Virus record (IMG/VR): IMGVR_UViG_3300025400_000015
Coordinates: 967-64,966 of that record
Strand: one strand, 5' to 3'
Source: a virus
Lineage: Duplodnaviria; Caudoviricetes
Length of the DNA: 64,000 bases
Shown here: positions 1-64,000 of the stretch, in pieces
Numbering within the stretch: position 1 is the stretch's first letter
Layout: every line of letters starts with the position of its first letter
Notes under the pieces: model-generated
The model's database searches: none
Told to the model about the DNA's origin: nothing
Seen by the model: only the letters and a program-made list of their open reading frames with translations
Made by a program: the position numbers and the translations under genes

Positions 1-1695
1 GGAAGTGCTAAGCACGTTGGAGCCCGAGCCGGTCGAGGTTGTCACGCCGGTTCCGCCGTTAGCCACTGGCAGGGTTCCGGTGACGCCGGTAGCCAGTGAG
101 ACGTTGGTAATCGTGTTCGTCGAGCCGGAGATTGACTTGTTCGTCAGGGTGTCCGTAGTGACACGTCCGACTAGGGTGTCCGACGAACTCGGCATCGCTA
201 TAGTCACAGTGGTAGTGGCATTCGCATCAATGATTGTTGTACCAGTTGCACCGCCAATAACTCCATTTGACAGGTAGATTTGGCCTGGGTACGCCGAGCC
301 TCCGTTGTTGCCGAACGTTGGGGAGTTGCTAAGAACTAACGAGCCAGTGCCAGTCGAGGTGGTCGTGCCGGTTCCGCCGTTGCCGACAGGCAGGGTTCCG
401 GTGACGCCAGTACTTAGTGGCAGGCCGGTGCCGTTCGTAAGGGTGACGCTCGAAGGAGTGCCCAGGCTAGGGGTCGAGGAAAGGGCAAACGTAGTCTGAC
501 CGTTGGCGTAGGTAACAACGATGTTGCCGCTGCTGTCGGTGTTGAGCGAGGCAACAGCAGACGCCCAGTTGCTTGTCGTTTCCGTAACACCAAACCAGTA
601 CGCACCTGGGGCGATCCAAATAGGGCTGTTCGCGCTTGCGCCGTCAATACTTTGGCTGCCACCAATGCACGGCCAGATAGGAAGCCAGTGCGTGCTGTCG
701 GTGTTATCAACCCAAACGGTCTGGCCGGTCGATGAGATGTAGGGCAGGTGGACACCCGTGCCTGAACCACCGTTGGTTGTAGCAGTCGCGCCAGAAACAA
801 TGTTGTAGTTGTACGTCAGCGCCGCCACGCTCGTCTGCGAAGAGCCTGTGGCGGTGATGGTGCCAATGGTGCCAACCGTGCCGCTGCCAGCAGTGATGGT
901 GGTGTTCGTTACGGCGGTGACGCGACCATAAGCGTCCGTGGTGATAACCGGAACCTGCGTGGCCGACCCATACGTACCAGCGGTACCAGCGGTCGACAAG
1001 CCAATGTTGGCCGAGGTGCTGGTGCCGGAGTTGGTGATTGGTGCCGTGACAGCGATGACGCCAGACGGACCCTGAGCGCCCGTGGCGCCGGTAGCACCAG
1101 TTGCACCAGCGGGGCCTGTAGCGCCAGTAGAGCCCGTAGCACCCTGGGGTATGGTGAAGTTAAAGACAGCAGCAGAACTCGTCCCAGAGTTCGTTACAGA
1201 CGCGCTGGTGCCTGCTGCGCCTGTGGTGGTAGAGCCGACTGAGATGGTGGCGGCTGCACCGGCTGCACCCGTGGCACCAGTAGAACCGGCTGGTCCGGTG
1301 GCACCAGTGGCACCAGCAGGGCCCGTAGATCCAGTAGGCCCAGCGGGGCCCGTAGGACCGGCAGGGCCAGTGGGACCAACAGGGCCAGTAGCACCCGTTG
1401 CGCCTTGCGTGAGGACGAGGGAGTCGTCGAGGGTCCAGTAGGTCTGGCCGTTGAACGTCACAGCCACGTAGTAAGCGTCAATGGCGACGGTCATCTCCCA
1501 CTGGCCGGGGCCACCAAACGCGGTGCCGGTGGTGACAGGGCCAAAGACATTGGTGCCGGAAGTACCGGTGGTGGGGGGCGACTGCCCGGCGACTGGCTCG
1601 GACGTGAAGAGAGAAGTGCTGTAGGCATACACCTGTGCGCCGTTAAACGCACCCGATGGGCCAAAGACTACACCTGACAGGATTCCCGTTGTCAT
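1..1695 (-). CDS. Tail fibre with collagen-like Gly-X-Y repeats (3' truncated; not in ORF track)
   Basis: Hand translation from ATG 1695: [30 protein letters not shown], nearly the same as the N-terminus of 40973..44434. [16 protein letters not shown] repeats at about 1065-1405. Frame open to the window edge. Confidence 0.88.
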
Positions 1696-2033
1696 TAGAT
1701 CACTGACTCACCTTTATTGATTGCGGCCTGTGTTTCATCAAGTCGGCGGCCCAGCTTGGCGTCGCCCTTAAGGGACGTGTTGGTTTCAACTTCCCACTTT
1801 GAATTGGCTCGTGCTTCAAGAGCAGCCGACCCCTTGACCGACTTTGGCTGCAAGCCGTTGAAGCGCAGGCGCTTGTATGCGGCCACGTCCTTGTGCTGGG
1901 CTTTTGTGGCCTGCTCAGTGGCGGCAGCGGTTGATCGTGTAGGCATTGCCGTAGCAGCAAATGCGACAGAAGATGCCTTGCATCCAAAACAGTCGGGGAT
2001 GCAGAGTCCTTGGTTGTGGGGGATAGCGGTCAT
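1695..2033 (-). CDS. Conserved phage protein with N-terminal CxxxCxxC motif
   Basis: Homologue at 44434..44769; TAATG-coupled to tail fibre. Confidence 0.8.
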
Positions 2034-2410
2034 TTGATGAGTGCTCCGTAACCAGCGGCAGTCAGGGCCGTGACTTCCGCGGCAGTGATTTCTGTAGGCC
2101 CTAGGTATACTTTAGTAATCCAAGGGTTCTGAGATACGACGTTCTTAACCTCAACGCGGTTGGTGTAGTCGTGGTAATACGATGTTGAGTACGGCGCAGA
2201 TGGATCCCACGGGTTGTAGGGGTACGGAATGTTCGTGTTGGAATTTTCTGCCGAAGCAGTGTCCTGAACGAACGTGCCATCACTCAACGCAAAAACATTG
2301 ATGTACCGAGGGCGGTTAGAAAAGTACCGAAAAAGCCGGTTCGACAACCCGCCCATTGCAGGAAGAATGGGCGGGTTGTCGTACGCGACTGGCGGAGTGA
2401 ATATTGCCAC
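2030..2410 (-). CDS. Putative virion structural protein
   Basis: Homologue at 44766..45221 (FTPP.AYDNPPILP...NRLFRYF). Confidence 0.8.
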   Translation of the reverse strand: MAIFTPPVAYDNPPILPAMGGLSNRLFRYFSNRPRYINVFALSDGTFVQDTASAENSNTNIPYPYNPWDPSAPYSTSYYHDYTNRVEVKNVVSQNPWITKVYLGPTEITAAEVTALTAAGYGALIK

Positions 2411-2416
2411 TCCGGA

Positions 2417-2647
2417 CTACTTTCGACCTTGTGCTCCAAGACGGAGTGCGGCTTCGGTGTCCGTGGTGCCACGACCACCAGTGGTCTGGATCTCGGGACG
2501 TGGGCCGGTGGCGTCACCAACAGGCATGTTCACACGATCGCCACCCATCTGGCTCTGCTCAAGCAGAGTGGTTGGGCGGAAGTCGGCTACTTGCTTGCTA
2601 TGCTTGCCCGAGTCAACACTGTATTCGGCATCGAAACGGCTAGGCAT
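2417..2647 (-). CDS. Small conserved phage protein
   Basis: Homologue at 45231..45458 (MPSRFDA...RPTTLLEQSQMG). Confidence 0.8.
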   Translation of the reverse strand: MPSRFDAEYSVDSGKHSKQVADFRPTTLLEQSQMGGDRVNMPVGDATGPRPEIQTTGGRGTTDTEAALRLGAQGRK

Positions 2648-2904
2648 TAGTTGTCCTCCCGAACCTTAAATGGCATAACTTCTGGCTGCAGTGAAGCGAC
2701 ACCGTACTCGATTTGATTGATGCCAGTGATCATCGGGGCCATGTGTCCACCACGGTTGGTGTTTGCCTCAATGCCACGGTTTGCGGGGCCAGATGTTACC
2801 TGTGAAGTTACAGGCGTAGGAATGATGCCGGTGTCAATGCTGTTGGCACCCGTGCTACGCAGGTCGTATTCCGAGATTTGCTTGAAGGATGAGCGTGATT
2901 CCAT
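2647..2904 (-). CDS. Small conserved phage protein
   Basis: Homologue at 45458..45715 (SGPANRGIE, PEV.PFKVRED). Confidence 0.8.
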   Translation of the reverse strand: MESRSSFKQISEYDLRSTGANSIDTGIIPTPVTSQVTSGPANRGIEANTNRGGHMAPMITGINQIEYGVASLQPEVMPFKVREDN

Positions 2905-3515
2905 TAGAGTCCTGTTCCTGGTGCGCTTTGAATGTGGCCACGCATAGCGGCACCTGCGTTTGGAGCGGCAACGACGCCGTGACCGTTAGGGGTCACTGAG
3001 CCACTGCCACCTTCAGCGTGGTTTTCTAGACCGCGAGAGTACCGACGAGGGGCACTGCCACCACCGCCCAATCCGAAGAATGAGCCAATGTCGTCTGCAA
3101 CAGAAGCAACATCGTGACGAGCACGGTCAAAGCCGCTAGCAATACCGTGGCCTACTGAAGCAACATCGTGACGCCCGCGGTCGAAACCACCGGCAATTGC
3201 TTCGCCATCATCTTCCCAACCATCTTCTTCGACCGCGCTCCTGTACGCGGCGTAGTTTTGGCCCTGCCCACCACGGCCCGGAAGGTCTGCGCCAACAACA
3301 CCATTGGTGTCGCCCTTGAGGGTAATGCCTTTACTTACGTTTTCACGATACTGGTCCCAGGTCATGTCCCCAATTTCGGAGGGGCGGCTCATACCGGTTG
3401 AGCGCGGAGTAGTTCCTCCGTCGTATCCGGCAGGGACCTTTGCGGTGGGGTACGGTGGAAGGTCAGCGTTGATTTGAGCGCGAGTCGGTCCGGTGTTTTT
3501 CTTGCCTCCAGCCAT
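2904..3515 (-). CDS. Gly-rich hypothetical protein, copy A only
   Basis: TAATG overlaps on both sides (start MAGGKK at 3515); absent at the equivalent junction in copy B. Confidence 0.7.
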   Translation of the reverse strand: MAGGKKNTGPTRAQINADLPPYPTAKVPAGYDGGTTPRSTGMSRPSEIGDMTWDQYRENVSKGITLKGDTNGVVGADLPGRGGQGQNYAAYRSAVEEDGWEDDGEAIAGGFDRGRHDVASVGHGIASGFDRARHDVASVADDIGSFFGLGGGGSAPRRYSRGLENHAEGGSGSVTPNGHGVVAAPNAGAAMRGHIQSAPGTGL

Positions 3516-3694
3516 TACTTCCACCTTGCGTCGGTCATGTCACAGCAGCCGCAATAACATGGGTCGGATGTTTCGCCTTTTACGGCGCGTGAATCGTTTG
3601 CCGCAGCAGCGGCAACCCGGTTGAATGAGCGTCCGGGGATTGGGTCAGCGGCGTCAAGGCCGCGTCGTAGGCCAAGGCCTGTGGGTACAGTCAT
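3515..3694 (-). CDS. Small protein with C-terminal CxCxxC motif
   Basis: MTVPTGLGL... start at 3694; same-length homologue at 45715..45894. Confidence 0.75.
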   Translation of the reverse strand: MTVPTGLGLRRGLDAADPIPGRSFNRVAAAAANDSRAVKGETSDPCYCGCCDMTDARWK

Positions 3695-3873
3695 GCTTGC
3701 TCCTGTGCGTGTTCGTTTTGGCTCGGAAGTTCTTCCGAAGTGAACTGGTGGGAAAGGGGGACGAGTACGCCATGAAGGTTCGTAAGCCGCCCGCATTGCA
3801 GGCAGTGGATCTCATCGATCCCTGCCTGCACGTCGCGAGAACCGCAGGCGGCACAACTACGAGGCCATGGCAT
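3691..3873 (-). CDS. Small zinc-ribbon protein (CxxC...CxxC)
   Basis: Homologue at 45903..46085. Confidence 0.75.
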   Translation of the reverse strand: MPWPRSCAACGSRDVQAGIDEIHCLQCGRLTNLHGVLVPLSHQFTSEELPSQNEHAQEQA

Positions 3874-3894
3874 ACCCGTCCCCTATTCCAACTA

Positions 3895-5190
3895 CTAGGC
3901 CGCTGGGGTTGAGACCGTGGGCGAGCCGAGGGTTCCGACGCTGGTAACGCCAGGAATGACCACGTTGAAGGTGTAGGCAGTCGGGTTGACCGCGGTGACC
4001 TGGAACGTACCGTTGAGGTTGGTGTTCGTAGCGCTTGCGATGGTGACGGTTGCGTCCGTTGAGAACGGAGGAACAGTCGTGCCCGTGGTGAACTGGAAGG
4101 TGTTTGCGCCGACGTACGAAGCAGCGGTGATGCTGGTCGACGTAGCGGAGCCTTCGCCCGTGTTCACAGAGGGGTTGAACTGGGAGCTGGAGAGGTCCGT
4201 GCCCAGGATCGAGGTCGATTCAAGGCGGATGACCGAGGCCTGACGGAAGATACCGTAGGCGCCCAACCAGTACCAACCCAGCGGCACGAAGCGGCGCAGG
4301 CGGTCAGTGATCGGACCGGGAACAACGTGTGGGTACGCGCCGTTGCCGTCGATCATCGAGTAGGCCTTGGCCAGCGACTGGCGACCAACGATGATGGTGC
4401 CGTAAACGTTGGCCGACGAAGCACCAGCACCCGTGTAGATCGGGGCACGTGGGGTTTCGATCCAGCGAACGCCTTCGAAGGCACCCAGCTCACCCGTCCA
4501 GATTTCACCCGGCTGGGCGTAGACGTGTGGTGCACGCCAGCCCTGGATGTTCGAGGAACCTACGGTTTCACCCTGGAGGTCAGCAACAAGGTCAGGGTGG
4601 ATGTAGCCAACGTACATACCGCCGAACGTAGGCACGTTCTGCGAGCGCAGACGAGCGCGAGCGACGCGGATGTCAAACGCCGAAATGGTGTTGCCAGGCG
4701 AAGAGGAGCTGGACCAAGCGGCCAGGCTTGAACGAGCAGTCACCGAGCTAAGCGACGTAGCGCCAAGACCGTTGGTGTACTGCACGTTGGTGCCGGAGTC
4801 CAGAGCAGCGCGGGCAAGGGTGTCCAAGGACACACCAGCGTTGTAACCAACTACGTTGGCTACAACGGGGTCAATGTCCACGAACGAGGTGCCACGCAGC
4901 TTGGCAGTGGTCAGCACAGCGTTACCGTATTCAGCCAAAGTCAGCGAGACCTGCGAGTCTGAAAGGGCAACAGCCGAAACGTCGGTGGTTTCGCCAAGAG
5001 CCGACGTGTTGATCGACAGGTCGTTGACGATGGTGAACGTTACCGAGGCACCAGGCATCGACTGTGCAGTGGGCTGCACGTCAGCGGCGGCGTCGAAGTA
5101 AAGTTCTGGGCGGAGGGCGAAGTATGCCAGTCGGTCATACGCCGCCTTTGAAAAGTCCAGTGTGGACTGGCCTGTGTAGGCGTCAGTCAT
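3895..5190 (-). CDS. Major capsid protein (N4-gp56-like/HK97 fold) with C-terminal beta-rich extension
   Basis: Follows scaffold; EYGNAVLTTAKL, YVGYIHP, GELGAFEGVRWIET, DRLRRFVPLGWY motifs; GAAAGGA RBS; highly similar to 46107..47480. Confidence 0.88.
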   Translation of the reverse strand: MTDAYTGQSTLDFSKAAYDRLAYFALRPELYFDAAADVQPTAQSMPGASVTFTIVNDLSINTSALGETTDVSAVALSDSQVSLTLAEYGNAVLTTAKLRGTSFVDIDPVVANVVGYNAGVSLDTLARAALDSGTNVQYTNGLGATSLSSVTARSSLAAWSSSSSPGNTISAFDIRVARARLRSQNVPTFGGMYVGYIHPDLVADLQGETVGSSNIQGWRAPHVYAQPGEIWTGELGAFEGVRWIETPRAPIYTGAGASSANVYGTIIVGRQSLAKAYSMIDGNGAYPHVVPGPITDRLRRFVPLGWYWLGAYGIFRQASVIRLESTSILGTDLSSSQFNPSVNTGEGSATSTSITAASYVGANTFQFTTGTTVPPFSTDATVTIASATNTNLNGTFQVTAVNPTAYTFNVVIPGVTSVGTLGSPTVSTPAA

Positions 5191-5223
5191 TAGGGGTAAT
5201 TCCTTTCGGGGTTAGTGAAAGGC

Positions 5224-5703
5224 TTAGTACATCCCCGTGGTAGTGACCCCGACCTTTCGGCCTAGTTCACCAGAGCTGATCCGCATGATTTCCTCAACCG
5301 TAGTAGCGTTGGCCAAAGCGGCGAGGTACTCCTGCTGGGCGTCTGGCGTAGCGCCAACCGAACCAATAGTCGCACCTTGCGCACGGCGCAGGGCTTCGAG
5401 TTCAGGGTCATTCGACTGTTCGACAGGCTGGGGCTGGGAGTCCAAGATGCCGTACTCGCGGGCCTTGGCGCGGATCGCGTCTAGGTCTGCTTCGCCACGG
5501 TATGCGTCACGGAAAAGGTTTCCGAGAGGCGTATCTGGGATTCCTGCCTTGGCCAAAAGAACATCGCGTCTTGAGTTTTCAAGTTCGTGGCGCATGTGCT
5601 CCAGTTCCTTGCGGGCCTTCTCGGCCTCCCGCAACTGACGCCGAATGTTCGGGTCTAGCGGCTGGTTCGAAGTCTCTTCGTCAAGCTCGTCGTCGTATGC
5701 CAT
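5224..5703 (-). CDS. Capsid scaffolding protein
   Basis: Acidic N-terminus, coiled coil (IRRQLREAEKARKELE), immediately upstream of capsid; AAGGAG RBS. Confidence 0.75.
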   Translation of the reverse strand: MAYDDELDEETSNQPLDPNIRRQLREAEKARKELEHMRHELENSRRDVLLAKAGIPDTPLGNLFRDAYRGEADLDAIRAKAREYGILDSQPQPVEQSNDPELEALRRAQGATIGSVGATPDAQQEYLAALANATTVEEIMRISSGELGRKVGVTTTGMY

Positions 5704-5852
5704 GCAGTTCGCTCCTTACGGGTACGCACTTTGCCAAGAGGGTAACAAAGCGGAAAATCAATTGTGATGCACGCTGGTACGCACCAAGGTTGTGCAACCC
5801 TTGGCGGGTTAGGGACCAGCGCGCCTGCGGCCAAACAGGGCCAATCACCTAC
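5704..5852 (-). ncRNA. Candidate structured 5' leader RNA of scaffold/capsid operon (copy A)
   Basis: Intergenic sequence nearly identical to 47994-48141, with compensatory CCAAGG/CCTTGG vs TAAAGG/CCTTTA stem change. Confidence 0.65.
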
Positions 5853-5856
5853 TTAG

Positions 5857-5886
5857 ATTGTACAGTAGGGGACCCTAGATGTTACG
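5857..5886 (-). promoter_or_regulatory. Putative late promoter CGTAAC-N18-TACAAT
   Basis: Both hexamers and the spacing are conserved at 48146-48175 while the spacer diverges. Confidence 0.65.
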
Positions 5887-7386
5887 CTACACGCGAGCGG
5901 AACCAAGACCAACGACGCCCTTTTGGTTTTCAGCGTAACCACCACCCTTTTCAAACGGAGCAGCGCGGCCCTGTTCGGCACGGGCCACTTCCGTCTGTGC
6001 GACAACCTGGTTGGTGCCCTGAAAGCCTGCAAGGTTGGCGGCAATAAGGGTGTTGGTGTCCACGGTGGGGGTAGCCTGCCCAGGAAGGTTCTTGGTCAAA
6101 GCCACGTCGCGGCTAGCGCTAAGCAGCGATTGTTCGATTTGGTTTACACCGTATCCCAAGCCCTGGTTTCCAACGGTGCCAGTCAGCTTGGCCATGTCGG
6201 CTGCTTGTTCGGCGCCCGTCCGCGAAAGGCCCGTAAGGCCTACACGGCTGGCGTAGTCCTGGATTTCCGTTGAGGCCACCTGGCGCTGCATCGTCTGCAA
6301 AGCAACCTTTGGGTTCATGAAGTAATGCATAAGGTTTTGCTGGGAAACACCGTATTCAGTTTGGAGCAGACGCTTTACGTTGGGGTCGGCGTTGGATACT
6401 GCAGCGTAAATGTCTGTGACTCGCTGCTGGTATTCGGCGGCCGAAACGTGGTGGTTAAGCAACTCTCCAACTTCTTGGGCGGTAGGCATTGGCGCACCGT
6501 ACTGCGTGGCCGAATTTAAAATGGCTTGCACGTACGTGCTGTACTGGGTTTCGTTCATGCGGTTGGCAGTTGGCTGGTTGTTGTATGAGGTAAGGCCTGG
6601 GTATGCCTGTTCATAGTCTTGCCTAATCTTGGCGTCAACGGCATTCCCAAGACCCGAAGGGATCTGCCCGCGCATAATGCCAGTAAGCAGTTCAACATTG
6701 GTCAAGTGATTGCCCTGCCTGGTGATCAACGCCAATACCGTGTTGGCCATCCAGCTCTTTTGCTCGGGCGTCAAGTTCCAAGATTCAATAGTGTTTTGAA
6801 TCGTGTCAAATGCGTTAACTTCTTGCGTGGCCGTAACGCTCTTGAGTCCGGCCGTAATGCCCATTTGTACGTCATTTTTTAACGCAGTAATTTGAGCATT
6901 AAGGTCTTGGTATGCCAATGGCGGGACCTTGGCAAAATTCCAATTGTTTTGTTCCAGCGTAGTAAAGATATTTTGCCAACCGGTTTTTGCGGCTGGGGTA
7001 TCTATAAAACTCAAGTCATAATATGAAGCGGCGGCGGCGGCTACGTTTGGGTAGCTGGCAGCCAGCTGGTTCATTGCTTCTTCAAAATTGCTTTTTGTAA
7101 TCGGAGCAGCGACACCTGTCGTTGGGTCCGTGTAGGTAAGCACGGTTTTTGACAAGTCGTTTTTGTTACCGCTTGAGTCAACCTGCGTGGTGCTCAAACC
7201 AAGAATGTGAAGCAAATTGCTAAGTGGGATCTGAATAAAATCCTGGCTTGCGCCAAATGGTTTAATACCAAAGCTGTTTGACGAACCAGCCGCTGGGGCG
7301 CCAGTTGCGTTAGGCGTTGTTTGGCCCACGACTCCAGGGACGCCACTAAATCCAGTAGCGCCCGTTACTCCTGTAGGTCCGGCCAT
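5887..7386 (-). CDS. Putative internal virion (ejection) protein
   Basis: Position after giant protein; C-terminal half homologous to 48176..49768 (APFEKGGGY.EN.KGV.GLGSAR). Confidence 0.7.
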   Translation of the reverse strand: MAGPTGVTGATGFSGVPGVVGQTTPNATGAPAAGSSNSFGIKPFGASQDFIQIPLSNLLHILGLSTTQVDSSGNKNDLSKTVLTYTDPTTGVAAPITKSNFEEAMNQLAASYPNVAAAAASYYDLSFIDTPAAKTGWQNIFTTLEQNNWNFAKVPPLAYQDLNAQITALKNDVQMGITAGLKSVTATQEVNAFDTIQNTIESWNLTPEQKSWMANTVLALITRQGNHLTNVELLTGIMRGQIPSGLGNAVDAKIRQDYEQAYPGLTSYNNQPTANRMNETQYSTYVQAILNSATQYGAPMPTAQEVGELLNHHVSAAEYQQRVTDIYAAVSNADPNVKRLLQTEYGVSQQNLMHYFMNPKVALQTMQRQVASTEIQDYASRVGLTGLSRTGAEQAADMAKLTGTVGNQGLGYGVNQIEQSLLSASRDVALTKNLPGQATPTVDTNTLIAANLAGFQGTNQVVAQTEVARAEQGRAAPFEKGGGYAENQKGVVGLGSARV

Positions 7387-7880
7387 TAGATGCCCAATCC
7401 TTTCTTAAGGTTGCCAAGCATCATCTCTGCGCGAGCATGTGCTTCTGGTGTGTATGCCCAGCCAAACGCTGGTTCGTTGCGAATGTGATCCTGCCATTCG
7501 CCAATTGACATTGGCACAGGTCGGCCTGTCTTGGGGTCACGGCTCCCCATCAAAGCCGCCTGGGACTTGGCGTCATTAACAAAATCTGGCTCAAAATTTT
7601 CGCCAAGCATTTGCTTTGCAACTTGACGATACGGGTCAAGCAAATATGCCGTTGGGATGCCATTGGCAATCTGCTCAGCAAACGATGGGTACAGGCCCTG
7701 CGCTGCTGTCTTGAGATAATTTTCAAAAGCGCCAACCCGTCCAGCATCGGCGCCGTCACCAGCAATTTGCTTAATAGTTTCTTCGCTCATGGGCACCTGA
7801 TAGTTGTGAGCCATCTGTGCCAATTCGGAAGAGCCCATGACCTTTTCGGCCGGGGCCTCGGGTGTTGGTGTGTCTGTCAC
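7386..7880 (-). CDS. Putative internal virion protein
   Basis: Homologue at 49768..50265 (GIPTAYLLDPYRQVAKQ). Confidence 0.7.
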   Translation of the reverse strand: MTDTPTPEAPAEKVMGSSELAQMAHNYQVPMSEETIKQIAGDGADAGRVGAFENYLKTAAQGLYPSFAEQIANGIPTAYLLDPYRQVAKQMLGENFEPDFVNDAKSQAALMGSRDPKTGRPVPMSIGEWQDHIRNEPAFGWAYTPEAHARAEMMLGNLKKGLGI

Positions 7881-7888
7881 CGTTCCTC

Positions 7889-10800
7889 CTAGTTACCGTA
7901 CTTGTTTGGCAGTGAAGCCAAAGCGTGTTGAATAAAATATGCCTGGGTCTTAAATTGCGGGTCCGCGGCGACTTCTTGGCACCAGTTGTACCACTGGTTC
8001 TCAAGGCCCGTGGCGCTGCCGTTGCCGCTAATTATTGCCTGCACCTTGGACACAACCGAGTCGTAGTTTTCAAGAACGAACGCAAACTTTTTTCGGTCGG
8101 TTTTGGTCATGATGTTTTCTGTAACCAATGGGTCCTTAACCAAGGAGCGCATTTCGTTAATAGAGTTGATCTCTGCGTTGTACCGAGATGCACCCTGGAA
8201 GTTGGAAAGCCACGTTGGGTTCATCGAGCGACCGTAATTTAATGCCTGGTCGTTCAACGCCTTGTATTCCTGGTAGCCAATGTTTGTGCCCGGGGCCATT
8301 CCGTTACCACCAAAAGCAGGCTGAGCGGCCAAATAGTTGTAGTAATAGTCATTGCCTGCGGCCACAAGAATTGCGTCCAAGTATTGCTGTGGGGTATCCT
8401 TGGCTCGAAGGTTAAGAGAAACCTCAAGCGTGTAGGCCACAGGCGAGTACTTGCCATTGCGGCTAATGGTGTAGGCAAAAGCGTACGGGTATTTGGCAGC
8501 AAGCTGCTGGCCTTGCACCGTTGACAGAATTGCCGCACTTGACACCGTTTCTGGGTACGGCGTGTAATTGCTGGAGCTGTGGGCAACAAGGTCAAAAATG
8601 TTGTTGGGGTATTCAACCGCAAACTTATTAGCCGCTTCGGTAAAAGGCATGCGCGCCGACAGCGCCTGAAATTCTGGGCTCTTTGAGAACTGTTCCTGAA
8701 TACTTAAAGCCGCAGGGGAAGCAAACGCCAATACGCCCTTGACAAGCATCATCATGACAGCTGCACCGCGAGCGTGGTCCAAGAACGTTTGGAAGTTCTG
8801 AGGATTGTTGAAGTAGTCAGAAACATACAAGTCAGCTTGTGCACGAAGGAACGCAATCTTTTCGTTGGGGGTCCATGGTTGGCCGGTGTTGGGGTTTGTC
8901 TGCTCCAACGCTTTTTGGTAGTGCTTCCATGCCAAGTCATATTGCTGCGAGTACAGGTTGTCCAACGCATTGTTAAGAACCAAGTTTTCAGTGCTTCGCA
9001 TAGCAGACGTGTTTAGGTCAGTAATGCCCGCAGCGTTTGCCAGCGCGACCGAAGCGTCCAAAAGGTTGCGGCCAATGGTACTTGGAAAGAAGTCACTGTA
9101 CAAAGACGAGTTGTTTGAGACTGGACCAAGGATTGCCGCCAAAACTTTTGTGGCCAAAACGCCTGAGCTGGTTGCTCCGCTAAACATCTTTTCGGCAATC
9201 TTCAACGGCATTGTGACTAGCGGGCCCCACGATGGGCGGAACAAACCAAGGGCACCAGCAGCGCCGCTTTCTGATCCGGTGGGCACAACCGATGCAATTG
9301 AACCCGGGTCAATGGAAAGCCCAAAACCAAGGTGGCCAAATGCGCCGTTTGTAAAGCTGCCGACGTTGCCGCCAATTACACCAGCGTTGCCCAAGAACGT
9401 AGATCCTGGGACAGCAATGCTTGGGTTATTGCCGCCAGCCGAAGCATTGCTAATGTAATTGGTGACACCAAGGCAAAGTTTCAAGTATCGCTCAAACGCG
9501 CCTGGGTCATTGCGAAGCACGCGGAAAGCACGACGCCATGCCTGGTTCTGGGCAAAGTAGAACGGCGCAAGCACGCGCATGTTTACTTCCCACAAGGTCT
9601 TGTCTTGTGGGTTGTGAACGTATTTGTGCATGTTAATAAACGCGTCACGGTCTGCAATCATGTGAGCCGTTGGTTCGTCAATCAAGTTGCGTTCAATAAG
9701 CGGGCGCAAACGCTCCATCTGCAAATGCTGTTCAAGCAAAAAGATTGGTTCGCGAACCATCTTGTTTACAATTGGCCCAAGGACTGCGTCGTGTCCTTTT
9801 TCGGCTACACGAGTAATAAGGTCGGACATCGAACCTTCAACAAGGCCGCTGTGGCCGCCGATCGAAGGGATGTCTTCAGGGGCAAGATTGCCCATCTTTC
9901 GGACATCTTCGCGGAAGTCTTCAAGGCCCTTAAGCTTGTCTGGGTTTGCCGCCTGGGTTACAAGTGCTGGGTGAAAATAGTGGTCAACGTATTGCAACGT
10001 GCCATTGTTGTCCTCAAAGTAACCGCTACCAGAAACGCTGGCAATAGCGTTTTCGGCAATGACGGCAGCCCACTCTTCGTGCGCGTTGCTGCGAGCAAAT
10101 TTGCTTGTTGGCGGGATGCGGCCCGTGTCGCGCTGGAAACGGGAAACCTCTTCTGGCGGCAATGCCTCGATGGTTTCAAGAGCCTTCTTTTCCATTGCTG
10201 CCCGCAACGCGTCAACTTCAGTTGGCCCTATGTACTTAACGCCTTGGCGAATAATTTCTTCGCGAGTAAACCCAAATTCATCTTTTGGGTCGGTAATTGC
10301 ACCGTGAACAACTGCTTGCTGAAGGCCATAATTGTACAGCCATTCTTCCATTTCTTTTGAAACAGGAGCAAGCAACGGGTCGTTGGCAATACGAGCAATC
10401 TGCATGCGCAAGTCTGACTCGTAATTAGGGGCGCCAGGCATTGACAATGCAACGCCATTGCGTCCGTGCTTGGTTGACGGAACCCATTCGCCATTGTCGT
10501 TCTTTTCAAGAAGGATGCCAGACATTGTCTGCTCAACGGTCTTTTCATCAAAAACATCGTTCTTGGAACTGTGAACGCCACCGGGCAAGTGTCCATCGTG
10601 TCGCATGATAGTGCCGACAAAGTCGTCAAGCATGCGGTTGCGCTTTGCCTGATCCATGCCAAGAATCAAATTCTTTTGCATGCCTGTAAGGACACCGGCA
10701 ACAACGTCGCGAATCAGCTTGCCTTCGTACGCATCGCGAACGTAAGAATTAAATTCTTCCACGCTCATCTTTTGAGGGTCGAGTCCCTGTTTGGCCAAAC

Positions 10801-13800
10801 GGGCAGCAACTTCGTCTGCCTTTTCACGGAACAAACGAGCGCCATACGCTTCATGCTTGGCGATCGAGGCCATGACTTTTGCATCAAAAGATTGCCAGCC
10901 GCCAAAACGAAGACTGTTCAACATAGCTTCTGAGGCGCCTACGCGCAGGGCCCAGCCACCAGAAAACAAAGCCATTGGCACAAAAGTGCGGCTAAGGAAT
11001 CGATTGATGGCGTCAACCGTGTATTGCCAACCCATGATGTACGGGCTGCGCTTGCTGTACAAACGAGCAAGCTCTGTCTGCAAATTGGTTTCCGGTTTTT
11101 CGGCAAGAATTTCTTGGAAATTTTTACGGTCAATGTTGGCCGAACGAATTCCCAAAGGAAGGTCTTCGGAATTGCCTAGGTAGCGGCTTTCCATAAAATT
11201 GTCAAAGACATTGTCCAGCAGTTCTGAAGAAAGCTTGTTTTTCATGCCGCTTAAAACGGAAGCAATAACAGAATGACCAAAATTTATCATTAAGTTTTCT
11301 TTGCCCGCTTCGGAAACAATTGGCGACAAAAGGTCCATTGTTCGTACCGCCAAAGATTCGGCAAAAAATTCGTCAACGCCGTGAAGCCAATAGTTTCGCC
11401 CATACGCGCTCATGGTGTAACCGGACAAGCGCGTAAAATCAATTGTCTTTGGATCAATCGGGTTGGTTCCGTTTACGTCCAAAATGTGATTGATGTAATC
11501 CATTTCCTCGCCATGAGAATGTACCCATCCAAGGGGAACGCCATCTTCTGTGTCTTTGTTCATGTAATCCCAAAGCGGGTGTTCCTGGAAAAACTTCTCT
11601 CGTGCGCGGTCAAAATCGTTTTCCATTTGCGCAACGTATTCTTCGGGAAGGTACGTGGAGAGGTGGTGGAACAATTCATGATATACACTGAAATCAAAAT
11701 TTAACGGGGCTTCAAGTGCGGCGCTGTAAATGTTTAATATTTTTTGACCAAACATGTACGACGCAAATGCGTCTGGATGGTCGCTACCAACCATAGCAAT
11801 GACACCCGCAAAAAATTTTGGTCCGATTCGGTTTACAAAATCAAGAAGTTCTTTTTCGTAATTGTCTGTTTTTTCGGCAAAGAATTTTTCAATAGCGGCC
11901 ATTTCTTCAGGCGACGACGACTTAAATGTTTCCCGAAGTTTTTCAAGATCTGCTTTTTCTACAAGATCTTTATGCGTCTCAACAAGGTCTTTAATAAGCC
12001 GTTCGCCTTCTGGCGACGTGTCTTGTCGAGCACGAATAAAACTGTCAATTTTTGGAGGCGTGACAATAAAGTCCCGCTTCATTCCCTTGGGCATGTACCC
12101 CTTACGAAGCACTTCGCTCAAAGACCCAACATTCCATCGAGCTTCTTTAAGGTCTTCGGCAAGCCCAGCTAATTCACGCAAACCATAAACCGGAGATGCA
12201 AGAGGGCTTTGCATTGAATTTATAAATTGGTTCGTTGCCGAGATTTTTCCACGAACCTTTTCAAGCTCGTCCATCAAAAATTGTGGCGACGAAACGTTCA
12301 GGTCAAATCCAGAATGGGCGGTAATAACTCTGCTTGAAAAAATGCGCGTGTTGTTGAACGCAGCAATTCGGTCTTCAATTTCGCGCTTTTGCTGAAACAA
12401 GAAACGCAGCTTTGCTTCAAAAACATTAGCCGCGTGAACAAAATGCTCAACTTCGGAAGGCTCGGGCATTGATTCGCTCGCCCCGAATTCGTACATTGGG
12501 CTAAGGCCTGTTTTAAGAATTTTTGAAAGTTCGGCTTCGGCTTCTTCGTAGCCGTCAATAAACTTGCCCTTTTTAAGCGGCGGCTCCGTTGTCCACTTTT
12601 CAATGTCTTCCCGGTTGTGATCAATGATCATATTTTCGGGTTCGCCTAATTTACGGGCCCCACCTTCAGACATGGTAATCGCAGGTGCATCTTTTTCCCC
12701 GGCAATGGCGTGCAACGCTTGAAGCAAGGCTGCACGGGCTTCTTTGTTCTTTGCCCCAAGGTTGTGGATTGTAAACGACCCGTCTCTTTCGGCAACATAA
12801 TTAAGAACACCAACCATGCCTCCGATTTCGTCACGGGCAACAACAATGTTTGAAGGCAAGTCGCCAAACCGCCGTTGAGCATTAAACCGCTCAAGGGCGC
12901 TGACCATTTGATCCAGGGTTTCGCTTGTGCCGTTAACAACCGTTTTTTGCGTGATTTTTTTAAATTCAGCAGCAAAGTGTTCATTAACAATTTCATGAAG
13001 CAAATAAGCGTGGGCAACGTCCGCTGGCGTATCGTTAACGTAAGCGTTTTTTCCCTGAAGCTTGTTCAGCCATGTTGGGTCATCGGCCAAACGTTCTTTT
13101 ACATATTCGCGAAATTTTTCAGCGACTTCTTTGGCGCTGCCATCTGGGCCAACCTTAAACGGATTGGCCCATTTTGACCCTTCACCAACAAACACAGAGT
13201 CTTTAGGAACAGCAAGACCGGGCTTAGTTACATAACCGGCTTTAAACCCAAGGCCTATTCCATAACTTTTTTGTTTATTGCGAATTGATTCATCAATCAA
13301 ATGTTTAATAACGTCACCATGGCAAGCCAACGGCGAGCAGTTGCAGGAAATGTTTTTGCCCTTAAGCGGGTCCAGCCAATCCGGTTCTTCAGCCAAACGC
13401 TTTTTTGCGTACTCATAAAACTTTTCAATAACTTCTTCACGGGTTCCGTCCGGGCCAATCTTAAATGGATTGCCCCATGGCGTTCCTCTCCCAACATATA
13501 TGGCGTCTTCCGGAGCGTCCTTTTTGTTAAAAACGCCCTTAACCGAAATTGCTTCTTTGAACTTTTGACCCCTTGTTTTGGGTGAATCGCCGCTTGGGTA
13601 TTGTGCCCGCTCTTCTGGCGTTAAGGCTTTTTGAAATTCGGAACGAATATCAGTAAGCAACTGGCCAAGTTTGTTTTGCCCAGGGATGCCAGCGCACTTG
13701 CCACAGGAACAATCGCCCCACGTATTGTCGTGCCAGGTGTTTACCTCAACAAGTTTTGCGTCACCAGTTTGCAACAACAAATCGCGCATGCCCGGTTCGC

Positions 13801-16800
13801 TAAACTTTTGGCGCACCAAGTTTTTCATTACGTCTTCGCGTATTAAATTCCAATCTTCGCGCAATGGGTTTTTGCGGCCAAGCCTACGTGCAGCATTTGG
13901 GTGATTGGCGTTGCGAATTTGTTCGCGCAAGTCTTTGTCGGTTGTTTTGGCTGCTTGAAATGCGTGCTCTACCGTTGGGTATGTCTTGCCTTCAAACACA
14001 ACGGGCGACTCATGGAAGTTGGAAAGGAATCTAAATTCGCCCTTAAAACCGTTTTCTTCTAATTCAATTTGTTTTAGGGTAAGTTCGCGTTTATAATTTT
14101 CGGAAGCCTCGCGCAAACGCGTAGCTTGCTGTTTGGCTTCTTCAACAAAATCGTCATGCTTTTCGGCCGCAAAGGGATTGCCAATCTCGGGCTCCGAAGG
14201 ATAATGGTCAACTTCTCCATTGAAATTTTCTAAATCAAGAATTTGCTGTTTTAATTCTTCGGGGTAATCGGTAAAGTCGTACCGATCTTCAGCTTTGACG
14301 TTTGCGTAAATATGACGTTCTTTGATGTATGGCTTAGTTGCGTTTTCAACAACTCCGTCGCGCGAAACACGCGCATACTCCGCCAAACGAAGCTTTTGTT
14401 CCAAGCTCAAAAGCCGTGGTTCAATTTCTTTACCTGCCAGCGTGGTGTACAAAACGCCCGAGATGCGACGCATCTCTTTGGCCAAACCACGAAGTTCTGC
14501 GGCACGTGGAATGCGCAGTTCGCCAAGGTGGGTAGAACCAATACCAGCGAATCCTTCAAGGCCAGTCTTGGAGTTGCCCACGCGTGAAAGGACGCGGCCC
14601 TCCTTACCGGCTACATACAAGCCGCGATCGCCACCGCCGTCAAGGCCGGTCAGCTTCATAACTTCTTCCCAGATTTTGTTACCCATGGTGTGGGTCAAAA
14701 TGCCAAGTTCGCCCTTTTCAAGACCAGCAACGGCGCGACGCATCGTGGCGTAATACATTGCCTGGCGGTATGCATTGATGTATTCCTGCGGCCCTTCGGC
14801 GTGAAGCAACAAGTCGCCAACAGCCTTAACGGCGTCTTCGTGCATAAGGGATGAACGCAAAAGGTCCATGATTGCTGGAATGGCGTTAACACTGCCTGGG
14901 CGAATAATTTTGTTTTCGATCTTGCCGGTCAGCTCATCAATGTACGATGAGTCGCGGGTAAAACGCGTGGCCAGCCAACGAAAGAATGCAGCGGTGCCAC
15001 GAATGCTTTCGTCAGGCAAAGCAAACAACAAAGCGCTGTTGGGTTTAATGTCAACGCCTGTTTCTTCGCGAATGACTTTCCATACGGACTGAATAAAAGC
15101 ACCGTCGGAATTAAGCAGATTACCCAGAATGTGAAACCGGCGTCCAAGGTCGCCCTTTAGTTCTGCCTTGAAAATTTCGTACATGCTCATGCTGGGCATC
15201 ATGCCATTTACAATGCTGCTGCCTTCAGCTATGTCACGGAAAACCGCAAGGACCCCCTCTTCCGTGTTTGCTTCGCCCAGTCGCTTAATAAGCGTTCCAG
15301 CCTTAACGCTTTTGTCGGCAGAATCTTGAAACGTGTTGCGGAATGTATCCAAGATTTCCGATGCGCTGTGACTGGCAATGTAGTGAACTGCATTGCGCAC
15401 ACGTGCGTACTGCTGGTACGCAAGGTCAACGTCGTCCGCGTTGCGAATGCCAAGTCCGCTAAACCAAGCGCCCAGTGTGCCAGTAAAACCAGCAAACGAT
15501 CGTGAAGTGTGCAAGACTTTGCCGTACGCGCCCAATGGGTCGGTACCAAGCCATTTGGTGTAAAAATCGGTCAAACCGGACACCGGAGCGAAGAAAGGGT
15601 TGCCCTTGTCGATGCCAAAATACTGAGCCAACATTTGGCCATCAGTGCCAATTATTTTGCCATTTGCGTCATAGGCATTTCCGTCACGTGTCTTATTCCA
15701 AAGATCAATCAACGGCTGGTCATTGCTGTTAAGAACATTTTCTTGATTCACCAAATACATGGCGTTTAAACGAACGCTGGACGTGGCCTTGCCTGCCAAT
15801 CGAGCGGTTTTCATTAAATAACCCAAAGGGCGGAATGCTGCCTGCGAAGCAAGGTCCGCCAACTTGTATGCAGTGCCTCGGTCGGTGCCTGCAAACTTGC
15901 CCGATTGCAATTCGCGTTCGGCGCCAATCTTAAGGCGCTCTACAATTGCCTGTGTGCTGCGTTGTTCTGCGGCTTTAATGGCAGCTTGGGTTTCTTCGTC
16001 TAGCGTCTTTCCCGCAGCTTTTGCTGCATTGCCCATTGCAACCAATCGGCTGTCTTCCGCCATTTGTATTGACGCTTGAAGCGCTTCGGCATTTGCCGCA
16101 GCAACAGATGCGTCGGTTGACGCGCCATCGGTTGCAAGCCCCGCAAGGATGGATGGAAGCATGTAGGAAAGTGCATAATTCCAACCACGCTGAGCAGCCA
16201 ACGACTCGGTGAACGCCATTGTGTGCGACATCAATTGGTATGCGTTTTGCTGGCTCCACGGATCGATCAGGCGAGTTACGCTAAGCGCAACGTTGTTTGC
16301 GGTGTTGTAAGCATCGCCAAGGCCTACAAGTGGATTCCCTTGAAAACCGTTTGGCCCAAAAAAACCAATAGTGGCAATTTCGTCAGTGGTTAACATTCCT
16401 CGCAAAGCAATGTTTTTTCCCCAATCGGCAAGGCCCCCAAGGCCTTGGCCGACCCCACTTACTTTGTCCATAATGTTGTTGCCTATTGACCCCCAGAATC
16501 CATACTGGGCTTCACTGGCAGCAGTTTCCTGCACGCTGTCATTTAAAACGTTGTATCCGTCTTTAACAACGTTTGTTGCGGCGTCCCACAAACCTGACGG
16601 GGCACCCTGCAAAAAATTGCTTGCGCCTCTCCATGCATTTGACCACATGCCCGAAACGTCATTTGTGAAGTGGCCCCAACCACCATCGTTGTTTGCATAC
16701 CCGTGTACGTATCGACCGATCTGGTTATACGCAGTCAAGTACTTAACGGCATTTGAAATCTGGGTAGGGCTTGCATTGTCCATGCGAGCAAGGCTTGCAA

Positions 16801-16990
16801 TTGTTGAAGGGTTCTGGGCAATCAATGGATTGATTGAAGTAATACGGGCAAGGCCGTGTTGTTGCGTTGGGCTTAATGCATTCATGGCGTCGGAGTCAAT
16901 ATTCTCCTGCGCCAAAGCAATTGCCTTTTGGCCAATCGGGCTTGTCGTTGGCGTGCTTTGCTCTAATGGGATTCCATTGATTGAGGGCAT
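7889..16990 (-). CDS. Giant (3033 aa) internal virion/ejection protein, polyvalent: inserted NADAR, 2x DUF4326-like, GNAT-like and zincin-like domains
   Basis: Homologous to 50271..56456 (LRV.ASEA.LN, REP.FL..H..ME.LR, YVHNP, PF.FA.NQA.RR). Inserts carry FLSNF/TVEHAFQAAK/GQNKLG, YVGRGTPWGNPF...CNCSPLACHGDV and HELFH...DEFFAE motifs. Confidence 0.8.
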   Translation of the reverse strand: MPSINGIPLEQSTPTTSPIGQKAIALAQENIDSDAMNALSPTQQHGLARITSINPLIAQNPSTIASLARMDNASPTQISNAVKYLTAYNQIGRYVHGYANNDGGWGHFTNDVSGMWSNAWRGASNFLQGAPSGLWDAATNVVKDGYNVLNDSVQETAASEAQYGFWGSIGNNIMDKVSGVGQGLGGLADWGKNIALRGMLTTDEIATIGFFGPNGFQGNPLVGLGDAYNTANNVALSVTRLIDPWSQQNAYQLMSHTMAFTESLAAQRGWNYALSYMLPSILAGLATDGASTDASVAAANAEALQASIQMAEDSRLVAMGNAAKAAGKTLDEETQAAIKAAEQRSTQAIVERLKIGAERELQSGKFAGTDRGTAYKLADLASQAAFRPLGYLMKTARLAGKATSSVRLNAMYLVNQENVLNSNDQPLIDLWNKTRDGNAYDANGKIIGTDGQMLAQYFGIDKGNPFFAPVSGLTDFYTKWLGTDPLGAYGKVLHTSRSFAGFTGTLGAWFSGLGIRNADDVDLAYQQYARVRNAVHYIASHSASEILDTFRNTFQDSADKSVKAGTLIKRLGEANTEEGVLAVFRDIAEGSSIVNGMMPSMSMYEIFKAELKGDLGRRFHILGNLLNSDGAFIQSVWKVIREETGVDIKPNSALLFALPDESIRGTAAFFRWLATRFTRDSSYIDELTGKIENKIIRPGSVNAIPAIMDLLRSSLMHEDAVKAVGDLLLHAEGPQEYINAYRQAMYYATMRRAVAGLEKGELGILTHTMGNKIWEEVMKLTGLDGGGDRGLYVAGKEGRVLSRVGNSKTGLEGFAGIGSTHLGELRIPRAAELRGLAKEMRRISGVLYTTLAGKEIEPRLLSLEQKLRLAEYARVSRDGVVENATKPYIKERHIYANVKAEDRYDFTDYPEELKQQILDLENFNGEVDHYPSEPEIGNPFAAEKHDDFVEEAKQQATRLREASENYKRELTLKQIELEENGFKGEFRFLSNFHESPVVFEGKTYPTVEHAFQAAKTTDKDLREQIRNANHPNAARRLGRKNPLREDWNLIREDVMKNLVRQKFSEPGMRDLLLQTGDAKLVEVNTWHDNTWGDCSCGKCAGIPGQNKLGQLLTDIRSEFQKALTPEERAQYPSGDSPKTRGQKFKEAISVKGVFNKKDAPEDAIYVGRGTPWGNPFKIGPDGTREEVIEKFYEYAKKRLAEEPDWLDPLKGKNISCNCSPLACHGDVIKHLIDESIRNKQKSYGIGLGFKAGYVTKPGLAVPKDSVFVGEGSKWANPFKVGPDGSAKEVAEKFREYVKERLADDPTWLNKLQGKNAYVNDTPADVAHAYLLHEIVNEHFAAEFKKITQKTVVNGTSETLDQMVSALERFNAQRRFGDLPSNIVVARDEIGGMVGVLNYVAERDGSFTIHNLGAKNKEARAALLQALHAIAGEKDAPAITMSEGGARKLGEPENMIIDHNREDIEKWTTEPPLKKGKFIDGYEEAEAELSKILKTGLSPMYEFGASESMPEPSEVEHFVHAANVFEAKLRFLFQQKREIEDRIAAFNNTRIFSSRVITAHSGFDLNVSSPQFLMDELEKVRGKISATNQFINSMQSPLASPVYGLRELAGLAEDLKEARWNVGSLSEVLRKGYMPKGMKRDFIVTPPKIDSFIRARQDTSPEGERLIKDLVETHKDLVEKADLEKLRETFKSSSPEEMAAIEKFFAEKTDNYEKELLDFVNRIGPKFFAGVIAMVGSDHPDAFASYMFGQKILNIYSAALEAPLNFDFSVYHELFHHLSTYLPEEYVAQMENDFDRAREKFFQEHPLWDYMNKDTEDGVPLGWVHSHGEEMDYINHILDVNGTNPIDPKTIDFTRLSGYTMSAYGRNYWLHGVDEFFAESLAVRTMDLLSPIVSEAGKENLMINFGHSVIASVLSGMKNKLSSELLDNVFDNFMESRYLGNSEDLPLGIRSANIDRKNFQEILAEKPETNLQTELARLYSKRSPYIMGWQYTVDAINRFLSRTFVPMALFSGGWALRVGASEAMLNSLRFGGWQSFDAKVMASIAKHEAYGARLFREKADEVAARLAKQGLDPQKMSVEEFNSYVRDAYEGKLIRDVVAGVLTGMQKNLILGMDQAKRNRMLDDFVGTIMRHDGHLPGGVHSSKNDVFDEKTVEQTMSGILLEKNDNGEWVPSTKHGRNGVALSMPGAPNYESDLRMQIARIANDPLLAPVSKEMEEWLYNYGLQQAVVHGAITDPKDEFGFTREEIIRQGVKYIGPTEVDALRAAMEKKALETIEALPPEEVSRFQRDTGRIPPTSKFARSNAHEEWAAVIAENAIASVSGSGYFEDNNGTLQYVDHYFHPALVTQAANPDKLKGLEDFREDVRKMGNLAPEDIPSIGGHSGLVEGSMSDLITRVAEKGHDAVLGPIVNKMVREPIFLLEQHLQMERLRPLIERNLIDEPTAHMIADRDAFINMHKYVHNPQDKTLWEVNMRVLAPFYFAQNQAWRRAFRVLRNDPGAFERYLKLCLGVTNYISNASAGGNNPSIAVPGSTFLGNAGVIGGNVGSFTNGAFGHLGFGLSIDPGSIASVVPTGSESGAAGALGLFRPSWGPLVTMPLKIAEKMFSGATSSGVLATKVLAAILGPVSNNSSLYSDFFPSTIGRNLLDASVALANAAGITDLNTSAMRSTENLVLNNALDNLYSQQYDLAWKHYQKALEQTNPNTGQPWTPNEKIAFLRAQADLYVSDYFNNPQNFQTFLDHARGAAVMMMLVKGVLAFASPAALSIQEQFSKSPEFQALSARMPFTEAANKFAVEYPNNIFDLVAHSSSNYTPYPETVSSAAILSTVQGQQLAAKYPYAFAYTISRNGKYSPVAYTLEVSLNLRAKDTPQQYLDAILVAAGNDYYYNYLAAQPAFGGNGMAPGTNIGYQEYKALNDQALNYGRSMNPTWLSNFQGASRYNAEINSINEMRSLVKDPLVTENIMTKTDRKKFAFVLENYDSVVSKVQAIISGNGSATGLENQWYNWCQEVAADPQFKTQAYFIQHALASLPNKYGN

Positions 16991-16997
16991 TTAGCTC

Positions 16998-17423
16998 CTA
17001 AATTCCAAGAGCACGGGCTGCGTTAGCCATGCTGTTCATAAGTGATGTTGCACCAAGGCCTTGCGAACCCATTGAAAAAATTTGGCTCAGGGCTGGGGGT
17101 TGCGTTTGCGATGGACCAGCGCCAGGGCCAAATGGCAAACCCGCAGTAACGGGTTCGTTGGGGCGCTGCGTAGGAGCAATGTACGGAATGTCACCCGGCT
17201 TTACTGGTGGGGCCGACTGCATCTGCGCCATTGGTCGAGGGGCGGGAGCGGCAGCAACCGGGGAAGAACCCATTGGCACGATTTGCTGCGCTTCCCGCTG
17301 AGCTGTGGCCTTGCCGTACTCTTGGTTGGGCACGGTGGAAATTGGCATGTTTAAATCAGAACGATTGCCATATGCCGTACCCGGGGTTCCCTGTCGACGG
17401 CCGCCGTGACTTTTGCGTGGCAT
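16998..17423 (-). CDS. Pro/Ala-rich virion-associated protein
   Basis: Homologue at 56453..56875 (PT.RPNEPVTAGLPFGPG); directly after portal. Confidence 0.75.
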   Translation of the reverse strand: MPRKSHGGRRQGTPGTAYGNRSDLNMPISTVPNQEYGKATAQREAQQIVPMGSSPVAAAPAPRPMAQMQSAPPVKPGDIPYIAPTQRPNEPVTAGLPFGPGAGPSQTQPPALSQIFSMGSQGLGATSLMNSMANAARALGI

Positions 17424-17426
17424 TTA

Positions 17427-19337
17427 CTACACTCCTGCTGGGGTTGGTGCTGGTGCCATGGCGACAGCGGGTGCCATGCCTCCCTGTGGGGGCATTCCTC
17501 CCTGCGGTGGCATACCGCCACCACCGCCACCAAGCTGTCCAAGCAAATCCTGAAGGCTGGGCTTGCCCTGTGGCTGTGCGCCCTGGATTGGGTTTTCTGG
17601 GCCAACAGCCAAACCAGGCTGCTGCTGAGGCATGGGTGCCTGCTGCTGTTGCATTGCCTGCGCTTGCGCTTGCTGCTCTTCCTGCATTTCTTTGTGAATT
17701 TGGGCCACAGCTTCTTCCAACGTAGTGTGGCGCTGGTTCTTGGCCTGAGCAATGCGGGCAATGATGCTGGGGTCTAGCGACCCTTGGGCGGCTTGCTGTT
17801 CAAGGCCCGTAAGAAGCGCTTTACGCAAACCTTCAATTTCAACCAAGTCCGCTTCACGCGCCGGGTCTTTGATCGCCGGGTCCATGGTTCGTGCGGTTTC
17901 ATTGGACATAATGCCCATGCCAACACGCTGTCCAATAGCAACCACCATAGAATCGATGTCGCTTCCCGGCATTGGGTAGACAACTTTTGAAACGTCCGTT
18001 TCGAAAGTTTCTTTAGGCGTGTAATCAGGTCGTGCAATTTTTCCGTCCGTTCCAAAGAAAAACATGCTTGGCTTGTTGCCATAGTACGCCTTCATAATCT
18101 TTACTGCGCGACTGTTTTCCAACTCCATTGAGTTGGCCAGGATTTCCTGGTACTCCTGAAGCGGCATGTCGATCGCGGAACCAAGAACGGTAGCACCACG
18201 GCGAGCGGTGCGGATGTTAGAACCAGATTCACCGTTGAGCTCTGACGGAATGTTACCCGTCATACGCTGAGCGCGCTCAAGGTTGCTTATGGCAATTTGG
18301 GCGTCCTGGGTCTGCTGGGGGTGGATAATTTGGATCTGTCCCTTGTCAATAACTCCTCGAATACCCATCTTGCCATCGGCTTCTTGGATAATTCGGGGAC
18401 TTGTGGGTGCGTTGGCAGGGGAAACCACCCATTCGTCGGGAAAGACATTTCGGAAAACGGCGATGGTGTTAAGTGCGTCAAGCTTTGCCTCTCGCTGGTA
18501 CATGCCGAGCATTTGGTCAAACTGACCCTGCAAACGGTCGAGGGTAATGCGACCGGCGATTACAACAGGGCAAACCTCTGCGCGGTTGGGAATTCGTTCA
18601 AGAATAATGTGCGAAGCGGCGCCCTTGCCAACCTCTTGCGAAAACGGCGTGGCCTTAGGTTTTTCGGCGCCAACAGCAACCATGACGGTTTCGTTGGCAT
18701 CCATGTATTCCAAGATCTGGAACAGGTCGGACTTGCCCCTGTCGCCACGGTACAGCACCGACATTTGCTGGGGGTAGTTATCCTGCAGCCAACCAAGGGG
18801 TCGACGGTCGGCAAAGATGCAGTCAGTTGGCTCCATGTTGTCGGGGTCGACCATGGGCGAAGGGTAGGTGGCCAGCGGGTTCCGAACTCGCCAGAATGGG
18901 ATCTGTCGGCGGTCGCTGGGGTCGAGGGCTACGGGCGATAACGAAATGGCTGACATGCCATAAGCCGTCAAGTGGCGGGCGCGACGGCGCACCTTGGTGG
19001 TCATCTTGTTCATGTCCCACCAGCCAAGGTTTGCCAGTCGGCGGTCATGCGCCTTGTTTTCTGAAAGCTGAATGCCGTTACGAAGGGCTGGGTACTGAAT
19101 GTCCGGCATGACTGACGCCACGCGCATAGAGAACTGGTCAATGCCCTGGGCAATAAGGTTAGGGATGGCGGGGCGCTCAGCTTCGTCCAGCTCGGGCAAA
19201 GGCACAATGACATCGCCGTTGTAGTGGTCGCGGACCTCGGCCATGCGCTTAAAGATGCCCGAACGGCTCATCTGCCGTTCCTGGAACATAGAAACGATTT
19301 GGCTTGCAGCCTTTTCGTTGTCAAGGGCCAATGCCAT
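17427..19337 (-). CDS. Portal protein
   Basis: 636 aa directly after terminase, helical with low-complexity Q/P/G tail typical of podoviral portals; near-identical homologue at 56880..58769. Confidence 0.8.
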   Translation of the reverse strand: MALALDNEKAASQIVSMFQERQMSRSGIFKRMAEVRDHYNGDVIVPLPELDEAERPAIPNLIAQGIDQFSMRVASVMPDIQYPALRNGIQLSENKAHDRRLANLGWWDMNKMTTKVRRRARHLTAYGMSAISLSPVALDPSDRRQIPFWRVRNPLATYPSPMVDPDNMEPTDCIFADRRPLGWLQDNYPQQMSVLYRGDRGKSDLFQILEYMDANETVMVAVGAEKPKATPFSQEVGKGAASHIILERIPNRAEVCPVVIAGRITLDRLQGQFDQMLGMYQREAKLDALNTIAVFRNVFPDEWVVSPANAPTSPRIIQEADGKMGIRGVIDKGQIQIIHPQQTQDAQIAISNLERAQRMTGNIPSELNGESGSNIRTARRGATVLGSAIDMPLQEYQEILANSMELENSRAVKIMKAYYGNKPSMFFFGTDGKIARPDYTPKETFETDVSKVVYPMPGSDIDSMVVAIGQRVGMGIMSNETARTMDPAIKDPAREADLVEIEGLRKALLTGLEQQAAQGSLDPSIIARIAQAKNQRHTTLEEAVAQIHKEMQEEQQAQAQAMQQQQAPMPQQQPGLAVGPENPIQGAQPQGKPSLQDLLGQLGGGGGGMPPQGGMPPQGGMAPAVAMAPAPTPAGV

Positions 19338-19340
19338 GTA

Positions 19341-21254
19341 TTACCTCAAGTTCGCTAGTTGGGTGTTGCGTACCCACTTGGGGCGCCATGCCTGGACCGC
19401 AATGGATCGTGGCTGGTGCAAGTTTGGAATGTTCCATTCAAAGAACCATTCCGCCATTACGCAGTCGTCTGTACGCCCGTGAGGGTACTTGGTTACCTCG
19501 TCGATAAGATGCATCGACCGGGTTTTGCCTTCACCCTTACCCATCAATCTTACACGACCAAATCGCCAATGTTGGGAAATCGTCGTAACACCGTAATTTG
19601 GGTCACTCTTGTTACTGGTGGTATTGTGAGGAATTACTTCGACGCCGCTGAGTTGCCGCCATCTTTTAAAATGGTCGTACTGAAGCATGAATCGCTGGGC
19701 GGCATTTTGTTCAATAATCCACCACTGTATCGGGAAACCGATACTGGTCGATAAACGCTGCCATTCTTCCATGACCCCAGTGAATTCACCGAGATTGTAG
19801 TTGTATTCCAAAAACTCCGGGGCTTCCATCTTCTTACGAATAAGGTCAAGCAAAAACCGTTGTTGGCTTTCAGGATGGTATAGCCAGCATTGAATCGACC
19901 AATAATTAGTTGGCGACGGGTCTGCCGTGGCGATAACCATGCAATCGGCTGGATTAAGCCCCGGGGGTATCTCCCAACGGTCTCTATCTTTGTCAATGCA
20001 CCCCACGCTCCCTCCGTGTCCGTAGACCCATTCATTCCGAACCAGCGTCTCATCTAGCGCAATGTCTTCTTGCTGGTAGACGACCGCAAAGCGTTCACCA
20101 CGGTTTGACATAAGATTCGATATTTCGCGCCATGGGAGTCGACGGGGGTCCAAAAGGCAACCCGTAGGATACGCTTCAGATCCTCTTTTGTGGAAAGCGG
20201 GGTCGCATCGATCTTCGTAATGGGCACGGTACAGCAGGTGCTTGTACTTCTTGTCGTGTCGGAGATTGGCGATTTCATCATCGGTAAGTTCGTCAAGTAT
20301 TTCATCTTCCTCCAAGGGCTGGGTCATGTCCAGCGCAAAGCGATATAGGTCATCAGGAGCAAGCCGCTGGCCAATAAGGGCAAGCATGCCAGCAGGTTCC
20401 AGACGAGTCTCGGCCACGTCTTGGTACCAGTCTTCCATGGCTTCTCGCTGTTCAGCACTTCGTACTTTACGAGGGTCCACAAGGTCGTCCCAAAAACAAC
20501 CATCAAAGCGGCCACCAATAAAACCTGAGTCCATACCGTAAGCACTGAGCGTTGGTTCCTTTTCTGAGATAGCGCCGTTTTCTTCGGGCTGCATAACAAT
20601 AAATGCTTCATTGGTCCAAAGCTCTTTTTCCAAAGGCTTAAACCGGCCAAAGTCAAGGGCTAGGGTTGATTCGGCGTCGACCGCTTGTCCACGGGCTTTA
20701 AGGTTGTCATCGGCCAATTCAGGAATGACGCGCTCTAGGGAACGGCGAACGCGCATTAGGTTTCGCTTAGCCAGGCTCATTGTGGCCGATCCGGTCAGCA
20801 AACGCACTGCTCGGTTTCGGCAAATGATCCAGCACGTCAAATCGTGGAGCAAGGTCGTTTTACCAGAACCCGGGGGCATGTTCATGACCACGTATTCTTT
20901 TTGCTCAGACTCTAAGAGTTTGACCAGTTCAGTACCGGCTTCTTCCTGCCACGGCGTAGCGATGCGCCCAAAGTACCGGCGCCGAAAATACCCAAAATCC
21001 TCTAAGGCCAGCTTGGCTTCTTCGCACAAACTGTCGTATGGCTTGGGCCCTTCAAGCTTGGCTTCTACCTTAAGCTCTCGGTAGTTGGACGCTGACGTGT
21101 CCATTTGATCTGCCGCTTTTAGCGTTTGGGCGGCTTTCTCTACGCGGTAGGCCGTAGCTTCCGAAAACTTTGCTTTGCGGGCGCTGTCGGCAATGGAGAA
21201 ACCAGCCGTGCGCGCTTCAAAGTATTTTTTGCGTTGGGCGGGAGTAACAGCCAT
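19341..21254 (-). CDS. terL: Terminase large subunit with N-terminal HTH-like extension
   Basis: Walker A MPPGSGKTT, Walker B FWDDLVD, YQQE, nuclease ATADP, IEQNAAQ and HGRTDDCVMA motifs. Confidence 0.92.
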   Translation of the reverse strand: MAVTPAQRKKYFEARTAGFSIADSARKAKFSEATAYRVEKAAQTLKAADQMDTSASNYRELKVEAKLEGPKPYDSLCEEAKLALEDFGYFRRRYFGRIATPWQEEAGTELVKLLESEQKEYVVMNMPPGSGKTTLLHDLTCWIICRNRAVRLLTGSATMSLAKRNLMRVRRSLERVIPELADDNLKARGQAVDAESTLALDFGRFKPLEKELWTNEAFIVMQPEENGAISEKEPTLSAYGMDSGFIGGRFDGCFWDDLVDPRKVRSAEQREAMEDWYQDVAETRLEPAGMLALIGQRLAPDDLYRFALDMTQPLEEDEILDELTDDEIANLRHDKKYKHLLYRAHYEDRCDPAFHKRGSEAYPTGCLLDPRRLPWREISNLMSNRGERFAVVYQQEDIALDETLVRNEWVYGHGGSVGCIDKDRDRWEIPPGLNPADCMVIATADPSPTNYWSIQCWLYHPESQQRFLLDLIRKKMEAPEFLEYNYNLGEFTGVMEEWQRLSTSIGFPIQWWIIEQNAAQRFMLQYDHFKRWRQLSGVEVIPHNTTSNKSDPNYGVTTISQHWRFGRVRLMGKGEGKTRSMHLIDEVTKYPHGRTDDCVMAEWFFEWNIPNLHQPRSIAVQAWRPKWVRNTQLANLR

Positions 21255-21502
21255 TAACTATTTAATGCGGTTGTCAGCAGTCCTGCTACTCGATACGTTG
21301 GAGTATTCCCGTAAATTGTAAAGACACCGCCCCCGCCGTCGCTGTAATCACTGACGGCGACGACGAGGCAGTAGTCCTCGATGACTGGCATTTTCCACTC
21401 TTCACCTTCATCAAGGTCGTGGTTAATGGTCGTCAAAAACTTCGGAAGGTTCTCATCCAACCATTGCCGTAGCGAGGTTGAGATTGAGTCCTCGGAAAGC
21501 AT
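21254..21502 (-). CDS. Small acidic conserved protein
   Basis: Homologue at 60687..60938 (EEWKMPV.EDYCLVVAVSDY). Confidence 0.75.
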   Translation of the reverse strand: MLSEDSISTSLRQWLDENLPKFLTTINHDLDEGEEWKMPVIEDYCLVVAVSDYSDGGGGVFTIYGNTPTYRVAGLLTTALNS

Positions 21503-21801
21503 TAGGCCTGGGGTGTCCCGGTGGGAGCAGCAGGAACAACCGGAGCGGCAGAAGCAGCAGAAGCGGCTTCTGACTGAGCCAGGATGTTGTTGATGAAGTG
21601 AACCGCAGCAATGCTGTCCGCTTCCAAGCTGTGCTTCTTCAGGAAGTGCAGGGCCTCAAGGGCAGCCGCAAACAATGCGGGCACCGTAAAGCTGATGGCC
21701 TGTACAACAGGGTTCAAGTTGAAGCCCGGGTGGATCAGGGCAACAATGGCGGTAGCCCCTGACAACAGGGCCGTGATGTGTGTGCTGATGTGCTTGGTCA
21801 T
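21502..21801 (-). CDS. Two-TM holin-like membrane protein, probably leaderless
   Basis: Start MTKHIS at 21801 matches homologue 60938..61225; ATG 6 nt after TATACT. Confidence 0.65.
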   Translation of the reverse strand: MTKHISTHITALLSGATAIVALIHPGFNLNPVVQAISFTVPALFAAALEALHFLKKHSLEADSIAAVHFINNILAQSEAASAASAAPVVPAAPTGTPQA

Positions 21802-21807
21802 GTATTC

Positions 21808-21836
21808 AGTATACACAAAAATCCCCACCAGTTACG
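21808..21836 (-). promoter_or_regulatory. Putative late promoter CGTAAC-N17-TATACT at head of packaging operon
   Basis: Same architecture at 61232-61260. Confidence 0.65.
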
Positions 21837-21848
21837 GTGGGGATTTTT
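21817..21848. terminator. Intrinsic terminator-like hairpin overlapping the late promoter
   Basis: AAAAATCCCCACC-AGTTAC-GGTGGGGATTTTT; related hairpin at 61243-61271. Confidence 0.6.
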
Positions 21849-22130
21849 GCGGAAGGGTTTTGTGTGGTTGTCCTGAGGATGGACGTTCCCAGTGTATCAC
21901 GGGTGGGACCGTATGTGTGTCAGGGGTTAAAAAATTTTTGAAGCACCGGGGTGCGAACTTGCAAAAAGGCCCCGTCCGGAGACGGGGGCCAATTTGCATC
22001 TATGAGCAAGACGGATCGCAATGTAGGTACAAACATTATAGCAGATGGAGTGCAGAGAGGGGGGTCTGGGCGGATCCAAATCTTTGGGTAGGTTACGCCG
22101 CAAACGACTGGCCGCGGCCGCCGAATGGTG

Positions 22131-22136
22131 TACACT
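22131..22136 (+). promoter_or_regulatory. -10 element (TACACT) for candidate ncRNA
   Basis: TGGTG-TACACT about 7 nt before the conserved block; TGGTG-TATCAT at the same place in copy B (61823-61828). Confidence 0.55.
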
Positions 22137-22142
22137 GGATGT

Positions 22143-22392
22143 ATCGCCATTGGCAGCGGTCGTGGGTGGAAGCCCCCGCGGAGTGTGAGTCTGGAAACAG
22201 ATACTCGCCGCAGTTACCCGGTTAGAGCGGGATTCGGTTGGCGCACCCTGAATGCAATTTGGTTGCTTTGGGGAAGAGTTGAGGAGTTGCATTGCTCCAC
22301 AAACAGTCCTTGCGCCGTGCGGAACAGGTATTGCAGACTCTTCGGAGTTGAGGGAAATGCGGGCAGAGTTGTAAGCAAACGATACTAGCCCC
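22143..22392 (+). ncRNA. Candidate structured ncRNA (~250 nt, probable pseudoknot), copy A
   Basis: Conserved with 61835-62080; several compensatory stem changes; GAAA and UUCG tetraloops; upstream -10. Confidence 0.75.
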
Positions 22393-22729
22393 CATAATCC
22401 CGAGGTAGAAAACCTTCCGCCGCGGATGACACCCACTGATAGTACTTTTGATAGATACGACGCATAGCCGCGGCCGCGACCGCGGCGCCTGGCCTGGTGA
22501 CGAGAATGACAGTTTTCGGTAGAGGGGATAACAACTCTTGGTAGCACGACGGGCTCGGCACACACCCGGTCAAGTCGCTGGTAAACACAGAGTTTTTTTC
22601 CACACCAGAATATGTGTGCCTCGCATTTTACGGAACCGACCCGGTTCCATATCCTCCCGGGCAAACTTGGAAGGGATACCTTCCAAAGTTTGCAGTTCCG
22701 CTTGCAACCAGCCAGAATGAGAAACAAAT

Positions 22730-23500
22730 TGGAGGGGAAGGCGTTGGATTAGCAAGACGGCTAAAGCCGACTAATCCGGGATCCTCCCGCTAGTAAGACG
22801 CCGACGGGGGCGTCGTCATCTTACTGCACGGGCCCCTCCCGGTTCATGAGTGTCGCCCTAAATTTGCAGCCTGCATTTACAACGCACGTTTGCGGGGGCG
22901 TAAACCCAACGATCCGTAAGTTCGGGGAAACCCCTCTCTAACGGACTCGGTAGGTTTCACACCCTTTGAGCAAACGCACGTTGTTGCAGGCTCAAATTTA
23001 CCAAATCTCGCGATTTGGACGGGCGCCACCGTCCGGCTGGGAATCGCGGCGAGCGGCCCGGCCCCAAGGGGCCTATGGTTTGGTCAGTCCCAAAAGCGGA
23101 CTGACCGCACCTATGCCGCTACGGCTTGTCCGAGGGGGGGAGTGAACCCCCCCCGTCGGCCTACGCCTGTCGCCTCCGGCCAAACTCACACACAGTTGGT
23201 TCCATGGTACGGGATAAATTTCGCGTGTCAATCCGTAAACGGACGGGAGCCTGCATTGCGCCCCTGCGGGGCACAATTCTTAGCAGGCTTCTCAGAAACT
23301 TTTCACAATTACGGCCCCCCGCAAGCGGGGCCCCCCGGAATTCTGAAAACTTCCTGCGACGCGTTCCGCGCCCTGTTGACACACGAAATTCACCCCCTTC
23401 GCCGCCCGCGCCAACGACGCACTGCGTCGTTGTCACGTTCGCCTCGGCCATTTGCTAAGCCCCACACGTTCGCTAGCGAACGTGAGTGGCAAAGCAAACG
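22730..23500. other. Hairpin-dense non-coding region (large ncRNA, origin or terminus region)
   Basis: More than ten consecutive inverted repeats, e.g. 22860-23000 and 23247-23291; no credible ORF. Confidence 0.5.
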
Positions 23501-23549
23501 CCGTCCTCCTGTCCCAACTATGCGTGAGATGCGCGCATAGGGAAAGAGG

Positions 23550-23966
23550 ATGAGTATGGGAAAGTTTATAACGATTCTGGTTTGTGGGAGTCGCACGTTC
23601 AAGGACGAAGCCTTCATGCGGAACAAGTTGAGCAATGTAATTGCCGACCTCGGCGTTGAAGCAACCGACGTGAAGTTGATCACGGGTGGCGCTGCAGGTG
23701 CCGACACGATCGCTGAAAAAATCGGCCGTGGGTGGAAGTGGGAAGTGAGCGTGTTCAAAGCCGACTGGACAGCCGAACCCAAGCGTGCTGGGTACATCAG
23801 AAACCAGCGCATGCTTGACGAAGGCAAGCCGAACCTCGTGCTCGCATTTTTCGGGCCCGCTGAAGACGACTCCCGAGGCACTTCCATGATGGTTGACATC
23901 GCCCGCAAGGCTGGAGTGCCCGGCTGGTCGTACCGTCCGCACATCACGCCTGACCCGATTCCCTAG
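23550..23966 (+). CDS. YspA-related SLOG family protein (DUF2493-like)
   Basis: ILVCGSR, ITGGAAGAD, ADW...AGYIRNQRM, VLAF...SRGT..MV..ARKAG motifs. Confidence 0.85.
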   Translation: MSMGKFITILVCGSRTFKDEAFMRNKLSNVIADLGVEATDVKLITGGAAGADTIAEKIGRGWKWEVSVFKADWTAEPKRAGYIRNQRMLDEGKPNLVLAFFGPAEDDSRGTSMMVDIARKAGVPGWSYRPHITPDPIP

Positions 23967-24037
23967 TTCGCAGTACGGTATGGGTTCCACCGCTAAAGGG
24001 CCCAACCAACCAACTAAGTATCGAGAAAGGATACACC

Positions 24038-24292
24038 ATGCAGTTTGAATTTCAGGCAACCCTTCAGACGGTTGCAAAGCAGTTGTTCGACGCCACCTAC
24101 GGGGTAGGCGTTCCGTCCAGTGAGCGCGATGGCGCGTTCAAGGCGCTTGGCGAGTTTGAGGCCCTTGCGGAAGCAGGGCACCCAGACGCCGTCTACGTTC
24201 TTGCGTGGTACGACCGCCTCATCACCGATTGGGAAGCCGAGGTCGAACGTTACGAACTCGAACTCGCTGACGCAAGTTGGGAGGTGATGTGA
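24038..24292 (+). CDS. Acidic hypothetical early protein
   Basis: GAAAGGA RBS; coupled to next ORF. Confidence 0.65.
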   Translation: MQFEFQATLQTVAKQLFDATYGVGVPSSERDGAFKALGEFEALAEAGHPDAVYVLAWYDRLITDWEAEVERYELELADASWEVM

Positions 24293-24468
24293 TGTGGGTT
24301 GACCTGCAAGCAACGCTGGTGATTGCAGCGCCGATGTTGTTCGTGCTTCTCGCCTTCTTGGTCGAGGAGTGGTTCACTGACTTCACCAGCCCACAGGCAA
24401 AGCGCCGCCGCCGCCGCAACCGCCGTATCCGCGCCCGCCGCAAAGCAGCACGCAGAAGCGGTTGGTGA
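24292..24468 (+). CDS. Small membrane protein with poly-Arg tail
   Basis: One TM segment followed by KRRRRRNRRIRARRK; TGATG overlap. Confidence 0.5.
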   Translation: MWVDLQATLVIAAPMLFVLLAFLVEEWFTDFTSPQAKRRRRRNRRIRARRKAARRSGW

Positions 24469-24621
24469 AGTCATGAAGTCGAAGAGAAAGAAAGGAGGTG
24501 AGACCATGAGCAAGACGGAATTTGCAAGAGAGGTCGCTCGCGCAGCCGAGGCCGACGAGGAACCAAGGAAATAGGGGGTAACGCCCCTAAACGGTTCAGC
24601 AATAAAAAATCCGAAGGTCGT

Positions 24622-24660
24622 ACCCTACCGAGAGGCTTTTTCAAGCCTCTCGGTAGGGTT
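24622..24660 (+). terminator. Strong hairpin, terminator-like
   Basis: ACCCTACCGAGAGGCTT-TTTC-AAGCCTCTCGGTAGGGT perfect inverted repeat. Confidence 0.55.
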
Positions 24661-24756
24661 CAGCGAAGGGTGTCTTGTATAGTGCAAGATTATCCTTTGC
24701 AATCAAAATCTGAAGGGAAAGTCCCGGAAGAAAACAAGTTACCGAGAAAGGGTAAT

Positions 24757-25971
24757 ATGCCTGAAGGCTACGAGCGTGAACTCGTAAACTCACAAGCGCC
24801 CAGTGACGTCATCACTGAATTCGCCACCATCGACGGAGAAACCATGGAGTTCGATTCGGACACCATGACCCGTTGCGAGCGAACCACCTGCGACAACGCG
24901 TGGCTCAACGATTCATATGACTATATGAATGTCTTTACGTTGGGCGGCGAACAGCAGTGGTGCGAAGACTGCGCCAACCTGCGATCATGGGTTTGTGACT
25001 CATGCTCCAACTGGTACGACTCGTACTACGAAAGTTCCACCTGCGTTGACGACGAATCCAGCGTCTGCACTGAATGTGACGAAAACACGTGGTACTGCGA
25101 CAGTTGCGAAACCAACCACTGGGATGGCCACACTTGCGAGCGCGTAGAACAAGAGTTGATGTCCTACACCTTCAAGCCACGTCCAATTCACAAGTTCGCC
25201 AGCAATGAGGTCTGGAATGGAGCCCAAGGGTACCCCACTCCCACCTACGGCATCGAACTTGAGTCGGAAAACGTAACAAACCAGTTGCACGAAGCAATCG
25301 CCGCGTTCCGCAAGCACTACACGATGGACGACTTCTACCTCAAGTCGGACGGCTCGCTGTCCTACGGCATGGAGATTGTCAGCCACCCTCGGTCGCTTGC
25401 GTCGTGGCGGGAAATTGCTCCCGAACTGGCCGTAGCGCTCAAGGAATTGAGCAATCTCGGTCAGCGCGCTTGGTCGCAAACTCGTGCTGGTTTGCACATC
25501 CACGTTGGACGTAAGAACTTCACCACCAGCCACGCGGCTCGTTTCGTGATGTTGTTTGCGCGCAACGCAGAAGACTGGATCCGTCTCGCCAACCGCAAGA
25601 CCTCGTACGCGTTGTTCAGCGGAATCGAAGGGGCTGCCGTCATGAAGGTCAAAAACCCAACGTGGGCTGCTCACTCCGACGCCGTCAACACTGGCGCCAA
25701 CGGTGGAACAACGATCGAAATTCGTATCTTCCGTCCATCGCTGTCAGTCGGCCGCGTAATCGGTTCAATTGAGTTGGTCGATGCAGCAATTGCGTACACG
25801 CGCAACATGACCGCATACGATGCCATCCGCGGGGCTCTGGCCTACGACGAGTTCAAGAAGTACGTCATGTCGTGCGACAACTGGCCAATGGCCAAGAACA
25901 TCATGCGTGGCTTGCGCTTCAACATGGAAATTCTCCCGCCCGACAATCGTGGAGACCGCTCATGTGCGTGA
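24757..25971 (+). CDS. Putative amidoligase (COOH-NH2 ligase type 2) with N-terminal CxxC zinc-finger repeats
   Basis: YGIELE, KSDGSL..GMEIVSHP, AGLHIHVGR, TIEIRIFR; start at ATG 24757 after GAAAGG. Confidence 0.85.
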   Translation: MPEGYERELVNSQAPSDVITEFATIDGETMEFDSDTMTRCERTTCDNAWLNDSYDYMNVFTLGGEQQWCEDCANLRSWVCDSCSNWYDSYYESSTCVDDESSVCTECDENTWYCDSCETNHWDGHTCERVEQELMSYTFKPRPIHKFASNEVWNGAQGYPTPTYGIELESENVTNQLHEAIAAFRKHYTMDDFYLKSDGSLSYGMEIVSHPRSLASWREIAPELAVALKELSNLGQRAWSQTRAGLHIHVGRKNFTTSHAARFVMLFARNAEDWIRLANRKTSYALFSGIEGAAVMKVKNPTWAAHSDAVNTGANGGTTIEIRIFRPSLSVGRVIGSIELVDAAIAYTRNMTAYDAIRGALAYDEFKKYVMSCDNWPMAKNIMRGLRFNMEILPPDNRGDRSCA

Positions 25972-26867
25972 TGTGCGTAGGAACGACCGCCAATGAACGG
26001 CCGACACGCGCTAACCTCGTCGTTAGTTGCATCAACAACCCAGACGGCTTCGGCTGGGGAATCGTGTACGACGCACAAGTCGAAGGAACACCAACCCGTC
26101 GACTCATGGCAAACCACTCGATGACGTCCGAAAGCGCCATCGATTCGTACTTCGCGGCACTCGACCAGTTGGGCGAAGCAGTTGTGGGACACCTGTTCCA
26201 CGCTCGCATCGCCACACGCGGTGGGGTTCACCTGAAAGGCTGTCACCCATTCTGGGTACCAGAAGGTGAGCGTGAGTACGACACCAGTGCGTTGCTTGCA
26301 CACAACGGAATGCTTGGCTTGAGCATCCCCAAGAACGACCAGCGGGTTGACTCGCAGGTCTTTGCGGAGGATGTGCTGCCAATGTTCGGTGGCGTCGAAT
26401 CGCTGAACAAGCCGTACATGTGGGACATCATCAACGGTTACGTTGAGGGAGAACGCTCCAAGGTGGTAATTCTCAACACCATCTTCGAAGAGTCACCTGT
26501 CATCATCTTGGGCGAAAGCCTCGGATCGTGGGACAAGAACACCGGGCTCTGGTGGTCTAACACCTCATGGTGCAGCACTCCTTCGTATCGCACGCCAGCA
26601 AACGTGACCTACGGATCGCGAATGCCAGCACGCGAGAGCACTTGGTCAGACTACGACATGTTTGAGTCAAAGTCAACCATGACCGAAGACGAGTACGAAG
26701 AGTTGTTTGGCGGAATGGCATGCCTTGACACAACCTGCCCCGGCTGGGTTCTCCCAGAAGACGGACACTTGTGCTTGGAGTGCGGCGTCTGCCAAATGTG
26801 CCTCGACACGTGGGATGAGTGTATTTGCGAAGACATTCGCGAATCACTGCCCACGGAAAAGCAATAA
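25962..26867 (+). CDS. Class II (Ntn) glutamine amidotransferase
   Basis: Start Met-Cys at 25962 after GGAG; NPDGFG, HARIAT.G...CHPF, AHNG, DS motifs. Confidence 0.85.
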   Translation: MCVMCVGTTANERPTRANLVVSCINNPDGFGWGIVYDAQVEGTPTRRLMANHSMTSESAIDSYFAALDQLGEAVVGHLFHARIATRGGVHLKGCHPFWVPEGEREYDTSALLAHNGMLGLSIPKNDQRVDSQVFAEDVLPMFGGVESLNKPYMWDIINGYVEGERSKVVILNTIFEESPVIILGESLGSWDKNTGLWWSNTSWCSTPSYRTPANVTYGSRMPARESTWSDYDMFESKSTMTEDEYEELFGGMACLDTTCPGWVLPEDGHLCLECGVCQMCLDTWDECICEDIRESLPTEKQ

Positions 26868-27082
26868 GCGGCTCCGGCTGGCATTTCCGATATCAAAAGT
26901 ACATGGACAAGGTGGCCTTCGTGGTTTGCGCCATTGAAGGCTACCTTGTCTACTCTTTTGTGCACAAGTACACAGCATCCATTGTTGGAGTCAACACCAC
27001 CGATCCAGTTGCCCTCTTCGCAGGCGGCTCTATTGGTGGGGCCATGTGGGCCACTTGGGTGAATGCCAAGCGCAAGTAAATA

Positions 27083-27127
27083 AATTAGGGTGGGGGTAGT
27101 CGAAAGACTGCTCTCACCCTAATTTTG
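27083..27127 (+). terminator. Intrinsic terminator of early operon
   Basis: GGGTGGGGGTAGTC-GAAA-GACTGCTCTCACCC with G-U pairs on + strand, followed by TAATTTT. Confidence 0.7.
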
Positions 27128-27334
27128 TATTGGTGTTGGTCGCGTTTCTCACCGACCCTAAAGGGTCACCTCAAAACACGAATACGTAAGCCGCGGCAAG
27201 CGCGGACGCCGGAGGCGAATTATCCTTTGGTACCGGCCCGGCGAATTATCCTTTGGAACAGAACCGCAAAATTCCCTCGGGAAAGGGGGCCTTAAACGAG
27301 TAAGAACCCACCTCTACCCGAGGGAATTATGCGC

Positions 27335-27580
27335 TTAGTTGCCGATGTAGCGAATGTAAGTGCGCTGGATCTTCACGCCGTTCTCAACCGTTCGGCGGTA
27401 AGCTCGCTCCCACTGCGGACCCTTGAACGGCCCCCATGCTGGGCGGTGAGCCGTGCCCTCGTAGAGCACAAACCACTGGTTGGGGCGAGACTTCCCAGCC
27501 TCAACAAAGTACGCTGACTTAGTTGCTGCGTAGCCACCACGCTTTGCTGGTGCTGGCGCTTCCCACTTAATTTCTTCCAT
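27335..27580 (-). CDS. Hypothetical protein, possibly DNA-binding
   Basis: AAGGAGGT RBS; MEEIKWEAPAPAKRGG. Confidence 0.7.
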   Translation of the reverse strand: MEEIKWEAPAPAKRGGYAATKSAYFVEAGKSRPNQWFVLYEGTAHRPAWGPFKGPQWERAYRRTVENGVKIQRTYIRYIGN

Positions 27581-27742
27581 GTTACCTCCTTTAAGGTGAT
27601 ACCCACATTAATGCCTAATCCCACAAATTGCAAATCATAAGAACAGATAGCGACTATCTTTATTTAAATTTGCATTTAGTGTTGACAAGCACTAGCTTTG
27701 TATGCGTGGTCGCAAGGCCACCATAACAGTAAAGGAAATGAG

Positions 27743-27883
27743 ATGGAAGCGTACACGGTTACAATCCTTGTTTGCATTCAATGCTATGACATTGAGGGCT
27801 GGTGCGATGGCGCACCGTTTGACTTGGAAGAACACACGTACATTTGCGAGCGTTGTGGCGCAGCTCTGGGAGGAGAAGAATGA
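27743..27883 (+). CDS. Small zinc-ribbon protein
   Basis: AAAGGA RBS; CxxC...CxxC. Confidence 0.5.
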   Translation: MEAYTVTILVCIQCYDIEGWCDGAPFDLEEHTYICERCGAALGGEE

Positions 27884-28056
27884 TTAACCACGGATTGGCC
27901 TTTGCGGCTACCGGCTTCGGCAAGGTAGAGGTTTACCTTGACCGTCAGCCTGCTACGCTTGAAGAAGCGCTGGACTGCATTGACTACCTCATCGCTCGAT
28001 ACAACGAGGCGCAGGAAGTCATCAATGAACTGGAGCAGGAAGGGGAGGGCGTATGA
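27880..28056 (+). CDS. Small acidic hypothetical protein
   Basis: GGAGGAG RBS, ATGA overlap. Confidence 0.5.
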   Translation: MINHGLAFAATGFGKVEVYLDRQPATLEEALDCIDYLIARYNEAQEVINELEQEGEGV

Positions 28057-28351
28057 CGTTGAACATAACCGGAGAATGGTCCGACTGCGACCGTCACCCC
28101 GACTTGGAGTGCTACCGCTTCTTGTCCTTCGCCACTGATCAATACGACTACGACTGCGAGGTGTCGGAATGACAAACGTTTCGGGCGACGGCTTTTACAC
28201 GACCTGCAAAGGATCAATTTACAAGCCCAGCAAAAACCCTTTTGGTATCTGCGATTCGTGCTGCGAGTTGCGCACCCTCACCATTGTCTACAACGACGTT
28301 GGTGACGAAGTAAACTATCACTGCGACGAATGTCTGTGATAGACTAAGTTC

Positions 28352-28428
28352 GCTAGGGGGGTCGAGTCTGACTTCCTCGGTAATGAGCCGACCTGTTCCC
28401 TTTCTCCAGGTGCGGCTCCCCCCCTAGC
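28352..28428. terminator. Hairpin at convergence of + and - strand transcription
   Basis: GCTAGGGGGG...CCCCCCTAGC closing stem between convergent genes. Confidence 0.5.
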
Positions 28429-28430
28429 AT

Positions 28431-28817
28431 TTATTGAGTATGCCCGTTTCGCTTCTTGCGATAACGGGCTACTCTTATTTTTGAGGCATGGTTGTATGCC
28501 TCAATGCAGGGCTCGCAGATGACGTGGTCAGGGTCCTTAAGTTTGAGGCGACGATGCTGTGCGTGTCCTCGCTCGGTGCCGTGCTCGATTTCCTTGCGAT
28601 TAGGAGGCTCGTAGCCCAGCGATGCTGCCACGATGCGGAGTTCCTGATACGACAAACCGCCCCACACTCCCCATGCTTCCCGATGTTCTAAGGCCCAATA
28701 CAGGCAGTCGGTCTTTATGGGGCAGGTAGCGCAGATAGCACTAGCCTGTTGTGTGAGGCGGTCGTTGAAGAAGAGATCCGTCTGCCCTACGCAGAGGGCT
28801 TTGGACCAATCGGTCAT
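28431..28817 (-). CDS. whiB: WhiB-family Fe-S transcription factor with C-terminal HGT..H..CxxC domain
   Basis: W...ALC, CATCPIKTDC, WGVWGG. Confidence 0.88.
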   Translation of the reverse strand: MTDWSKALCVGQTDLFFNDRLTQQASAICATCPIKTDCLYWALEHREAWGVWGGLSYQELRIVAASLGYEPPNRKEIEHGTERGHAQHRRLKLKDPDHVICEPCIEAYNHASKIRVARYRKKRNGHTQ

Positions 28818-28820
28818 GGA

Positions 28821-29183
28821 CTAGAAATCTTCCTCGGGGGTCGACCACTTCTTGGGTGCGCCCTTAGCGTCCTCGCTGGCGTAGCGAAGATCGGCTCCTG
28901 CGCCTTCGACGGTCAAGATGACCTTCGAGACGGTCTTGCCTTCCTTGTTCTCGTAGCGGTCTTGGTTCAGGTTGCCAGTGATGATAACACGCTGGCCCTT
29001 GCGCAAGTTGTCCGAGATGCCTTGGGCAAGAGTGCCCCAAGCGGTGCAGTCGAAGTAAGAGACGCTCTCTTCTTCGCCCTTCTTCCGGTTCACTGCGATG
29101 CTGAAATTAGCGAGGGCAGTTCCCTTGTTTGTGAACTTCAGGTCCACGTCTGCGACCATACGGCCAATAAGCGTTGTGCTCAT
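28821..29183 (-). CDS. ssb: Single-stranded DNA-binding protein
   Basis: LIGRM..D..L.FT..G.A.ANFSIAVN, YFDCTAWG.LA, KGQRVIITG.L, acidic EEDF tail. Confidence 0.92.
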   Translation of the reverse strand: MSTTLIGRMVADVDLKFTNKGTALANFSIAVNRKKGEEESVSYFDCTAWGTLAQGISDNLRKGQRVIITGNLNQDRYENKEGKTVSKVILTVEGAGADLRYASEDAKGAPKKWSTPEEDF

Positions 29184-29231
29184 GTTTTTCCTTTACAGTG
29201 TTGTGCCTTGCGGCGTATTTAGTTTACCACG

Positions 29232-29573
29232 TTAGAAGCCTGCTTGCTTAAGCAACCAAGCCATTTCTTCCAGCGTTACGACTGCGTAGCCCAGTCGAGC
29301 TGGCTTGTTCCGCCGTTTGATAACAGCGATACCAAGGTCCGCCTTCGCATTGGCTCGCTCTCGGGACGCTTCGTCCATGATGCTCGCCAACGTGATGGTC
29401 TTTACATTCTTGCACTCAATCACGACCCGAGGGATACCGTTAAGGTCGCCCTTGTCCATCGTGTTGCCTGCGCCGTAGCGTCGCTCGGCATAGGGGAACC
29501 CCATGTCGTTAAACACCTTGGCAACGTCACGTTCCCACTGGGAACCCTTTGCCTTTTCAGGCGTCGTCATCAC
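29232..29573 (-). CDS. Holliday-junction resolvase (PD-(D/E)xK)
   Basis: KAKGSQWER, DKGDL, IECKN. Confidence 0.8.
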   Translation of the reverse strand: MMTTPEKAKGSQWERDVAKVFNDMGFPYAERRYGAGNTMDKGDLNGIPRVVIECKNVKTITLASIMDEASRERANAKADLGIAVIKRRNKPARLGYAVVTLEEMAWLLKQAGF

Positions 29574-29712
29574 TCGTCTTTTCGATCAGCACGGCAATCG
29601 CTTCCTGAATCTTCGTCTGCTCGACGCCGACCTGCACTAAAGCAGCCAGAAAGTTGACCATCATGTTGTCAACAGACTCTTCAATTTTCTTAATAATTTC
29701 TTCATTTGTCAT
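29557..29712 (-). CDS. Small acidic hypothetical protein (51 aa, below ORF-track cutoff)
   Basis: Hand translation MTNEEIIKEIEESVDN...; fills gap with overlapping start/stop. Confidence 0.5.
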   Translation of the reverse strand: MTNEEIIKKIEESVDNMMVNFLAALVQVGVEQTKIQEAIAVLIEKTSDDDA

Positions 29713-30230
29713 CGAACTAAGCCTAGCACACGCTTGATGCTCTCCGGCATTGGCACCGCCTCTTCACGCTCTCGACGCTTCTTTTCAAAGAACTCGCTGT
29801 CGACGGCAGGAATTCGTGGGGCGGTGTCCTGCACAACAATGACTTCTCCGTCACGTTGGCGCTGCGCAAGCATCGTGTGGTAGTGCTTGCGGAACTTGAT
29901 CGGTGAAAAAATAACCGTGCCCCAGAAAGCATGACCAACGCACCACGTCAACATTTCTTCGACGTTGGGCACCGGCACCTTGTCAATGCGCAACAACTTT
30001 TCCATTGCGGAAACGTTCGTGTCGTTCATAACAAAAGGGCGGTGGGAGTTGGCAACAATGCCTTCGTTGAGGCGCTCACAAAGCGTTCGAGCCTGCGCCC
30101 ATGTCTCTGTATGCTTGGTTCGTGCCACAGTTCGGGCGTTGACGAATTTCTTCATTTCCTCCACCTCTTCCACGGTGACACGCCCCTCCTGAATTAACAA
30201 ACACAAAACTTCCTTGTACGCGTCAGTCAT
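29709..30230 (-). CDS. Putative replication initiator/helicase-loader-like protein
   Basis: LLRIDK....VEEMLTWC....FWG.VIFSP.KFRKHY resembles the C-terminal domain of phage replisome organisers. Confidence 0.5.
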   Translation of the reverse strand: MTDAYKEVLCLLIQEGRVTVEEVEEMKKFVNARTVARTKHTETWAQARTLCERLNEGIVANSHRPFVMNDTNVSAMEKLLRIDKVPVPNVEEMLTWCVGHAFWGTVIFSPIKFRKHYHTMLAQRQRDGEVIVVQDTAPRIPAVDSEFFEKKRREREEAVPMPESIKRVLGLVR

Positions 30231-30430
30231 CGCGCCACATCTTCCACGTCACATAAGTCGCACTCAACTTTAGTTTTTAGGTCGTCAAACTTTAGGTTTT
30301 CGGTAGCGTCCAGTACCTTGATTACGTCGCAGGGTGATTGGGTGAGGCAGGTGGCGCACACCGGAAACCATTCCGTGTGCGGTTGAGGCTGGTGCTTCTC
30401 TCGTAGGGCTTTGATTTCGGTGGGGGTCAT
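30227..30430 (-). CDS. Small Cys/His protein (paralogue 2)
   Basis: MTPTEIKALREKH...CxxC...PCDVIKVLDATE. Confidence 0.65.
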   Translation of the reverse strand: MTPTEIKALREKHQPQPHTEWFPVCATCLTQSPCDVIKVLDATENLKFDDLKTKVECDLCDVEDVAR

Positions 30431-30702
30431 AGTTTCTCTCCACACTTGGGGCAGTAGGCGAACTCCAGCCACGTTTCATCGCCATCTATCCCAGCAGGTA
30501 TCCACGAACCGGCGATGTTCTGAAACACGCGCCGGTGCTTCTCTCGTATAACGTGGTCGCACTGCGGTTCGGTGGCATCAAGCAATCGAATAACGTCGCA
30601 GGGGTAGTAGCCAGGGCAGATGTCGCACGAGGTAGTCCCTTTGCCGTAGCGACCGTGAGCCGTGTGCTTCTCTCGTAGGGCTTGGCGTTCGGCGGGGGTC
30701 AT
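30427..30702 (-). CDS. Small Cys/His protein (paralogue 1)
   Basis: MTPAERQALREKH...CxxC...PCDVIRLLDATE; GGAGG RBS. Confidence 0.65.
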   Translation of the reverse strand: MTPAERQALREKHTAHGRYGKGTTSCDICPGYYPCDVIRLLDATEPQCDHVIREKHRRVFQNIAGSWIPAGIDGDETWLEFAYCPKCGEKL

Positions 30703-30781
30703 TGTGCGGCCTCCCAGATGCAGTAGCCCAGCCAGCAGAGCCAGCCAGCAATAGCAACGATGTAAATACAGTCAGCCAACT

Positions 30782-31177
30782 TCATTGGTCGTAAGTGTCC
30801 ATGATGCAGTCGTGCAAGTCCTCAAGGTCGAGCAGATGCTCAGCCGTGTCGGAACCGAACTGCTCGCCACACTTGCCACACATGCTGACAAACTCGTGCT
30901 GGTATGACCGGTACTCATCGAGGGCAATGGTCAGGTACGTAATCATGTCCAGCAGGCTGTCCTCGACGCCCTCGTTGCTAAGGCTGCCACCAGAGGCGGC
31001 CCGTTGCAGACGCTTCATTTTGTCGTTGGCTCGCATGACTGCACCGACCCACGAGGGGATGCCGAACTCTTCGGAGCCACGAATGTTGTAGTAGGGGTCA
31101 TGAGGGCGGCCGTAATCACGAGACTTCTTATCGTGCATGGCCTGCACTTCTTTTAGAATCAGGTTGAATGATGACAT
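30782..31177 (-). CDS. Nucleotide-modification-associated (DUF1599/Nmad1-like) all-alpha protein
   Basis: KKSRDYG, R.NDK..RL, EGVEDSLLD...Y; start MSSFN after AAAGGA. Confidence 0.6.
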   Translation of the reverse strand: MSSFNLILKEVQAMHDKKSRDYGRPHDPYYNIRGSEEFGIPSWVGAVMRANDKMKRLQRAASGGSLSNEGVEDSLLDMITYLTIALDEYRSYQHEFVSMCGKCGEQFGSDTAEHLLDLEDLHDCIMDTYDQ

Positions 31178-31511
31178 GATCAGTCCTTTGGAATTCGCAT
31201 AGAGGCTATGCAACAAAAAATAATGATTGTACAGCAAATGGCGATTATCACTTGGTCTCCTTCGGGCCAGGTATATGAACAAACGCTGTGTTCAGGCTTT
31301 TGTTTTTTGGACAACGGTGCGACACATCGGTCGCAACGGCGTGAACTTTAAGGTTGCATTTTGGGCACTGGAAGTATCGCATACTTTGCTGGCACCTTTC
31401 CTCGGTAGGGGATTTGTTGGTTCTCGGGCTTGAACTGCGCACCACAGCCCTTGCAAAACACAAGGGCTGGGTGCGCGGCCGACAGGTTCATGAGCCAGTC
31501 GTGCCGGTGGG

Positions 31512-32150
31512 TCATTCGCCCAGTTCCAACAGGACGCCTGCAATTTCAGCGTCGGTCAGTTCGGACAACTTGCCGATGGAGCGGCCGAGGATTTTCTCTA
31601 CGGCTGCCTTGCCCTTGATGGGCTCACCGAATTTGACGGCCAAGCGGTCGCGGAGTTGTGCCGTGAGGTCACGAACGCCATCGGCCGGAGTGGCTGCCTT
31701 GTACTCGGGGCTGGGCTTCGGGTGCTGCGACTGCTGTACCTTTGGTCGGCTTGCGGCGTTGCCGTCATCGTCATCGTCAGCCACGAGGCCGAGGATGGCC
31801 ATGTAGGCGTAGCGTCGAGCGTAGGTGACAGCCGAGCCCTGACCCTGCGGGTCCTGCTTGGGCAGGTGCAGGAGCATCGAGTTCTGAATGTACTGACCCG
31901 ACTTGTGCAGCAGGGTCGTGGTCAAGGTGTCAGCAAGGCTTCCGTCACCGTTCACGTCGAACGAGATGGATTGAGTGACAGCAAGACCGTGCTTCGTCAG
32001 GACGGGACTGGCCGAGGCCACCACGTCAGGCAAAGCGGCGTACTTGCTCTTGAAAAAGGGGTTGGTTGACCCCTTCGGGACCGCCGAAAATTCGGCTTGT
32101 GCTGCGACGAGGGCTGATGCCAACTCGTTGATTTCGGTACTGCGGTTCAT
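31512..32150 (-). CDS. ERF-family single-strand annealing recombinase
   Basis: NPFFKSKYA.L, PQGQGSAVTYARRYA, DDDDGN. Confidence 0.9.
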   Translation of the reverse strand: MNRSTEINELASALVAAQAEFSAVPKGSTNPFFKSKYAALPDVVASASPVLTKHGLAVTQSISFDVNGDGSLADTLTTTLLHKSGQYIQNSMLLHLPKQDPQGQGSAVTYARRYAYMAILGLVADDDDDGNAASRPKVQQSQHPKPSPEYKAATPADGVRDLTAQLRDRLAVKFGEPIKGKAAVEKILGRSIGKLSELTDAEIAGVLLELGE

Positions 32151-32158
32151 GTTCCTCC

Positions 32159-32380
32159 TTAGAAACGGTGCTCAATAACGTACCCTAAGACACCGAAGAC
32201 GGTGGCAAGGGCATTGATGTCTTCGAACGAATCTTCAAACGTTCGCTTTGTTGCGATAAGGACGTTGCCCTTCTCGTTTTCAATGAAGATGTCAAACAAA
32301 CCATCTTCTGCTTGGACTGGGGTGATCTTAAAGAACACCTTCCCCTTACGGACCCGAAGCACGGGCCAGTCTGTCTGCAT
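32159..32380 (-). CDS. Hypothetical protein
   Basis: GAAGGGAG RBS; start MQTDW. Confidence 0.55.
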   Translation of the reverse strand: MQTDWPVLRVRKGKVFFKITPVQAEDGLFDIFIENEKGNVLIATKRTFEDSFEDINALATVFGVLGYVIEHRF

Positions 32381-33267
32381 CACTGTGCGCTCCCTTCTGC
32401 TGCGTTGCTTTGTGTGATGGTGATTGCTGCCCCACCATCGGAAATGCACAGGTCCTTAAAGGCGCAGTAGTCACACTGCCACGCACGTCCGCTAATGGGG
32501 TCCAACGATATTTGCATGCCGTTGTCGTCCTGCGCAAATCGAGCAGGCAAATACCCCTGTTCGACTTGGTAGGCGATCTGCTCCATGCGAGCAAGTTCCT
32601 CGGACGCAAGGTCGTACCACTCTTCACGAGGCACGTAGTATTCGGCAAGGAAACGGTTGGTCCCCTCGACGCCCATGTTCGCTGCCTTGTTCTTTGACAG
32701 CGCCTCAAAAGTGATAGAGCCCATGATGAGCCAGTCGATTTCAATGTCAGGGTTTTCGTTCATGATGCCGATGGCGTTCATGCCAGCCTGAATGATTGCC
32801 TTAAGGGCAGGTCCTTCGCCCTCGTTCTGGGTGCCACCACGCATGCGGTTCCAGCCGACCTGCTTGTCAAATGAGTACGTGCCCATGGTCTTGAGTTCAT
32901 ACAAAGCGTGAGTGCCCGAGAAGAACTCGTCAAGCCCCTTCGTCTCAAGCAGGGCGTCGCAAGAACCGGACACGTAACTGCCGACCTGCGATGCCACCTC
33001 GAACTGTGCGCTGGGGTACTTGCGGCTGATGCAGTCCTGCAATGCTTCGTGAATGATGGTACCTAGACCTGTCGCCCATGCACCTGCTTCGTCCATCGGG
33101 TTCGAGGGCTTTGCGTCAAACGCGGCGTATCCTTGCTGGCGTCCGCACGAAAACGCTGACGAGTAACGCATGGGCGTTCCTTTCGCCGTGGGCTTTGGTA
33201 CTGCTGACTTGACGTGCAGCTCTTCAACGAGTGCACTTGTAATAATTGGTTTGTCTGCTTTAAACAC
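32380..33267 (-). CDS. Cas4-like PD-(D/E)xK exonuclease
   Basis: SS..SC.RQ, G...HE..Q, SGSCD, ELKT, C-terminal CDYC.FK..C; partner of ERF. Confidence 0.8.
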   Translation of the reverse strand: MFKADKPIITSALVEELHVKSAVPKPTAKGTPMRYSSAFSCGRQQGYAAFDAKPSNPMDEAGAWATGLGTIIHEALQDCISRKYPSAQFEVASQVGSYVSGSCDALLETKGLDEFFSGTHALYELKTMGTYSFDKQVGWNRMRGGTQNEGEGPALKAIIQAGMNAIGIMNENPDIEIDWLIMGSITFEALSKNKAANMGVEGTNRFLAEYYVPREEWYDLASEELARMEQIAYQVEQGYLPARFAQDDNGMQISLDPISGRAWQCDYCAFKDLCISDGGAAITITQSNAAEGSAQ

Positions 33268-33286
33268 ACTAACTCCTTTTTGTAGG

Positions 33287-33460
33287 TTATTGATTGTACT
33301 GCTTGGACACGGTGCCTGTCAAACCGGCTTGGCGCTCAATTTCTTCGAGCAGGGCGCCGCATTCTTTGCCGAGTTGCCAGTCTTCGTGCTTTACTTCGAT
33401 AAATGCCAGCGCAACAACCATCGTCACGTACTGGTCTGCGGTCAGTTCAAGACTAAACAT
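33287..33460 (-). CDS. Small hypothetical protein (57 aa, below ORF-track cutoff)
   Basis: Hand translation MFSLELTADQYV...SKQYNQ. Confidence 0.5.
   Translation of the reverse strand: MFSLELTADQYVTMVVALAFIEVKHEDWQLGKECGALLEEIERQAGLTGTVSKQYNQ
33293..33322 (-). promoter_or_regulatory. SigmaA-type promoter TTGACA-N18-TACAAT for recombination genes
   Basis: Near-consensus hexamers upstream of the AAGGAG RBS of the exonuclease. Confidence 0.65.
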
Positions 33461-33719
33461 TTTCAGCCTGTCCGCCGCTGTTCTTCATGCGCTTCTTGTA
33501 GCGACGGCGATCAAGATTGGTCGTCCCTCCATAGATGCCAACCGTGATGTTGTTTTCAATGGCGTAATCAAGGCATTCCTGTCGAACAGGGCATGCGTTG
33601 CAATACGTTAGGGCTAACCGCTTGCGGCTACCAGCCAAAGTGTCGGTGTCGTCCGGCATAAAAATGGCGGTGTCGACCCCACGGCACTGGGCTTTCTTCT
33701 TCCAGTTTGTGTATGTCAT
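33453..33719 (-). CDS. whiB: WhiB-family transcription factor, probably leaderless
   Basis: WKKKAQC, CNACPVRQEC, GIYGG; ATG 7 nt after -10. Confidence 0.88.
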   Translation of the reverse strand: MTYTNWKKKAQCRGVDTAIFMPDDTDTLAGSRKRLALTYCNACPVRQECLDYAIENNITVGIYGGTTNLDRRRYKKRMKNSGGQAENV

Positions 33720-33726
33720 GACGGCC

Positions 33727-33755
33727 ACAATACAGGTGGCCTGTGACATTGTCAA
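33727..33755 (-). promoter_or_regulatory. SigmaA-type promoter TTGACA-N17-TATTGT
   Basis: Consensus -35, 17-nt spacer, start codon at predicted +1. Confidence 0.65.
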
Positions 33756-34585
33756 ATCGAGACGTTGTATTTTTTTTTCATGAAGGTTTCTAAGCGCATT
33801 CCTTCATAACGGCGACACAAATAATCAAGAGAGATAAACATTGGACAGTACGCGCCACCTTCGACTTCGTGCTTAACGACGATGCCTCGGAAGTGGGCGT
33901 TTCCCTGCGGCCCCTTGTAATCCTCATCGTGTAGATAGCACGCTCCCGCAACCAATCCGTGTTGCGACTTGCCTGCGACAAAGCGTAAAGAGTACCCGAG
34001 CGTCTGCTGGTGGCCCATCGAGAACGAGTGCCCAATGGTCTTGAGTCGCGAGTCAATGGTTCCTCCAAGGGGCTTGCCCGTCATGGGGTTATAAAAGTAG
34101 TGCGAATAGGCCACGCCGTCGAGCCAAAGAATGTCGAGGAAGGGTACAGGGCGCCAGCCCAACTCCACGTCATTGAACTGGAAATCGCCCACCACGCCTT
34201 CCAACTGGGCGTCGGCAGACACGGCACGGTTGATGCGGTCCTCGTGGTTGCCTCGCAAGATGTAGCGTTCGGGGTGCCAGCCTGCGTGCTTGGTTTGCTT
34301 GCGTACTTTGTTGAGGTCGATCAAAGGTTGGTTCAACACAACAAATGCGTCGTTGCCTGCCTTGATGTCCTCAAGAAAGCGTCGGCCCTCCATGGCCTTC
34401 TTTCCCTTGTCGTAAAGCGAAAGCGAAGGCATGTCCCAATGGTCACCAAGGTGGATAATCTTGATGGGTTGGTCGCGGAAATGGTCGACAATGTACTGAC
34501 CGATCCAGAGAAGATGGTCGGTCGGCGCACCAGGCTTGGCCTGCGTGTCGGGGATTACGACATGAACGGTTGGCTTAGGAAGCAA
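33752..34585 (-). CDS. Calcineurin-like metallophosphoesterase
   Basis: IPDTQ, GDHWD, GNHEDR, GHQQ. Confidence 0.88.
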   Translation of the reverse strand: MLPKPTVHVVIPDTQAKPGAPTDHLLWIGQYIVDHFRDQPIKIIHLGDHWDMPSLSLYDKGKKAMEGRRFLEDIKAGNDAFVVLNQPLIDLNKVRKQTKHAGWHPERYILRGNHEDRINRAVSADAQLEGVVGDFQFNDVELGWRPVPFLDILWLDGVAYSHYFYNPMTGKPLGGTIDSRLKTIGHSFSMGHQQTLGYSLRFVAGKSQHGLVAGACYLHDEDYKGPQGNAHFRGIVVKHEVEGGAYCPMFISLDYLCRRYEGMRLETFMKKKYNVSI

Positions 34586-34612
34586 GGCAAGACCTCCTTG
34601 GTCCCCTTGAGC

Positions 34613-35116
34613 CTAGCACACGTTAGTGCAAAATTGGGCAATTTCCGCAGGTGTGCAGGTATAAACGTCGTTCAATCGCATGAGCGGCTCAAACCCTGCG
34701 AACCACAAAGCAGCGGCTGCGAGCCCCGAGCAAATCCATGTGTTACCATGCCGAAGGCAGATAGCATCTGGCAACCACATGTCAAATGCGCATGAAAAGA
34801 TAGACAGCCACGAGTACTTGTCACCTACTTGGGCGCGGGCGAACTTGAGCAACTTCTGTCGGTCGGCCTGAATGGGAAGCGGAATGACCTCGTATCGGCC
34901 ACCTGGGGCCACCGAGGACAATGTCTTGTCGTTCGTTACGCCTTTGGCTTCGGCTTGAATGACATACCATTGGCCATCCACTTGTCGGTCAAGAATCGCA
35001 ATGTGGTTCCATTCTGAGAACCGACTGTTTTGGAGGCGACGTTCAGCGACCCGAATGGCACGTCCGAGTATTCCTGTCGAGTGACAAAGTACCAAATCAC
35101 CGGGCTTCATCTCCAT
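34613..35116 (-). CDS. Permuted papain-like NlpC/P60 (YiiX/YebB-like) amidase
   Basis: PGDLVL, WNHIAI before ICSGLA (His before Cys). Confidence 0.8.
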   Translation of the reverse strand: MEMKPGDLVLCHSTGILGRAIRVAERRLQNSRFSEWNHIAILDRQVDGQWYVIQAEAKGVTNDKTLSSVAPGGRYEVIPLPIQADRQKLLKFARAQVGDKYSWLSIFSCAFDMWLPDAICLRHGNTWICSGLAAAALWFAGFEPLMRLNDVYTCTPAEIAQFCTNVC

Positions 35117-35465
35117 CTCCTTCGTGGTAGGCCTCTAGGTCTTCTTCCACTTTAGCAATCAAATCCTTGAGTTCGGCAAACTGGTGAGTCTCCATTGCCA
35201 GAATCTTACGGATTACTTTAGCGTCGGCCTTGGTCTGCTGGTACATGGCAATGCCCACGACCAGTTCAATCAGAACCGCCATGTACGAAGCCGTGTAGTT
35301 CCACCACTCCAGTACACCCGCCGTGTTGATGCCCCAGCAAACCACCGTAGCAAGCGTCACGGCGCCCACAAACTCCCAGCGACGAATCGCGTTCTGTGCT
35401 GTCCAAGAGAGGTGTTCTCCTAACGTGATGTTCTCACCCGTAATAGGGTGCTTCCAACGCTTCAT
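35097..35465 (-). CDS. Membrane protein (DUF1003-like), possible holin
   Basis: Two hydrophobic segments; in lysis cassette. Confidence 0.55.
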   Translation of the reverse strand: MKRWKHPITGENITLGEHLSWTAQNAIRRWEFVGAVTLATVVCWGINTAGVLEWWNYTASYMAVLIELVVGIAMYQQTKADAKVIRKILAMETHQFAELKDLIAKVEEDLEAYHEGDGDEAR

Positions 35466-35728
35466 TACAATCCTTCGTGTGCGCCTAGGTGCCGGGCAAG
35501 TTCCAGTTTTACTTCGTCAAGGTTGCGCTCAATGCGGTCAATGGCATCACGCATAGATGAGCCGTGATTGGGTCGCAGCTCTGCCTGTAGTTCGTGCAGG
35601 CGTTCTGTGACCGAGCGGGCAAGAGCGTTGTGGACTACACGCCATACACCGACGACTGAGCCTGCCACCACAACAACTGCTTCGGTGATGTACCAAAAGT
35701 TTGCCGAGGTGAACAACGACGCCATCAT
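35465..35728 (-). CDS. Membrane protein of lysis cassette
   Basis: One TM plus ELRPNHGSSMRDAIDR, a motif common next to actinophage lysins. Confidence 0.6.
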   Translation of the reverse strand: MMASLFTSANFWYITEAVVVVAGSVVGVWRVVHNALARSVTERLHELQAELRPNHGSSMRDAIDRIERNLDEVKLELARHLGAHEGL

Positions 35729-36201
35729 GACTGCGGAAGGCGTGGCGTGCCTTGGGTGTTGAAGCGAAGGTAACGCTGGGGCTGGCGTCCGTCCTGCGAG
35801 ACACGAACGAACGAGGGGTCGCCCTGCTGTCCCATGCTGACGGTCAGTGGGTCTGGGCCTGCCTCCACGACAAGGGCCGTGTGCCAGCCCACGCCGGGGC
35901 CGTAGACGATGGCGTCGCCAGGCTGAACCTGAGCGAGCGAAATCTCGGTGCCGGTCGACAACTCGGTGCCGGTGTAGCCTTCGTGCGTAGCAAAGCCTGC
36001 CTTGTTGGTGGGGTCAGTGGCGCAACCAGCGACCCAGTAGCACCACGTCACGAACATGGAGCAGTCCATGAACATAGGGAACTTCGGCGGGAATACGCCA
36101 ATGGCTTCGGCGCGGTTGCCTGCTTCTGAATAGTTGAAGTGCTGCTTATTTGCCACGGCCCACTTAGCCCAGGCAACGATTGCATTACGGGTATCTGTCA
36201 T
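35725..36201 (-). CDS. NlpC/P60 peptidoglycan endopeptidase (endolysin)
   Basis: DCSMFVTWCY, QPGDAIVYG, HTALV. Confidence 0.85.
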   Translation of the reverse strand: MTDTRNAIVAWAKWAVANKQHFNYSEAGNRAEAIGVFPPKFPMFMDCSMFVTWCYWVAGCATDPTNKAGFATHEGYTGTELSTGTEISLAQVQPGDAIVYGPGVGWHTALVVEAGPDPLTVSMGQQGDPSFVRVSQDGRQPQRYLRFNTQGTPRLPQS

Positions 36202-36209
36202 GTTTTTCC

Positions 36210-39020
36210 TTAGGTTGATGGTTTGGTGTATGAGTAAGGTCCAAGGGTTTTGAGGGTGACCACGCAGTCGCCTTCGTACCCGTTTTCGTAGTTGTCTCGA
36301 CGCTTGTGGGGAATCCAGTCAAGGGATTCAATGATTGCAACACTCGTGCTAAGAGGACCTTCTGTATACGTCACAAGGTTCTGGGCCTGTCGCAAGGATT
36401 CGAGCCAATAGAAATTATCGTACGGATCAATGTATACCTCCACGCCGTCGACAACGTCGACCGAGAAGAGCTGTAATACGACGCTAATGTTTGTACCCGA
36501 AACCACGTTTGGAAAAGACTTTAGGGTCCACCGGTAGAGTATTGGAGTACTGTCGTTCGAACTGGTTTTTTGTCCAGAGCTTAGTACAACTACTACCTGG
36601 AATTGTGACGATTTTGGATTTGAAGGCAAAGCATATTCTTTTGCCGCCTGACCAAGAGACGTGGGGGAGTAAAAAATCGGAACCGTAAGTTCCTGGCCCG
36701 ACAGCGTTTCGAGCGGCTCGCAAATAACTGTTGCTGAAATTGCAGAGTTGTTCTGCGCCTGGCCACCGTACTCAAAGTACACGGGAGCTTTTTGGTCGGG
36801 AATGCCGTAATCAAAAACCGACGTTGTAAGGGTGCCGCTCACAACGTACTTTGTGGCAACAATACGACCGCTTGTGTTGGTTGCGTATGGTTGGTACATA
36901 CCCAAGCCGCCAACTGTAATTACGGGCAGATTGGTTACAGGGTTCCACGTCAATGCATTTACCAAGCCCTTGCCGGTGTTGCTGGAAGGGTCGTACGTGT
37001 ATCCGCTGCTCGCGTTGTACCCAACCATAAGGTCGGAGGCATACACCGGGGCCAGTGGATCACCATTGATAAACGTTGTCAAGTCCAGTTTGCCAAGCCC
37101 GGTGCTGAAAAGGTTGGTCGTGCCAACGGACGCGTCGTAGTTGTTCCACGCAAACCAGACAAAACGACCGTCTCCAAGAATGGCCGTGACCGGATACGTC
37201 AACGGCGTCAAGATGTTGGGGATAAGCGGTCCTGACTTAAGGTCACCTGTGGCCGTAGCGGTAGGGTCGTACACGCTTAACGTCTGGGCCATGCGGATGC
37301 CTCGGTTGGTGCCGACAAAGATGTAGTTAAGGTACGAGGCAACGCAAGTCGGGTATTCGTCTGGCGACATCGGCAAGGCCTGAATCGGTGGGTTCAGCTG
37401 CCAGGGCTGGGCCACCGTAGACGTTGATACCGTGGCAGTGTTTGTTGCCGACGTTGTGCTAGATCCCAAAAGGTCGGAGCGGTACACGCACCCTCGGCCC
37501 GGGTAGCCATTTTGGTTGCTGTACCCACCGATGTATACCTGCGTTTCTCCACCCGTGGCGCTTGACCAAACCCATGACGGATCTTCGTGGGTGAAGAGAA
37601 GGTCGGACGTAACATTGGTAAAGGCCGTGCCACCAATCGCGTAAGCAGATGCGGAGACACTGCTGATGCCTATGACAAAATTGTATGCGTCTATTACTGA
37701 AAGGACTGCGTACGTACCATCAAGGCTGTTGCCTGCTGTCGACGAAACAACTGCCCCGGTAATGGTGCCTGCAACAAATTCAGAAATAACGTTTGCGTTT
37801 GTTGTGTAGTACGTAAAAGACGTGCTGCTGTTAATTCCGGATACGGCGCCATTGTCAACAATGCGAGCGCTGCCGCGGGACCCGTTGTATTGAATTTGAA
37901 TTTTGGCACCAACCGCCAAACCATTTGGCACCCCAGTTGTTGTAACCGTAATGGTTGCGCCTGCGGCGGTTGAACTGGGTCCGCTTACAGATGAACCCCA
38001 TTGCGTTGTGGTTCCGGAGATAGAAACACTTTGGCCATACAGAAATTTGTGTGGGATTCGAGTTTGAACTTGCAAACCTGTTAGCCCGCTAATTGATCCG
38101 TACCCAAAAATTGATGCAATCTGGGACGAAGCAATTGAATCACTTGGAGCGGCGCCATAAATAGGCCCTGCGTTTGGTTGACCCGATACAAAAAACGATC
38201 GAGGCTGGAACGCATAAAGGCGCGGGCCAGCACCAGCAATAAGCTGGTCGTTTGCCCATGACAACATGTTGTATGGCGTCGTCGAGTAATTCGAGTCGTT
38301 GCCTGCAAAGAAGTGGAACTTGCCATCGTTGAGGGTGCCAGCGGTGCCGGTCGAGCCAGGGGAGGCCACCCAAATGCCGTTGTCGGTAGAGATGTAAACG
38401 TATCCACCGCCACTGGTCATGTCGTAAAAACGAGTTGGTGCGGAGTAGCCAGCGCCGCTGGGAACGTAATACGTCATCGTGTTAGAGGTCCAGGTCGACC
38501 CCGAAAGGCCTGAGTAATAAACCACCGAAATGGAAGAGGTGCCACTGCCCATGACGATGTACCCGTTGCAAGCAACAGACACGGTATTGGTATTAGTGTT
38601 CGCCACCATTTGCTGAACGTCTGGCAGCAGCGTGGCCTGGTATGGATAGTTAAATACGTCGATGCCCTTGCTGGCGTAAAAGCGCGACGAGCTGTCTTCT
38701 TGGCGGTGGTCGAGGTACATCTGTCCCGCGCCTTCGTTCCACTCACGCTGCTCTCGACGCCACAAGCCTTCGGTGTTGACCGTGCCTTCACCCATAATGT
38801 TGGTCATCTGGATTGCTTCACGCTGCCCAGGGATTGAGCGGTGACGGAAAGCTTCGCGACGGTACGGCTCAAACGAGGTGTCTACTGGAAACGTGCGTGT
38901 CTGCGGTGCATACGTTCCGGTGCTGTCTGGGTACGGCACACCTTGATTGTCCGTGATGGACACCGAGAAGCCGCCAAGTGGAGCAGGCAAACCGTTTTGG
39001 CTGATGTAGTCGATTGTCAT
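36210..39020 (-). CDS. Tail nozzle / tubular protein B-like
   Basis: 936 aa, beta-rich, EGLWRREQREWNEGAGQ motif, follows adaptor gene. Confidence 0.65.
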   Translation of the reverse strand: MTIDYISQNGLPAPLGGFSVSITDNQGVPYPDSTGTYAPQTRTFPVDTSFEPYRREAFRHRSIPGQREAIQMTNIMGEGTVNTEGLWRREQREWNEGAGQMYLDHRQEDSSSRFYASKGIDVFNYPYQATLLPDVQQMVANTNTNTVSVACNGYIVMGSGTSSISVVYYSGLSGSTWTSNTMTYYVPSGAGYSAPTRFYDMTSGGGYVYISTDNGIWVASPGSTGTAGTLNDGKFHFFAGNDSNYSTTPYNMLSWANDQLIAGAGPRLYAFQPRSFFVSGQPNAGPIYGAAPSDSIASSQIASIFGYGSISGLTGLQVQTRIPHKFLYGQSVSISGTTTQWGSSVSGPSSTAAGATITVTTTGVPNGLAVGAKIQIQYNGSRGSARIVDNGAVSGINSSTSFTYYTTNANVISEFVAGTITGAVVSSTAGNSLDGTYAVLSVIDAYNFVIGISSVSASAYAIGGTAFTNVTSDLLFTHEDPSWVWSSATGGETQVYIGGYSNQNGYPGRGCVYRSDLLGSSTTSATNTATVSTSTVAQPWQLNPPIQALPMSPDEYPTCVASYLNYIFVGTNRGIRMAQTLSVYDPTATATGDLKSGPLIPNILTPLTYPVTAILGDGRFVWFAWNNYDASVGTTNLFSTGLGKLDLTTFINGDPLAPVYASDLMVGYNASSGYTYDPSSNTGKGLVNALTWNPVTNLPVITVGGLGMYQPYATNTSGRIVATKYVVSGTLTTSVFDYGIPDQKAPVYFEYGGQAQNNSAISATVICEPLETLSGQELTVPIFYSPTSLGQAAKEYALPSNPKSSQFQVVVVLSSGQKTSSNDSTPILYRWTLKSFPNVVSGTNISVVLQLFSVDVVDGVEVYIDPYDNFYWLESLRQAQNLVTYTEGPLSTSVAIIESLDWIPHKRRDNYENGYEGDCVVTLKTLGPYSYTKPST

Positions 39021-40276
39021 TAGAGTGGGCTGACCCTCGTGTACTGACGCTGAAGACGGTCGGCTTCTTCGCTAATGCGCTGAGCGCGGCGCATGATGAG
39101 CGCATTAACGGAACCAGCAACCGCACCGGGCGCAACCTCTTGGGCCTTGCGTGGATCGGACTGCGACTCCATAAAGTTACGACTGATTTCACGCGGAATC
39201 GTCAAGTCGATCTCGGCGCCAAGAGCAGGCAAGTCAAGCATTGTTGCGGTCATGTTAGGCACGGTTGTTGGAATGGCCGCCTGGATGGATACAGCGGTAC
39301 CGGTGTGCGTAGCCTGGTTGCTCATGGTAAACGAAGTGCTGGACGTAATCGCCGTGATCGTGGTGTTCTGGGGAACGTACGTAAAATTGCCGCTGGTGTC
39401 CTGGATGGGCATGCCCGGGTACAGCGAAGCAAGCGTGGTCGACGACACGTTGGTGACTGACGTGCTGCCGCTGGTGAGGTTTCCCGTAAACGAATACTGC
39501 ACCTGGCTGCTGTAGCCGTTGTAAGGTGGTGCCTCGTCGTTGGTGCCATTGGTGTTGATAAGGGAGTCGGTAGGCGAAACCAGCTTGATGAACGGGGCCG
39601 AGTAGGTCACGTAGATAGGCAGTCCCGGCCAAGCCGCTTCGTAAATTACAAGGCCGTTGCCTGAAGGGAATACTGGGTCGGTCGAGCCCGGGTTCCAACG
39701 AATGACCTTCCATCGACGGATTGGTGGGAACGTGCGGTAGGGCGGCGCAATGCGGTAGCGAATCTCAAGAATGTCGATAAAGTTGGCGGGCAGGGCGCCA
39801 AGGTCGTAGCCCTGGAAGACAGGGTTGTATGTAAGTTCGGCCACGCCCACGCGGAACAAACCATTACTGGGGCTGGAGAGGGAGCGAAGGTCATCGTTGA
39901 TGGCCACGCCAATGTCAAAGCGCGAATAGCGAGGGTTAATGTAGGCCAAGGTGTTGGCGGAGTGGTTGGCGGCCAGCGATCCGTTGTACCCGCGTGACAC
40001 CGTAGCCGTTCCGGTTGTTGACGTAGAAGAAGTCCAGCTCAAAACATACATGAGCTCAAGGTCAACAGAAAGCAATACGCCCGCCATAATGCTAGCGACT
40101 TGTGCGCCAGAAACATTTACGGTTGTGTCGGTTGAGCCAACCGCACTGGACAAGGACACGGCGCGCTCGCGAATGCCGCCCATCGTGCGGCGGTATACCT
40201 TTTCGATAACGTCACCAAACGTTGAACCCGATGTCGTCGTACTGGCGGAACCGCCTACTGTAATGATGGATGGCAT
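39020..40276 (-). CDS. Head-tail adaptor / tubular protein A-like with inserted beta domains
   Basis: I..AINDDL motif, helical C-terminus, position before nozzle. Confidence 0.6.
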   Translation of the reverse strand: MPSIITVGGSASTTTSGSTFGDVIEKVYRRTMGGIRERAVSLSSAVGSTDTTVNVSGAQVASIMAGVLLSVDLELMYVLSWTSSTSTTGTATVSRGYNGSLAANHSANTLAYINPRYSRFDIGVAINDDLRSLSSPSNGLFRVGVAELTYNPVFQGYDLGALPANFIDILEIRYRIAPPYRTFPPIRRWKVIRWNPGSTDPVFPSGNGLVIYEAAWPGLPIYVTYSAPFIKLVSPTDSLINTNGTNDEAPPYNGYSSQVQYSFTGNLTSGSTSVTNVSSTTLASLYPGMPIQDTSGNFTYVPQNTTITAITSSTSFTMSNQATHTGTAVSIQAAIPTTVPNMTATMLDLPALGAEIDLTIPREISRNFMESQSDPRKAQEVAPGAVAGSVNALIMRRAQRISEEADRLQRQYTRVSPL

Positions 40277-40292
40277 GAGTTTCCTTTACCTG

Positions 40293-40973
40293 TTAGTTCA
40301 TCGCTAGAAGCATGTTGCCGCCAGCGGTGGCAGCAGCGGGGATGATAAAACCGTAGACCGTACCGACTCCGTAGCCACTGGCTGATGCAGGGCTGACGTA
40401 TGTTGCGCTGCTTCCTGATGATGAGGCAATCTGATAGTCAATAAAAGGAGCGCGAGAGTTCACAATGGATGACCCAATAAACGTGTCTGAAACGCCCGCC
40501 CAGGTTCCGGTCGGCGTTGTCGACGCCCAGGTAAAGGCTTCACCAACCGCCAACAGCAATTCGCCGGATGACCATGAAAGACCCCCTGTCGTAACCGTTG
40601 AACCAAGTGTTCCGTTCGTCAATGGACCGAAGGCTGCGGTTGGAACAAATGACTTTGAGCAGCCGGAGAAAATGGCGATTGAGTAACTACCCGCACTGGT
40701 CGAAGGGTTGCTGCTCAGCGTCACCGCATTTGACATATACCCCGCCGTAGCATTGACGCCAATGGCAAACCAGTTACCCTGAGCGGCGCCGCCGGAGTTG
40801 GTGCCAAAGTGATACCACGTTGCGCCAGCACCGCTTGCGGTTACAGTGGTCCAGTTTGCGTTACCCGAACCAAGTGCAATGACGATGAGGTCGCCAGCCA
40901 CAGAAGTGCGTGGCAAAGAAATAGACGTGGTAATCGTATTGTTATTGCTACCATTGACTCCAGTAATAGCCAT
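40293..40973 (-). CDS. Tail fibre-associated beta-rich protein
   Basis: Start MAITGV by TAATG overlap; S/T/G-rich; GDLIVIA motif. Confidence 0.65.
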   Translation of the reverse strand: MAITGVNGSNNNTITTSISLPRTSVAGDLIVIALGSGNANWTTVTASGAGATWYHFGTNSGGAAQGNWFAIGVNATAGYMSNAVTLSSNPSTSAGSYSIAIFSGCSKSFVPTAAFGPLTNGTLGSTVTTGGLSWSSGELLLAVGEAFTWASTTPTGTWAGVSDTFIGSSIVNSRAPFIDYQIASSSGSSATYVSPASASGYGVGTVYGFIIPAAATAGGNMLLAMN

Positions 40974-43900
40974 TACGCCACCGCCACACAACGCCACTTA
41001 GATGTGGCACCGTTGTAGATAAAGCCAATGGTAAGCGGAAGCGTTGTTGAACCGTTGGACGAAGTCGGCACGGAAACAGTCGAGTTTTCTGTGTTGCTGA
41101 AAGACAACGTCACGGAAGAGGCGGAGTAGTCGTAGAAGCGAACGATTGATTGCATGCCATCAACAGCACTTGTGGTCGACATGGTAATCGTGACCGACAG
41201 AGCGGCGTTGTTCGTTACCTTGGTTGAGGTGTACGATGATGGCGTGACCGTAGCCGTTTGCGAAGCAACAGTTACCGAGCCAACGCTGGGGGCCAGCACG
41301 TTTGCCGTGACGCTGGTAGCCGTGGCCACACCGAGAGTTGGCGTTGTCAGGCTGGGCGATGTTGAAAGAACTACCGAGCCGGAGCCAGTGGATGTTGTCG
41401 CGCCGGTACCGCCGTTAGCCACTGGCAGGGTTCCGGTGACGCCAGTACTTAGTGGCAGGCCGGTGCCGTGCGTAAGGGTGACGCTCGAAGGGGTGCCCAG
41501 GCTAGGGGTCGAGGACAGGGCGAGGGTGATCTGACCGTTCGAGTAGGTGACGACGATGTTGCCACTGCTGTCGGCGTTGAGCGAGGGGACTGCCGACGCC
41601 CATTTACCCGATGCGCCGGTGGTCTCGACGATGCCGAGCCAGTAGGCACCAGGGGCAATCCATACGGGGTTATTTGCGCCTGCGCCGTCGATGCTCTGGC
41701 CGGTGCTGGGGTAGATTTTGAGCCAGTGAGTGCCGTCGGTGTTGTGCACCCATACCGCTTGACCGGCGGAAGAGATGAAGGGCAGGATTACCGCCGTGCC
41801 TGCGCCGCCGTTGGTGGTAGCGGTTGCGCCCGAGACGATGTTGTAGTTGTACGTCAGCGCCGTCGAGCTGTATTGCGTCGAGCCTGCCGCCGTGATGTTG
41901 CCCGTTGTGCCGACCGTGCCGTTGCCGACTGATTGCCAGGTTCCAGGCGTACCGCTTGCCGTGCAGACCCACATTTTGCCGTACTGGTCAACAACAAAGT
42001 CACCAACAAGAGCTGGGAAAGAACCGGACGGTGCGCCAGAGGTTGTTGAACCAATGAAACGAGATGCAGTCAAACCATAGCCAGCCACGTTGACGCCAAG
42101 CGCACCTGTAACAACGTCAAGTTCTCCAACGCCAGCGGCAAGGTTGTCGGTCCATTTTACATAATTGCCTGAGCCAGACGATTTACCCAATGTAAGCGTG
42201 TTTGACCCGTTGGCGTAATAGCCACCCGTTGAATCAACGTGGCCCGTAAACGCGGCGGAAGTACCGTTTAGTGTTGAGGTCAATGGAACATTTAGCCCAT
42301 TGGATGAAACAATAAACCATTGACTACCAATCAAGGAAAATGAATACAAATATCCAGGAGCCAAAGAATAATAAGAGGGGGAGCCGCCCTGTGTCGCCAC
42401 AGTACCGGTGCCAGGCAGATAGATAGTTTGTCCTGTATTGGGGGCAATTGAAAGGTTATACAAACCTTCGTTTACAACGGTGACACTACTTCCATTGCTG
42501 GGGGAAAGAGGCAATGTAGCGGTGATGCCGTTTGTGGTACCAGTCCAACAAACTACTTGATTGCAATTCAGATTAAAGTTTGTGCTGTCTGACCGCAGGA
42601 TAGTCGGAGGCACATTGGTTTGCGTAATTTTGTAAACGCTAGTTGAAGCAGTCGAACCGCCCGTGATGCCACCGTACAAAGAAGAAGTAACATCGTTGTA
42701 CGAAAACGTTTCAAAGTAGTTTTGTCCACCGTCATTTACAACGCGGATTGTGGAACCAACGGTAGTCACCGACAAGCCCTTGACGTTAATAATCGCCACG
42801 CCGCCATTGGTTCCAAGAACAATGGCAGAACCCAGAATCTGGAAAACGTTTGAACTTGGGAGGGCGTTTGTCCAACCACTAACCGTAAGAGTAGTAGCGG
42901 TGTTTGCCGTGATAACACCCGCCGTAAACCCAGCAGCCTGAGTACCCACCAAAACACTTAGACCTACCCATTGGTTTGTCGTCCATGATGCGGTTGAATA
43001 AATGAGAGTAGTCGAAGTGACAGAGTTTGCCGTTGCAACTGGAGTCTTGTACGTGTCGTATGCAGCGCCACCAATAATTTCCGAAGCGCCACCGTATTTT
43101 GTGAACACAAAACCGTCAGGATCAGAGTCGCAGATGCAGTTAATAAAGGTTGCAGTTGCGTCAACATAATACGACCCAACGCCATTTCCATAACAATGAG
43201 CTTGCGTAATTTGCAGGCCGCCACCGTAGCCGGGATTGCCAGAAATGTTTTGGCCAGAAACATAGATGCCATAATTGGAATTAAGGTACGACAGGATGTT
43301 GTCAAATTCGCTGTCGTGTGGCCCAAGCCATTGAATTCCGTTTTGACAATTGTGGGTTTTTACATTAACCAAACGGGATTCCATCGAGTCCGGCTGATAT
43401 GCCGTGGAATCTGAGGACCACTCGGAGTAAATGCCAGCGTTGCCAAAAGAGCGAACGTCAACGTTTTCAATAATAAAATCGTATCCATAAACGAGGATAC
43501 CGTAGCCAGTTCCCACCATGCCTGTTTGATATGACTGGCTGCCGCCGTCAATGAACAAGTCTTTAATGGCGAAGCGGCTGATACCGGCAGTTGAATTAGT
43601 GCCGGTAAGGGAAGAAAAGTTCTGACCAACAATAACGTTGCCCGTCGATGCCGTCAGCCGGTACAGACCGCTTGAGCCGACGCCATTTCCCTGAAGGGTT
43701 ACGTTAGAGAAAAGAGTGAGAGGGCTTGAAACAAATGAAATGCCAGGAATGTATACAACCCCACCACCGTTTGAGTTGGCGTCGTTAATTGCCGCTTGGA
43801 TGGCTGCGGTGTCATCCGTGCCGTATGCGAAGTCAACATCGCTTTTACCCAACGGGATAGCGTCGGCAACAAGGATGTTTTGAGCATCGGTGTAACCGGC

Positions 43901-44434
43901 AATCGTTGTCACAAAGTTAACGCCACCCGTGCCGACCCCACCAATAATAATTTTCTTGCCTACGTCTGTTGACTTGAAAACTCCTGCGTTGGAATAGAAG
44001 CCATAGTTGTTCGTAGCGGTATTGCCGTCGCCGCCGATGTTTGTCGAGTTGCCTGGGCCGTAATCAGTAATGACATTGCACACAGCGCCGTATGATTTGA
44101 CATTGTAATTTTCTAATACAATGTCACCTAGGCTTAGCAACGAACCATCGTAAGTCCAATACTCCATTGCACCCGTAGCATTGGGCGGGTAAGCAACGCC
44201 GATGTAGTAACCAACGCCCGCTGTAACACTCAATTCCCATTGACCAGGACCGCCGAAGTTTGTACCCGTGGTAACGGGGCCAAATACCGTTACACCCTGA
44301 ACGCCGCCAGAGGGGGCTGACGTGCCCGCAGACGGCTCGGTAGCAAACAACGAGGTGCTGTAAGCGTAGACCTGTGCGCCGTTGAGTGCGCCCGATGGCC
44401 CGAATACTACGCCTGAAAGCAACCCCGTAGTCAT
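40973..44434 (-). CDS. Tail fibre/spike with pectate-lyase-like beta-helix (depolymerase)
   Basis: NVKSYGAV, GTDDTAAIQAAIN...GGGVVYIPG, L.SNVTLQG.G, beta-helix repeats. Confidence 0.85.
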   Translation of the reverse strand: MTTGLLSGVVFGPSGALNGAQVYAYSTSLFATEPSAGTSAPSGGVQGVTVFGPVTTGTNFGGPGQWELSVTAGVGYYIGVAYPPNATGAMEYWTYDGSLLSLGDIVLENYNVKSYGAVCNVITDYGPGNSTNIGGDGNTATNNYGFYSNAGVFKSTDVGKKIIIGGVGTGGVNFVTTIAGYTDAQNILVADAIPLGKSDVDFAYGTDDTAAIQAAINDANSNGGGVVYIPGISFVSSPLTLFSNVTLQGNGVGSSGLYRLTASTGNVIVGQNFSSLTGTNSTAGISRFAIKDLFIDGGSQSYQTGMVGTGYGILVYGYDFIIENVDVRSFGNAGIYSEWSSDSTAYQPDSMESRLVNVKTHNCQNGIQWLGPHDSEFDNILSYLNSNYGIYVSGQNISGNPGYGGGLQITQAHCYGNGVGSYYVDATATFINCICDSDPDGFVFTKYGGASEIIGGAAYDTYKTPVATANSVTSTTLIYSTASWTTNQWVGLSVLVGTQAAGFTAGVITANTATTLTVSGWTNALPSSNVFQILGSAIVLGTNGGVAIINVKGLSVTTVGSTIRVVNDGGQNYFETFSYNDVTSSLYGGITGGSTASTSVYKITQTNVPPTILRSDSTNFNLNCNQVVCWTGTTNGITATLPLSPSNGSSVTVVNEGLYNLSIAPNTGQTIYLPGTGTVATQGGSPSYYSLAPGYLYSFSLIGSQWFIVSSNGLNVPLTSTLNGTSAAFTGHVDSTGGYYANGSNTLTLGKSSGSGNYVKWTDNLAAGVGELDVVTGALGVNVAGYGLTASRFIGSTTSGAPSGSFPALVGDFVVDQYGKMWVCTASGTPGTWQSVGNGTVGTTGNITAAGSTQYSSTALTYNYNIVSGATATTNGGAGTAVILPFISSAGQAVWVHNTDGTHWLKIYPSTGQSIDGAGANNPVWIAPGAYWLGIVETTGASGKWASAVPSLNADSSGNIVVTYSNGQITLALSSTPSLGTPSSVTLTHGTGLPLSTGVTGTLPVANGGTGATTSTGSGSVVLSTSPSLTTPTLGVATATSVTANVLAPSVGSVTVASQTATVTPSSYTSTKVTNNAALSVTITMSTTSAVDGMQSIVRFYDYSASSVTLSFSNTENSTVSVPTSSNGSTTLPLTIGFIYNGATSKWRCVAVA

Positions 44435-44769
44435 TAGATTACTGCCTCACCTTTGTTGATAGCTGCCTGTGTTTCTTCAAGTCGCTTGGTAATCTTCAAG
44501 TCACCAATGCGTTGCCCAGTCTCAATCTCCCACTTGGAGTCGGAAGTCTTTTCTAACAACGCTGCGCCCTTGACGGACTTGGGCTGAAGTCCGTTCTTAC
44601 GCAGTCGTCGGTATGCGGCCACATCGCTGTGCATCTTGCGTGTCTCACGCTCAACGGTGCCAGCCTCGCTGCGGGTAGGCATAGCAGAGCCAGCAAAGGC
44701 GACAGAAGCCACCTTGCACCCGAAGCAGTTAGGAATACAAAGTCCTTGGTTGTGAGGGATAGCGGTCAT
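44434..44769 (-). CDS. Conserved phage protein (homologue of 1695..2033)
   Basis: [18 protein letters not shown]. Confidence 0.8.
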   Translation of the reverse strand: MTAIPHNQGLCIPNCFGCKVASVAFAGSAMPTRSEAGTVERETRKMHSDVAAYRRLRKNGLQPKSVKGAALLEKTSDSKWEIETGQRIGDLKITKRLEETQAAINKGEAVI

Positions 44770-45221
44770 TTGTAAGTTATACATCCTGAGTATCCAGCGT
44801 TTATCAACGCAGTCGCCTCGACGGTTCCGAGCTTTGTGGTAATCGGTTCCGTCGCTGAGATCGGGGTGGGTCCCAAATACACTTTAACAATCCAAGGGTT
44901 CTGAGATACGGCGGTTTTCACCTGCTCATGGGGAATCGTTGAATAGTCAACGTAGTAAGACGTTGAGTACGGCGCCGAAGGATTGTACGGGTTGTATGGG
45001 TACGGAATGCTCGTGTTGGTCACATTGACGATGTTGCCACTGAGGTCAAATCCGTTTGGCGTGTCCTGCACAAACGTACCGTCGCTCAAGGCAAACACCG
45101 CAATGTAACGCTTACGGTTCGGGAAGTACCTAAACAAACGATTACCCAGCCCACCTGCGTAGGGCAGAATGGGTGGGTTATCGTATGCTATTGGCGGCGT
45201 AAAGAGAACCGGAGTAGTCAT
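44766..45221 (-). CDS. Putative virion protein (homologue of 2030..2410)
   Basis: Shared motifs. Confidence 0.8.
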   Translation of the reverse strand: MTTPVLFTPPIAYDNPPILPYAGGLGNRLFRYFPNRKRYIAVFALSDGTFVQDTPNGFDLSGNIVNVTNTSIPYPYNPYNPSAPYSTSYYVDYSTIPHEQVKTAVSQNPWIVKVYLGPTPISATEPITTKLGTVEATALINAGYSGCITYK

Positions 45222-45230
45222 AACCCCGGC

Positions 45231-45458
45231 TTACTTCCGACCGATTGCTCCGAGTTGAATCGCAGCCAAGGTGTCAATAAGGTTGTTGCCACCCGTGGTC
45301 TGGATTTCAGGGCGTGGCGCGGTGGCGTCACCGACTGGCTTGTTCACGCGGTCAACACCCATCTGGCTCTGCTCAAGCAGAGTGGTCGGGCGCATATCCA
45401 CAACAAAGCCTTCGCGCTTTGCATCAACGCTGTATGCGGCATCAAAACGGCTAGGCAT
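45231..45458 (-). CDS. Small conserved protein (homologue of 2417..2647)
   Basis: Shared motifs. Confidence 0.8.
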   Translation of the reverse strand: MPSRFDAAYSVDAKREGFVVDMRPTTLLEQSQMGVDRVNKPVGDATAPRPEIQTTGGNNLIDTLAAIQLGAIGRK

Positions 45459-45715
45459 TAGATATCCTCTCGGACCTTGAAGGGAATGACCTCTGGCTGA
45501 ATGGTCGCAGCCGCGTAGTCAATAGTGGTGATGCCAGTGATCATTGGAGCCATGAAACCATCTCGGCCAGTGTTCCCTTCAATGCCACGGTTGGCTGGGC
45601 CAGACGTGGTGGTGGAAGTGATGTTTGGCGGGATGGAACCAGTGTCTACAGTGTTAGCAGCGGTTGAACGAAGGAACTCGTCACCGACCGTCTTGAAAGA
45701 TGCACGGGACTGCAT
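45458..45715 (-). CDS. Small conserved protein (homologue of 2647..2904)
   Basis: Start MQSRAS by TAATG overlap. Confidence 0.8.
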   Translation of the reverse strand: MQSRASFKTVGDEFLRSTAANTVDTGSIPPNITSTTTSGPANRGIEGNTGRDGFMAPMITGITTIDYAAATIQPEVIPFKVREDI

Positions 45716-45894
45716 TACATCCACCTCGCATCTACCAAGCTACAGTTACCGCAGTAGCAGGGGTCGGAAACTTCTCCCTTGACGGCTGAAGCATTGTTGC
45801 GGTTTGCAGCAGCAACGCGGTCAAACGAACGTCCGGGAATTGGGTCGGCGGCGTCAATGCCGCGAGTTAGGCCGAGGCCCGTGGGTACAGTCAT
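45715..45894 (-). CDS. Small Cys-motif protein (homologue of 3515..3694; not in ORF track)
   Basis: Hand translation MTVPTGLGLTRGIDAADPIPGRSF...SDPCYCGNC. Confidence 0.75.
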   Translation of the reverse strand: MTVPTGLGLTRGIDAADPIPGRSFDRVAAANRNNASAVKGEVSDPCYCGNCSLVDARWM

Positions 45895-45902
45895 CGTTAC
45901 TC

Positions 45903-46085
45903 CTAAACGCTTGGTTGGCTGTTGTCGTCAGATACCGGCAGTTCTTCTGAACTGAACTGCTCGGAAGCGGGGACGAGTACACCATCAAGGTCAGTGAGCA
46001 TCCCGCAGTCGAGGCAGAATACTTCGTCTGCTGCTGCTTGAATGTTCCTCGAAGCGCAGTTAGCGCAACTGAAAGGCCATGGCAT
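45903..46085 (-). CDS. Small zinc-ribbon protein (homologue of 3691..3873)
   Basis: MPWP.SC..C...C..CG. Confidence 0.75.
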   Translation of the reverse strand: MPWPFSCANCASRNIQAAADEVFCLDCGMLTDLDGVLVPASEQFSSEELPVSDDNSQPSV

Positions 46086-46106
46086 ACTCGTCCCCTATTC
46101 CTGAGA

Positions 46107-47480
46107 CTAAACTTCGTTAGCGTCGGTCGTACCCGACTCACCGAGGTTGACACCTGGGTTGTAGTAGGCGTTGTTAATGTCGCCACCCAAGGTCGAGGTT
46201 GACTCGATGCGCATGATGGAAGCCTGACGGAAGATGCTGTAAGCACCCAGCCAGTACCAACCCAGCGGGACGTAACGGCGCAGGCGGTCAGTGATGGGAC
46301 CGGGAACAACGTGCGGGAAGGCACCGTTTCCGTCGACCATCGAGTACGCCTTGGCAAGAGCCTGACGGCCCAAGATGAGCGTACCGTAGACGTTCGCACC
46401 AGTGGTCGTGGTGGACAGCGTTACCGTACCGGCAGTGACCGAAGCCGAAGCCGAACCAGACACGAAGTTGAAGGCAGGCGTAGGCGTACCGCTAACCAAG
46501 ATGGTAGTGATGCCGGTCACGGTGAGGGTACCAGCAACAGTACCCGAACCAGCACCCGAACCCGAAACCAGCGTAGCGCCGACCTGGGGAGCGTTACCCG
46601 TGTAGGTACCCTGACCAGTTGCGCCGGAAGCACCCGAAGCGATGGCCGTGGTCACGGTGTAGGTACCAGCCGTAGCCGAGGCACCAGCACCAGCGAAGAT
46701 TGGAGCGCGAGGCGTTTCAATCCAACGGACACCCTCGAAGGCACCCAGTTCACCCGTCCAGATTTCACCCGGCTGGGCGTAGACGTGAGGCGCACGCCAG
46801 CCCTGAGTGTTCGAGCCGGAGATGGACTCGCCCTGAATGTCTGCAACAATGTCGGGGTGAACGTAACCGACGTACATACCACCGAAGGTAGGAACGTTCT
46901 GCGAGCGCAGACGAGCGCGGGCAGTACGAATGTCCACCGACGAGATGGTGTTACCGGCAGCGGTGGCCGAGGTGTAAGCCGACAGAGCCGAACGCGAGGT
47001 AACGGCAGACTGGGAAACAGTGGCGCCAAGACCCGAAGCGTACATAACGTTGGTGCCGGAGTCCAGAGCCGAACGCGCAATCGTGTCCAGTGAGACACCA
47101 GCGTTGTAACCAACCACGTTGGCGACAACAGGGTCAATGTCCACGAACGAGGTACCACGCAGCTTGGCGGTGGTGAGTACGGCGTTACCGTATTCGGCCA
47201 AGGTCAGCGTGACCTGCGAGTCGGAGAGGGCAACCGTCGCAACGTCGCTCTGCTCAGAGAGGGCTGACGAAGCAATGGGAAGGTCGTTGACGATGGTGAA
47301 CGTAACAGACGAACCAGGCATTGACTGCGCGGTAGGCTGAACGTCAGCAGCGGCGTCGAAGTAAAGCTCAGGACGAAGGGCGAAGTATGCCAGTCGGTCA
47401 TATGCCTGCTTCGAGAAATCAAGCGTGGACTGACCCGTGTAAGAGTCGGTACCCGCTACGTTGCCAAATTCATTGGCCAT
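46107..47480 (-). CDS. Major capsid protein with internal T/G/S-rich insertion
   Basis: Same core motifs as 3895..5190. Confidence 0.88.
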   Translation of the reverse strand: MANEFGNVAGTDSYTGQSTLDFSKQAYDRLAYFALRPELYFDAAADVQPTAQSMPGSSVTFTIVNDLPIASSALSEQSDVATVALSDSQVTLTLAEYGNAVLTTAKLRGTSFVDIDPVVANVVGYNAGVSLDTIARSALDSGTNVMYASGLGATVSQSAVTSRSALSAYTSATAAGNTISSVDIRTARARLRSQNVPTFGGMYVGYVHPDIVADIQGESISGSNTQGWRAPHVYAQPGEIWTGELGAFEGVRWIETPRAPIFAGAGASATAGTYTVTTAIASGASGATGQGTYTGNAPQVGATLVSGSGAGSGTVAGTLTVTGITTILVSGTPTPAFNFVSGSASASVTAGTVTLSTTTTGANVYGTLILGRQALAKAYSMVDGNGAFPHVVPGPITDRLRRYVPLGWYWLGAYSIFRQASIMRIESTSTLGGDINNAYYNPGVNLGESGTTDANEV

Positions 47481-47513
47481 GGTGGGGTTTTCCTTTCAGG
47501 GAAGTTGAAAGGC

Positions 47514-47993
47514 TTAGTACATCCCCGGTGCAGAGACTCCGACCTTGCGGCCAGTGTCGCTAGATACGATTCGCATGACCTCTTCGACGCTACCCGCGTT
47601 GGCTAGAGCGGCGAGATACTCCTGCTGGGGATCTGGTGTAGCACCAACTGTCCCAATAGTTGCACCCTGCGCTCGACGCAATGCTTCGAGTTCAAAGTCA
47701 TTCGACGGTGTTGCCTGCTGAGGCGCGGCTTCCAAAATACCGTACTCACGGGCCTTTTCGCGGATTGCGTCTAGGTCTGCTTCGCCACGGTACGCATCAC
47801 GGAAAAGATTTCCAAGAGGCGAATCGGGAATACCTGCTTTAGCCAGCAATACTTCACGCTTCTGATTCTCAAGTTCCTGGCGCATCTGCTCCAGTTCCTT
47901 GCGAGCCTTTTCTGCTTCACGCAGCTGCTTCCGAATGTTCGGGTCTAACGGCTGGTTCTGCGGCTCTTCGTCAAATTCGTCGTCGTATGCCAT
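47514..47993 (-). CDS. Capsid scaffolding protein
   Basis: True start MAYDDE at 47993 (AAGGAG RBS; matches copy A). Confidence 0.75.
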   Translation of the reverse strand: MAYDDEFDEEPQNQPLDPNIRKQLREAEKARKELEQMRQELENQKREVLLAKAGIPDSPLGNLFRDAYRGEADLDAIREKAREYGILEAAPQQATPSNDFELEALRRAQGATIGTVGATPDPQQEYLAALANAGSVEEVMRIVSSDTGRKVGVSAPGMY

Positions 47994-48141
47994 GCAATCG
48001 CTCCTTACGGGTACGCACTTTGCCAGAGGGTAACAAAGCGGAAAATCAGTTGATGCACGCTGGTACGCGATAAAGGTTGTGCAACCCTTTACCGGGTTAG
48101 GGGACCAGCGCACCTGCGGCCAAACAGGGCCAATCACCTAC
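47994..48141 (-). ncRNA. Candidate structured 5' leader RNA of scaffold/capsid operon (copy B)
   Basis: Conserved and covarying with 5704-5852. Confidence 0.65.
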
Positions 48142-48145
48142 CTAG

Positions 48146-48175
48146 ATTGTACATTACATAACGTAATTTGTTACG
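48146..48175 (-). promoter_or_regulatory. Putative late promoter CGTAAC-N18-TACAAT
   Basis: Matches 5857-5886. Confidence 0.65.
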
Positions 48176-49768
48176 CTAGGTGCGAGCAGATCCAAGACCA
48201 GTGACGCCCTTAGCGTTCTCAACGTAGCCACCGCCCTTCTCAAAGGGGGCAACCTTGGCTTGCTCAGCACGGGCAACCTGCGTCTGCGCGGCCACTTGGC
48301 TGATACCACCGAAGCCTGCCAGTTGAGAAGCGATAAGGGTATTGGTGTTGACGGTCGGCTGGTTGGCGCCGGGCAGGGATTTGGTCAGAGCCACGTCACG
48401 GCTCGCTCCTAGGACGCCTTGCTCAATCTGGGATACTCCATACCCCAAAGCCTGATTGCCGGACGTAGCGGCCAATTTAGCCATGTCTGCGAGCTGTTCA
48501 GAGCCACCCAGAGACAGGCCGCTCAGACCGACGCGAGTGGCGTAGTCCTGAATCTCGGCGGTAGCAACCTGACGTTGCATCTGGGGCAGACCTTCCTTGG
48601 TCTTGCTACCTGGCAGTTCGCCGGTAATGACGTACTTCATCAGGTCGCTCTCGTTGATGCCAAACTCCTTCTGGAGCAGAGCCTTGGTGTTGGGGTCGGC
48701 GTTCTGGACTGTGGTGTAAATGTCCTGAATACGCTGCTGGTACTCGACGCGAGAAACGTTGCCGTTCAGCAGTTCACCGATTTGTGCTTTGGTTGGCATG
48801 GGTGCGCCGTACTGAGTGGCCGAGTCTTGGATGCCCTGAACGTAGGTCTGGTATTGATCCTCGGTCATGTGAACATTGTTCTTTGACGAGTTGTAAGTTC
48901 CCAGTCCGGGGAAGGCGGCGTTGTAAATCTGACGAATTTTCTCGTCGGCGGCTTTGCCCAAGTTGCTAGGTGCTTGGCCACGAATGGCAGCCAAGATGCC
49001 GTCATACTTGATAAGGTGGTCGCCCTGCTTGCTGACCATCTGCCAAACGTAATCGCCCAGTTGCCCCAGACCCCAGCGGTCAAGGTAGTTCATCACCGTG
49101 TTGTAGGCGCCCTGCTCTTGGTTGACCGTGGCGGTGGATACGGAGAGCTGGTACTGCTCTTGGTTCAGCCTGAGGTTGGCAAGGTTTGCTGCGGCGTTGG
49201 CGGCAGCGGTGTTGGCATTGGCAACGTCTGTCTGGATGAAGTTTAGAACCGCTGGGCTGTTGATGAGTGCGGTGCTGGGTGCAACGTAGCCGGAGAGCGT
49301 GTAGTTATTGCTCTGCAACTGGAGCGTTACCGCCGCCAGAATCTTTGTCGCGTCTTTGGTCGAGGGGTTGAAACCAGGCTCAATAGCCCAGCTGATAAGA
49401 CTGTTGTACTGTGCCTCGGTAATCTTGCCCTGTTCCTTGGCCTGACCGATGGCGTCGTACAATTCCTTACCATTACTAGGCGCGTAAGGAGCGCCGTTTT
49501 TGGCACCGGGGTTGTAGGAAAGCGTCAGGTTCTTTGGCAGGCCAAACTGTTTGATGAGGTTTTCTGGGATAGGCGTGGAGCTGATTGGGTTCAGGCCGGT
49601 GGTCGTGCTGGTGGTGGTAGCGGCAGTCGTTGACCGAGCGCCGACTAGCCACTTGCCCGTGGTTGCGTCCTTATAGGCAAAGTATTCCGACTGATCCGCC
49701 TTAGGGATTGTCGGTTCTGAATCAAACGTCTGACTCGGGTTGTTTGGGTTGAATACTGGGGCTGCCAT
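48176..49768 (-). CDS. Putative internal virion protein
   Basis: Homologue of 5887..7386 with unrelated N-terminal third. Confidence 0.7.
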   Translation of the reverse strand: MAAPVFNPNNPSQTFDSEPTIPKADQSEYFAYKDATTGKWLVGARSTTAATTTSTTTGLNPISSTPIPENLIKQFGLPKNLTLSYNPGAKNGAPYAPSNGKELYDAIGQAKEQGKITEAQYNSLISWAIEPGFNPSTKDATKILAAVTLQLQSNNYTLSGYVAPSTALINSPAVLNFIQTDVANANTAAANAAANLANLRLNQEQYQLSVSTATVNQEQGAYNTVMNYLDRWGLGQLGDYVWQMVSKQGDHLIKYDGILAAIRGQAPSNLGKAADEKIRQIYNAAFPGLGTYNSSKNNVHMTEDQYQTYVQGIQDSATQYGAPMPTKAQIGELLNGNVSRVEYQQRIQDIYTTVQNADPNTKALLQKEFGINESDLMKYVITGELPGSKTKEGLPQMQRQVATAEIQDYATRVGLSGLSLGGSEQLADMAKLAATSGNQALGYGVSQIEQGVLGASRDVALTKSLPGANQPTVNTNTLIASQLAGFGGISQVAAQTQVARAEQAKVAPFEKGGGYVENAKGVTGLGSART

Positions 49769-50265
49769 TATTGCTCCTTCGGCGGGTTGCTAAATCCCTT
49801 TTGCAACGCTTGAATAATCTGTTGTGCCTTGCCCATCGCTTCTGGCGTTTTGTCATAGCCGAAAGAAGAATCGGTCATAATGTGTTGCTTCCAGTCCTCA
49901 AGCGACATAGGTGCTGGGCGTCCGGTGGTCGGGTCGGTGCCACCAGTCAAGGCGGCGATGGCCGAGGGGTCGGTCTGAAAGTTAGGCTCGTATGCCTCGC
50001 CCAGCTTCTGCTTCGCCACTTGGCGGTACGGATCAAGCAAGTACGCGGTGGGGATGCCAGCGTCAATCTGCTTTGCCAGCGTTGGGTACAGACCCTTTGC
50101 CGTGGTCTTGACGTATTCCTCAAACGCGCTCGCCTTCTCTGGCGTCACGCCGTCTTTGGCGATGCCATCAAGCGTGGAGTCGCTTATGGGAACGTGATAC
50201 ATCTCGGCCATTTGGCGTAGGTCGCCTACGGACATTTGCTTTTCCTGTGGTGCTTCGTCTGCCAT
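49768..50265 (-). CDS. Putative internal virion protein
   Basis: Homologue of 7386..7880. Confidence 0.7.
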   Translation of the reverse strand: MADEAPQEKQMSVGDLRQMAEMYHVPISDSTLDGIAKDGVTPEKASAFEEYVKTTAKGLYPTLAKQIDAGIPTAYLLDPYRQVAKQKLGEAYEPNFQTDPSAIAALTGGTDPTTGRPAPMSLEDWKQHIMTDSSFGYDKTPEAMGKAQQIIQALQKGFSNPPKEQ

Positions 50266-50270
50266 TATTC

Positions 50271-53200
50271 CTACTTTGTCGGTGCCTTAGCAAGTACTGC
50301 GGTCAAAAGGTATGCGATGTTTGCGTTCGCTGGGTCCTGCGCGTAGGCGTCCATCGTGTTTTGGAGTTCCTGCTCAACCGACCACTGTTCCTTAGCGGAT
50401 ACGCCTGGTTGGTCAATCTGTTCCATGTAGTTGTTGTACTGCTCAAACGCCTTGGAAAGAACAGCGATGTTTCCCTTAGTCCACAGTCCCGCGTTGGTGA
50501 CTTGCGCCTGCGCTTCGGGGTCGGCCAAGAACGCCTTGAGTTGCTCAACGGCCTTGACTTCCTTTGGCTTAGACGAGGTGCCGAATGGGGAGCCGTACTG
50601 TAACCACGTTGAGTTGTTCGTGTTACCCCACGACTGCGCCGCTGCCTTGAGAGCCTGCGTGCCTGCGTAGGGAATGTAGTTACGCGGGTCGCTTTCGCCG
50701 TAGTAGGTGCCGCCGTACTGAGCGTAGTACTGGGGAACCAGCTGACCGTAGTAGAACTGGTCGCCAGCGTTTGCCAAGAAGGTGTTGATGAAATCCTGTG
50801 GCGTGTCTCGGCTACGGAGTCCCATGCTCACAAGGTTCTGGTAGATACCCGGCAGGTACGTTCCGCTACGAGGGATACCGTAGGCAAACAAGTTGGGGTA
50901 GCCGGTGTCTGGCTCAAGCAACTTGGGAACCGCGTTGATCCACTTGTAGGTGACGTTGGTTTCGGGGTACGAGCCAAACGGGTTCTGCGATGACGAGATG
51001 GTGTCTACCCATTCCTGCGGGTACTGCTGGGCAAACAAGTACTGCGCTTCCGAGAAGGGAATTTGCTCGCCATTAGGCATCTTGAGGCTGGCGAATTGGT
51101 TGAACTTGTCGTTACTGAAGTTTGCCTTGAGTACCGGCGCGATGGGCGAGAAGAACGAGGGAAGCAGTCGAGCAACCGACAAGGCCAACGAAGCAACGTA
51201 GGCACGCTCGATGAACTGCTGTTCGTTTGTTCCTTCGTTGAACCAAGCACTTGCCTGCTCCAGCGCGTAGTTCTGCGCGTTCACGTTGTCCGTGTTTGAC
51301 GGAGTTTTGATGTTGTTCATCGCAAAGTATTCGTCAATGTAGGTGGTGAGCATATTCTGCAACGCTTCGTGCATCGCAGTCACCTGAGTCTGAGCAACGT
51401 TGCCGAGGTCAAACTGCTTGTGGTTGAAGGCATAACCAGCAGTGTCCACCGCGTAGAACGCCGTGTCGCGCCAGAAGCTTGACGGCAGAAGGTCAGAAAG
51501 GATGCCTGTCTTAGCACCGACCGGACCAAGGATTGCGGCCAATACGTTTGCGTGTGCCTGAGCATCAATGATGTGGTTGTCGGCAAGACCGTTCATAACC
51601 ATCTTGGTAAGGACGCTGACGTAGGGGCTAGCGTCAGGGCGCAACAGGTTCTCAATCATGTTGACGCCAGTGTCCGAGCCGAGCGGATCAATGGTCTGAA
51701 TTGCCGATGGGTCGCCCAGCATCGTGAAGCCAAGGTTGGTAAAGAAGTTGCCCAGCAGGTTGTTACCGCTTGCCAAGGCATTGACCGCAAAGTGCGTCAC
51801 TTCAGAGCCACCGGGCATACCGAGGTACGACTGGTTGTCCTGCGTAATCTTGTGGAACACCTGAGTCATTCGCATACAGATACGCAGGTAGCGAACGAAG
51901 GCGGCTGGGTCATCGTCAAGCAGACGGAACGCACGACGATACGCCTGGTTCTTGGCAAACCAGAATGGGGACAGGATACGAGTGGCCTGCTCAAACTGAA
52001 AGCGGTCGGCAGGGTTGTGGACGTACCGGACCATTCGAGTAAAGGCATTGTTGAGAGCCTGCACCGAAGCCTGTTCTTCAGTCATCAGGTTGTCTGCGAT
52101 ACGCTCGCGCAGTTGCTCCATTGAGGCGTGGTACTCCCAGAGGAATACCGGCTCACGGCTCATCCAGCTGACGATGTTGCCGAAGGCGCGGTCAATGATT
52201 GCTTCGTTGGTAATCTTTGGCAACATGGCAAGAACCTTCAGGTACTTCTTGATGCCATCAGTTTCCCACGACGAGCGAGCGTCAGAGGCCGCGATAAGGT
52301 GCATTGGGTACAGACCCTTTGCCTTGGTGTAGTCCTTTGCCAAGTCCGGCTCTGCCTTGATGTTGCCACTGACCGCTTGGTCAATAAGGTCTTGGTGGAA
52401 GATGGCTTCAGTTCCCTCGTCCATCGTGGAGCGCAGACCCGACAGCGAGTGCCAGACGTTGTAGACCTGGGTGGTGGCGAAGTCGCGCAACGGATCGCCA
52501 GAACTGTTCTCTGCCAGCAACTTGCCGTAAGCACCAAAGCCCTGTAGTTGGTCCTCTGGGATTTGCAACAGGCGGTTGACCTGCTTGTCCACGAGGTTAT
52601 CAAAGGCGCTACGACGACCCAGACCGCTGTAGGTGTACTTGCCGTCTGCGGCCACCATTGCCTCAATGTCCTTTGCGATTGGCAGGTACAGGTCCTTTTC
52701 GACGTGGATGAGTTGCAACTGGTTGAACAGCGCCGAGGCGATGTGCTTCTTGTCTGCTTTCGTGTATCCGTCACCGACGAACCGAGTGCCACTTACGACC
52801 TTGCCACCTTCTTCGTCCGTACCGTATGCCATCTGCGACATAGCGGCGGCTTCCTTGGTGGTGCCGTAAATCTGGTTGATGCCGTGCGTAATGTCTGCAA
52901 TGTGGCCACCACAAAGGCTGAGTGCCGTTGCGTAGTCAGACAGCATCCGCTCAAAGCGTTCCGGATTCATGGCTTGCAAGATGCCACGCTCGATGCCGGT
53001 AAGCGAACCCATGTAAAGCGACTTTGCCCAACTGCCACCATCCATCAAAGTGTTGGCGATGCGCATAGCTTCTTTGGAAAGGAGTTCAGATTCCTTTATA
53101 ACTGGCGGCGTGTCTGGCAACAAAGCCTTGGCAAACGGGTTTGGCACTTCGGCCAGAGGCATATATTTTTCTTCGTGCTTGGCAATAGACGCAGCCAAGC

Positions 53201-56200
53201 GTGACTCAAAGTAGTCAACCGGCCCGATGCGCGAGATGTTCAGCAACGCTTCCGATGCCGACACGCGAATCAAGTAGGCACCCGTTGAGAGCATTTCGGG
53301 AATGAACATATTGCTCAATGCCCAGTTGAAGGCGTCGGCAGTCTTGTTGTGCCAGCGAAGGTAGTTGATCTGAGTGGCGCGGAAACGGCTCATCTTCTCA
53401 ACGAGCAACTTTTGCGCTTCTGAGTTTGCCTTCTTTGAGTCGGCCAACTTGACCGTCTTAGCCAGTTGCTGGAAGTCCTTGATGGGAACAGCGGGCGTAC
53501 TGATTTTCTTGTAGATACGCGCTTCCATGTCCATCAGCGCCTGGAGTGTCCCCTTGGCGCGAGACAGGTCTGCCTCTGGAATAAAAGTCATGGCAGACAA
53601 CTGCGCTCGCAAACGACTAGCTTCGGGCGCGTTGATTTTGGTGGCGTTGTCGGCGGCTTCCTTCAGAGCGTTGTATGCGTCGGCCTGCTCAACCATATCC
53701 TTGTACGATTTGGCGGCGGTGTAAGCGGAGCGAGATACGCTCTTGGCGTACTGAACAAACTTCTGCGGTTCGCTCAGTTCAGGGTTGTTCATGGCACGGT
53801 CGGCGGCACGAACGACCTTCTCAAAGCCGTCACGGTAGCCCTGCGCCAGTCCGATAAGACCCTTCTTCAGGTATGAGTTAGTGCGCTTCTCAACAATGTC
53901 GGCCATTGTCTTTCGGGCGTCTTGCACCACAGCGTTCTGAATGTCGGCAATGCGAGCCATCGCCTGTTCTTCCATGTTGCGTGCTTCGCTGGCCTTGAAC
54001 AACAGCGTGCTGTCGGTTGTGGCCGCTGCCTTGGCGTAGCGAGAAAGCATACCGGCAATCTGGCGAGGGTCAATAAAGTGCCCGGCGCGGATGTGCTGGA
54101 AGGCGTTACCGTACAGACCAATGCTGGCAGGGTCCTCGGGGTCAACGAACGTAGACATAGCCAAACCGTCTGGCCCAGCGTTGTAGACACGGGCATCCTT
54201 GAACGCGCCACCACCACGGAAACCGTAGAGGTTCTCAAAGTCTTGACGGATCATTGGCTCAAAGTAGTCCTTGAGTGCGTAGTAGTTCTCGCCCACCATG
54301 CGACCCAACTGACCGCTAACGGTGAGGGTACTGAGGTGAACCAAGGCATTACCAAACTCGACGTTGCTCTTAGCGGTTCGCAGAACGTCGCCAAGTGCCT
54401 GAATAATGCGCTCGTTGAACTGGCCGGTCTGCAAGAACATACGCTGGATAAGCGGGATAGCGTCCTTGTCGCCCAGCTTGAAGGCGTAATTGGCAATCTT
54501 GGGAATTTCACCCTTTGCCTCGGCTTCGTCAATTTTCCAAATGGACTCGGTGGCCAATGCTCGCAGGCGCTGGTTCAGGCTGCCACGGGCAAGACGTCGA
54601 ACATCGTTTGTGCCAGCGGTGTCAATGTTGAGAAGGTCAATCTCGTCGAGGCCAGCCTTAGCCAGTTCCTCGTTCATAATGTCAACCGCTTTCATCAAGT
54701 CGGTGTTCAGTACGGTGCGACCAAAGACGTTCAGCCCTGCGTCAACAATGCGAGTTATGCCCTTGCCAATCGCGCGAGTGCCAACGCGGAATACGCGAGT
54801 GGTGGGCAATACGTATCCGGTCAAAGCACCGCCGTCAGCAATATCGGCGTGAATGCCTACAACTTCGTCCCACGTCTTAGCGTTGGCCAAGGCGTGTAGC
54901 ACGCTGTCGGTGTACATACCATTGAACATCTTTTTGATATCGTCATAGCCGTGGTCAACCATGTACTGAAAGGCTCGGCGGTTGCGGGCTGTGGAACCAG
55001 CCTTCTCAAATACGTCTGCGCCGGTTTCTACACCAAGACCAGGCCACCACTTGCCGAGTACGCCACCAACACCGTGAGCAGAGTTGGCTGCGTCAAGGTA
55101 GTGCGATGCCGCGCCGATTGGATCGCTTGACATAAAGGTCCCCATGTCGACGGCACCAGACACAAGTGTGTAGCCCAAACTACCCTGTTCAAGTCCAAGG
55201 CTGTCTGCAAGGTATCCACCGGGACTCATGTGAATCGGCATACCACGCGAGTCAACCGGAACGCCGTTGGCGGATGCCTTCCACAGCGCGGCGGTGTAGG
55301 GGTTCTGCATCGCCTGCTGTTGCATCATGGCGTATGACCATATGAAGCGTGGATTATTGACCGCGCCTAGGTATGCTTTAGCACCCTTAGCGAATGGTCC
55401 GATAGTCCAGCGAGCAACCGGCTGGAAGAAGTCACGGGCGGCCTTGAACGCTTGACCGTTGCGAGTAAGCTTGTCCGTCTTGCCGAGTTGTTCAGTTGGA
55501 GTTTCCTCGCCCTTTGTAACCGCTTCCTCAAGGTTTGCGGCGGCGGTGTCCTCTGGAACGGTGTCTGGGTTGAACTTGCGAGCAACGCGAGAAGCGGTTG
55601 CAATAAAACGCGAGAAATCGGTAGAACTTGCTTTCCCTGTTTTTTGCGCCTTTAGTGCAAGATTGGCAAGCGTTTCCAAATCGCTTGTTTCTCCACCGCC
55701 AGCGACAACCTCGTTACCGGCAAGTGCCGTAAGGATTGCGGGCATCAAATATACCAGCGTGTAGCCAAGACCCTTTTGGTTGGCCATTGACTCGGTGTAG
55801 GCAAGAGCTTGCTTACCAATATCCCACGTTTTAGGAATGTTGATTGCGTTCAGAAATGTTTGCTGTGCATCGCCTAAGTTGGCTGAGAATTGACCAATGC
55901 CGTTTTCACCAACGAAACCACCCGTGCCGAGTTCGGCGGCAGTCCACACCGTTCGGTTGGCAAAGTTGAGTGCGCCCTTAGCAACTGCTTCGGTACCGGC
56001 AAGCGATGCCTGACCTTCCCAGCTTCGCTGACTTTCTGGCGTGTCGGCAGCCATTACAGGGTTGTACTGAGCGATGTTGTTCAGGGTGTTGGTGAAGAAA
56101 TTACCAATGTCGCCAAGGATGCCACGACCGCTTTGTTGCGGTTTGGGCTGATCCGTTGCCGCGTTCGCAAAGGTGTGCGCAATGTTGGTGGCGTCACTCC

Positions 56201-56456
56201 AGTATTGGTTAGCGTCACGGTTGCTGGTGGCGTGGCCGAGAACTGCGTCCCTGACGCCGGAAAGCATATCTGCCTGCTTGGTCATCAAACCGAGCGTGGT
56301 GCCATCAACGCCAGGTGTGCTGGCAATGGCGTGAACCGTGGCTGGCTCTTGTGCCAGTCGAGGGTTAGCGACTATTGCGGCCTTAGCGTTCTGCTCATAC
56401 GGAGTTGCCCACGGTGGCATTACCGAGTCAAGCGGCGAATTTTTTGGCTCCATCAA
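50271..56456 (-). CDS. Giant (2061 aa) internal virion/ejection protein without enzymatic inserts
   Basis: Distant homologue of 7889..16990 in the same position. Confidence 0.75.
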   Translation of the reverse strand: MMEPKNSPLDSVMPPWATPYEQNAKAAIVANPRLAQEPATVHAIASTPGVDGTTLGLMTKQADMLSGVRDAVLGHATSNRDANQYWSDATNIAHTFANAATDQPKPQQSGRGILGDIGNFFTNTLNNIAQYNPVMAADTPESQRSWEGQASLAGTEAVAKGALNFANRTVWTAAELGTGGFVGENGIGQFSANLGDAQQTFLNAINIPKTWDIGKQALAYTESMANQKGLGYTLVYLMPAILTALAGNEVVAGGGETSDLETLANLALKAQKTGKASSTDFSRFIATASRVARKFNPDTVPEDTAAANLEEAVTKGEETPTEQLGKTDKLTRNGQAFKAARDFFQPVARWTIGPFAKGAKAYLGAVNNPRFIWSYAMMQQQAMQNPYTAALWKASANGVPVDSRGMPIHMSPGGYLADSLGLEQGSLGYTLVSGAVDMGTFMSSDPIGAASHYLDAANSAHGVGGVLGKWWPGLGVETGADVFEKAGSTARNRRAFQYMVDHGYDDIKKMFNGMYTDSVLHALANAKTWDEVVGIHADIADGGALTGYVLPTTRVFRVGTRAIGKGITRIVDAGLNVFGRTVLNTDLMKAVDIMNEELAKAGLDEIDLLNIDTAGTNDVRRLARGSLNQRLRALATESIWKIDEAEAKGEIPKIANYAFKLGDKDAIPLIQRMFLQTGQFNERIIQALGDVLRTAKSNVEFGNALVHLSTLTVSGQLGRMVGENYYALKDYFEPMIRQDFENLYGFRGGGAFKDARVYNAGPDGLAMSTFVDPEDPASIGLYGNAFQHIRAGHFIDPRQIAGMLSRYAKAAATTDSTLLFKASEARNMEEQAMARIADIQNAVVQDARKTMADIVEKRTNSYLKKGLIGLAQGYRDGFEKVVRAADRAMNNPELSEPQKFVQYAKSVSRSAYTAAKSYKDMVEQADAYNALKEAADNATKINAPEASRLRAQLSAMTFIPEADLSRAKGTLQALMDMEARIYKKISTPAVPIKDFQQLAKTVKLADSKKANSEAQKLLVEKMSRFRATQINYLRWHNKTADAFNWALSNMFIPEMLSTGAYLIRVSASEALLNISRIGPVDYFESRLAASIAKHEEKYMPLAEVPNPFAKALLPDTPPVIKESELLSKEAMRIANTLMDGGSWAKSLYMGSLTGIERGILQAMNPERFERMLSDYATALSLCGGHIADITHGINQIYGTTKEAAAMSQMAYGTDEEGGKVVSGTRFVGDGYTKADKKHIASALFNQLQLIHVEKDLYLPIAKDIEAMVAADGKYTYSGLGRRSAFDNLVDKQVNRLLQIPEDQLQGFGAYGKLLAENSSGDPLRDFATTQVYNVWHSLSGLRSTMDEGTEAIFHQDLIDQAVSGNIKAEPDLAKDYTKAKGLYPMHLIAASDARSSWETDGIKKYLKVLAMLPKITNEAIIDRAFGNIVSWMSREPVFLWEYHASMEQLRERIADNLMTEEQASVQALNNAFTRMVRYVHNPADRFQFEQATRILSPFWFAKNQAYRRAFRLLDDDPAAFVRYLRICMRMTQVFHKITQDNQSYLGMPGGSEVTHFAVNALASGNNLLGNFFTNLGFTMLGDPSAIQTIDPLGSDTGVNMIENLLRPDASPYVSVLTKMVMNGLADNHIIDAQAHANVLAAILGPVGAKTGILSDLLPSSFWRDTAFYAVDTAGYAFNHKQFDLGNVAQTQVTAMHEALQNMLTTYIDEYFAMNNIKTPSNTDNVNAQNYALEQASAWFNEGTNEQQFIERAYVASLALSVARLLPSFFSPIAPVLKANFSNDKFNQFASLKMPNGEQIPFSEAQYLFAQQYPQEWVDTISSSQNPFGSYPETNVTYKWINAVPKLLEPDTGYPNLFAYGIPRSGTYLPGIYQNLVSMGLRSRDTPQDFINTFLANAGDQFYYGQLVPQYYAQYGGTYYGESDPRNYIPYAGTQALKAAAQSWGNTNNSTWLQYGSPFGTSSKPKEVKAVEQLKAFLADPEAQAQVTNAGLWTKGNIAVLSKAFEQYNNYMEQIDQPGVSAKEQWSVEQELQNTMDAYAQDPANANIAYLLTAVLAKAPTK

Positions 56457-56875
56457 ACACCCATCATGCTTGCCATTGAAGCAAGGCTCTGCAACGTTTC
56501 TGATCCGCTAACTCGGGCGGCGTTGGTCAGGTGCATAGTGGCAGTCTCCGGTTCAGGACCCATGCTGTTTGGCCCAGGCCCGAAGGGAAGTCCAGCGGTG
56601 ACGGGTTCGTTGGGGCGGTTCGTTGGCTCAAGGTGTGGCAACTGTCCGGGGCGGGGAAGTGGCATAGCCGTTACTGGTGCCGATGGTGCTGGTGCAGGTG
56701 CGGCGGCAACGGGTGAGGCCGCCATAGGGATTGCTTGCTGTGCTTCACGCTGTTGCGTAGCCATGCCGTACTCCTGATTGGGAACCGTAGAAATAGGTTG
56801 GTTTAGATCGGTGCGGTTGCTGTATGCCGTACCTTGCGTGCCCTGACGTGCGCCGCCCCTACCCTTGCGTGGCAT
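56453..56875 (-). CDS. Pro/Ala-rich virion-associated protein
   Basis: Homologue of 16998..17423. Confidence 0.75.
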   Translation of the reverse strand: MPRKGRGGARQGTQGTAYSNRTDLNQPISTVPNQEYGMATQQREAQQAIPMAASPVAAAPAPAPSAPVTAMPLPRPGQLPHLEPTNRPNEPVTAGLPFGPGPNSMGPEPETATMHLTNAARVSGSETLQSLASMASMMGV

Positions 56876-56879
56876 CTAG

Positions 56880-58769
56880 TTATACTCCTGCTGGTGCTGG
56901 TGCTGGTGCCATTGCTACCGCTGGTGCCATACCACCCTGCGGTGCGCCTCCACCTGCGTGTAGTTGTTCAAGCAAGTCCTGAAGTCCTGGCTTGCCTTGC
57001 TGTGGCGGTGCCGTCTGAATGGGTTTCTCTGGGCTGGCACCAAGACCGGGCTGTTGCTCAGCGGTCGGACCCTGTTGGGCTTGCATTGCTTGTGCCTGCG
57101 CCTGCTGCTTCTCTTGTTCTTCTTTGTGAATTTGAGCAACGGCATCCTCAAGGCTGGTGTGACGCTGTGACTTGGCTTGGGCGATGCGAGCGATGATGCT
57201 GGGGTCTAGTTGACCCTGAGCAGCCTGCTGCTCAAGACCTGTAAGCAACGCTTTACGCAGACCTTCAATTTCCACAAGGTCAGCCTCACGAGCTGGGTCT
57301 TTGATAGCCGGGTCCATGGTACGGGCCGTTTCATTGGACATGATGCCCATTCCCACACGCTGACCAATAGAAACCACCATAGAGTTGATATCGCTACCCG
57401 GCATTGGGTAGACAACCTTAGACATATCCGTTTCAAAGGTTTCGTTCGGAACATAGTCAGGGCGCGTGACCTTTCCATCGGAGCCAAAGAAGAACATACT
57501 GGGCTTGTTGCCGTAGTACGCCTTCATCATCTTGACGGCGCGGCTGTTCTCCAACTCCATCGAGTTCGCCAGGATCTCCTGGTACTCCTGAAGTGGCATG
57601 TCAATGGCCGAGCCAAGAACGGTGGCACCACGGCGAGCGGTGCGAATGTTGGAACCGGACTCACCGTTGAGTTCCTGAGGAATGTTACCCGTCATACGCT
57701 GGGCACGCTCTAGGTTGCTAATCGCAATCTGGGCGTCCTGCGTCTGCTGGGGGTGGATAATCTGAATCTGTCCCTTGTCGATGACGCCTCGGATACCCAT
57801 CTTGCCATCGGCCTCTTGGATAACACGGGGGCTAGTCGGTGAGTTCGCAGGGGAAACGACCCACTCGTCGGGGAATACGTTGCGGAATACGGCAATGGTG
57901 TTGAGCGCGTCCAGCTTGGCTTCGCGCTGGTACATACCGAGCATCTGGTCAAACTGACCCTGCAAGCGGTCAAGGGTGATGCGACCGGCGATAACGACAG
58001 GGCAAACCTCGGCGCGGTTAGGGATGCGCTCCAGAATGATGTTGGAAGCGGAACCCTTGCCAATCTCCTGACCGTATGGGTTCTGAGCTGGACGTTCTGC
58101 ACCAACGGCAACCATGACGGTTTCGTTGGCGTCCATGTACTCAAGAATCTGGAACAGGTCGGACTTGCCTTTGTCGCCACGGTACAGTACCGACATTTGT
58201 TGAGGGTAGTTCTCTTGTAACCAGCCAAGGGGTCGGCGGTCGGCAAAAATGCAGTCGGTCGGCTCCATGTTGTCGGGGTCAATCATGGGCGACGGGTAGG
58301 TGGCCAACGGGTTGCGAACACGCCAGAACGGAATCTGTCGGCGGTCGCTGGGGTCAAGAGCCACGGGCGAAATCGAGATGGCCGACATACCGTAGGCAGT
58401 CAGGTGGCGAGCGCGACGGCGCACCTTGGTGGTCATCTTGTTCATGTCCCACCAGCCAAGGTTGGCCATACGGCGATCGTGCGCCTTGTTCTCGGACGCT
58501 TGGATACCGTTGCGCAGGGCAGGATACTGAATGTCTGGCAAGACCGACGCCACGCGCATTGAGAACTGGTCAATGCCCTGAGCGATAAGGTTAGGGATGG
58601 CGGGACGCTCTGCCTCGTCCAGCTCCGGCAGGGGAACGATAACGTCACCGTTGTAGTGGTCACGCACCTCGGTCATGCGCTTGAAGATACCCGACCGGCT
58701 CATACGCCGCTCTTGGTACATTGAGACTATTTGACCAGCAGCCTTATCGTTATCCGGGGCCAATGCCAT
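56880..58769 (-). CDS. Portal protein
   Basis: Near-identical to 17427..19337. Confidence 0.8.
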   Translation of the reverse strand: MALAPDNDKAAGQIVSMYQERRMSRSGIFKRMTEVRDHYNGDVIVPLPELDEAERPAIPNLIAQGIDQFSMRVASVLPDIQYPALRNGIQASENKAHDRRMANLGWWDMNKMTTKVRRRARHLTAYGMSAISISPVALDPSDRRQIPFWRVRNPLATYPSPMIDPDNMEPTDCIFADRRPLGWLQENYPQQMSVLYRGDKGKSDLFQILEYMDANETVMVAVGAERPAQNPYGQEIGKGSASNIILERIPNRAEVCPVVIAGRITLDRLQGQFDQMLGMYQREAKLDALNTIAVFRNVFPDEWVVSPANSPTSPRVIQEADGKMGIRGVIDKGQIQIIHPQQTQDAQIAISNLERAQRMTGNIPQELNGESGSNIRTARRGATVLGSAIDMPLQEYQEILANSMELENSRAVKMMKAYYGNKPSMFFFGSDGKVTRPDYVPNETFETDMSKVVYPMPGSDINSMVVSIGQRVGMGIMSNETARTMDPAIKDPAREADLVEIEGLRKALLTGLEQQAAQGQLDPSIIARIAQAKSQRHTSLEDAVAQIHKEEQEKQQAQAQAMQAQQGPTAEQQPGLGASPEKPIQTAPPQQGKPGLQDLLEQLHAGGGAPQGGMAPAVAMAPAPAPAGV

Positions 58770-58772
58770 GTA

Positions 58773-60686
58773 TTACCTCAAGTTTGATAGTTGCGTGCTG
58801 CGAACCCACTTGGGACGCCATGCTTGTACTTGGCGTGTTTTAGGCTGGTACAGGTTGGGAATGTTCCACTCGAAGAACCACTCAGCCATTACGCAGTCAT
58901 CTGTACGCCCGTGAGGGTATTTGGTTACTTCGTCAATGAGATGCATTGACCGAGTTTTGCCCTCACCCTTACCCATCAATCTTACACGACCAAAACGCCA
59001 ATGTTGAGAAATCGTCGTAACACCGTAGTTTGCGTCACTCTTGTTGGTGTTGGTGTTGTGCGGAATTATCTCGACGCCATTGAGCTGTCGCCAGCGTTTG
59101 AAGTGATCGTACTGGAGCATGAATCGTTGGGCGGCATTTTGCTCGATGACCCAAACTTGTATCGGGAAACCGAGACTGGACGACAGCCGTTGCCATTCTT
59201 CCATAACCCCAGTGAATTCACCCTGATTGTAGTTATACTCCAGGAATTCTGGTGCTTCCATTTTTTTACGAATAAGGTCAAGGAGAAATCGTTGTTGGCT
59301 ATCAGGGTGATATAGCCAACATTGAATGGACCAATAGTTAGTTGGCGACGGGTCAGCCGTGGCAACGACCATGCAGTCGGCGGGGTTGATTCCTGCCGGT
59401 ATCTCCCATCGGTCGCGTTCCTTATCAATGCAGCCTGGCGAAGTTCCGTGTCCAAAAACCCATTCGTTTCGTACCAGAGTTTCATCTAGGGCAATATCTT
59501 CTTGCTGATAGACGACCGCAAAGCGTTCGCCACGGTTTGACATAAGATTCGATACTTCGCGCCACGGGAGCCTACGGGGGTCCAGAAGGCAACCCTTAGG
59601 GTAAGCGTCAGAGCCTCGCTTATGGAATTCTGGGGCGCATCGGTCCTCGTAGTGGGCACGGTACAACAAGTGTTTGTATTTCTTGTCGTGTCGTAGATTG
59701 GCGATTTCATCATCGGTAAGTTTGTCAAGTATTTCATCTTCTTCAATAGGCTGGGTCATGTCCAGCGCGAAACGGTACAGGTCGTCGGGGGCAAGCCTTT
59801 GACCAATTAGGGCAAGCATCCCAGCAGGTTCCAGACGAGTCTCGGCAACGTCTTGATACCAGTCCTCCATAGCCTCGCGTTGCTCTGCCGAGCGCACCTT
59901 ACGAGGGTCTACAAGGTCGTCCCAAAAACAGCCGTCAAAGCGGCCACCAATAAAACCTGAGTCCATACCGTAAGCACTGAGCGTTGGTTCTTTTTCTGAG
60001 ATAGCACCGTTTTCTTCGGGCTGCATAACGATGAACGCTTCATTGGTCCATAGTTCTTTGTCTAATGGTTTGAACCGGCCAAAGTCAATGGCCAGCGTGG
60101 ATTCGGCGTCGACGGCTTGGCCACGGGCTTTAAGGTTATCGTCAGCCTGTTCGGGAATGGTACGCTCAAGCGAACGACGCACACGCATCAGGTTTCGCTT
60201 GGCGAGGCTCATGGTCGCAGAACCAGTCAGCAGGCGCACCGAGCGGTTACGGCAGATAATCCAGCAGGTCAAGTCGTGGAGCAGGGTGGTCTTACCGGAA
60301 CCAGGTGGCATGTTCATCACCACATATTCCTTCTGGTCAGACTCTAGGAGCTTGACCAGTTCAGTACCGGCTTCTTCCTGCCACGGCGTAGCGATGCGCC
60401 CAAAATACCGACGCCGGAAGTACCCGAAATCCTCTAGGGCTAACTGGGCTTCTTCACATAGCCGATCATAAGCTTTTGGCCCGTCAAGTTTGGCTTCTGC
60501 CTTTAGTTCTCGGTAGTTAGACGCCGACGAGTCAATACCCTCATCCGCGCGTAGATTCTGAGCGGCCTTCTCCACACGGTATGCGGTGGCCTCTGAGAAC
60601 CTCGCTTTGCGGGCGCTTTCGGCAATGGAGAATCCCGCCGCCCGTGCTTCAAAGTATTTCTTTCGCTGTACCGGAGTTACGGCCAT
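58773..60686 (-). CDS. terL: Terminase large subunit with N-terminal HTH-like extension
   Basis: MPPGSGKTT, FWDDLVD, HGRTDDCVMA; same length as copy A. Confidence 0.92.
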   Translation of the reverse strand: MAVTPVQRKKYFEARAAGFSIAESARKARFSEATAYRVEKAAQNLRADEGIDSSASNYRELKAEAKLDGPKAYDRLCEEAQLALEDFGYFRRRYFGRIATPWQEEAGTELVKLLESDQKEYVVMNMPPGSGKTTLLHDLTCWIICRNRSVRLLTGSATMSLAKRNLMRVRRSLERTIPEQADDNLKARGQAVDAESTLAIDFGRFKPLDKELWTNEAFIVMQPEENGAISEKEPTLSAYGMDSGFIGGRFDGCFWDDLVDPRKVRSAEQREAMEDWYQDVAETRLEPAGMLALIGQRLAPDDLYRFALDMTQPIEEDEILDKLTDDEIANLRHDKKYKHLLYRAHYEDRCAPEFHKRGSDAYPKGCLLDPRRLPWREVSNLMSNRGERFAVVYQQEDIALDETLVRNEWVFGHGTSPGCIDKERDRWEIPAGINPADCMVVATADPSPTNYWSIQCWLYHPDSQQRFLLDLIRKKMEAPEFLEYNYNQGEFTGVMEEWQRLSSSLGFPIQVWVIEQNAAQRFMLQYDHFKRWRQLNGVEIIPHNTNTNKSDANYGVTTISQHWRFGRVRLMGKGEGKTRSMHLIDEVTKYPHGRTDDCVMAEWFFEWNIPNLYQPKTRQVQAWRPKWVRSTQLSNLR

Positions 60687-60938
60687 TTACGAATTCAGAG
60701 CAGTAGTGAGCAATCCAGCTAGACGGTATAAAGGCGTGTTTCCGTGAATTGTAAAAACACCGCCATTGCCGTCGCTGTAATCGCTCACAGCAACGACAAG
60801 GCAGTAGTCCTCTACAACTGGCATCTTCCATTCTTCCTCATCTAAGAGTTCAGCGTTGATGCTCGTTAGAAACTTGGGGAGGTTCTGGTCGAGCCACTCT
60901 TTGAGTGATTCGCCAATCCAATCCCCTTGGCGTGCCAT
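60687..60938 (-). CDS. Small acidic conserved protein
   Basis: Homologue of 21254..21502. Confidence 0.75.
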   Translation of the reverse strand: MARQGDWIGESLKEWLDQNLPKFLTSINAELLDEEEWKMPVVEDYCLVVAVSDYSDGNGGVFTIHGNTPLYRLAGLLTTALNS

Positions 60939-61225
60939 TAGGCGGCTGGGGTCGCTGGTGCGGGAGTGGCCTCTGGAGCGGCGGGTTGGTTGGCCTGCTG
61001 TGCGGCAATGCCTGCGATGAAGTGATCCGCGGCGAGCAGGTTTTCCTTGAGGTTGTGGTGCTTCACAAAGTCAAGAGCTTCAATGGCGCCAGCGATAATG
61101 GCAGGAACGCCAACGGCAATGCCCTGAACGGCAGGGTTCAGGTGGAAGCCAGGGTGCAGCAAAGCAAGGATAGAAGTGGCCCCTGACAGCAGAGCCGTAA
61201 CGTGAGTGCTAATTGTTTTGGTCAT
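60938..61225 (-). CDS. Two-TM holin-like protein, probably leaderless
   Basis: ATG 6 nt after TATAAT; homologue of 21502..21801. Confidence 0.65.
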   Translation of the reverse strand: MTKTISTHVTALLSGATSILALLHPGFHLNPAVQGIAVGVPAIIAGAIEALDFVKHHNLKENLLAADHFIAGIAAQQANQPAAPEATPAPATPAA

Positions 61226-61231
61226 GCTTTT

Positions 61232-61260
61232 ATTATAACGCAGAAACCCCCACCGTTACG
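61232..61260 (-). promoter_or_regulatory. Putative late promoter CGTAAC-N17-TATAAT
   Basis: Matches 21808-21836. Confidence 0.65.
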
Positions 61261-61507
61261 GTGAGGGTTCCTACGGAAAGTAGCCTGAGTGCTATGCGGG
61301 ATTGTCCCGCTCCATTATCGTATCACAAATCACACCATTGCGGGGGACCTAAAAAATTTGTGAAGCACCGGGGTGCATATATGCAAATGCCCCTTGGTCA
61401 AAACCAAGGGGCACCGCAGCAACACAATCGTCAACTGGATTTTCCAGCTACCTCTATGTTAGCAGAGAAGGGGGGCTAGTGTGCCGCCGAATCTCATACA
61501 ATTTGAA

Positions 61508-61624
61508 TCAGTAGGCGTCCGGGGCCGGAGGGTTGTCGCTAATGGGCTTGCTCTCAAATTTCGCCGCGAGCGCCGCGCAACCGGGGCAGTTACACATCTT
61601 GTCGCAGCCGCAGGTGATACACAT
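61508..61624 (-). CDS. Cys-rich microprotein (38 aa)
   Basis: [16 protein letters not shown]...; TAATG-coupled to upstream ORF. Confidence 0.5.
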   Translation of the reverse strand: MCITCGCDKMCNCPGCAALAAKFESKPISDNPPAPDAY

Positions 61625-61755
61625 TATTTTTTCCTCGCTTTTCCGGCCTGGGACAGAGCAATGGCAACTGCCTGCTTCTGGGGCTTGCCCGCCTTCATCT
61701 CGGTCTTGATGTTGGCCGAGATTGTCTTGGGAGATCTTCCGCGTTTTAGGGGCAC
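61624..61755 (-). CDS. Small basic phage protein (43 aa; not in ORF track)
   Basis: GTG start; [43 protein letters not shown], a recurrent small phage protein type. Confidence 0.75.
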
Positions 61756-61760
61756 ATACG

Positions 61761-61790
61761 AGTGTACCAATAAGCATGGAAAAAGTTACG
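61761..61790 (-). promoter_or_regulatory. Putative late promoter CGTAAC-N18-TACACT
   Basis: Fifth instance of the motif, directly before the GTG at 61755. Confidence 0.6.
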
Positions 61791-61834
61791 CCAAAAGGTG
61801 TTGCACCTCGGCGCCGATGGTGTATCATAGGTAT

Positions 61835-62080
61835 ATCGCCATTGGCAGCGGTCGTGGGTGGGAGTCCCCGCGGAGTGTGAGTCTGGAAGCAGATACTCGC
61901 CGTAGTTACCCGGTTAGAGCGGGATTCGGTTGGCGCACCCTGAATACAGTTTCATTCGGGGAAACGTCGAGGCTATGCATTTGGCCACAGACTGTCCTTG
62001 CGCCGCGCGGTTCTGGTATTGCGGACTTTTAGGAGTTGAGGGAAATGCGGGAATAATTGTTTCTAAACGCTTTTAGCCCT
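61835..62080 (+). ncRNA. Candidate structured ncRNA, copy B
   Basis: Conserved and covarying with 22143-22392; upstream TTGCAC-N16-TATCAT. Confidence 0.75.
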
Positions 62081-62447
62081 TGCTTAGAATGTGCGATGAG
62101 GACAGACGGTTAGCAAGGACTATGAGCTGGTGCGATGACTCCCAGCCAAGAAGCCCGGTGAAAGTATGTTTGATAGAAAAATCTAAGGTGATTTTGACAC
62201 CACCATTTGTCCCGAACCTGGCGGTTCGTGACGTGATGAGAACTACAAATAAATAAGTTCTGATCTAAAACAAAGTGTGGCGAAAACCCTTGTGTTGTAT
62301 GGGTTTTGGCGAGAATGACAGTTCTCCGTTTCTGGGATACACACGCGCATAACGACACCCGCCTCGGCATACACCTAGTCAGACAACCCTTGTGACGTGG
62401 TGATGAGAGAAAGTAAAGGTGTGTAGGGTAAGCGATGCGTTGGCTAT

Positions 62448-62545
62448 GGCATCAGACAACACAACGCGAGGCATCAGACAACACAACACAACACAACACA
62501 CAACGCGATTACACTCGCGAGACAACGACCGCTACACTCGCGCCA
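62448..62545. repeat. (ACAAC)n microsatellite with duplicated GGCATCAGACAACACAAC and TACACTCGCG units
   Basis: Read directly. Confidence 0.75.
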
Positions 62546-62665
62546 CCGATCTCACCCGCGCTAAAAAGCTCTAGGCCACGCGTAAAAAAAAATTGTGATG
62601 AATTCCAGGAGAAAGCACAATTTTTAGATATCTATTTTAGTGATGTTGGCTATCTGTGTTTTTAG

Positions 62666-62694
62666 TTGAATTGGGTAGCTCTAGGTGATACTAT
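62666..62694 (+). promoter_or_regulatory. SigmaA-type early promoter TTGAAT-N17-TACTAT (extended -10)
   Basis: Precedes hairpin, RBS and ORF 62740. Confidence 0.55.
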
Positions 62695-62739
62695 CTACTT
62701 AGTGCCGGTGACACCGGCCATAAAAGAAAGGTAATAACA

Positions 62740-63024
62740 ATGTCATATGATTTTACACTTAGCGATGCCAGGGAGATCTTAGAATTCTTTGGAATCAACG
62801 GCAACATTGAGTCTATTGGCGGGAGCCTCGTTGCCCTCGTCGTTACCAATGACGGGAACAATGCACTCGTTTCGAACGATATCGGCGTGTTTCACTGCCC
62901 AAATTGGGCGGGAGCCGCGGACAACGAGTACGAAACAGAATTGACAGAATACCCATTCAACGCTGAGTCTATCGCGCGCGTTATCCGTGACAACATGCAC
63001 CTAATCACAGAGGCGGGTGCATGA
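62740..63024 (+). CDS. Hypothetical early protein
   Basis: AGAAAGG RBS. Confidence 0.65.
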   Translation: MSYDFTLSDAREILEFFGINGNIESIGGSLVALVVTNDGNNALVSNDIGVFHCPNWAGAADNEYETELTEYPFNAESIARVIRDNMHLITEAGA

Positions 63025-63236
63025 TGTCCGACATTATCCGGATAAATCGCGGCGAGTCTTTTTTAGGCGTGCGCCAATGGTACGTGAATTGCCTAGTGTG
63101 CGATAGCCGCCATGAAGAATATGACAATGGCATCCGCGATCGTAAAGACTACTCTTTACCGTGGCAGACTGACACGCGAGAGCTAGCCGTAAGAACTGGC
63201 GCGCGTCACGTCTCGTTGCACCACCGCGCCTACTGA
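63021..63236 (+). CDS. Hypothetical early protein (CxxC...HxxxH)
   Basis: ATGA overlap with previous ORF. Confidence 0.55.
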   Translation: MMSDIIRINRGESFLGVRQWYVNCLVCDSRHEEYDNGIRDRKDYSLPWQTDTRELAVRTGARHVSLHHRAY

Positions 63237-63336
63237 TTCGAATGGCTACGCGCCGATTAGCGGCCTAGCGCGGTGCAATACCGCGGCGTAGCGCGATGGC
63301 ATGGTGCCATTGAATTACAGACTAGAAAGAAAGATT

Positions 63337-63537
63337 ATGAGCGATAAAGTATATAACCGCCGCGCGATATTGGTAGCCGTTGTGACTGTATTTAGTTTCT
63401 TCCTGAGCTACCGGATAGCACAACTGATTCCCGCTACCAATGGGACTGGCGCATGCCTAGCCTTTTATGTTTATATCGGTATCCCTATTGTAACGGCCTG
63501 GGCACTGATCGTTGCATTAGGACTACACAAGCGCTAA
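63337..63537 (+). CDS. Small two-TM membrane protein
   Basis: TAGAAAGAAAGATTATG start context. Confidence 0.55.
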   Translation: MSDKVYNRRAILVAVVTVFSFFLSYRIAQLIPATNGTGACLAFYVYIGIPIVTAWALIVALGLHKR

Positions 63538-63583
63538 CATAAGTAGAGCTAGGTGACACCTAGCCTTAGTAGAAAGAAAGATA

Positions 63584-63748
63584 ATGACTAAATTTACCCT
63601 TACAATTATTCTAGGCAATGACGCTATGCAGGATAAATATGACGTGGCGCGAGCCTTGGAGTTTCTCGCGGGGGAACTTGGCTACCGTGATAGCGGGCGC
63701 GTAGTCGATGACAATGGCAACACCGTTGGCACCTGGAGCTTTAACTAA
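63584..63748 (+). CDS. Small hypothetical early protein (54 aa)
   Basis: TAGAAAGAAAGATAATG start; ...DDNGNTVGTW. Confidence 0.6.
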   Translation: MTKFTLTIILGNDAMQDKYDVARALEFLAGELGYRDSGRVVDDNGNTVGTWSFN

Positions 63749-64000
63749 TGACTATTAACTACGATGAATTGGCCGACAACGTGACTCAGAAACTACTGAA
63801 CTACGGTTTTAGCGTGAAAGTAATTTCTTGTGCCGTACCCGCGACAGCGCCACAATGGGCTAAGAATTGCAACGCTTGGAGCGTAACCGTAGTCTATAAA
63901 GACCGCGCCATGGTGACTACCTATTACACTGGGAGCGGCATTACCCGCATTCCTAGCGCTGCTGACGTGATCTCGTGCATTAGTGGCGATTATGACACAA
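63748..64000 (+). CDS. Hypothetical early protein (3' truncated)
   Basis: TAATG coupling; open to the window end. Confidence 0.55.
   Translation, partial: MTINYDELADNVTQKLLNYGFSVKVISCAVPATAPQWAKNCNAWSVTVVYKDRAMVTTYYTGSGITRIPSAADVISCISGDYDT

Follow-up and report, generated by a model that had tools for sequence, protein, structure and literature searches.

The conserved block at positions 22131-22392 of the window, the whole 64,000-nt stretch of phage DNA analysed here, is a real gene for a folded RNA of about 225 nt that has a promoter of its own and matches no known family. On the best reading of the sequence evidence, it is the gene of a tertiary-structured, non-coding RNA from a previously unclassified family. 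The best reading of its setting is that the product would be an early RNA, made independently by what is likely an actinophage and acting in its own right. A preliminary description of the window had proposed that the + strand encodes a structured phage RNA, non-coding and driven by its own promoter, in divergent orientation to the operon of the large terminase gene, terL, and the results below support that proposal.

Two copies of a structured RNA gene

The conserved block consists of a promoter and a structured non-coding RNA, and it is present twice in the window. Copy A (22131-22392) extends from the -10 box TACACT to approximately 22392, and copy B (61823-62080) from the -10 box TATCAT to approximately 62080. 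The 5' end given for the copy A RNA is predicted by promoter geometry, and the 3' end is simply the point at which conservation stops.

22131-22136, + strand, -10 box TACACT with TG just 5' of it, promoter of the copy A RNA
22143-22366, + strand, structured RNA, copy A, about 224 nt
61823-61828, + strand, -10 box TATCAT, promoter of the copy B RNA
61835-62054, + strand, structured RNA, copy B (P7b 61971-61975 with 61982-61986; loop 61976-61981; tail partner 62044-62049)

As first described, the block is common to both copies while its flanks have diverged: copies A and B are 85.3% identical across the RNA, whereas the 225-250 nt flanking it on each side reach 47.3% and 43.9%. Identity across the 5' 97 nt of the RNA is 95.9%, and this 5' domain is conserved above terL, which is 83.2% identical between the copies. 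The + strand folds at -81.5 kcal/mol and the - strand at -59.2; this difference, together with the frequent G-U pairs in the helices, indicates that the + strand is the RNA strand. Taken as a single sequence, the RNA has an unremarkable folding energy (z = -0.53).

Covariation and fold

Sixty-one distinct versions of the RNA were recovered among 213 fetched loci. Helices were set by hand from compensatory changes and tested afterwards. A covariance model was built for the 5' half alone, and the 3' half was analyzed with MAFFT alignments and scripts. Twelve helices have covariation support, P9 being the weakest. They are given below in copy A coordinates, followed by the tail segment that is complementary to the P7 loop.

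22143-22147 with 22156-22160, + strand, P1 hairpin, 99.5% paired, double changes in 4/5 pairs
22164-22166 with 22174-22176, + strand, P2 hairpin with the 7-nt loop UGRAAGY, 100% paired
22178-22181 with 22208-22211, + strand, P3a, 99.4% paired
22187-22190 with 22203-22206, + strand, P3b, 92.7% paired
22191-22193 with 22198-22200, + strand, P3c, 75.0% paired
22217-22220 with 22228-22231, + strand, P4 hairpin, 100% paired, double changes in 3/4 pairs
22240-22245 with 22311-22316, + strand, P5, closing the 3' multi-helix junction, 100% paired in both subfamilies
22246-22273, + strand, P6, variable-length hairpin, 87.0% paired
22278-22280 with 22302-22304, + strand, P7a, 100% paired in the window's subfamily and 91.7% in the second
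22283-22287 with 22294-22298, + strand, P7b with loop UGCAUU (22288-22293), 95.9% paired, double changes in 4/5 pairs
22318-22322 with 22331-22335, + strand, P8 hairpin, 94.5% paired in the window's subfamily and 80.0% in the second
22336-22349, + strand, P9 hairpin with a UUCG loop, 76.5% paired, 0 pairs with double changes, variable in relatives
22356-22361, + strand, 3' tail segment AAUGCG, complementary to the P7 loop at 22288-22293, within the conserved tail GAGGGAAAUGCGGG

In the 5' half, 97.3% of 911 pair cells from 43 distinct relatives are standard pairs, and both sides have changed in 18 of 23 pairs. The pairing score of this half was matched by none of 500 shuffles, and slid controls were 32-52% paired. 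For the 3' half, 89.9% of 367 cells are paired in the window's subfamily (11 sequences; double changes in 15 of 35 pairs) and 86.3% of 329 cells in a second subfamily (15 sequences; double changes in 12 of 22 pairs). One of the five measures applied to the 3' half of the window's subfamily, further pair types, was matched by 156 of 500 shuffles. When column pairs were ranked by an unguided mutual-information scan, 9 of the top 11 were helix pairs. RNAalifold consensus folds computed on mixed MAFFT alignments were rejected; they were poor because the variable inserts were misaligned.

The exchanges are plain in individual pairs. The middle pair of P2 is CG in 22 sequences and GC in 21, and the outer pair of P8 is CG, UA or UG in the window's subfamily and GC, GU or AU in the second. 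Double changes in P5 affect three of six pairs in the window's subfamily and four of seven in the second. The rewriting that the preliminary description had read from the two copies is present: the hairpin GGAGU-UGCAUU-GCUCC (22283-22298) corresponds to GGCUA-UGCAUU-UGGCC in copy B (61971-61986), its base GUU/AAC to GUC/GAC, and UGCGG/UUGCA to CGCGG/UUGCG. Additional rewritten P7b stems occur in the wider family set. The remaining helices of that description, namely a variable CCCUGAA...GGGG hairpin, a GGCGCA/UGCGCC closing helix, and hairpins with GAAR and UUCG loops, were found as well. Hairpins of variable length occupy three peripheral sites of the RNA, and the tip of the P3 arm (22178-22211) carries inserts of up to about 50 nt in relatives. 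As shown by covariation, the predicted 5' domain is tightly constrained, with four helices and invariant 7-nt loops (that of P4, GUUAGAG, does not vary), and the 3' domain, with its P5-closed junction, is more plastic.

Loop-tail pseudoknot

The pairing between the P7 loop and the tail can be formed in both copies; in copy B the loop UGCAUU (61976-61981) is complementary to AAUGCG at 62044-62049. In the window's subfamily each sequence's own loop-tail helix has 5-7 Watson-Crick pairs, with the exception of two sequences (L073 and L013). The pairing has been rewritten in relatives, to CCGACUU/AAGUCGG in L017 and CUCGGCG/CGCCGGG in L078, and the loops of these two could form only three pairs with the standard tail. 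A column-wise count of the helix is weak (78.0% paired, double changes in 2/6 pairs) because its register shifts in L017 and L078.

A register-free test was applied to 21 representatives; it has low power, since 36 nt are searched against 12 nt. The shuffle p was at most 0.065 in seven of them, and a further eight had 5-6 Watson-Crick pairs with p of 0.09-0.25. The other six had 2-4 pairs with p of at least 0.55: L073 and L013 from the window's subfamily, and L043, L062, L124 and L025, the last of which has two near-identical relatives (L026 and L106) that behave in the same way. Several subfamilies are without loop-tail complementarity and one is without the entire hairpin, so the pseudoknot cannot be central to a function common to all. 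The UGCAUU/AAUGCG pseudoknot of the preliminary description thus stands for relatives within the window's subfamily, where it is backed by compensatory rewriting, and fails in other subfamilies, where it is absent.

The tail motif GCGGG(G) has candidate universal partners (CCUYGY beside P5, the P2/P3 junction), which are invariant, so that covariation is uninformative about them.

Coding potential and known RNA families

Copy A contains an 87-aa frame beginning with ATG (22125-22388) and, on the opposite strand, one of 266 aa, and the block lies between divergent promoters. These features could indicate that the block is not an RNA gene at all, but a small protein gene or a site acting as DNA, for instance as an origin, in packaging or as an array of operators. 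We find this scarcely credible. A stop-free frame across the RNA, in any of the six, exists in 8 of 44 distinct versions, and the other 36 are stopped in all six; RNA lengths in this set range from 195 to 325 nt, and modulo 3 they fall in all three classes (22, 16 and 6 versions) and are therefore out of frame with one another. The compensatory changes and G-U pairs are strand-specific, and the promoter stands at a fixed distance in all 42 upstream regions. The RNA is evidently not protein-coding, no reading frame being kept across relatives. The preliminary description had named codon-periodic conservation lacking covariation as the pattern that would speak against an RNA; in the relatives, frames are broken and helices covary.

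At gathering thresholds, none of the 4227 models of Rfam 15, which include riboswitches, ribozymes, RNase P, 6S, tmRNA, GOLLD and ROOL, matched the 64,000-nt window, and over nine related loci (104,623 nt) the sole match was a tRNA elsewhere in one of them (L060). When E values up to 10 were allowed, region 21900-22800 yielded three matches that fell short of their gathering scores (17.5 bits where the threshold is 35, 17.3 where it is 48, and 16 where it is 39), and the block itself had none. ARAGORN found no tRNA or tmRNA genes in the window. The initial judgement that the RNA belongs to no known class, and the Rfam comparison proposed with it, thus ended without an Rfam, tRNA or tmRNA match. 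A full-text literature search returned no description of the RNA.

Promoter and transcription unit

A -10 box ahead of the RNA had been noted in both copies; it was found, and its position is fixed across the family. The motif TANNNT ends 3-4 nt before model position 1 in 42/42 distinct upstream regions, with TG within 4 nt on its 5' side in 41/42. A -35 hexamer (at least 4/6 matches to TTGACA, at a spacing of 16-18 nt) is present in 19/42. Downstream of the RNA there are two further conserved elements.

22438-22451, + strand, conserved box GATAGTACTTTTGA (family form GAYAG..TTTT), possibly a 3'-end signal
22506-22534, + strand, second promoter-like box, copy A: ATGACA, 17 nt, TAACAA (family form GAGAATGACAGTT..GGGATAMAC)
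62315-62343, + strand, second promoter-like box, copy B: ATGACA, 17 nt, TACACA

Of 42 distinct downstream regions, 31 have the GAYAG..TTTT box, at 28-134 nt past the tail. It forms a hairpin followed by a U run in L013 and L100 only, and elsewhere has no proper terminator hairpin. The core of the second box, AWGAYAS, recurs in 39 of 41 distinct downstream regions, with the long form visible in the flanks. No intrinsic terminator was predicted after the RNA on the + strand up to 23060, and no expression platform, whether a terminator or a helix at a ribosome site, was found beside the conserved part. The nearest downstream ORFs begin at least 150 nt away, and for those of copy A counterparts turned up in no more than 2-3 of 38 loci, indicating that the early genes are not conserved.

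Because the second promoter box downstream of the RNA is conserved, the RNA would form a transcription unit of its own, as the word "stand-alone" in the preliminary description implied. Alternatively, since no intrinsic terminator follows it, it may be no more than the 5' segment of an early transcript that runs on. In the latter case it could serve as a cis-acting 5' leader of the early operon, staying on the transcript and working, for example, in antitermination or as a riboswitch-like sensor. We regard such a leader as rather doubtful. Its appeal is that the RNA is directly behind the early promoter, with a predicted start at the base of P1, that it has no terminator after it, and that it is conserved regardless of downstream cargo, as a generic expression module would be; alternative folds are conceivable too, given that the tail GCGGG(G) could pair with other C-rich strands. 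However, a strongly conserved second promoter box between the RNA and the early genes in nearly all regions could make those genes independent of the first promoter, and they are neither close to the RNA nor conserved. The conserved part lacks a platform, and at about 225 nt and 12 helices the RNA is much larger than known antitermination RNAs. Nor does the locus resemble a riboswitch in other respects: the RNA is not followed by a terminator, and the downstream genes are not a conserved class.

The missing terminator also bears on the idea that the RNA is self-cleaving or otherwise catalytic, a new class acting on the early transcript or another substrate, for its 3' end might then arise by cleavage. 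Many of its unpaired nucleotides are invariant (the loops GUUAGAG and UGRAAGY, the internal loop AGUGU, the tail), and it has a multi-helix junction with a pseudoknot, as a ribozyme might. Protein binding or tertiary contacts would explain the invariant loops equally well, though, and with no match to known ribozyme families and no cleavage site marked in the sequence data we judge catalysis improbable.

Distribution and host

The preliminary description had suggested checking synteny with terL, and wherever the RNA was found together with terL it lies upstream on the opposite strand. This is the case in 49 of 80 TerL loci, at distances of 910-3693 nt (median 1177). Of the 31 TerL loci that are RNA-less, 25 have less than 2500 nt of upstream DNA. 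The other six, which are 60-76% identical in TerL and have at least 2500 nt of upstream DNA, gave no convincing match even in an unfiltered search. One extra weak member was recorded (L064, 17.5 bits). A blastn search of the block against 50,697 phage records returned no match, and a 20-base degenerate pattern, used to look for prophages, had no matches in 185,579 species genomes. The sequencing runs listed for the source DNA number 21, all of them DNA metagenomes. Across these searches, the RNA is found only in one group of uncultured freshwater phages of about 40 kb.

The host is probably an actinobacterium, because the phage carries a gene for a WhiB-like regulator (28431-28817) and the relatives of its TerL among isolates are mainly Streptomyces phages. 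The basis of this assignment is one gene family plus distant matches: tblastn of TerL against isolated phages gave distant matches only, and among the 15 matches listed, identity is about 29% over 29% of the protein, all in Streptomyces phages.

The position of the RNA beside the packaging genes, its early-type promoter and a covarying loop-tail pairing that could in principle be intermolecular are what one would look for in a packaging-motor RNA like the pRNA of phage phi29, with molecules joined through loop and tail into a ring on the portal. This is nevertheless the weakest of the roles first suggested, and a very unlikely one, given that a large terminase of the classical kind is present in full length: TerL is 637 aa long and its residues 31-620 align with PHROG 38 ("terminase large subunit"). 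Classical large terminases work without RNA. Rfam holds a pRNA family, and the RNA had no match to it even at E up to 10. Moreover, the loop-tail pairing is absent in subfamilies whose terminases are 73-85% identical to that of the window.

Proposed role

In the model that we favor, host RNA polymerase would start at the extended -10 promoter, a few bases before P1, and the RNA would be the first product of a rightward early region that adjoins the packaging operon in divergent orientation. The covariation further places a pseudoknot between the P7 loop and the 3' tail, which locks the 3' domain in the window's subfamily. The molecule would act as RNA itself, its most likely mode being to bind a protein of the host or phage at an early stage of infection, and would not be a leader for particular genes; its independence from the downstream genes is suggested by their lack of conservation and by the second promoter box in 39 of 41 regions. 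An RNA-primed replication origin is a less likely function, since the phage encodes an initiator of DnaD-like or O-like type along with SSB, Erf and RusA.

The start of the early region is the usual phage site for functions in host takeover and anti-defence. To our knowledge, few large RNAs combine a pseudoknot and invariant loops with many covarying helices, and those that have been solved are ribozymes, riboswitches or the cores of protein-RNA machines. Within a whole lineage of abundant uncultured lake phages, no element is better conserved than the present RNA. It is possible, and we put this forward tentatively, that it is the founder of a new functional class: a complex phage RNA that is made first on infection and acts on the host, for example by taking over or blocking a protein such as RNA polymerase, a nuclease or a defence sensor, or else a new ribozyme or a multimer formed by loop-tail pairing. 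If so, an essential effector of freshwater actinophages would be an RNA, one conserved above the level of their terminase gene. Since the family is small and well defined and includes many natural compensatory mutants, the structure and partners of the RNA can be tested in vitro without a cultured host.

Comparison with known systems

The pRNA of phi29 is a structured RNA with an early promoter, a covarying loop pairing and a gene near the packaging genes. The present RNA resembles it in promoter, loop pairing and location, but is unrelated in size and fold, and its loop pairing is not family-wide. The put RNAs of HK022 and the EAR element of Bacillus make RNA polymerase resistant to termination. 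They too are structured, lie just behind a promoter and have no terminator of their own; the present RNA differs in being several times larger and more complex and in having a conserved second promoter downstream. Put and EAR override downstream terminators, and none is predicted near the present RNA within the + strand region considered above. GOLLD and ROOL are large phage-associated RNAs with Rfam families and no assigned role. Like them, the present RNA is a complex, covariation-rich RNA from phages or prophages that lacks an assigned function; it is much smaller, has no Rfam match, has no adjoining tRNA genes (0 in the window), and is confined to one phage lineage.

A 2023 catalogue (PMC10690425) describes 8,495 candidate structured RNA motifs of 29-151 nt, named DNAVirus_X, from IMG/VR intergenic regions. 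They share with the present RNA, by that description, the IMG/VR source and evidence from covariation. The motifs are at most 151 nt long and carry no assigned function in the catalogue's account, compared with about 225 nt here, a comparison made by description only, and a fragment of the present RNA may already be an unnamed entry among them. The novelty claimed here applies to the RNA family, which had no match among the families compared; phage non-coding RNAs with no known role have precedents.

The closest parallel comes from mycobacteriophages of Cluster A. Dedrick et al. (2017; PMC5712189) report that L5, D29 and StarStuff make an abundant, stable non-coding transcript of about 500 nt directly downstream of the promoter Pleft. 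As described there, it is without a canonical terminator, is processed to smaller RNAs that share a 5' end, and is toxic to the host; part of it resisted deletion, and its function is given as unknown. Expression, stability and toxicity are thus demonstrated for the L5 RNA in that report, whereas the present RNA is known from sequence alone. The L5 RNA is the longer of the two, and a covariation-supported fold is described only for the present RNA, as far as the passages of the report drawn on here extend. Homology was rejected as an explanation of the parallel: the best score of the 5'-domain model in L5 50300-52297 is 6.1 bits (E 0.21), and the match falls on the promoter and operator repeats. 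We take the likeness to be positional only. In both cases, going by that report, a non-coding RNA lies directly behind an early lytic promoter and ahead of variable early genes, with no canonical terminator and with a 5' end fixed by the promoter (predicted here). Both loci also have operator-like repeats overlapping -35 hexamers nearby. Together with the host-toxic early RNA of the mycobacteriophages, the RNA described here suggests that beginning an infection with an RNA, not a protein, may be common among actinophages.

Conserved block shared by the two phage copies

The IMG/VR source record is 64,966 bp long, and the window, taken from within it, spans about 1.6 genome lengths, so that it holds two diverged copies (A and B) of one phage of about 39.4 kb, head to tail. 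The copies have in common a block at 22131-22392 and 61823-62080 with sharp bounds, the surrounding DNA being otherwise unalignable. Nucleotide identity between the copies is 95.9% over the first 97 nt of the candidate RNA encoded in this block and 85.3% over its whole 224 nt, compared with 47.3% in the upstream flank, 43.9% in the downstream flank, 83.2% in the large terminase gene (terL) and 81.2% in the portal gene. The hairpins and compensatory changes on which the preliminary description had based a structured RNA were all found in the sequence, each where it had been placed. On a separate contig of 40,240 bp (loci L004, L012 and L148), the large terminase protein (TerL) has 99% identity with the copy A protein; because of this contig, the tandem may result from the assembly having joined two co-occurring strains and not from a real concatemer. 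The genes of the phage include those for a major capsid protein, Erf and a Cas4-like exonuclease, and the following:

17427-19337 and 56880-58769: portal
19341-21254 and 58773-60686, both minus strand: large terminase
28431-28817, minus strand: WhiB-like regulator (PHROG 12112, E 4.7e-20)
28821-29183: SSB
29232-29573: RusA
29709-30230: DnaD/O-like initiator

The run from the WhiB-like regulator to the DnaD/O-like initiator, together with the isolated-phage TerL relatives, which among the matches listed are distant and mostly Streptomyces phages, points to an actinobacterial host. After the portal gene lies a 3033-aa protein (7889-16990, minus strand) with NADAR (residues 986-1119) and DUF4326 domains; its counterpart in copy B (50271-56456) has 2061 aa and no Pfam match. 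These features suggest an injected protein with several domains and variable enzymatic cargo.

Distribution and synteny with terL

Three pattern searches derived from the block matched 8, 21 and 48 IMG/VR contigs. The pattern that gave the 48 contigs also matched 85 metagenome stretches and none of 185,579 prokaryotic species genomes, and blastn of the block found nothing in 50,697 phage records. An independent TerL protein search yielded 112 relatives; the best 80 went into the comparison. A covariance model built on the 5' half of the RNA matched 58 places in 88 sources, and the RNA was present in 49 of the 80 TerL loci. The divergent arrangement relative to terL, noted at first in the two copies of the window, extends to all 49, with the RNA upstream of terL on the opposite strand and 910-3693 nt (median 1177) from RNA start to terL start. 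A pRNA-like packaging RNA seems to us very improbable. For 25 of the 31 TerL loci without a match, the upstream DNA is shorter than 2500 nt; the remaining six have TerL identities of 60-76%. Switching the filters off added a single weak member (L064, 17.5 bits). From 213 loci, 165 RNA copies were parsed, representing 61 distinct RNAs.

Secondary structure and coding potential

Helices P1-P9 were placed by hand from compensatory changes and tested afterwards, because variable inserts confused RNAalifold on MAFFT alignments. The 5' domain (P1, P2, P3a-c and P4; 43 distinct sequences) has standard pairs in 97.3% of 911 pair cells and changes on both sides in 18 of 23 pairs, in an alignment that was fitted to the covariance model and is thus biased in favour of the pairing figures. 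None of 500 shuffles reached any of five measures, and pairing fell to 32-52% when partners were slid by 1-3 columns. In a structure-blind mutual-information scan, helix pairs took nine of the top 11 places. The 3' domain was analysed on plain MAFFT alignments: 89.9% of 367 cells are paired in the window's subfamily (11 sequences), with double changes in 15 of 35 pairs, and 86.3% of 329 cells in a second subfamily (15 sequences), with double changes in 12 of 22. One of the five measures, that of further pair types, did not exceed shuffles in the 3' domain of the window's subfamily (156 of 500 reach it). P5, which closes the 3' multi-helix junction, is 100% paired in both subfamilies; the weakest helix is P9, with 76.5% pairing and no double changes. 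Inserts of very different lengths occupy three sites, the tips of P3, P6 and P9. In one subfamily about 110 nt are inserted after P5, and another is without P7 entirely, giving an RNA of 195 nt.

We assigned the RNA to the plus strand because G-U pairs are frequent in it and because the plus strand folds at -81.5 kcal/mol, against -59.2 for the minus strand; the folding energy per se is unexceptional (z = -0.53). Copy A has a chance 87-aa frame spanning the block. A protein gene was rejected, since any stop-free frame, six frames considered, occurs in only 8 of 44 distinct RNAs, and RNA lengths, from 195 to 325 nt, fall in all classes modulo 3. That the block encodes no RNA at all is a reading to which we give almost no credence.

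The RNA had been described as resembling no recognised class, and indeed no Rfam family matched in the window and none of relevance in nine related loci; at E up to 10, only three chance-level matches appeared. There was no tRNA or tmRNA in the window, and a full-text literature search found no description of the RNA. Judged by these searches, no known family matches it. A 2023 catalogue reports 8,495 candidate structured RNAs of 29-151 nt from IMG/VR (PMC10690425), among which a fragment of this RNA may be included. The more distantly related phage locus L060 gives a borderline tRNA match at 5433-5488 (plus strand), covering model positions 10-63 with 29.8 bits where the threshold is 29.

Pseudoknot

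The P7 loop of the window's subfamily, (U)GCAUU(U), is complementary to the conserved 3' tail (A)AAUGC(G) and is kept across eleven different P7 stems. Two loci rewrite both sides: L017 pairs CCGACUU with AAGUCGG (7 Watson-Crick pairs) and L078 pairs CUCGGCG with CGCCGGG (6). Against the standard tail these loops form three pairs each, and the standard loop of copy B forms four and three pairs with the L017 and L078 tails, respectively, versus six with its own. A 4-pair form, CACC/GGUG, is possible in L013 and L100. Some members of the second subfamily pair the tail with an internal P7 strand instead (CGCAUC with GAUGCG, CGUAC with GUACG). Loop and tail form only 2-4 pairs in L073 and L013 (both of the window's subfamily) and in L043, L062, L124 and L025 (shuffle p at least 0.55), L026 and L106 resemble L025 in this respect, and the pseudoknot is impossible in the subfamily lacking P7. 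Because L017 and L078 rewrite both partners, whereas other members show little complementarity or have no P7, we take the previously proposed UGCAUU/AAUGCG pseudoknot as real in the lineage of the window, though not as universal across the family.

In the subfamily with the insert of about 110 nt (L054, L048, L058, L081 and similar), the insert holds several hairpins, and its AAGGUAC is complementary to the P7 loop GUACCUU of the same subfamily; this may be a relocated pseudoknot.

Transcription signals and the early region

A TANNNT hexamer ends 3-4 nt before model position 1 in all 42 distinct upstream regions, with TG just upstream in 41; in 19 of the 42, a -35 hexamer agrees with TTGACA at four or more of its six positions. 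From this fixed -10 geometry, the RNA is predicted to start at the base of P1, near 22143 and 61835. Most relatives also have a conserved GTTACG some 35-40 nt ahead of the -10 box (22091-22096 and 61793-61798, plus strand). It is the reverse complement of CGTAAC, proposed in the preliminary description as a late-promoter -35 hexamer, which would place the early RNA promoter back to back with a putative late promoter. No intrinsic terminator was found after the RNA on the plus strand. The 21 sequencing runs listed for this DNA were DNA metagenomes throughout, with no RNA run among them. Two boxes follow it, in this order:

22438-22451 (copy A), plus strand: GAYAG..TTTT box, separated from the RNA by a spacer varying between 28 and 134 nt; in 31 of 42 distinct downstream regions
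22506-22534 and 62315-62343, plus strand: promoter-like box GAGAATGACAGTT..GGGATAMAC (ATGACA, 17 nt, TAnAnn), in 39 of 41 downstream regions

The boxes share TGAYAG. The first has a hairpin and U run in some loci only, and might serve as a 3'-end signal or bind a protein. Further copies of the second occur in some loci (L027, L031). Its conservation far exceeds the needs of a promoter, and it may combine promoter and operator, a likeness to the stoperators of mycobacteriophage L5. DNA beyond this box is hypervariable: within 3 kb downstream of the RNA, only 2-3 of 38 loci have matches to the copy A ORFs. Early cargo genes of copy A (23550-26867, plus strand) include:

23550-23966, plus strand: YspA/SLOG-family protein
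24670-25971, plus strand: amidoligase-like protein (borderline score)
25872-26867, plus strand: class-II glutamine amidotransferase-like protein (borderline score)

Proposed function and comparison with known systems

At the level of sequence, comparison of the loci establishes that the early region opens with a non-coding RNA that is conserved and folded and whose promoter is fixed. A cis-acting leader, serving antitermination or as a sensor, is rather unlikely: the RNA would be its own transcription unit, because a conserved promoter of their own precedes the downstream early genes, which are not themselves conserved. It would act as an RNA, since its loops and junctions are more constrained than any neighbouring gene; that this activity is that of a new ribozyme is improbable. 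The reading we favour, with moderate confidence, is an independent, trans-acting early RNA, probably protein-binding.

Homology to the early non-coding Pleft RNA of mycobacteriophage L5 was rejected; in L5 the 5'-domain model reaches 6.1 bits, its match falling on promoter and operator repeats. According to the passages on this RNA in PMC5712189, phages L5, D29 and StarStuff produce an abundant, stable non-coding RNA of about 500 nt that starts at the early promoter Pleft, lacks a canonical terminator, gives rise by processing to shorter RNAs that share a 5' end, and is host-toxic and partly indispensable. We regard the Pleft RNA as the best working parallel for the freshwater phage RNA.
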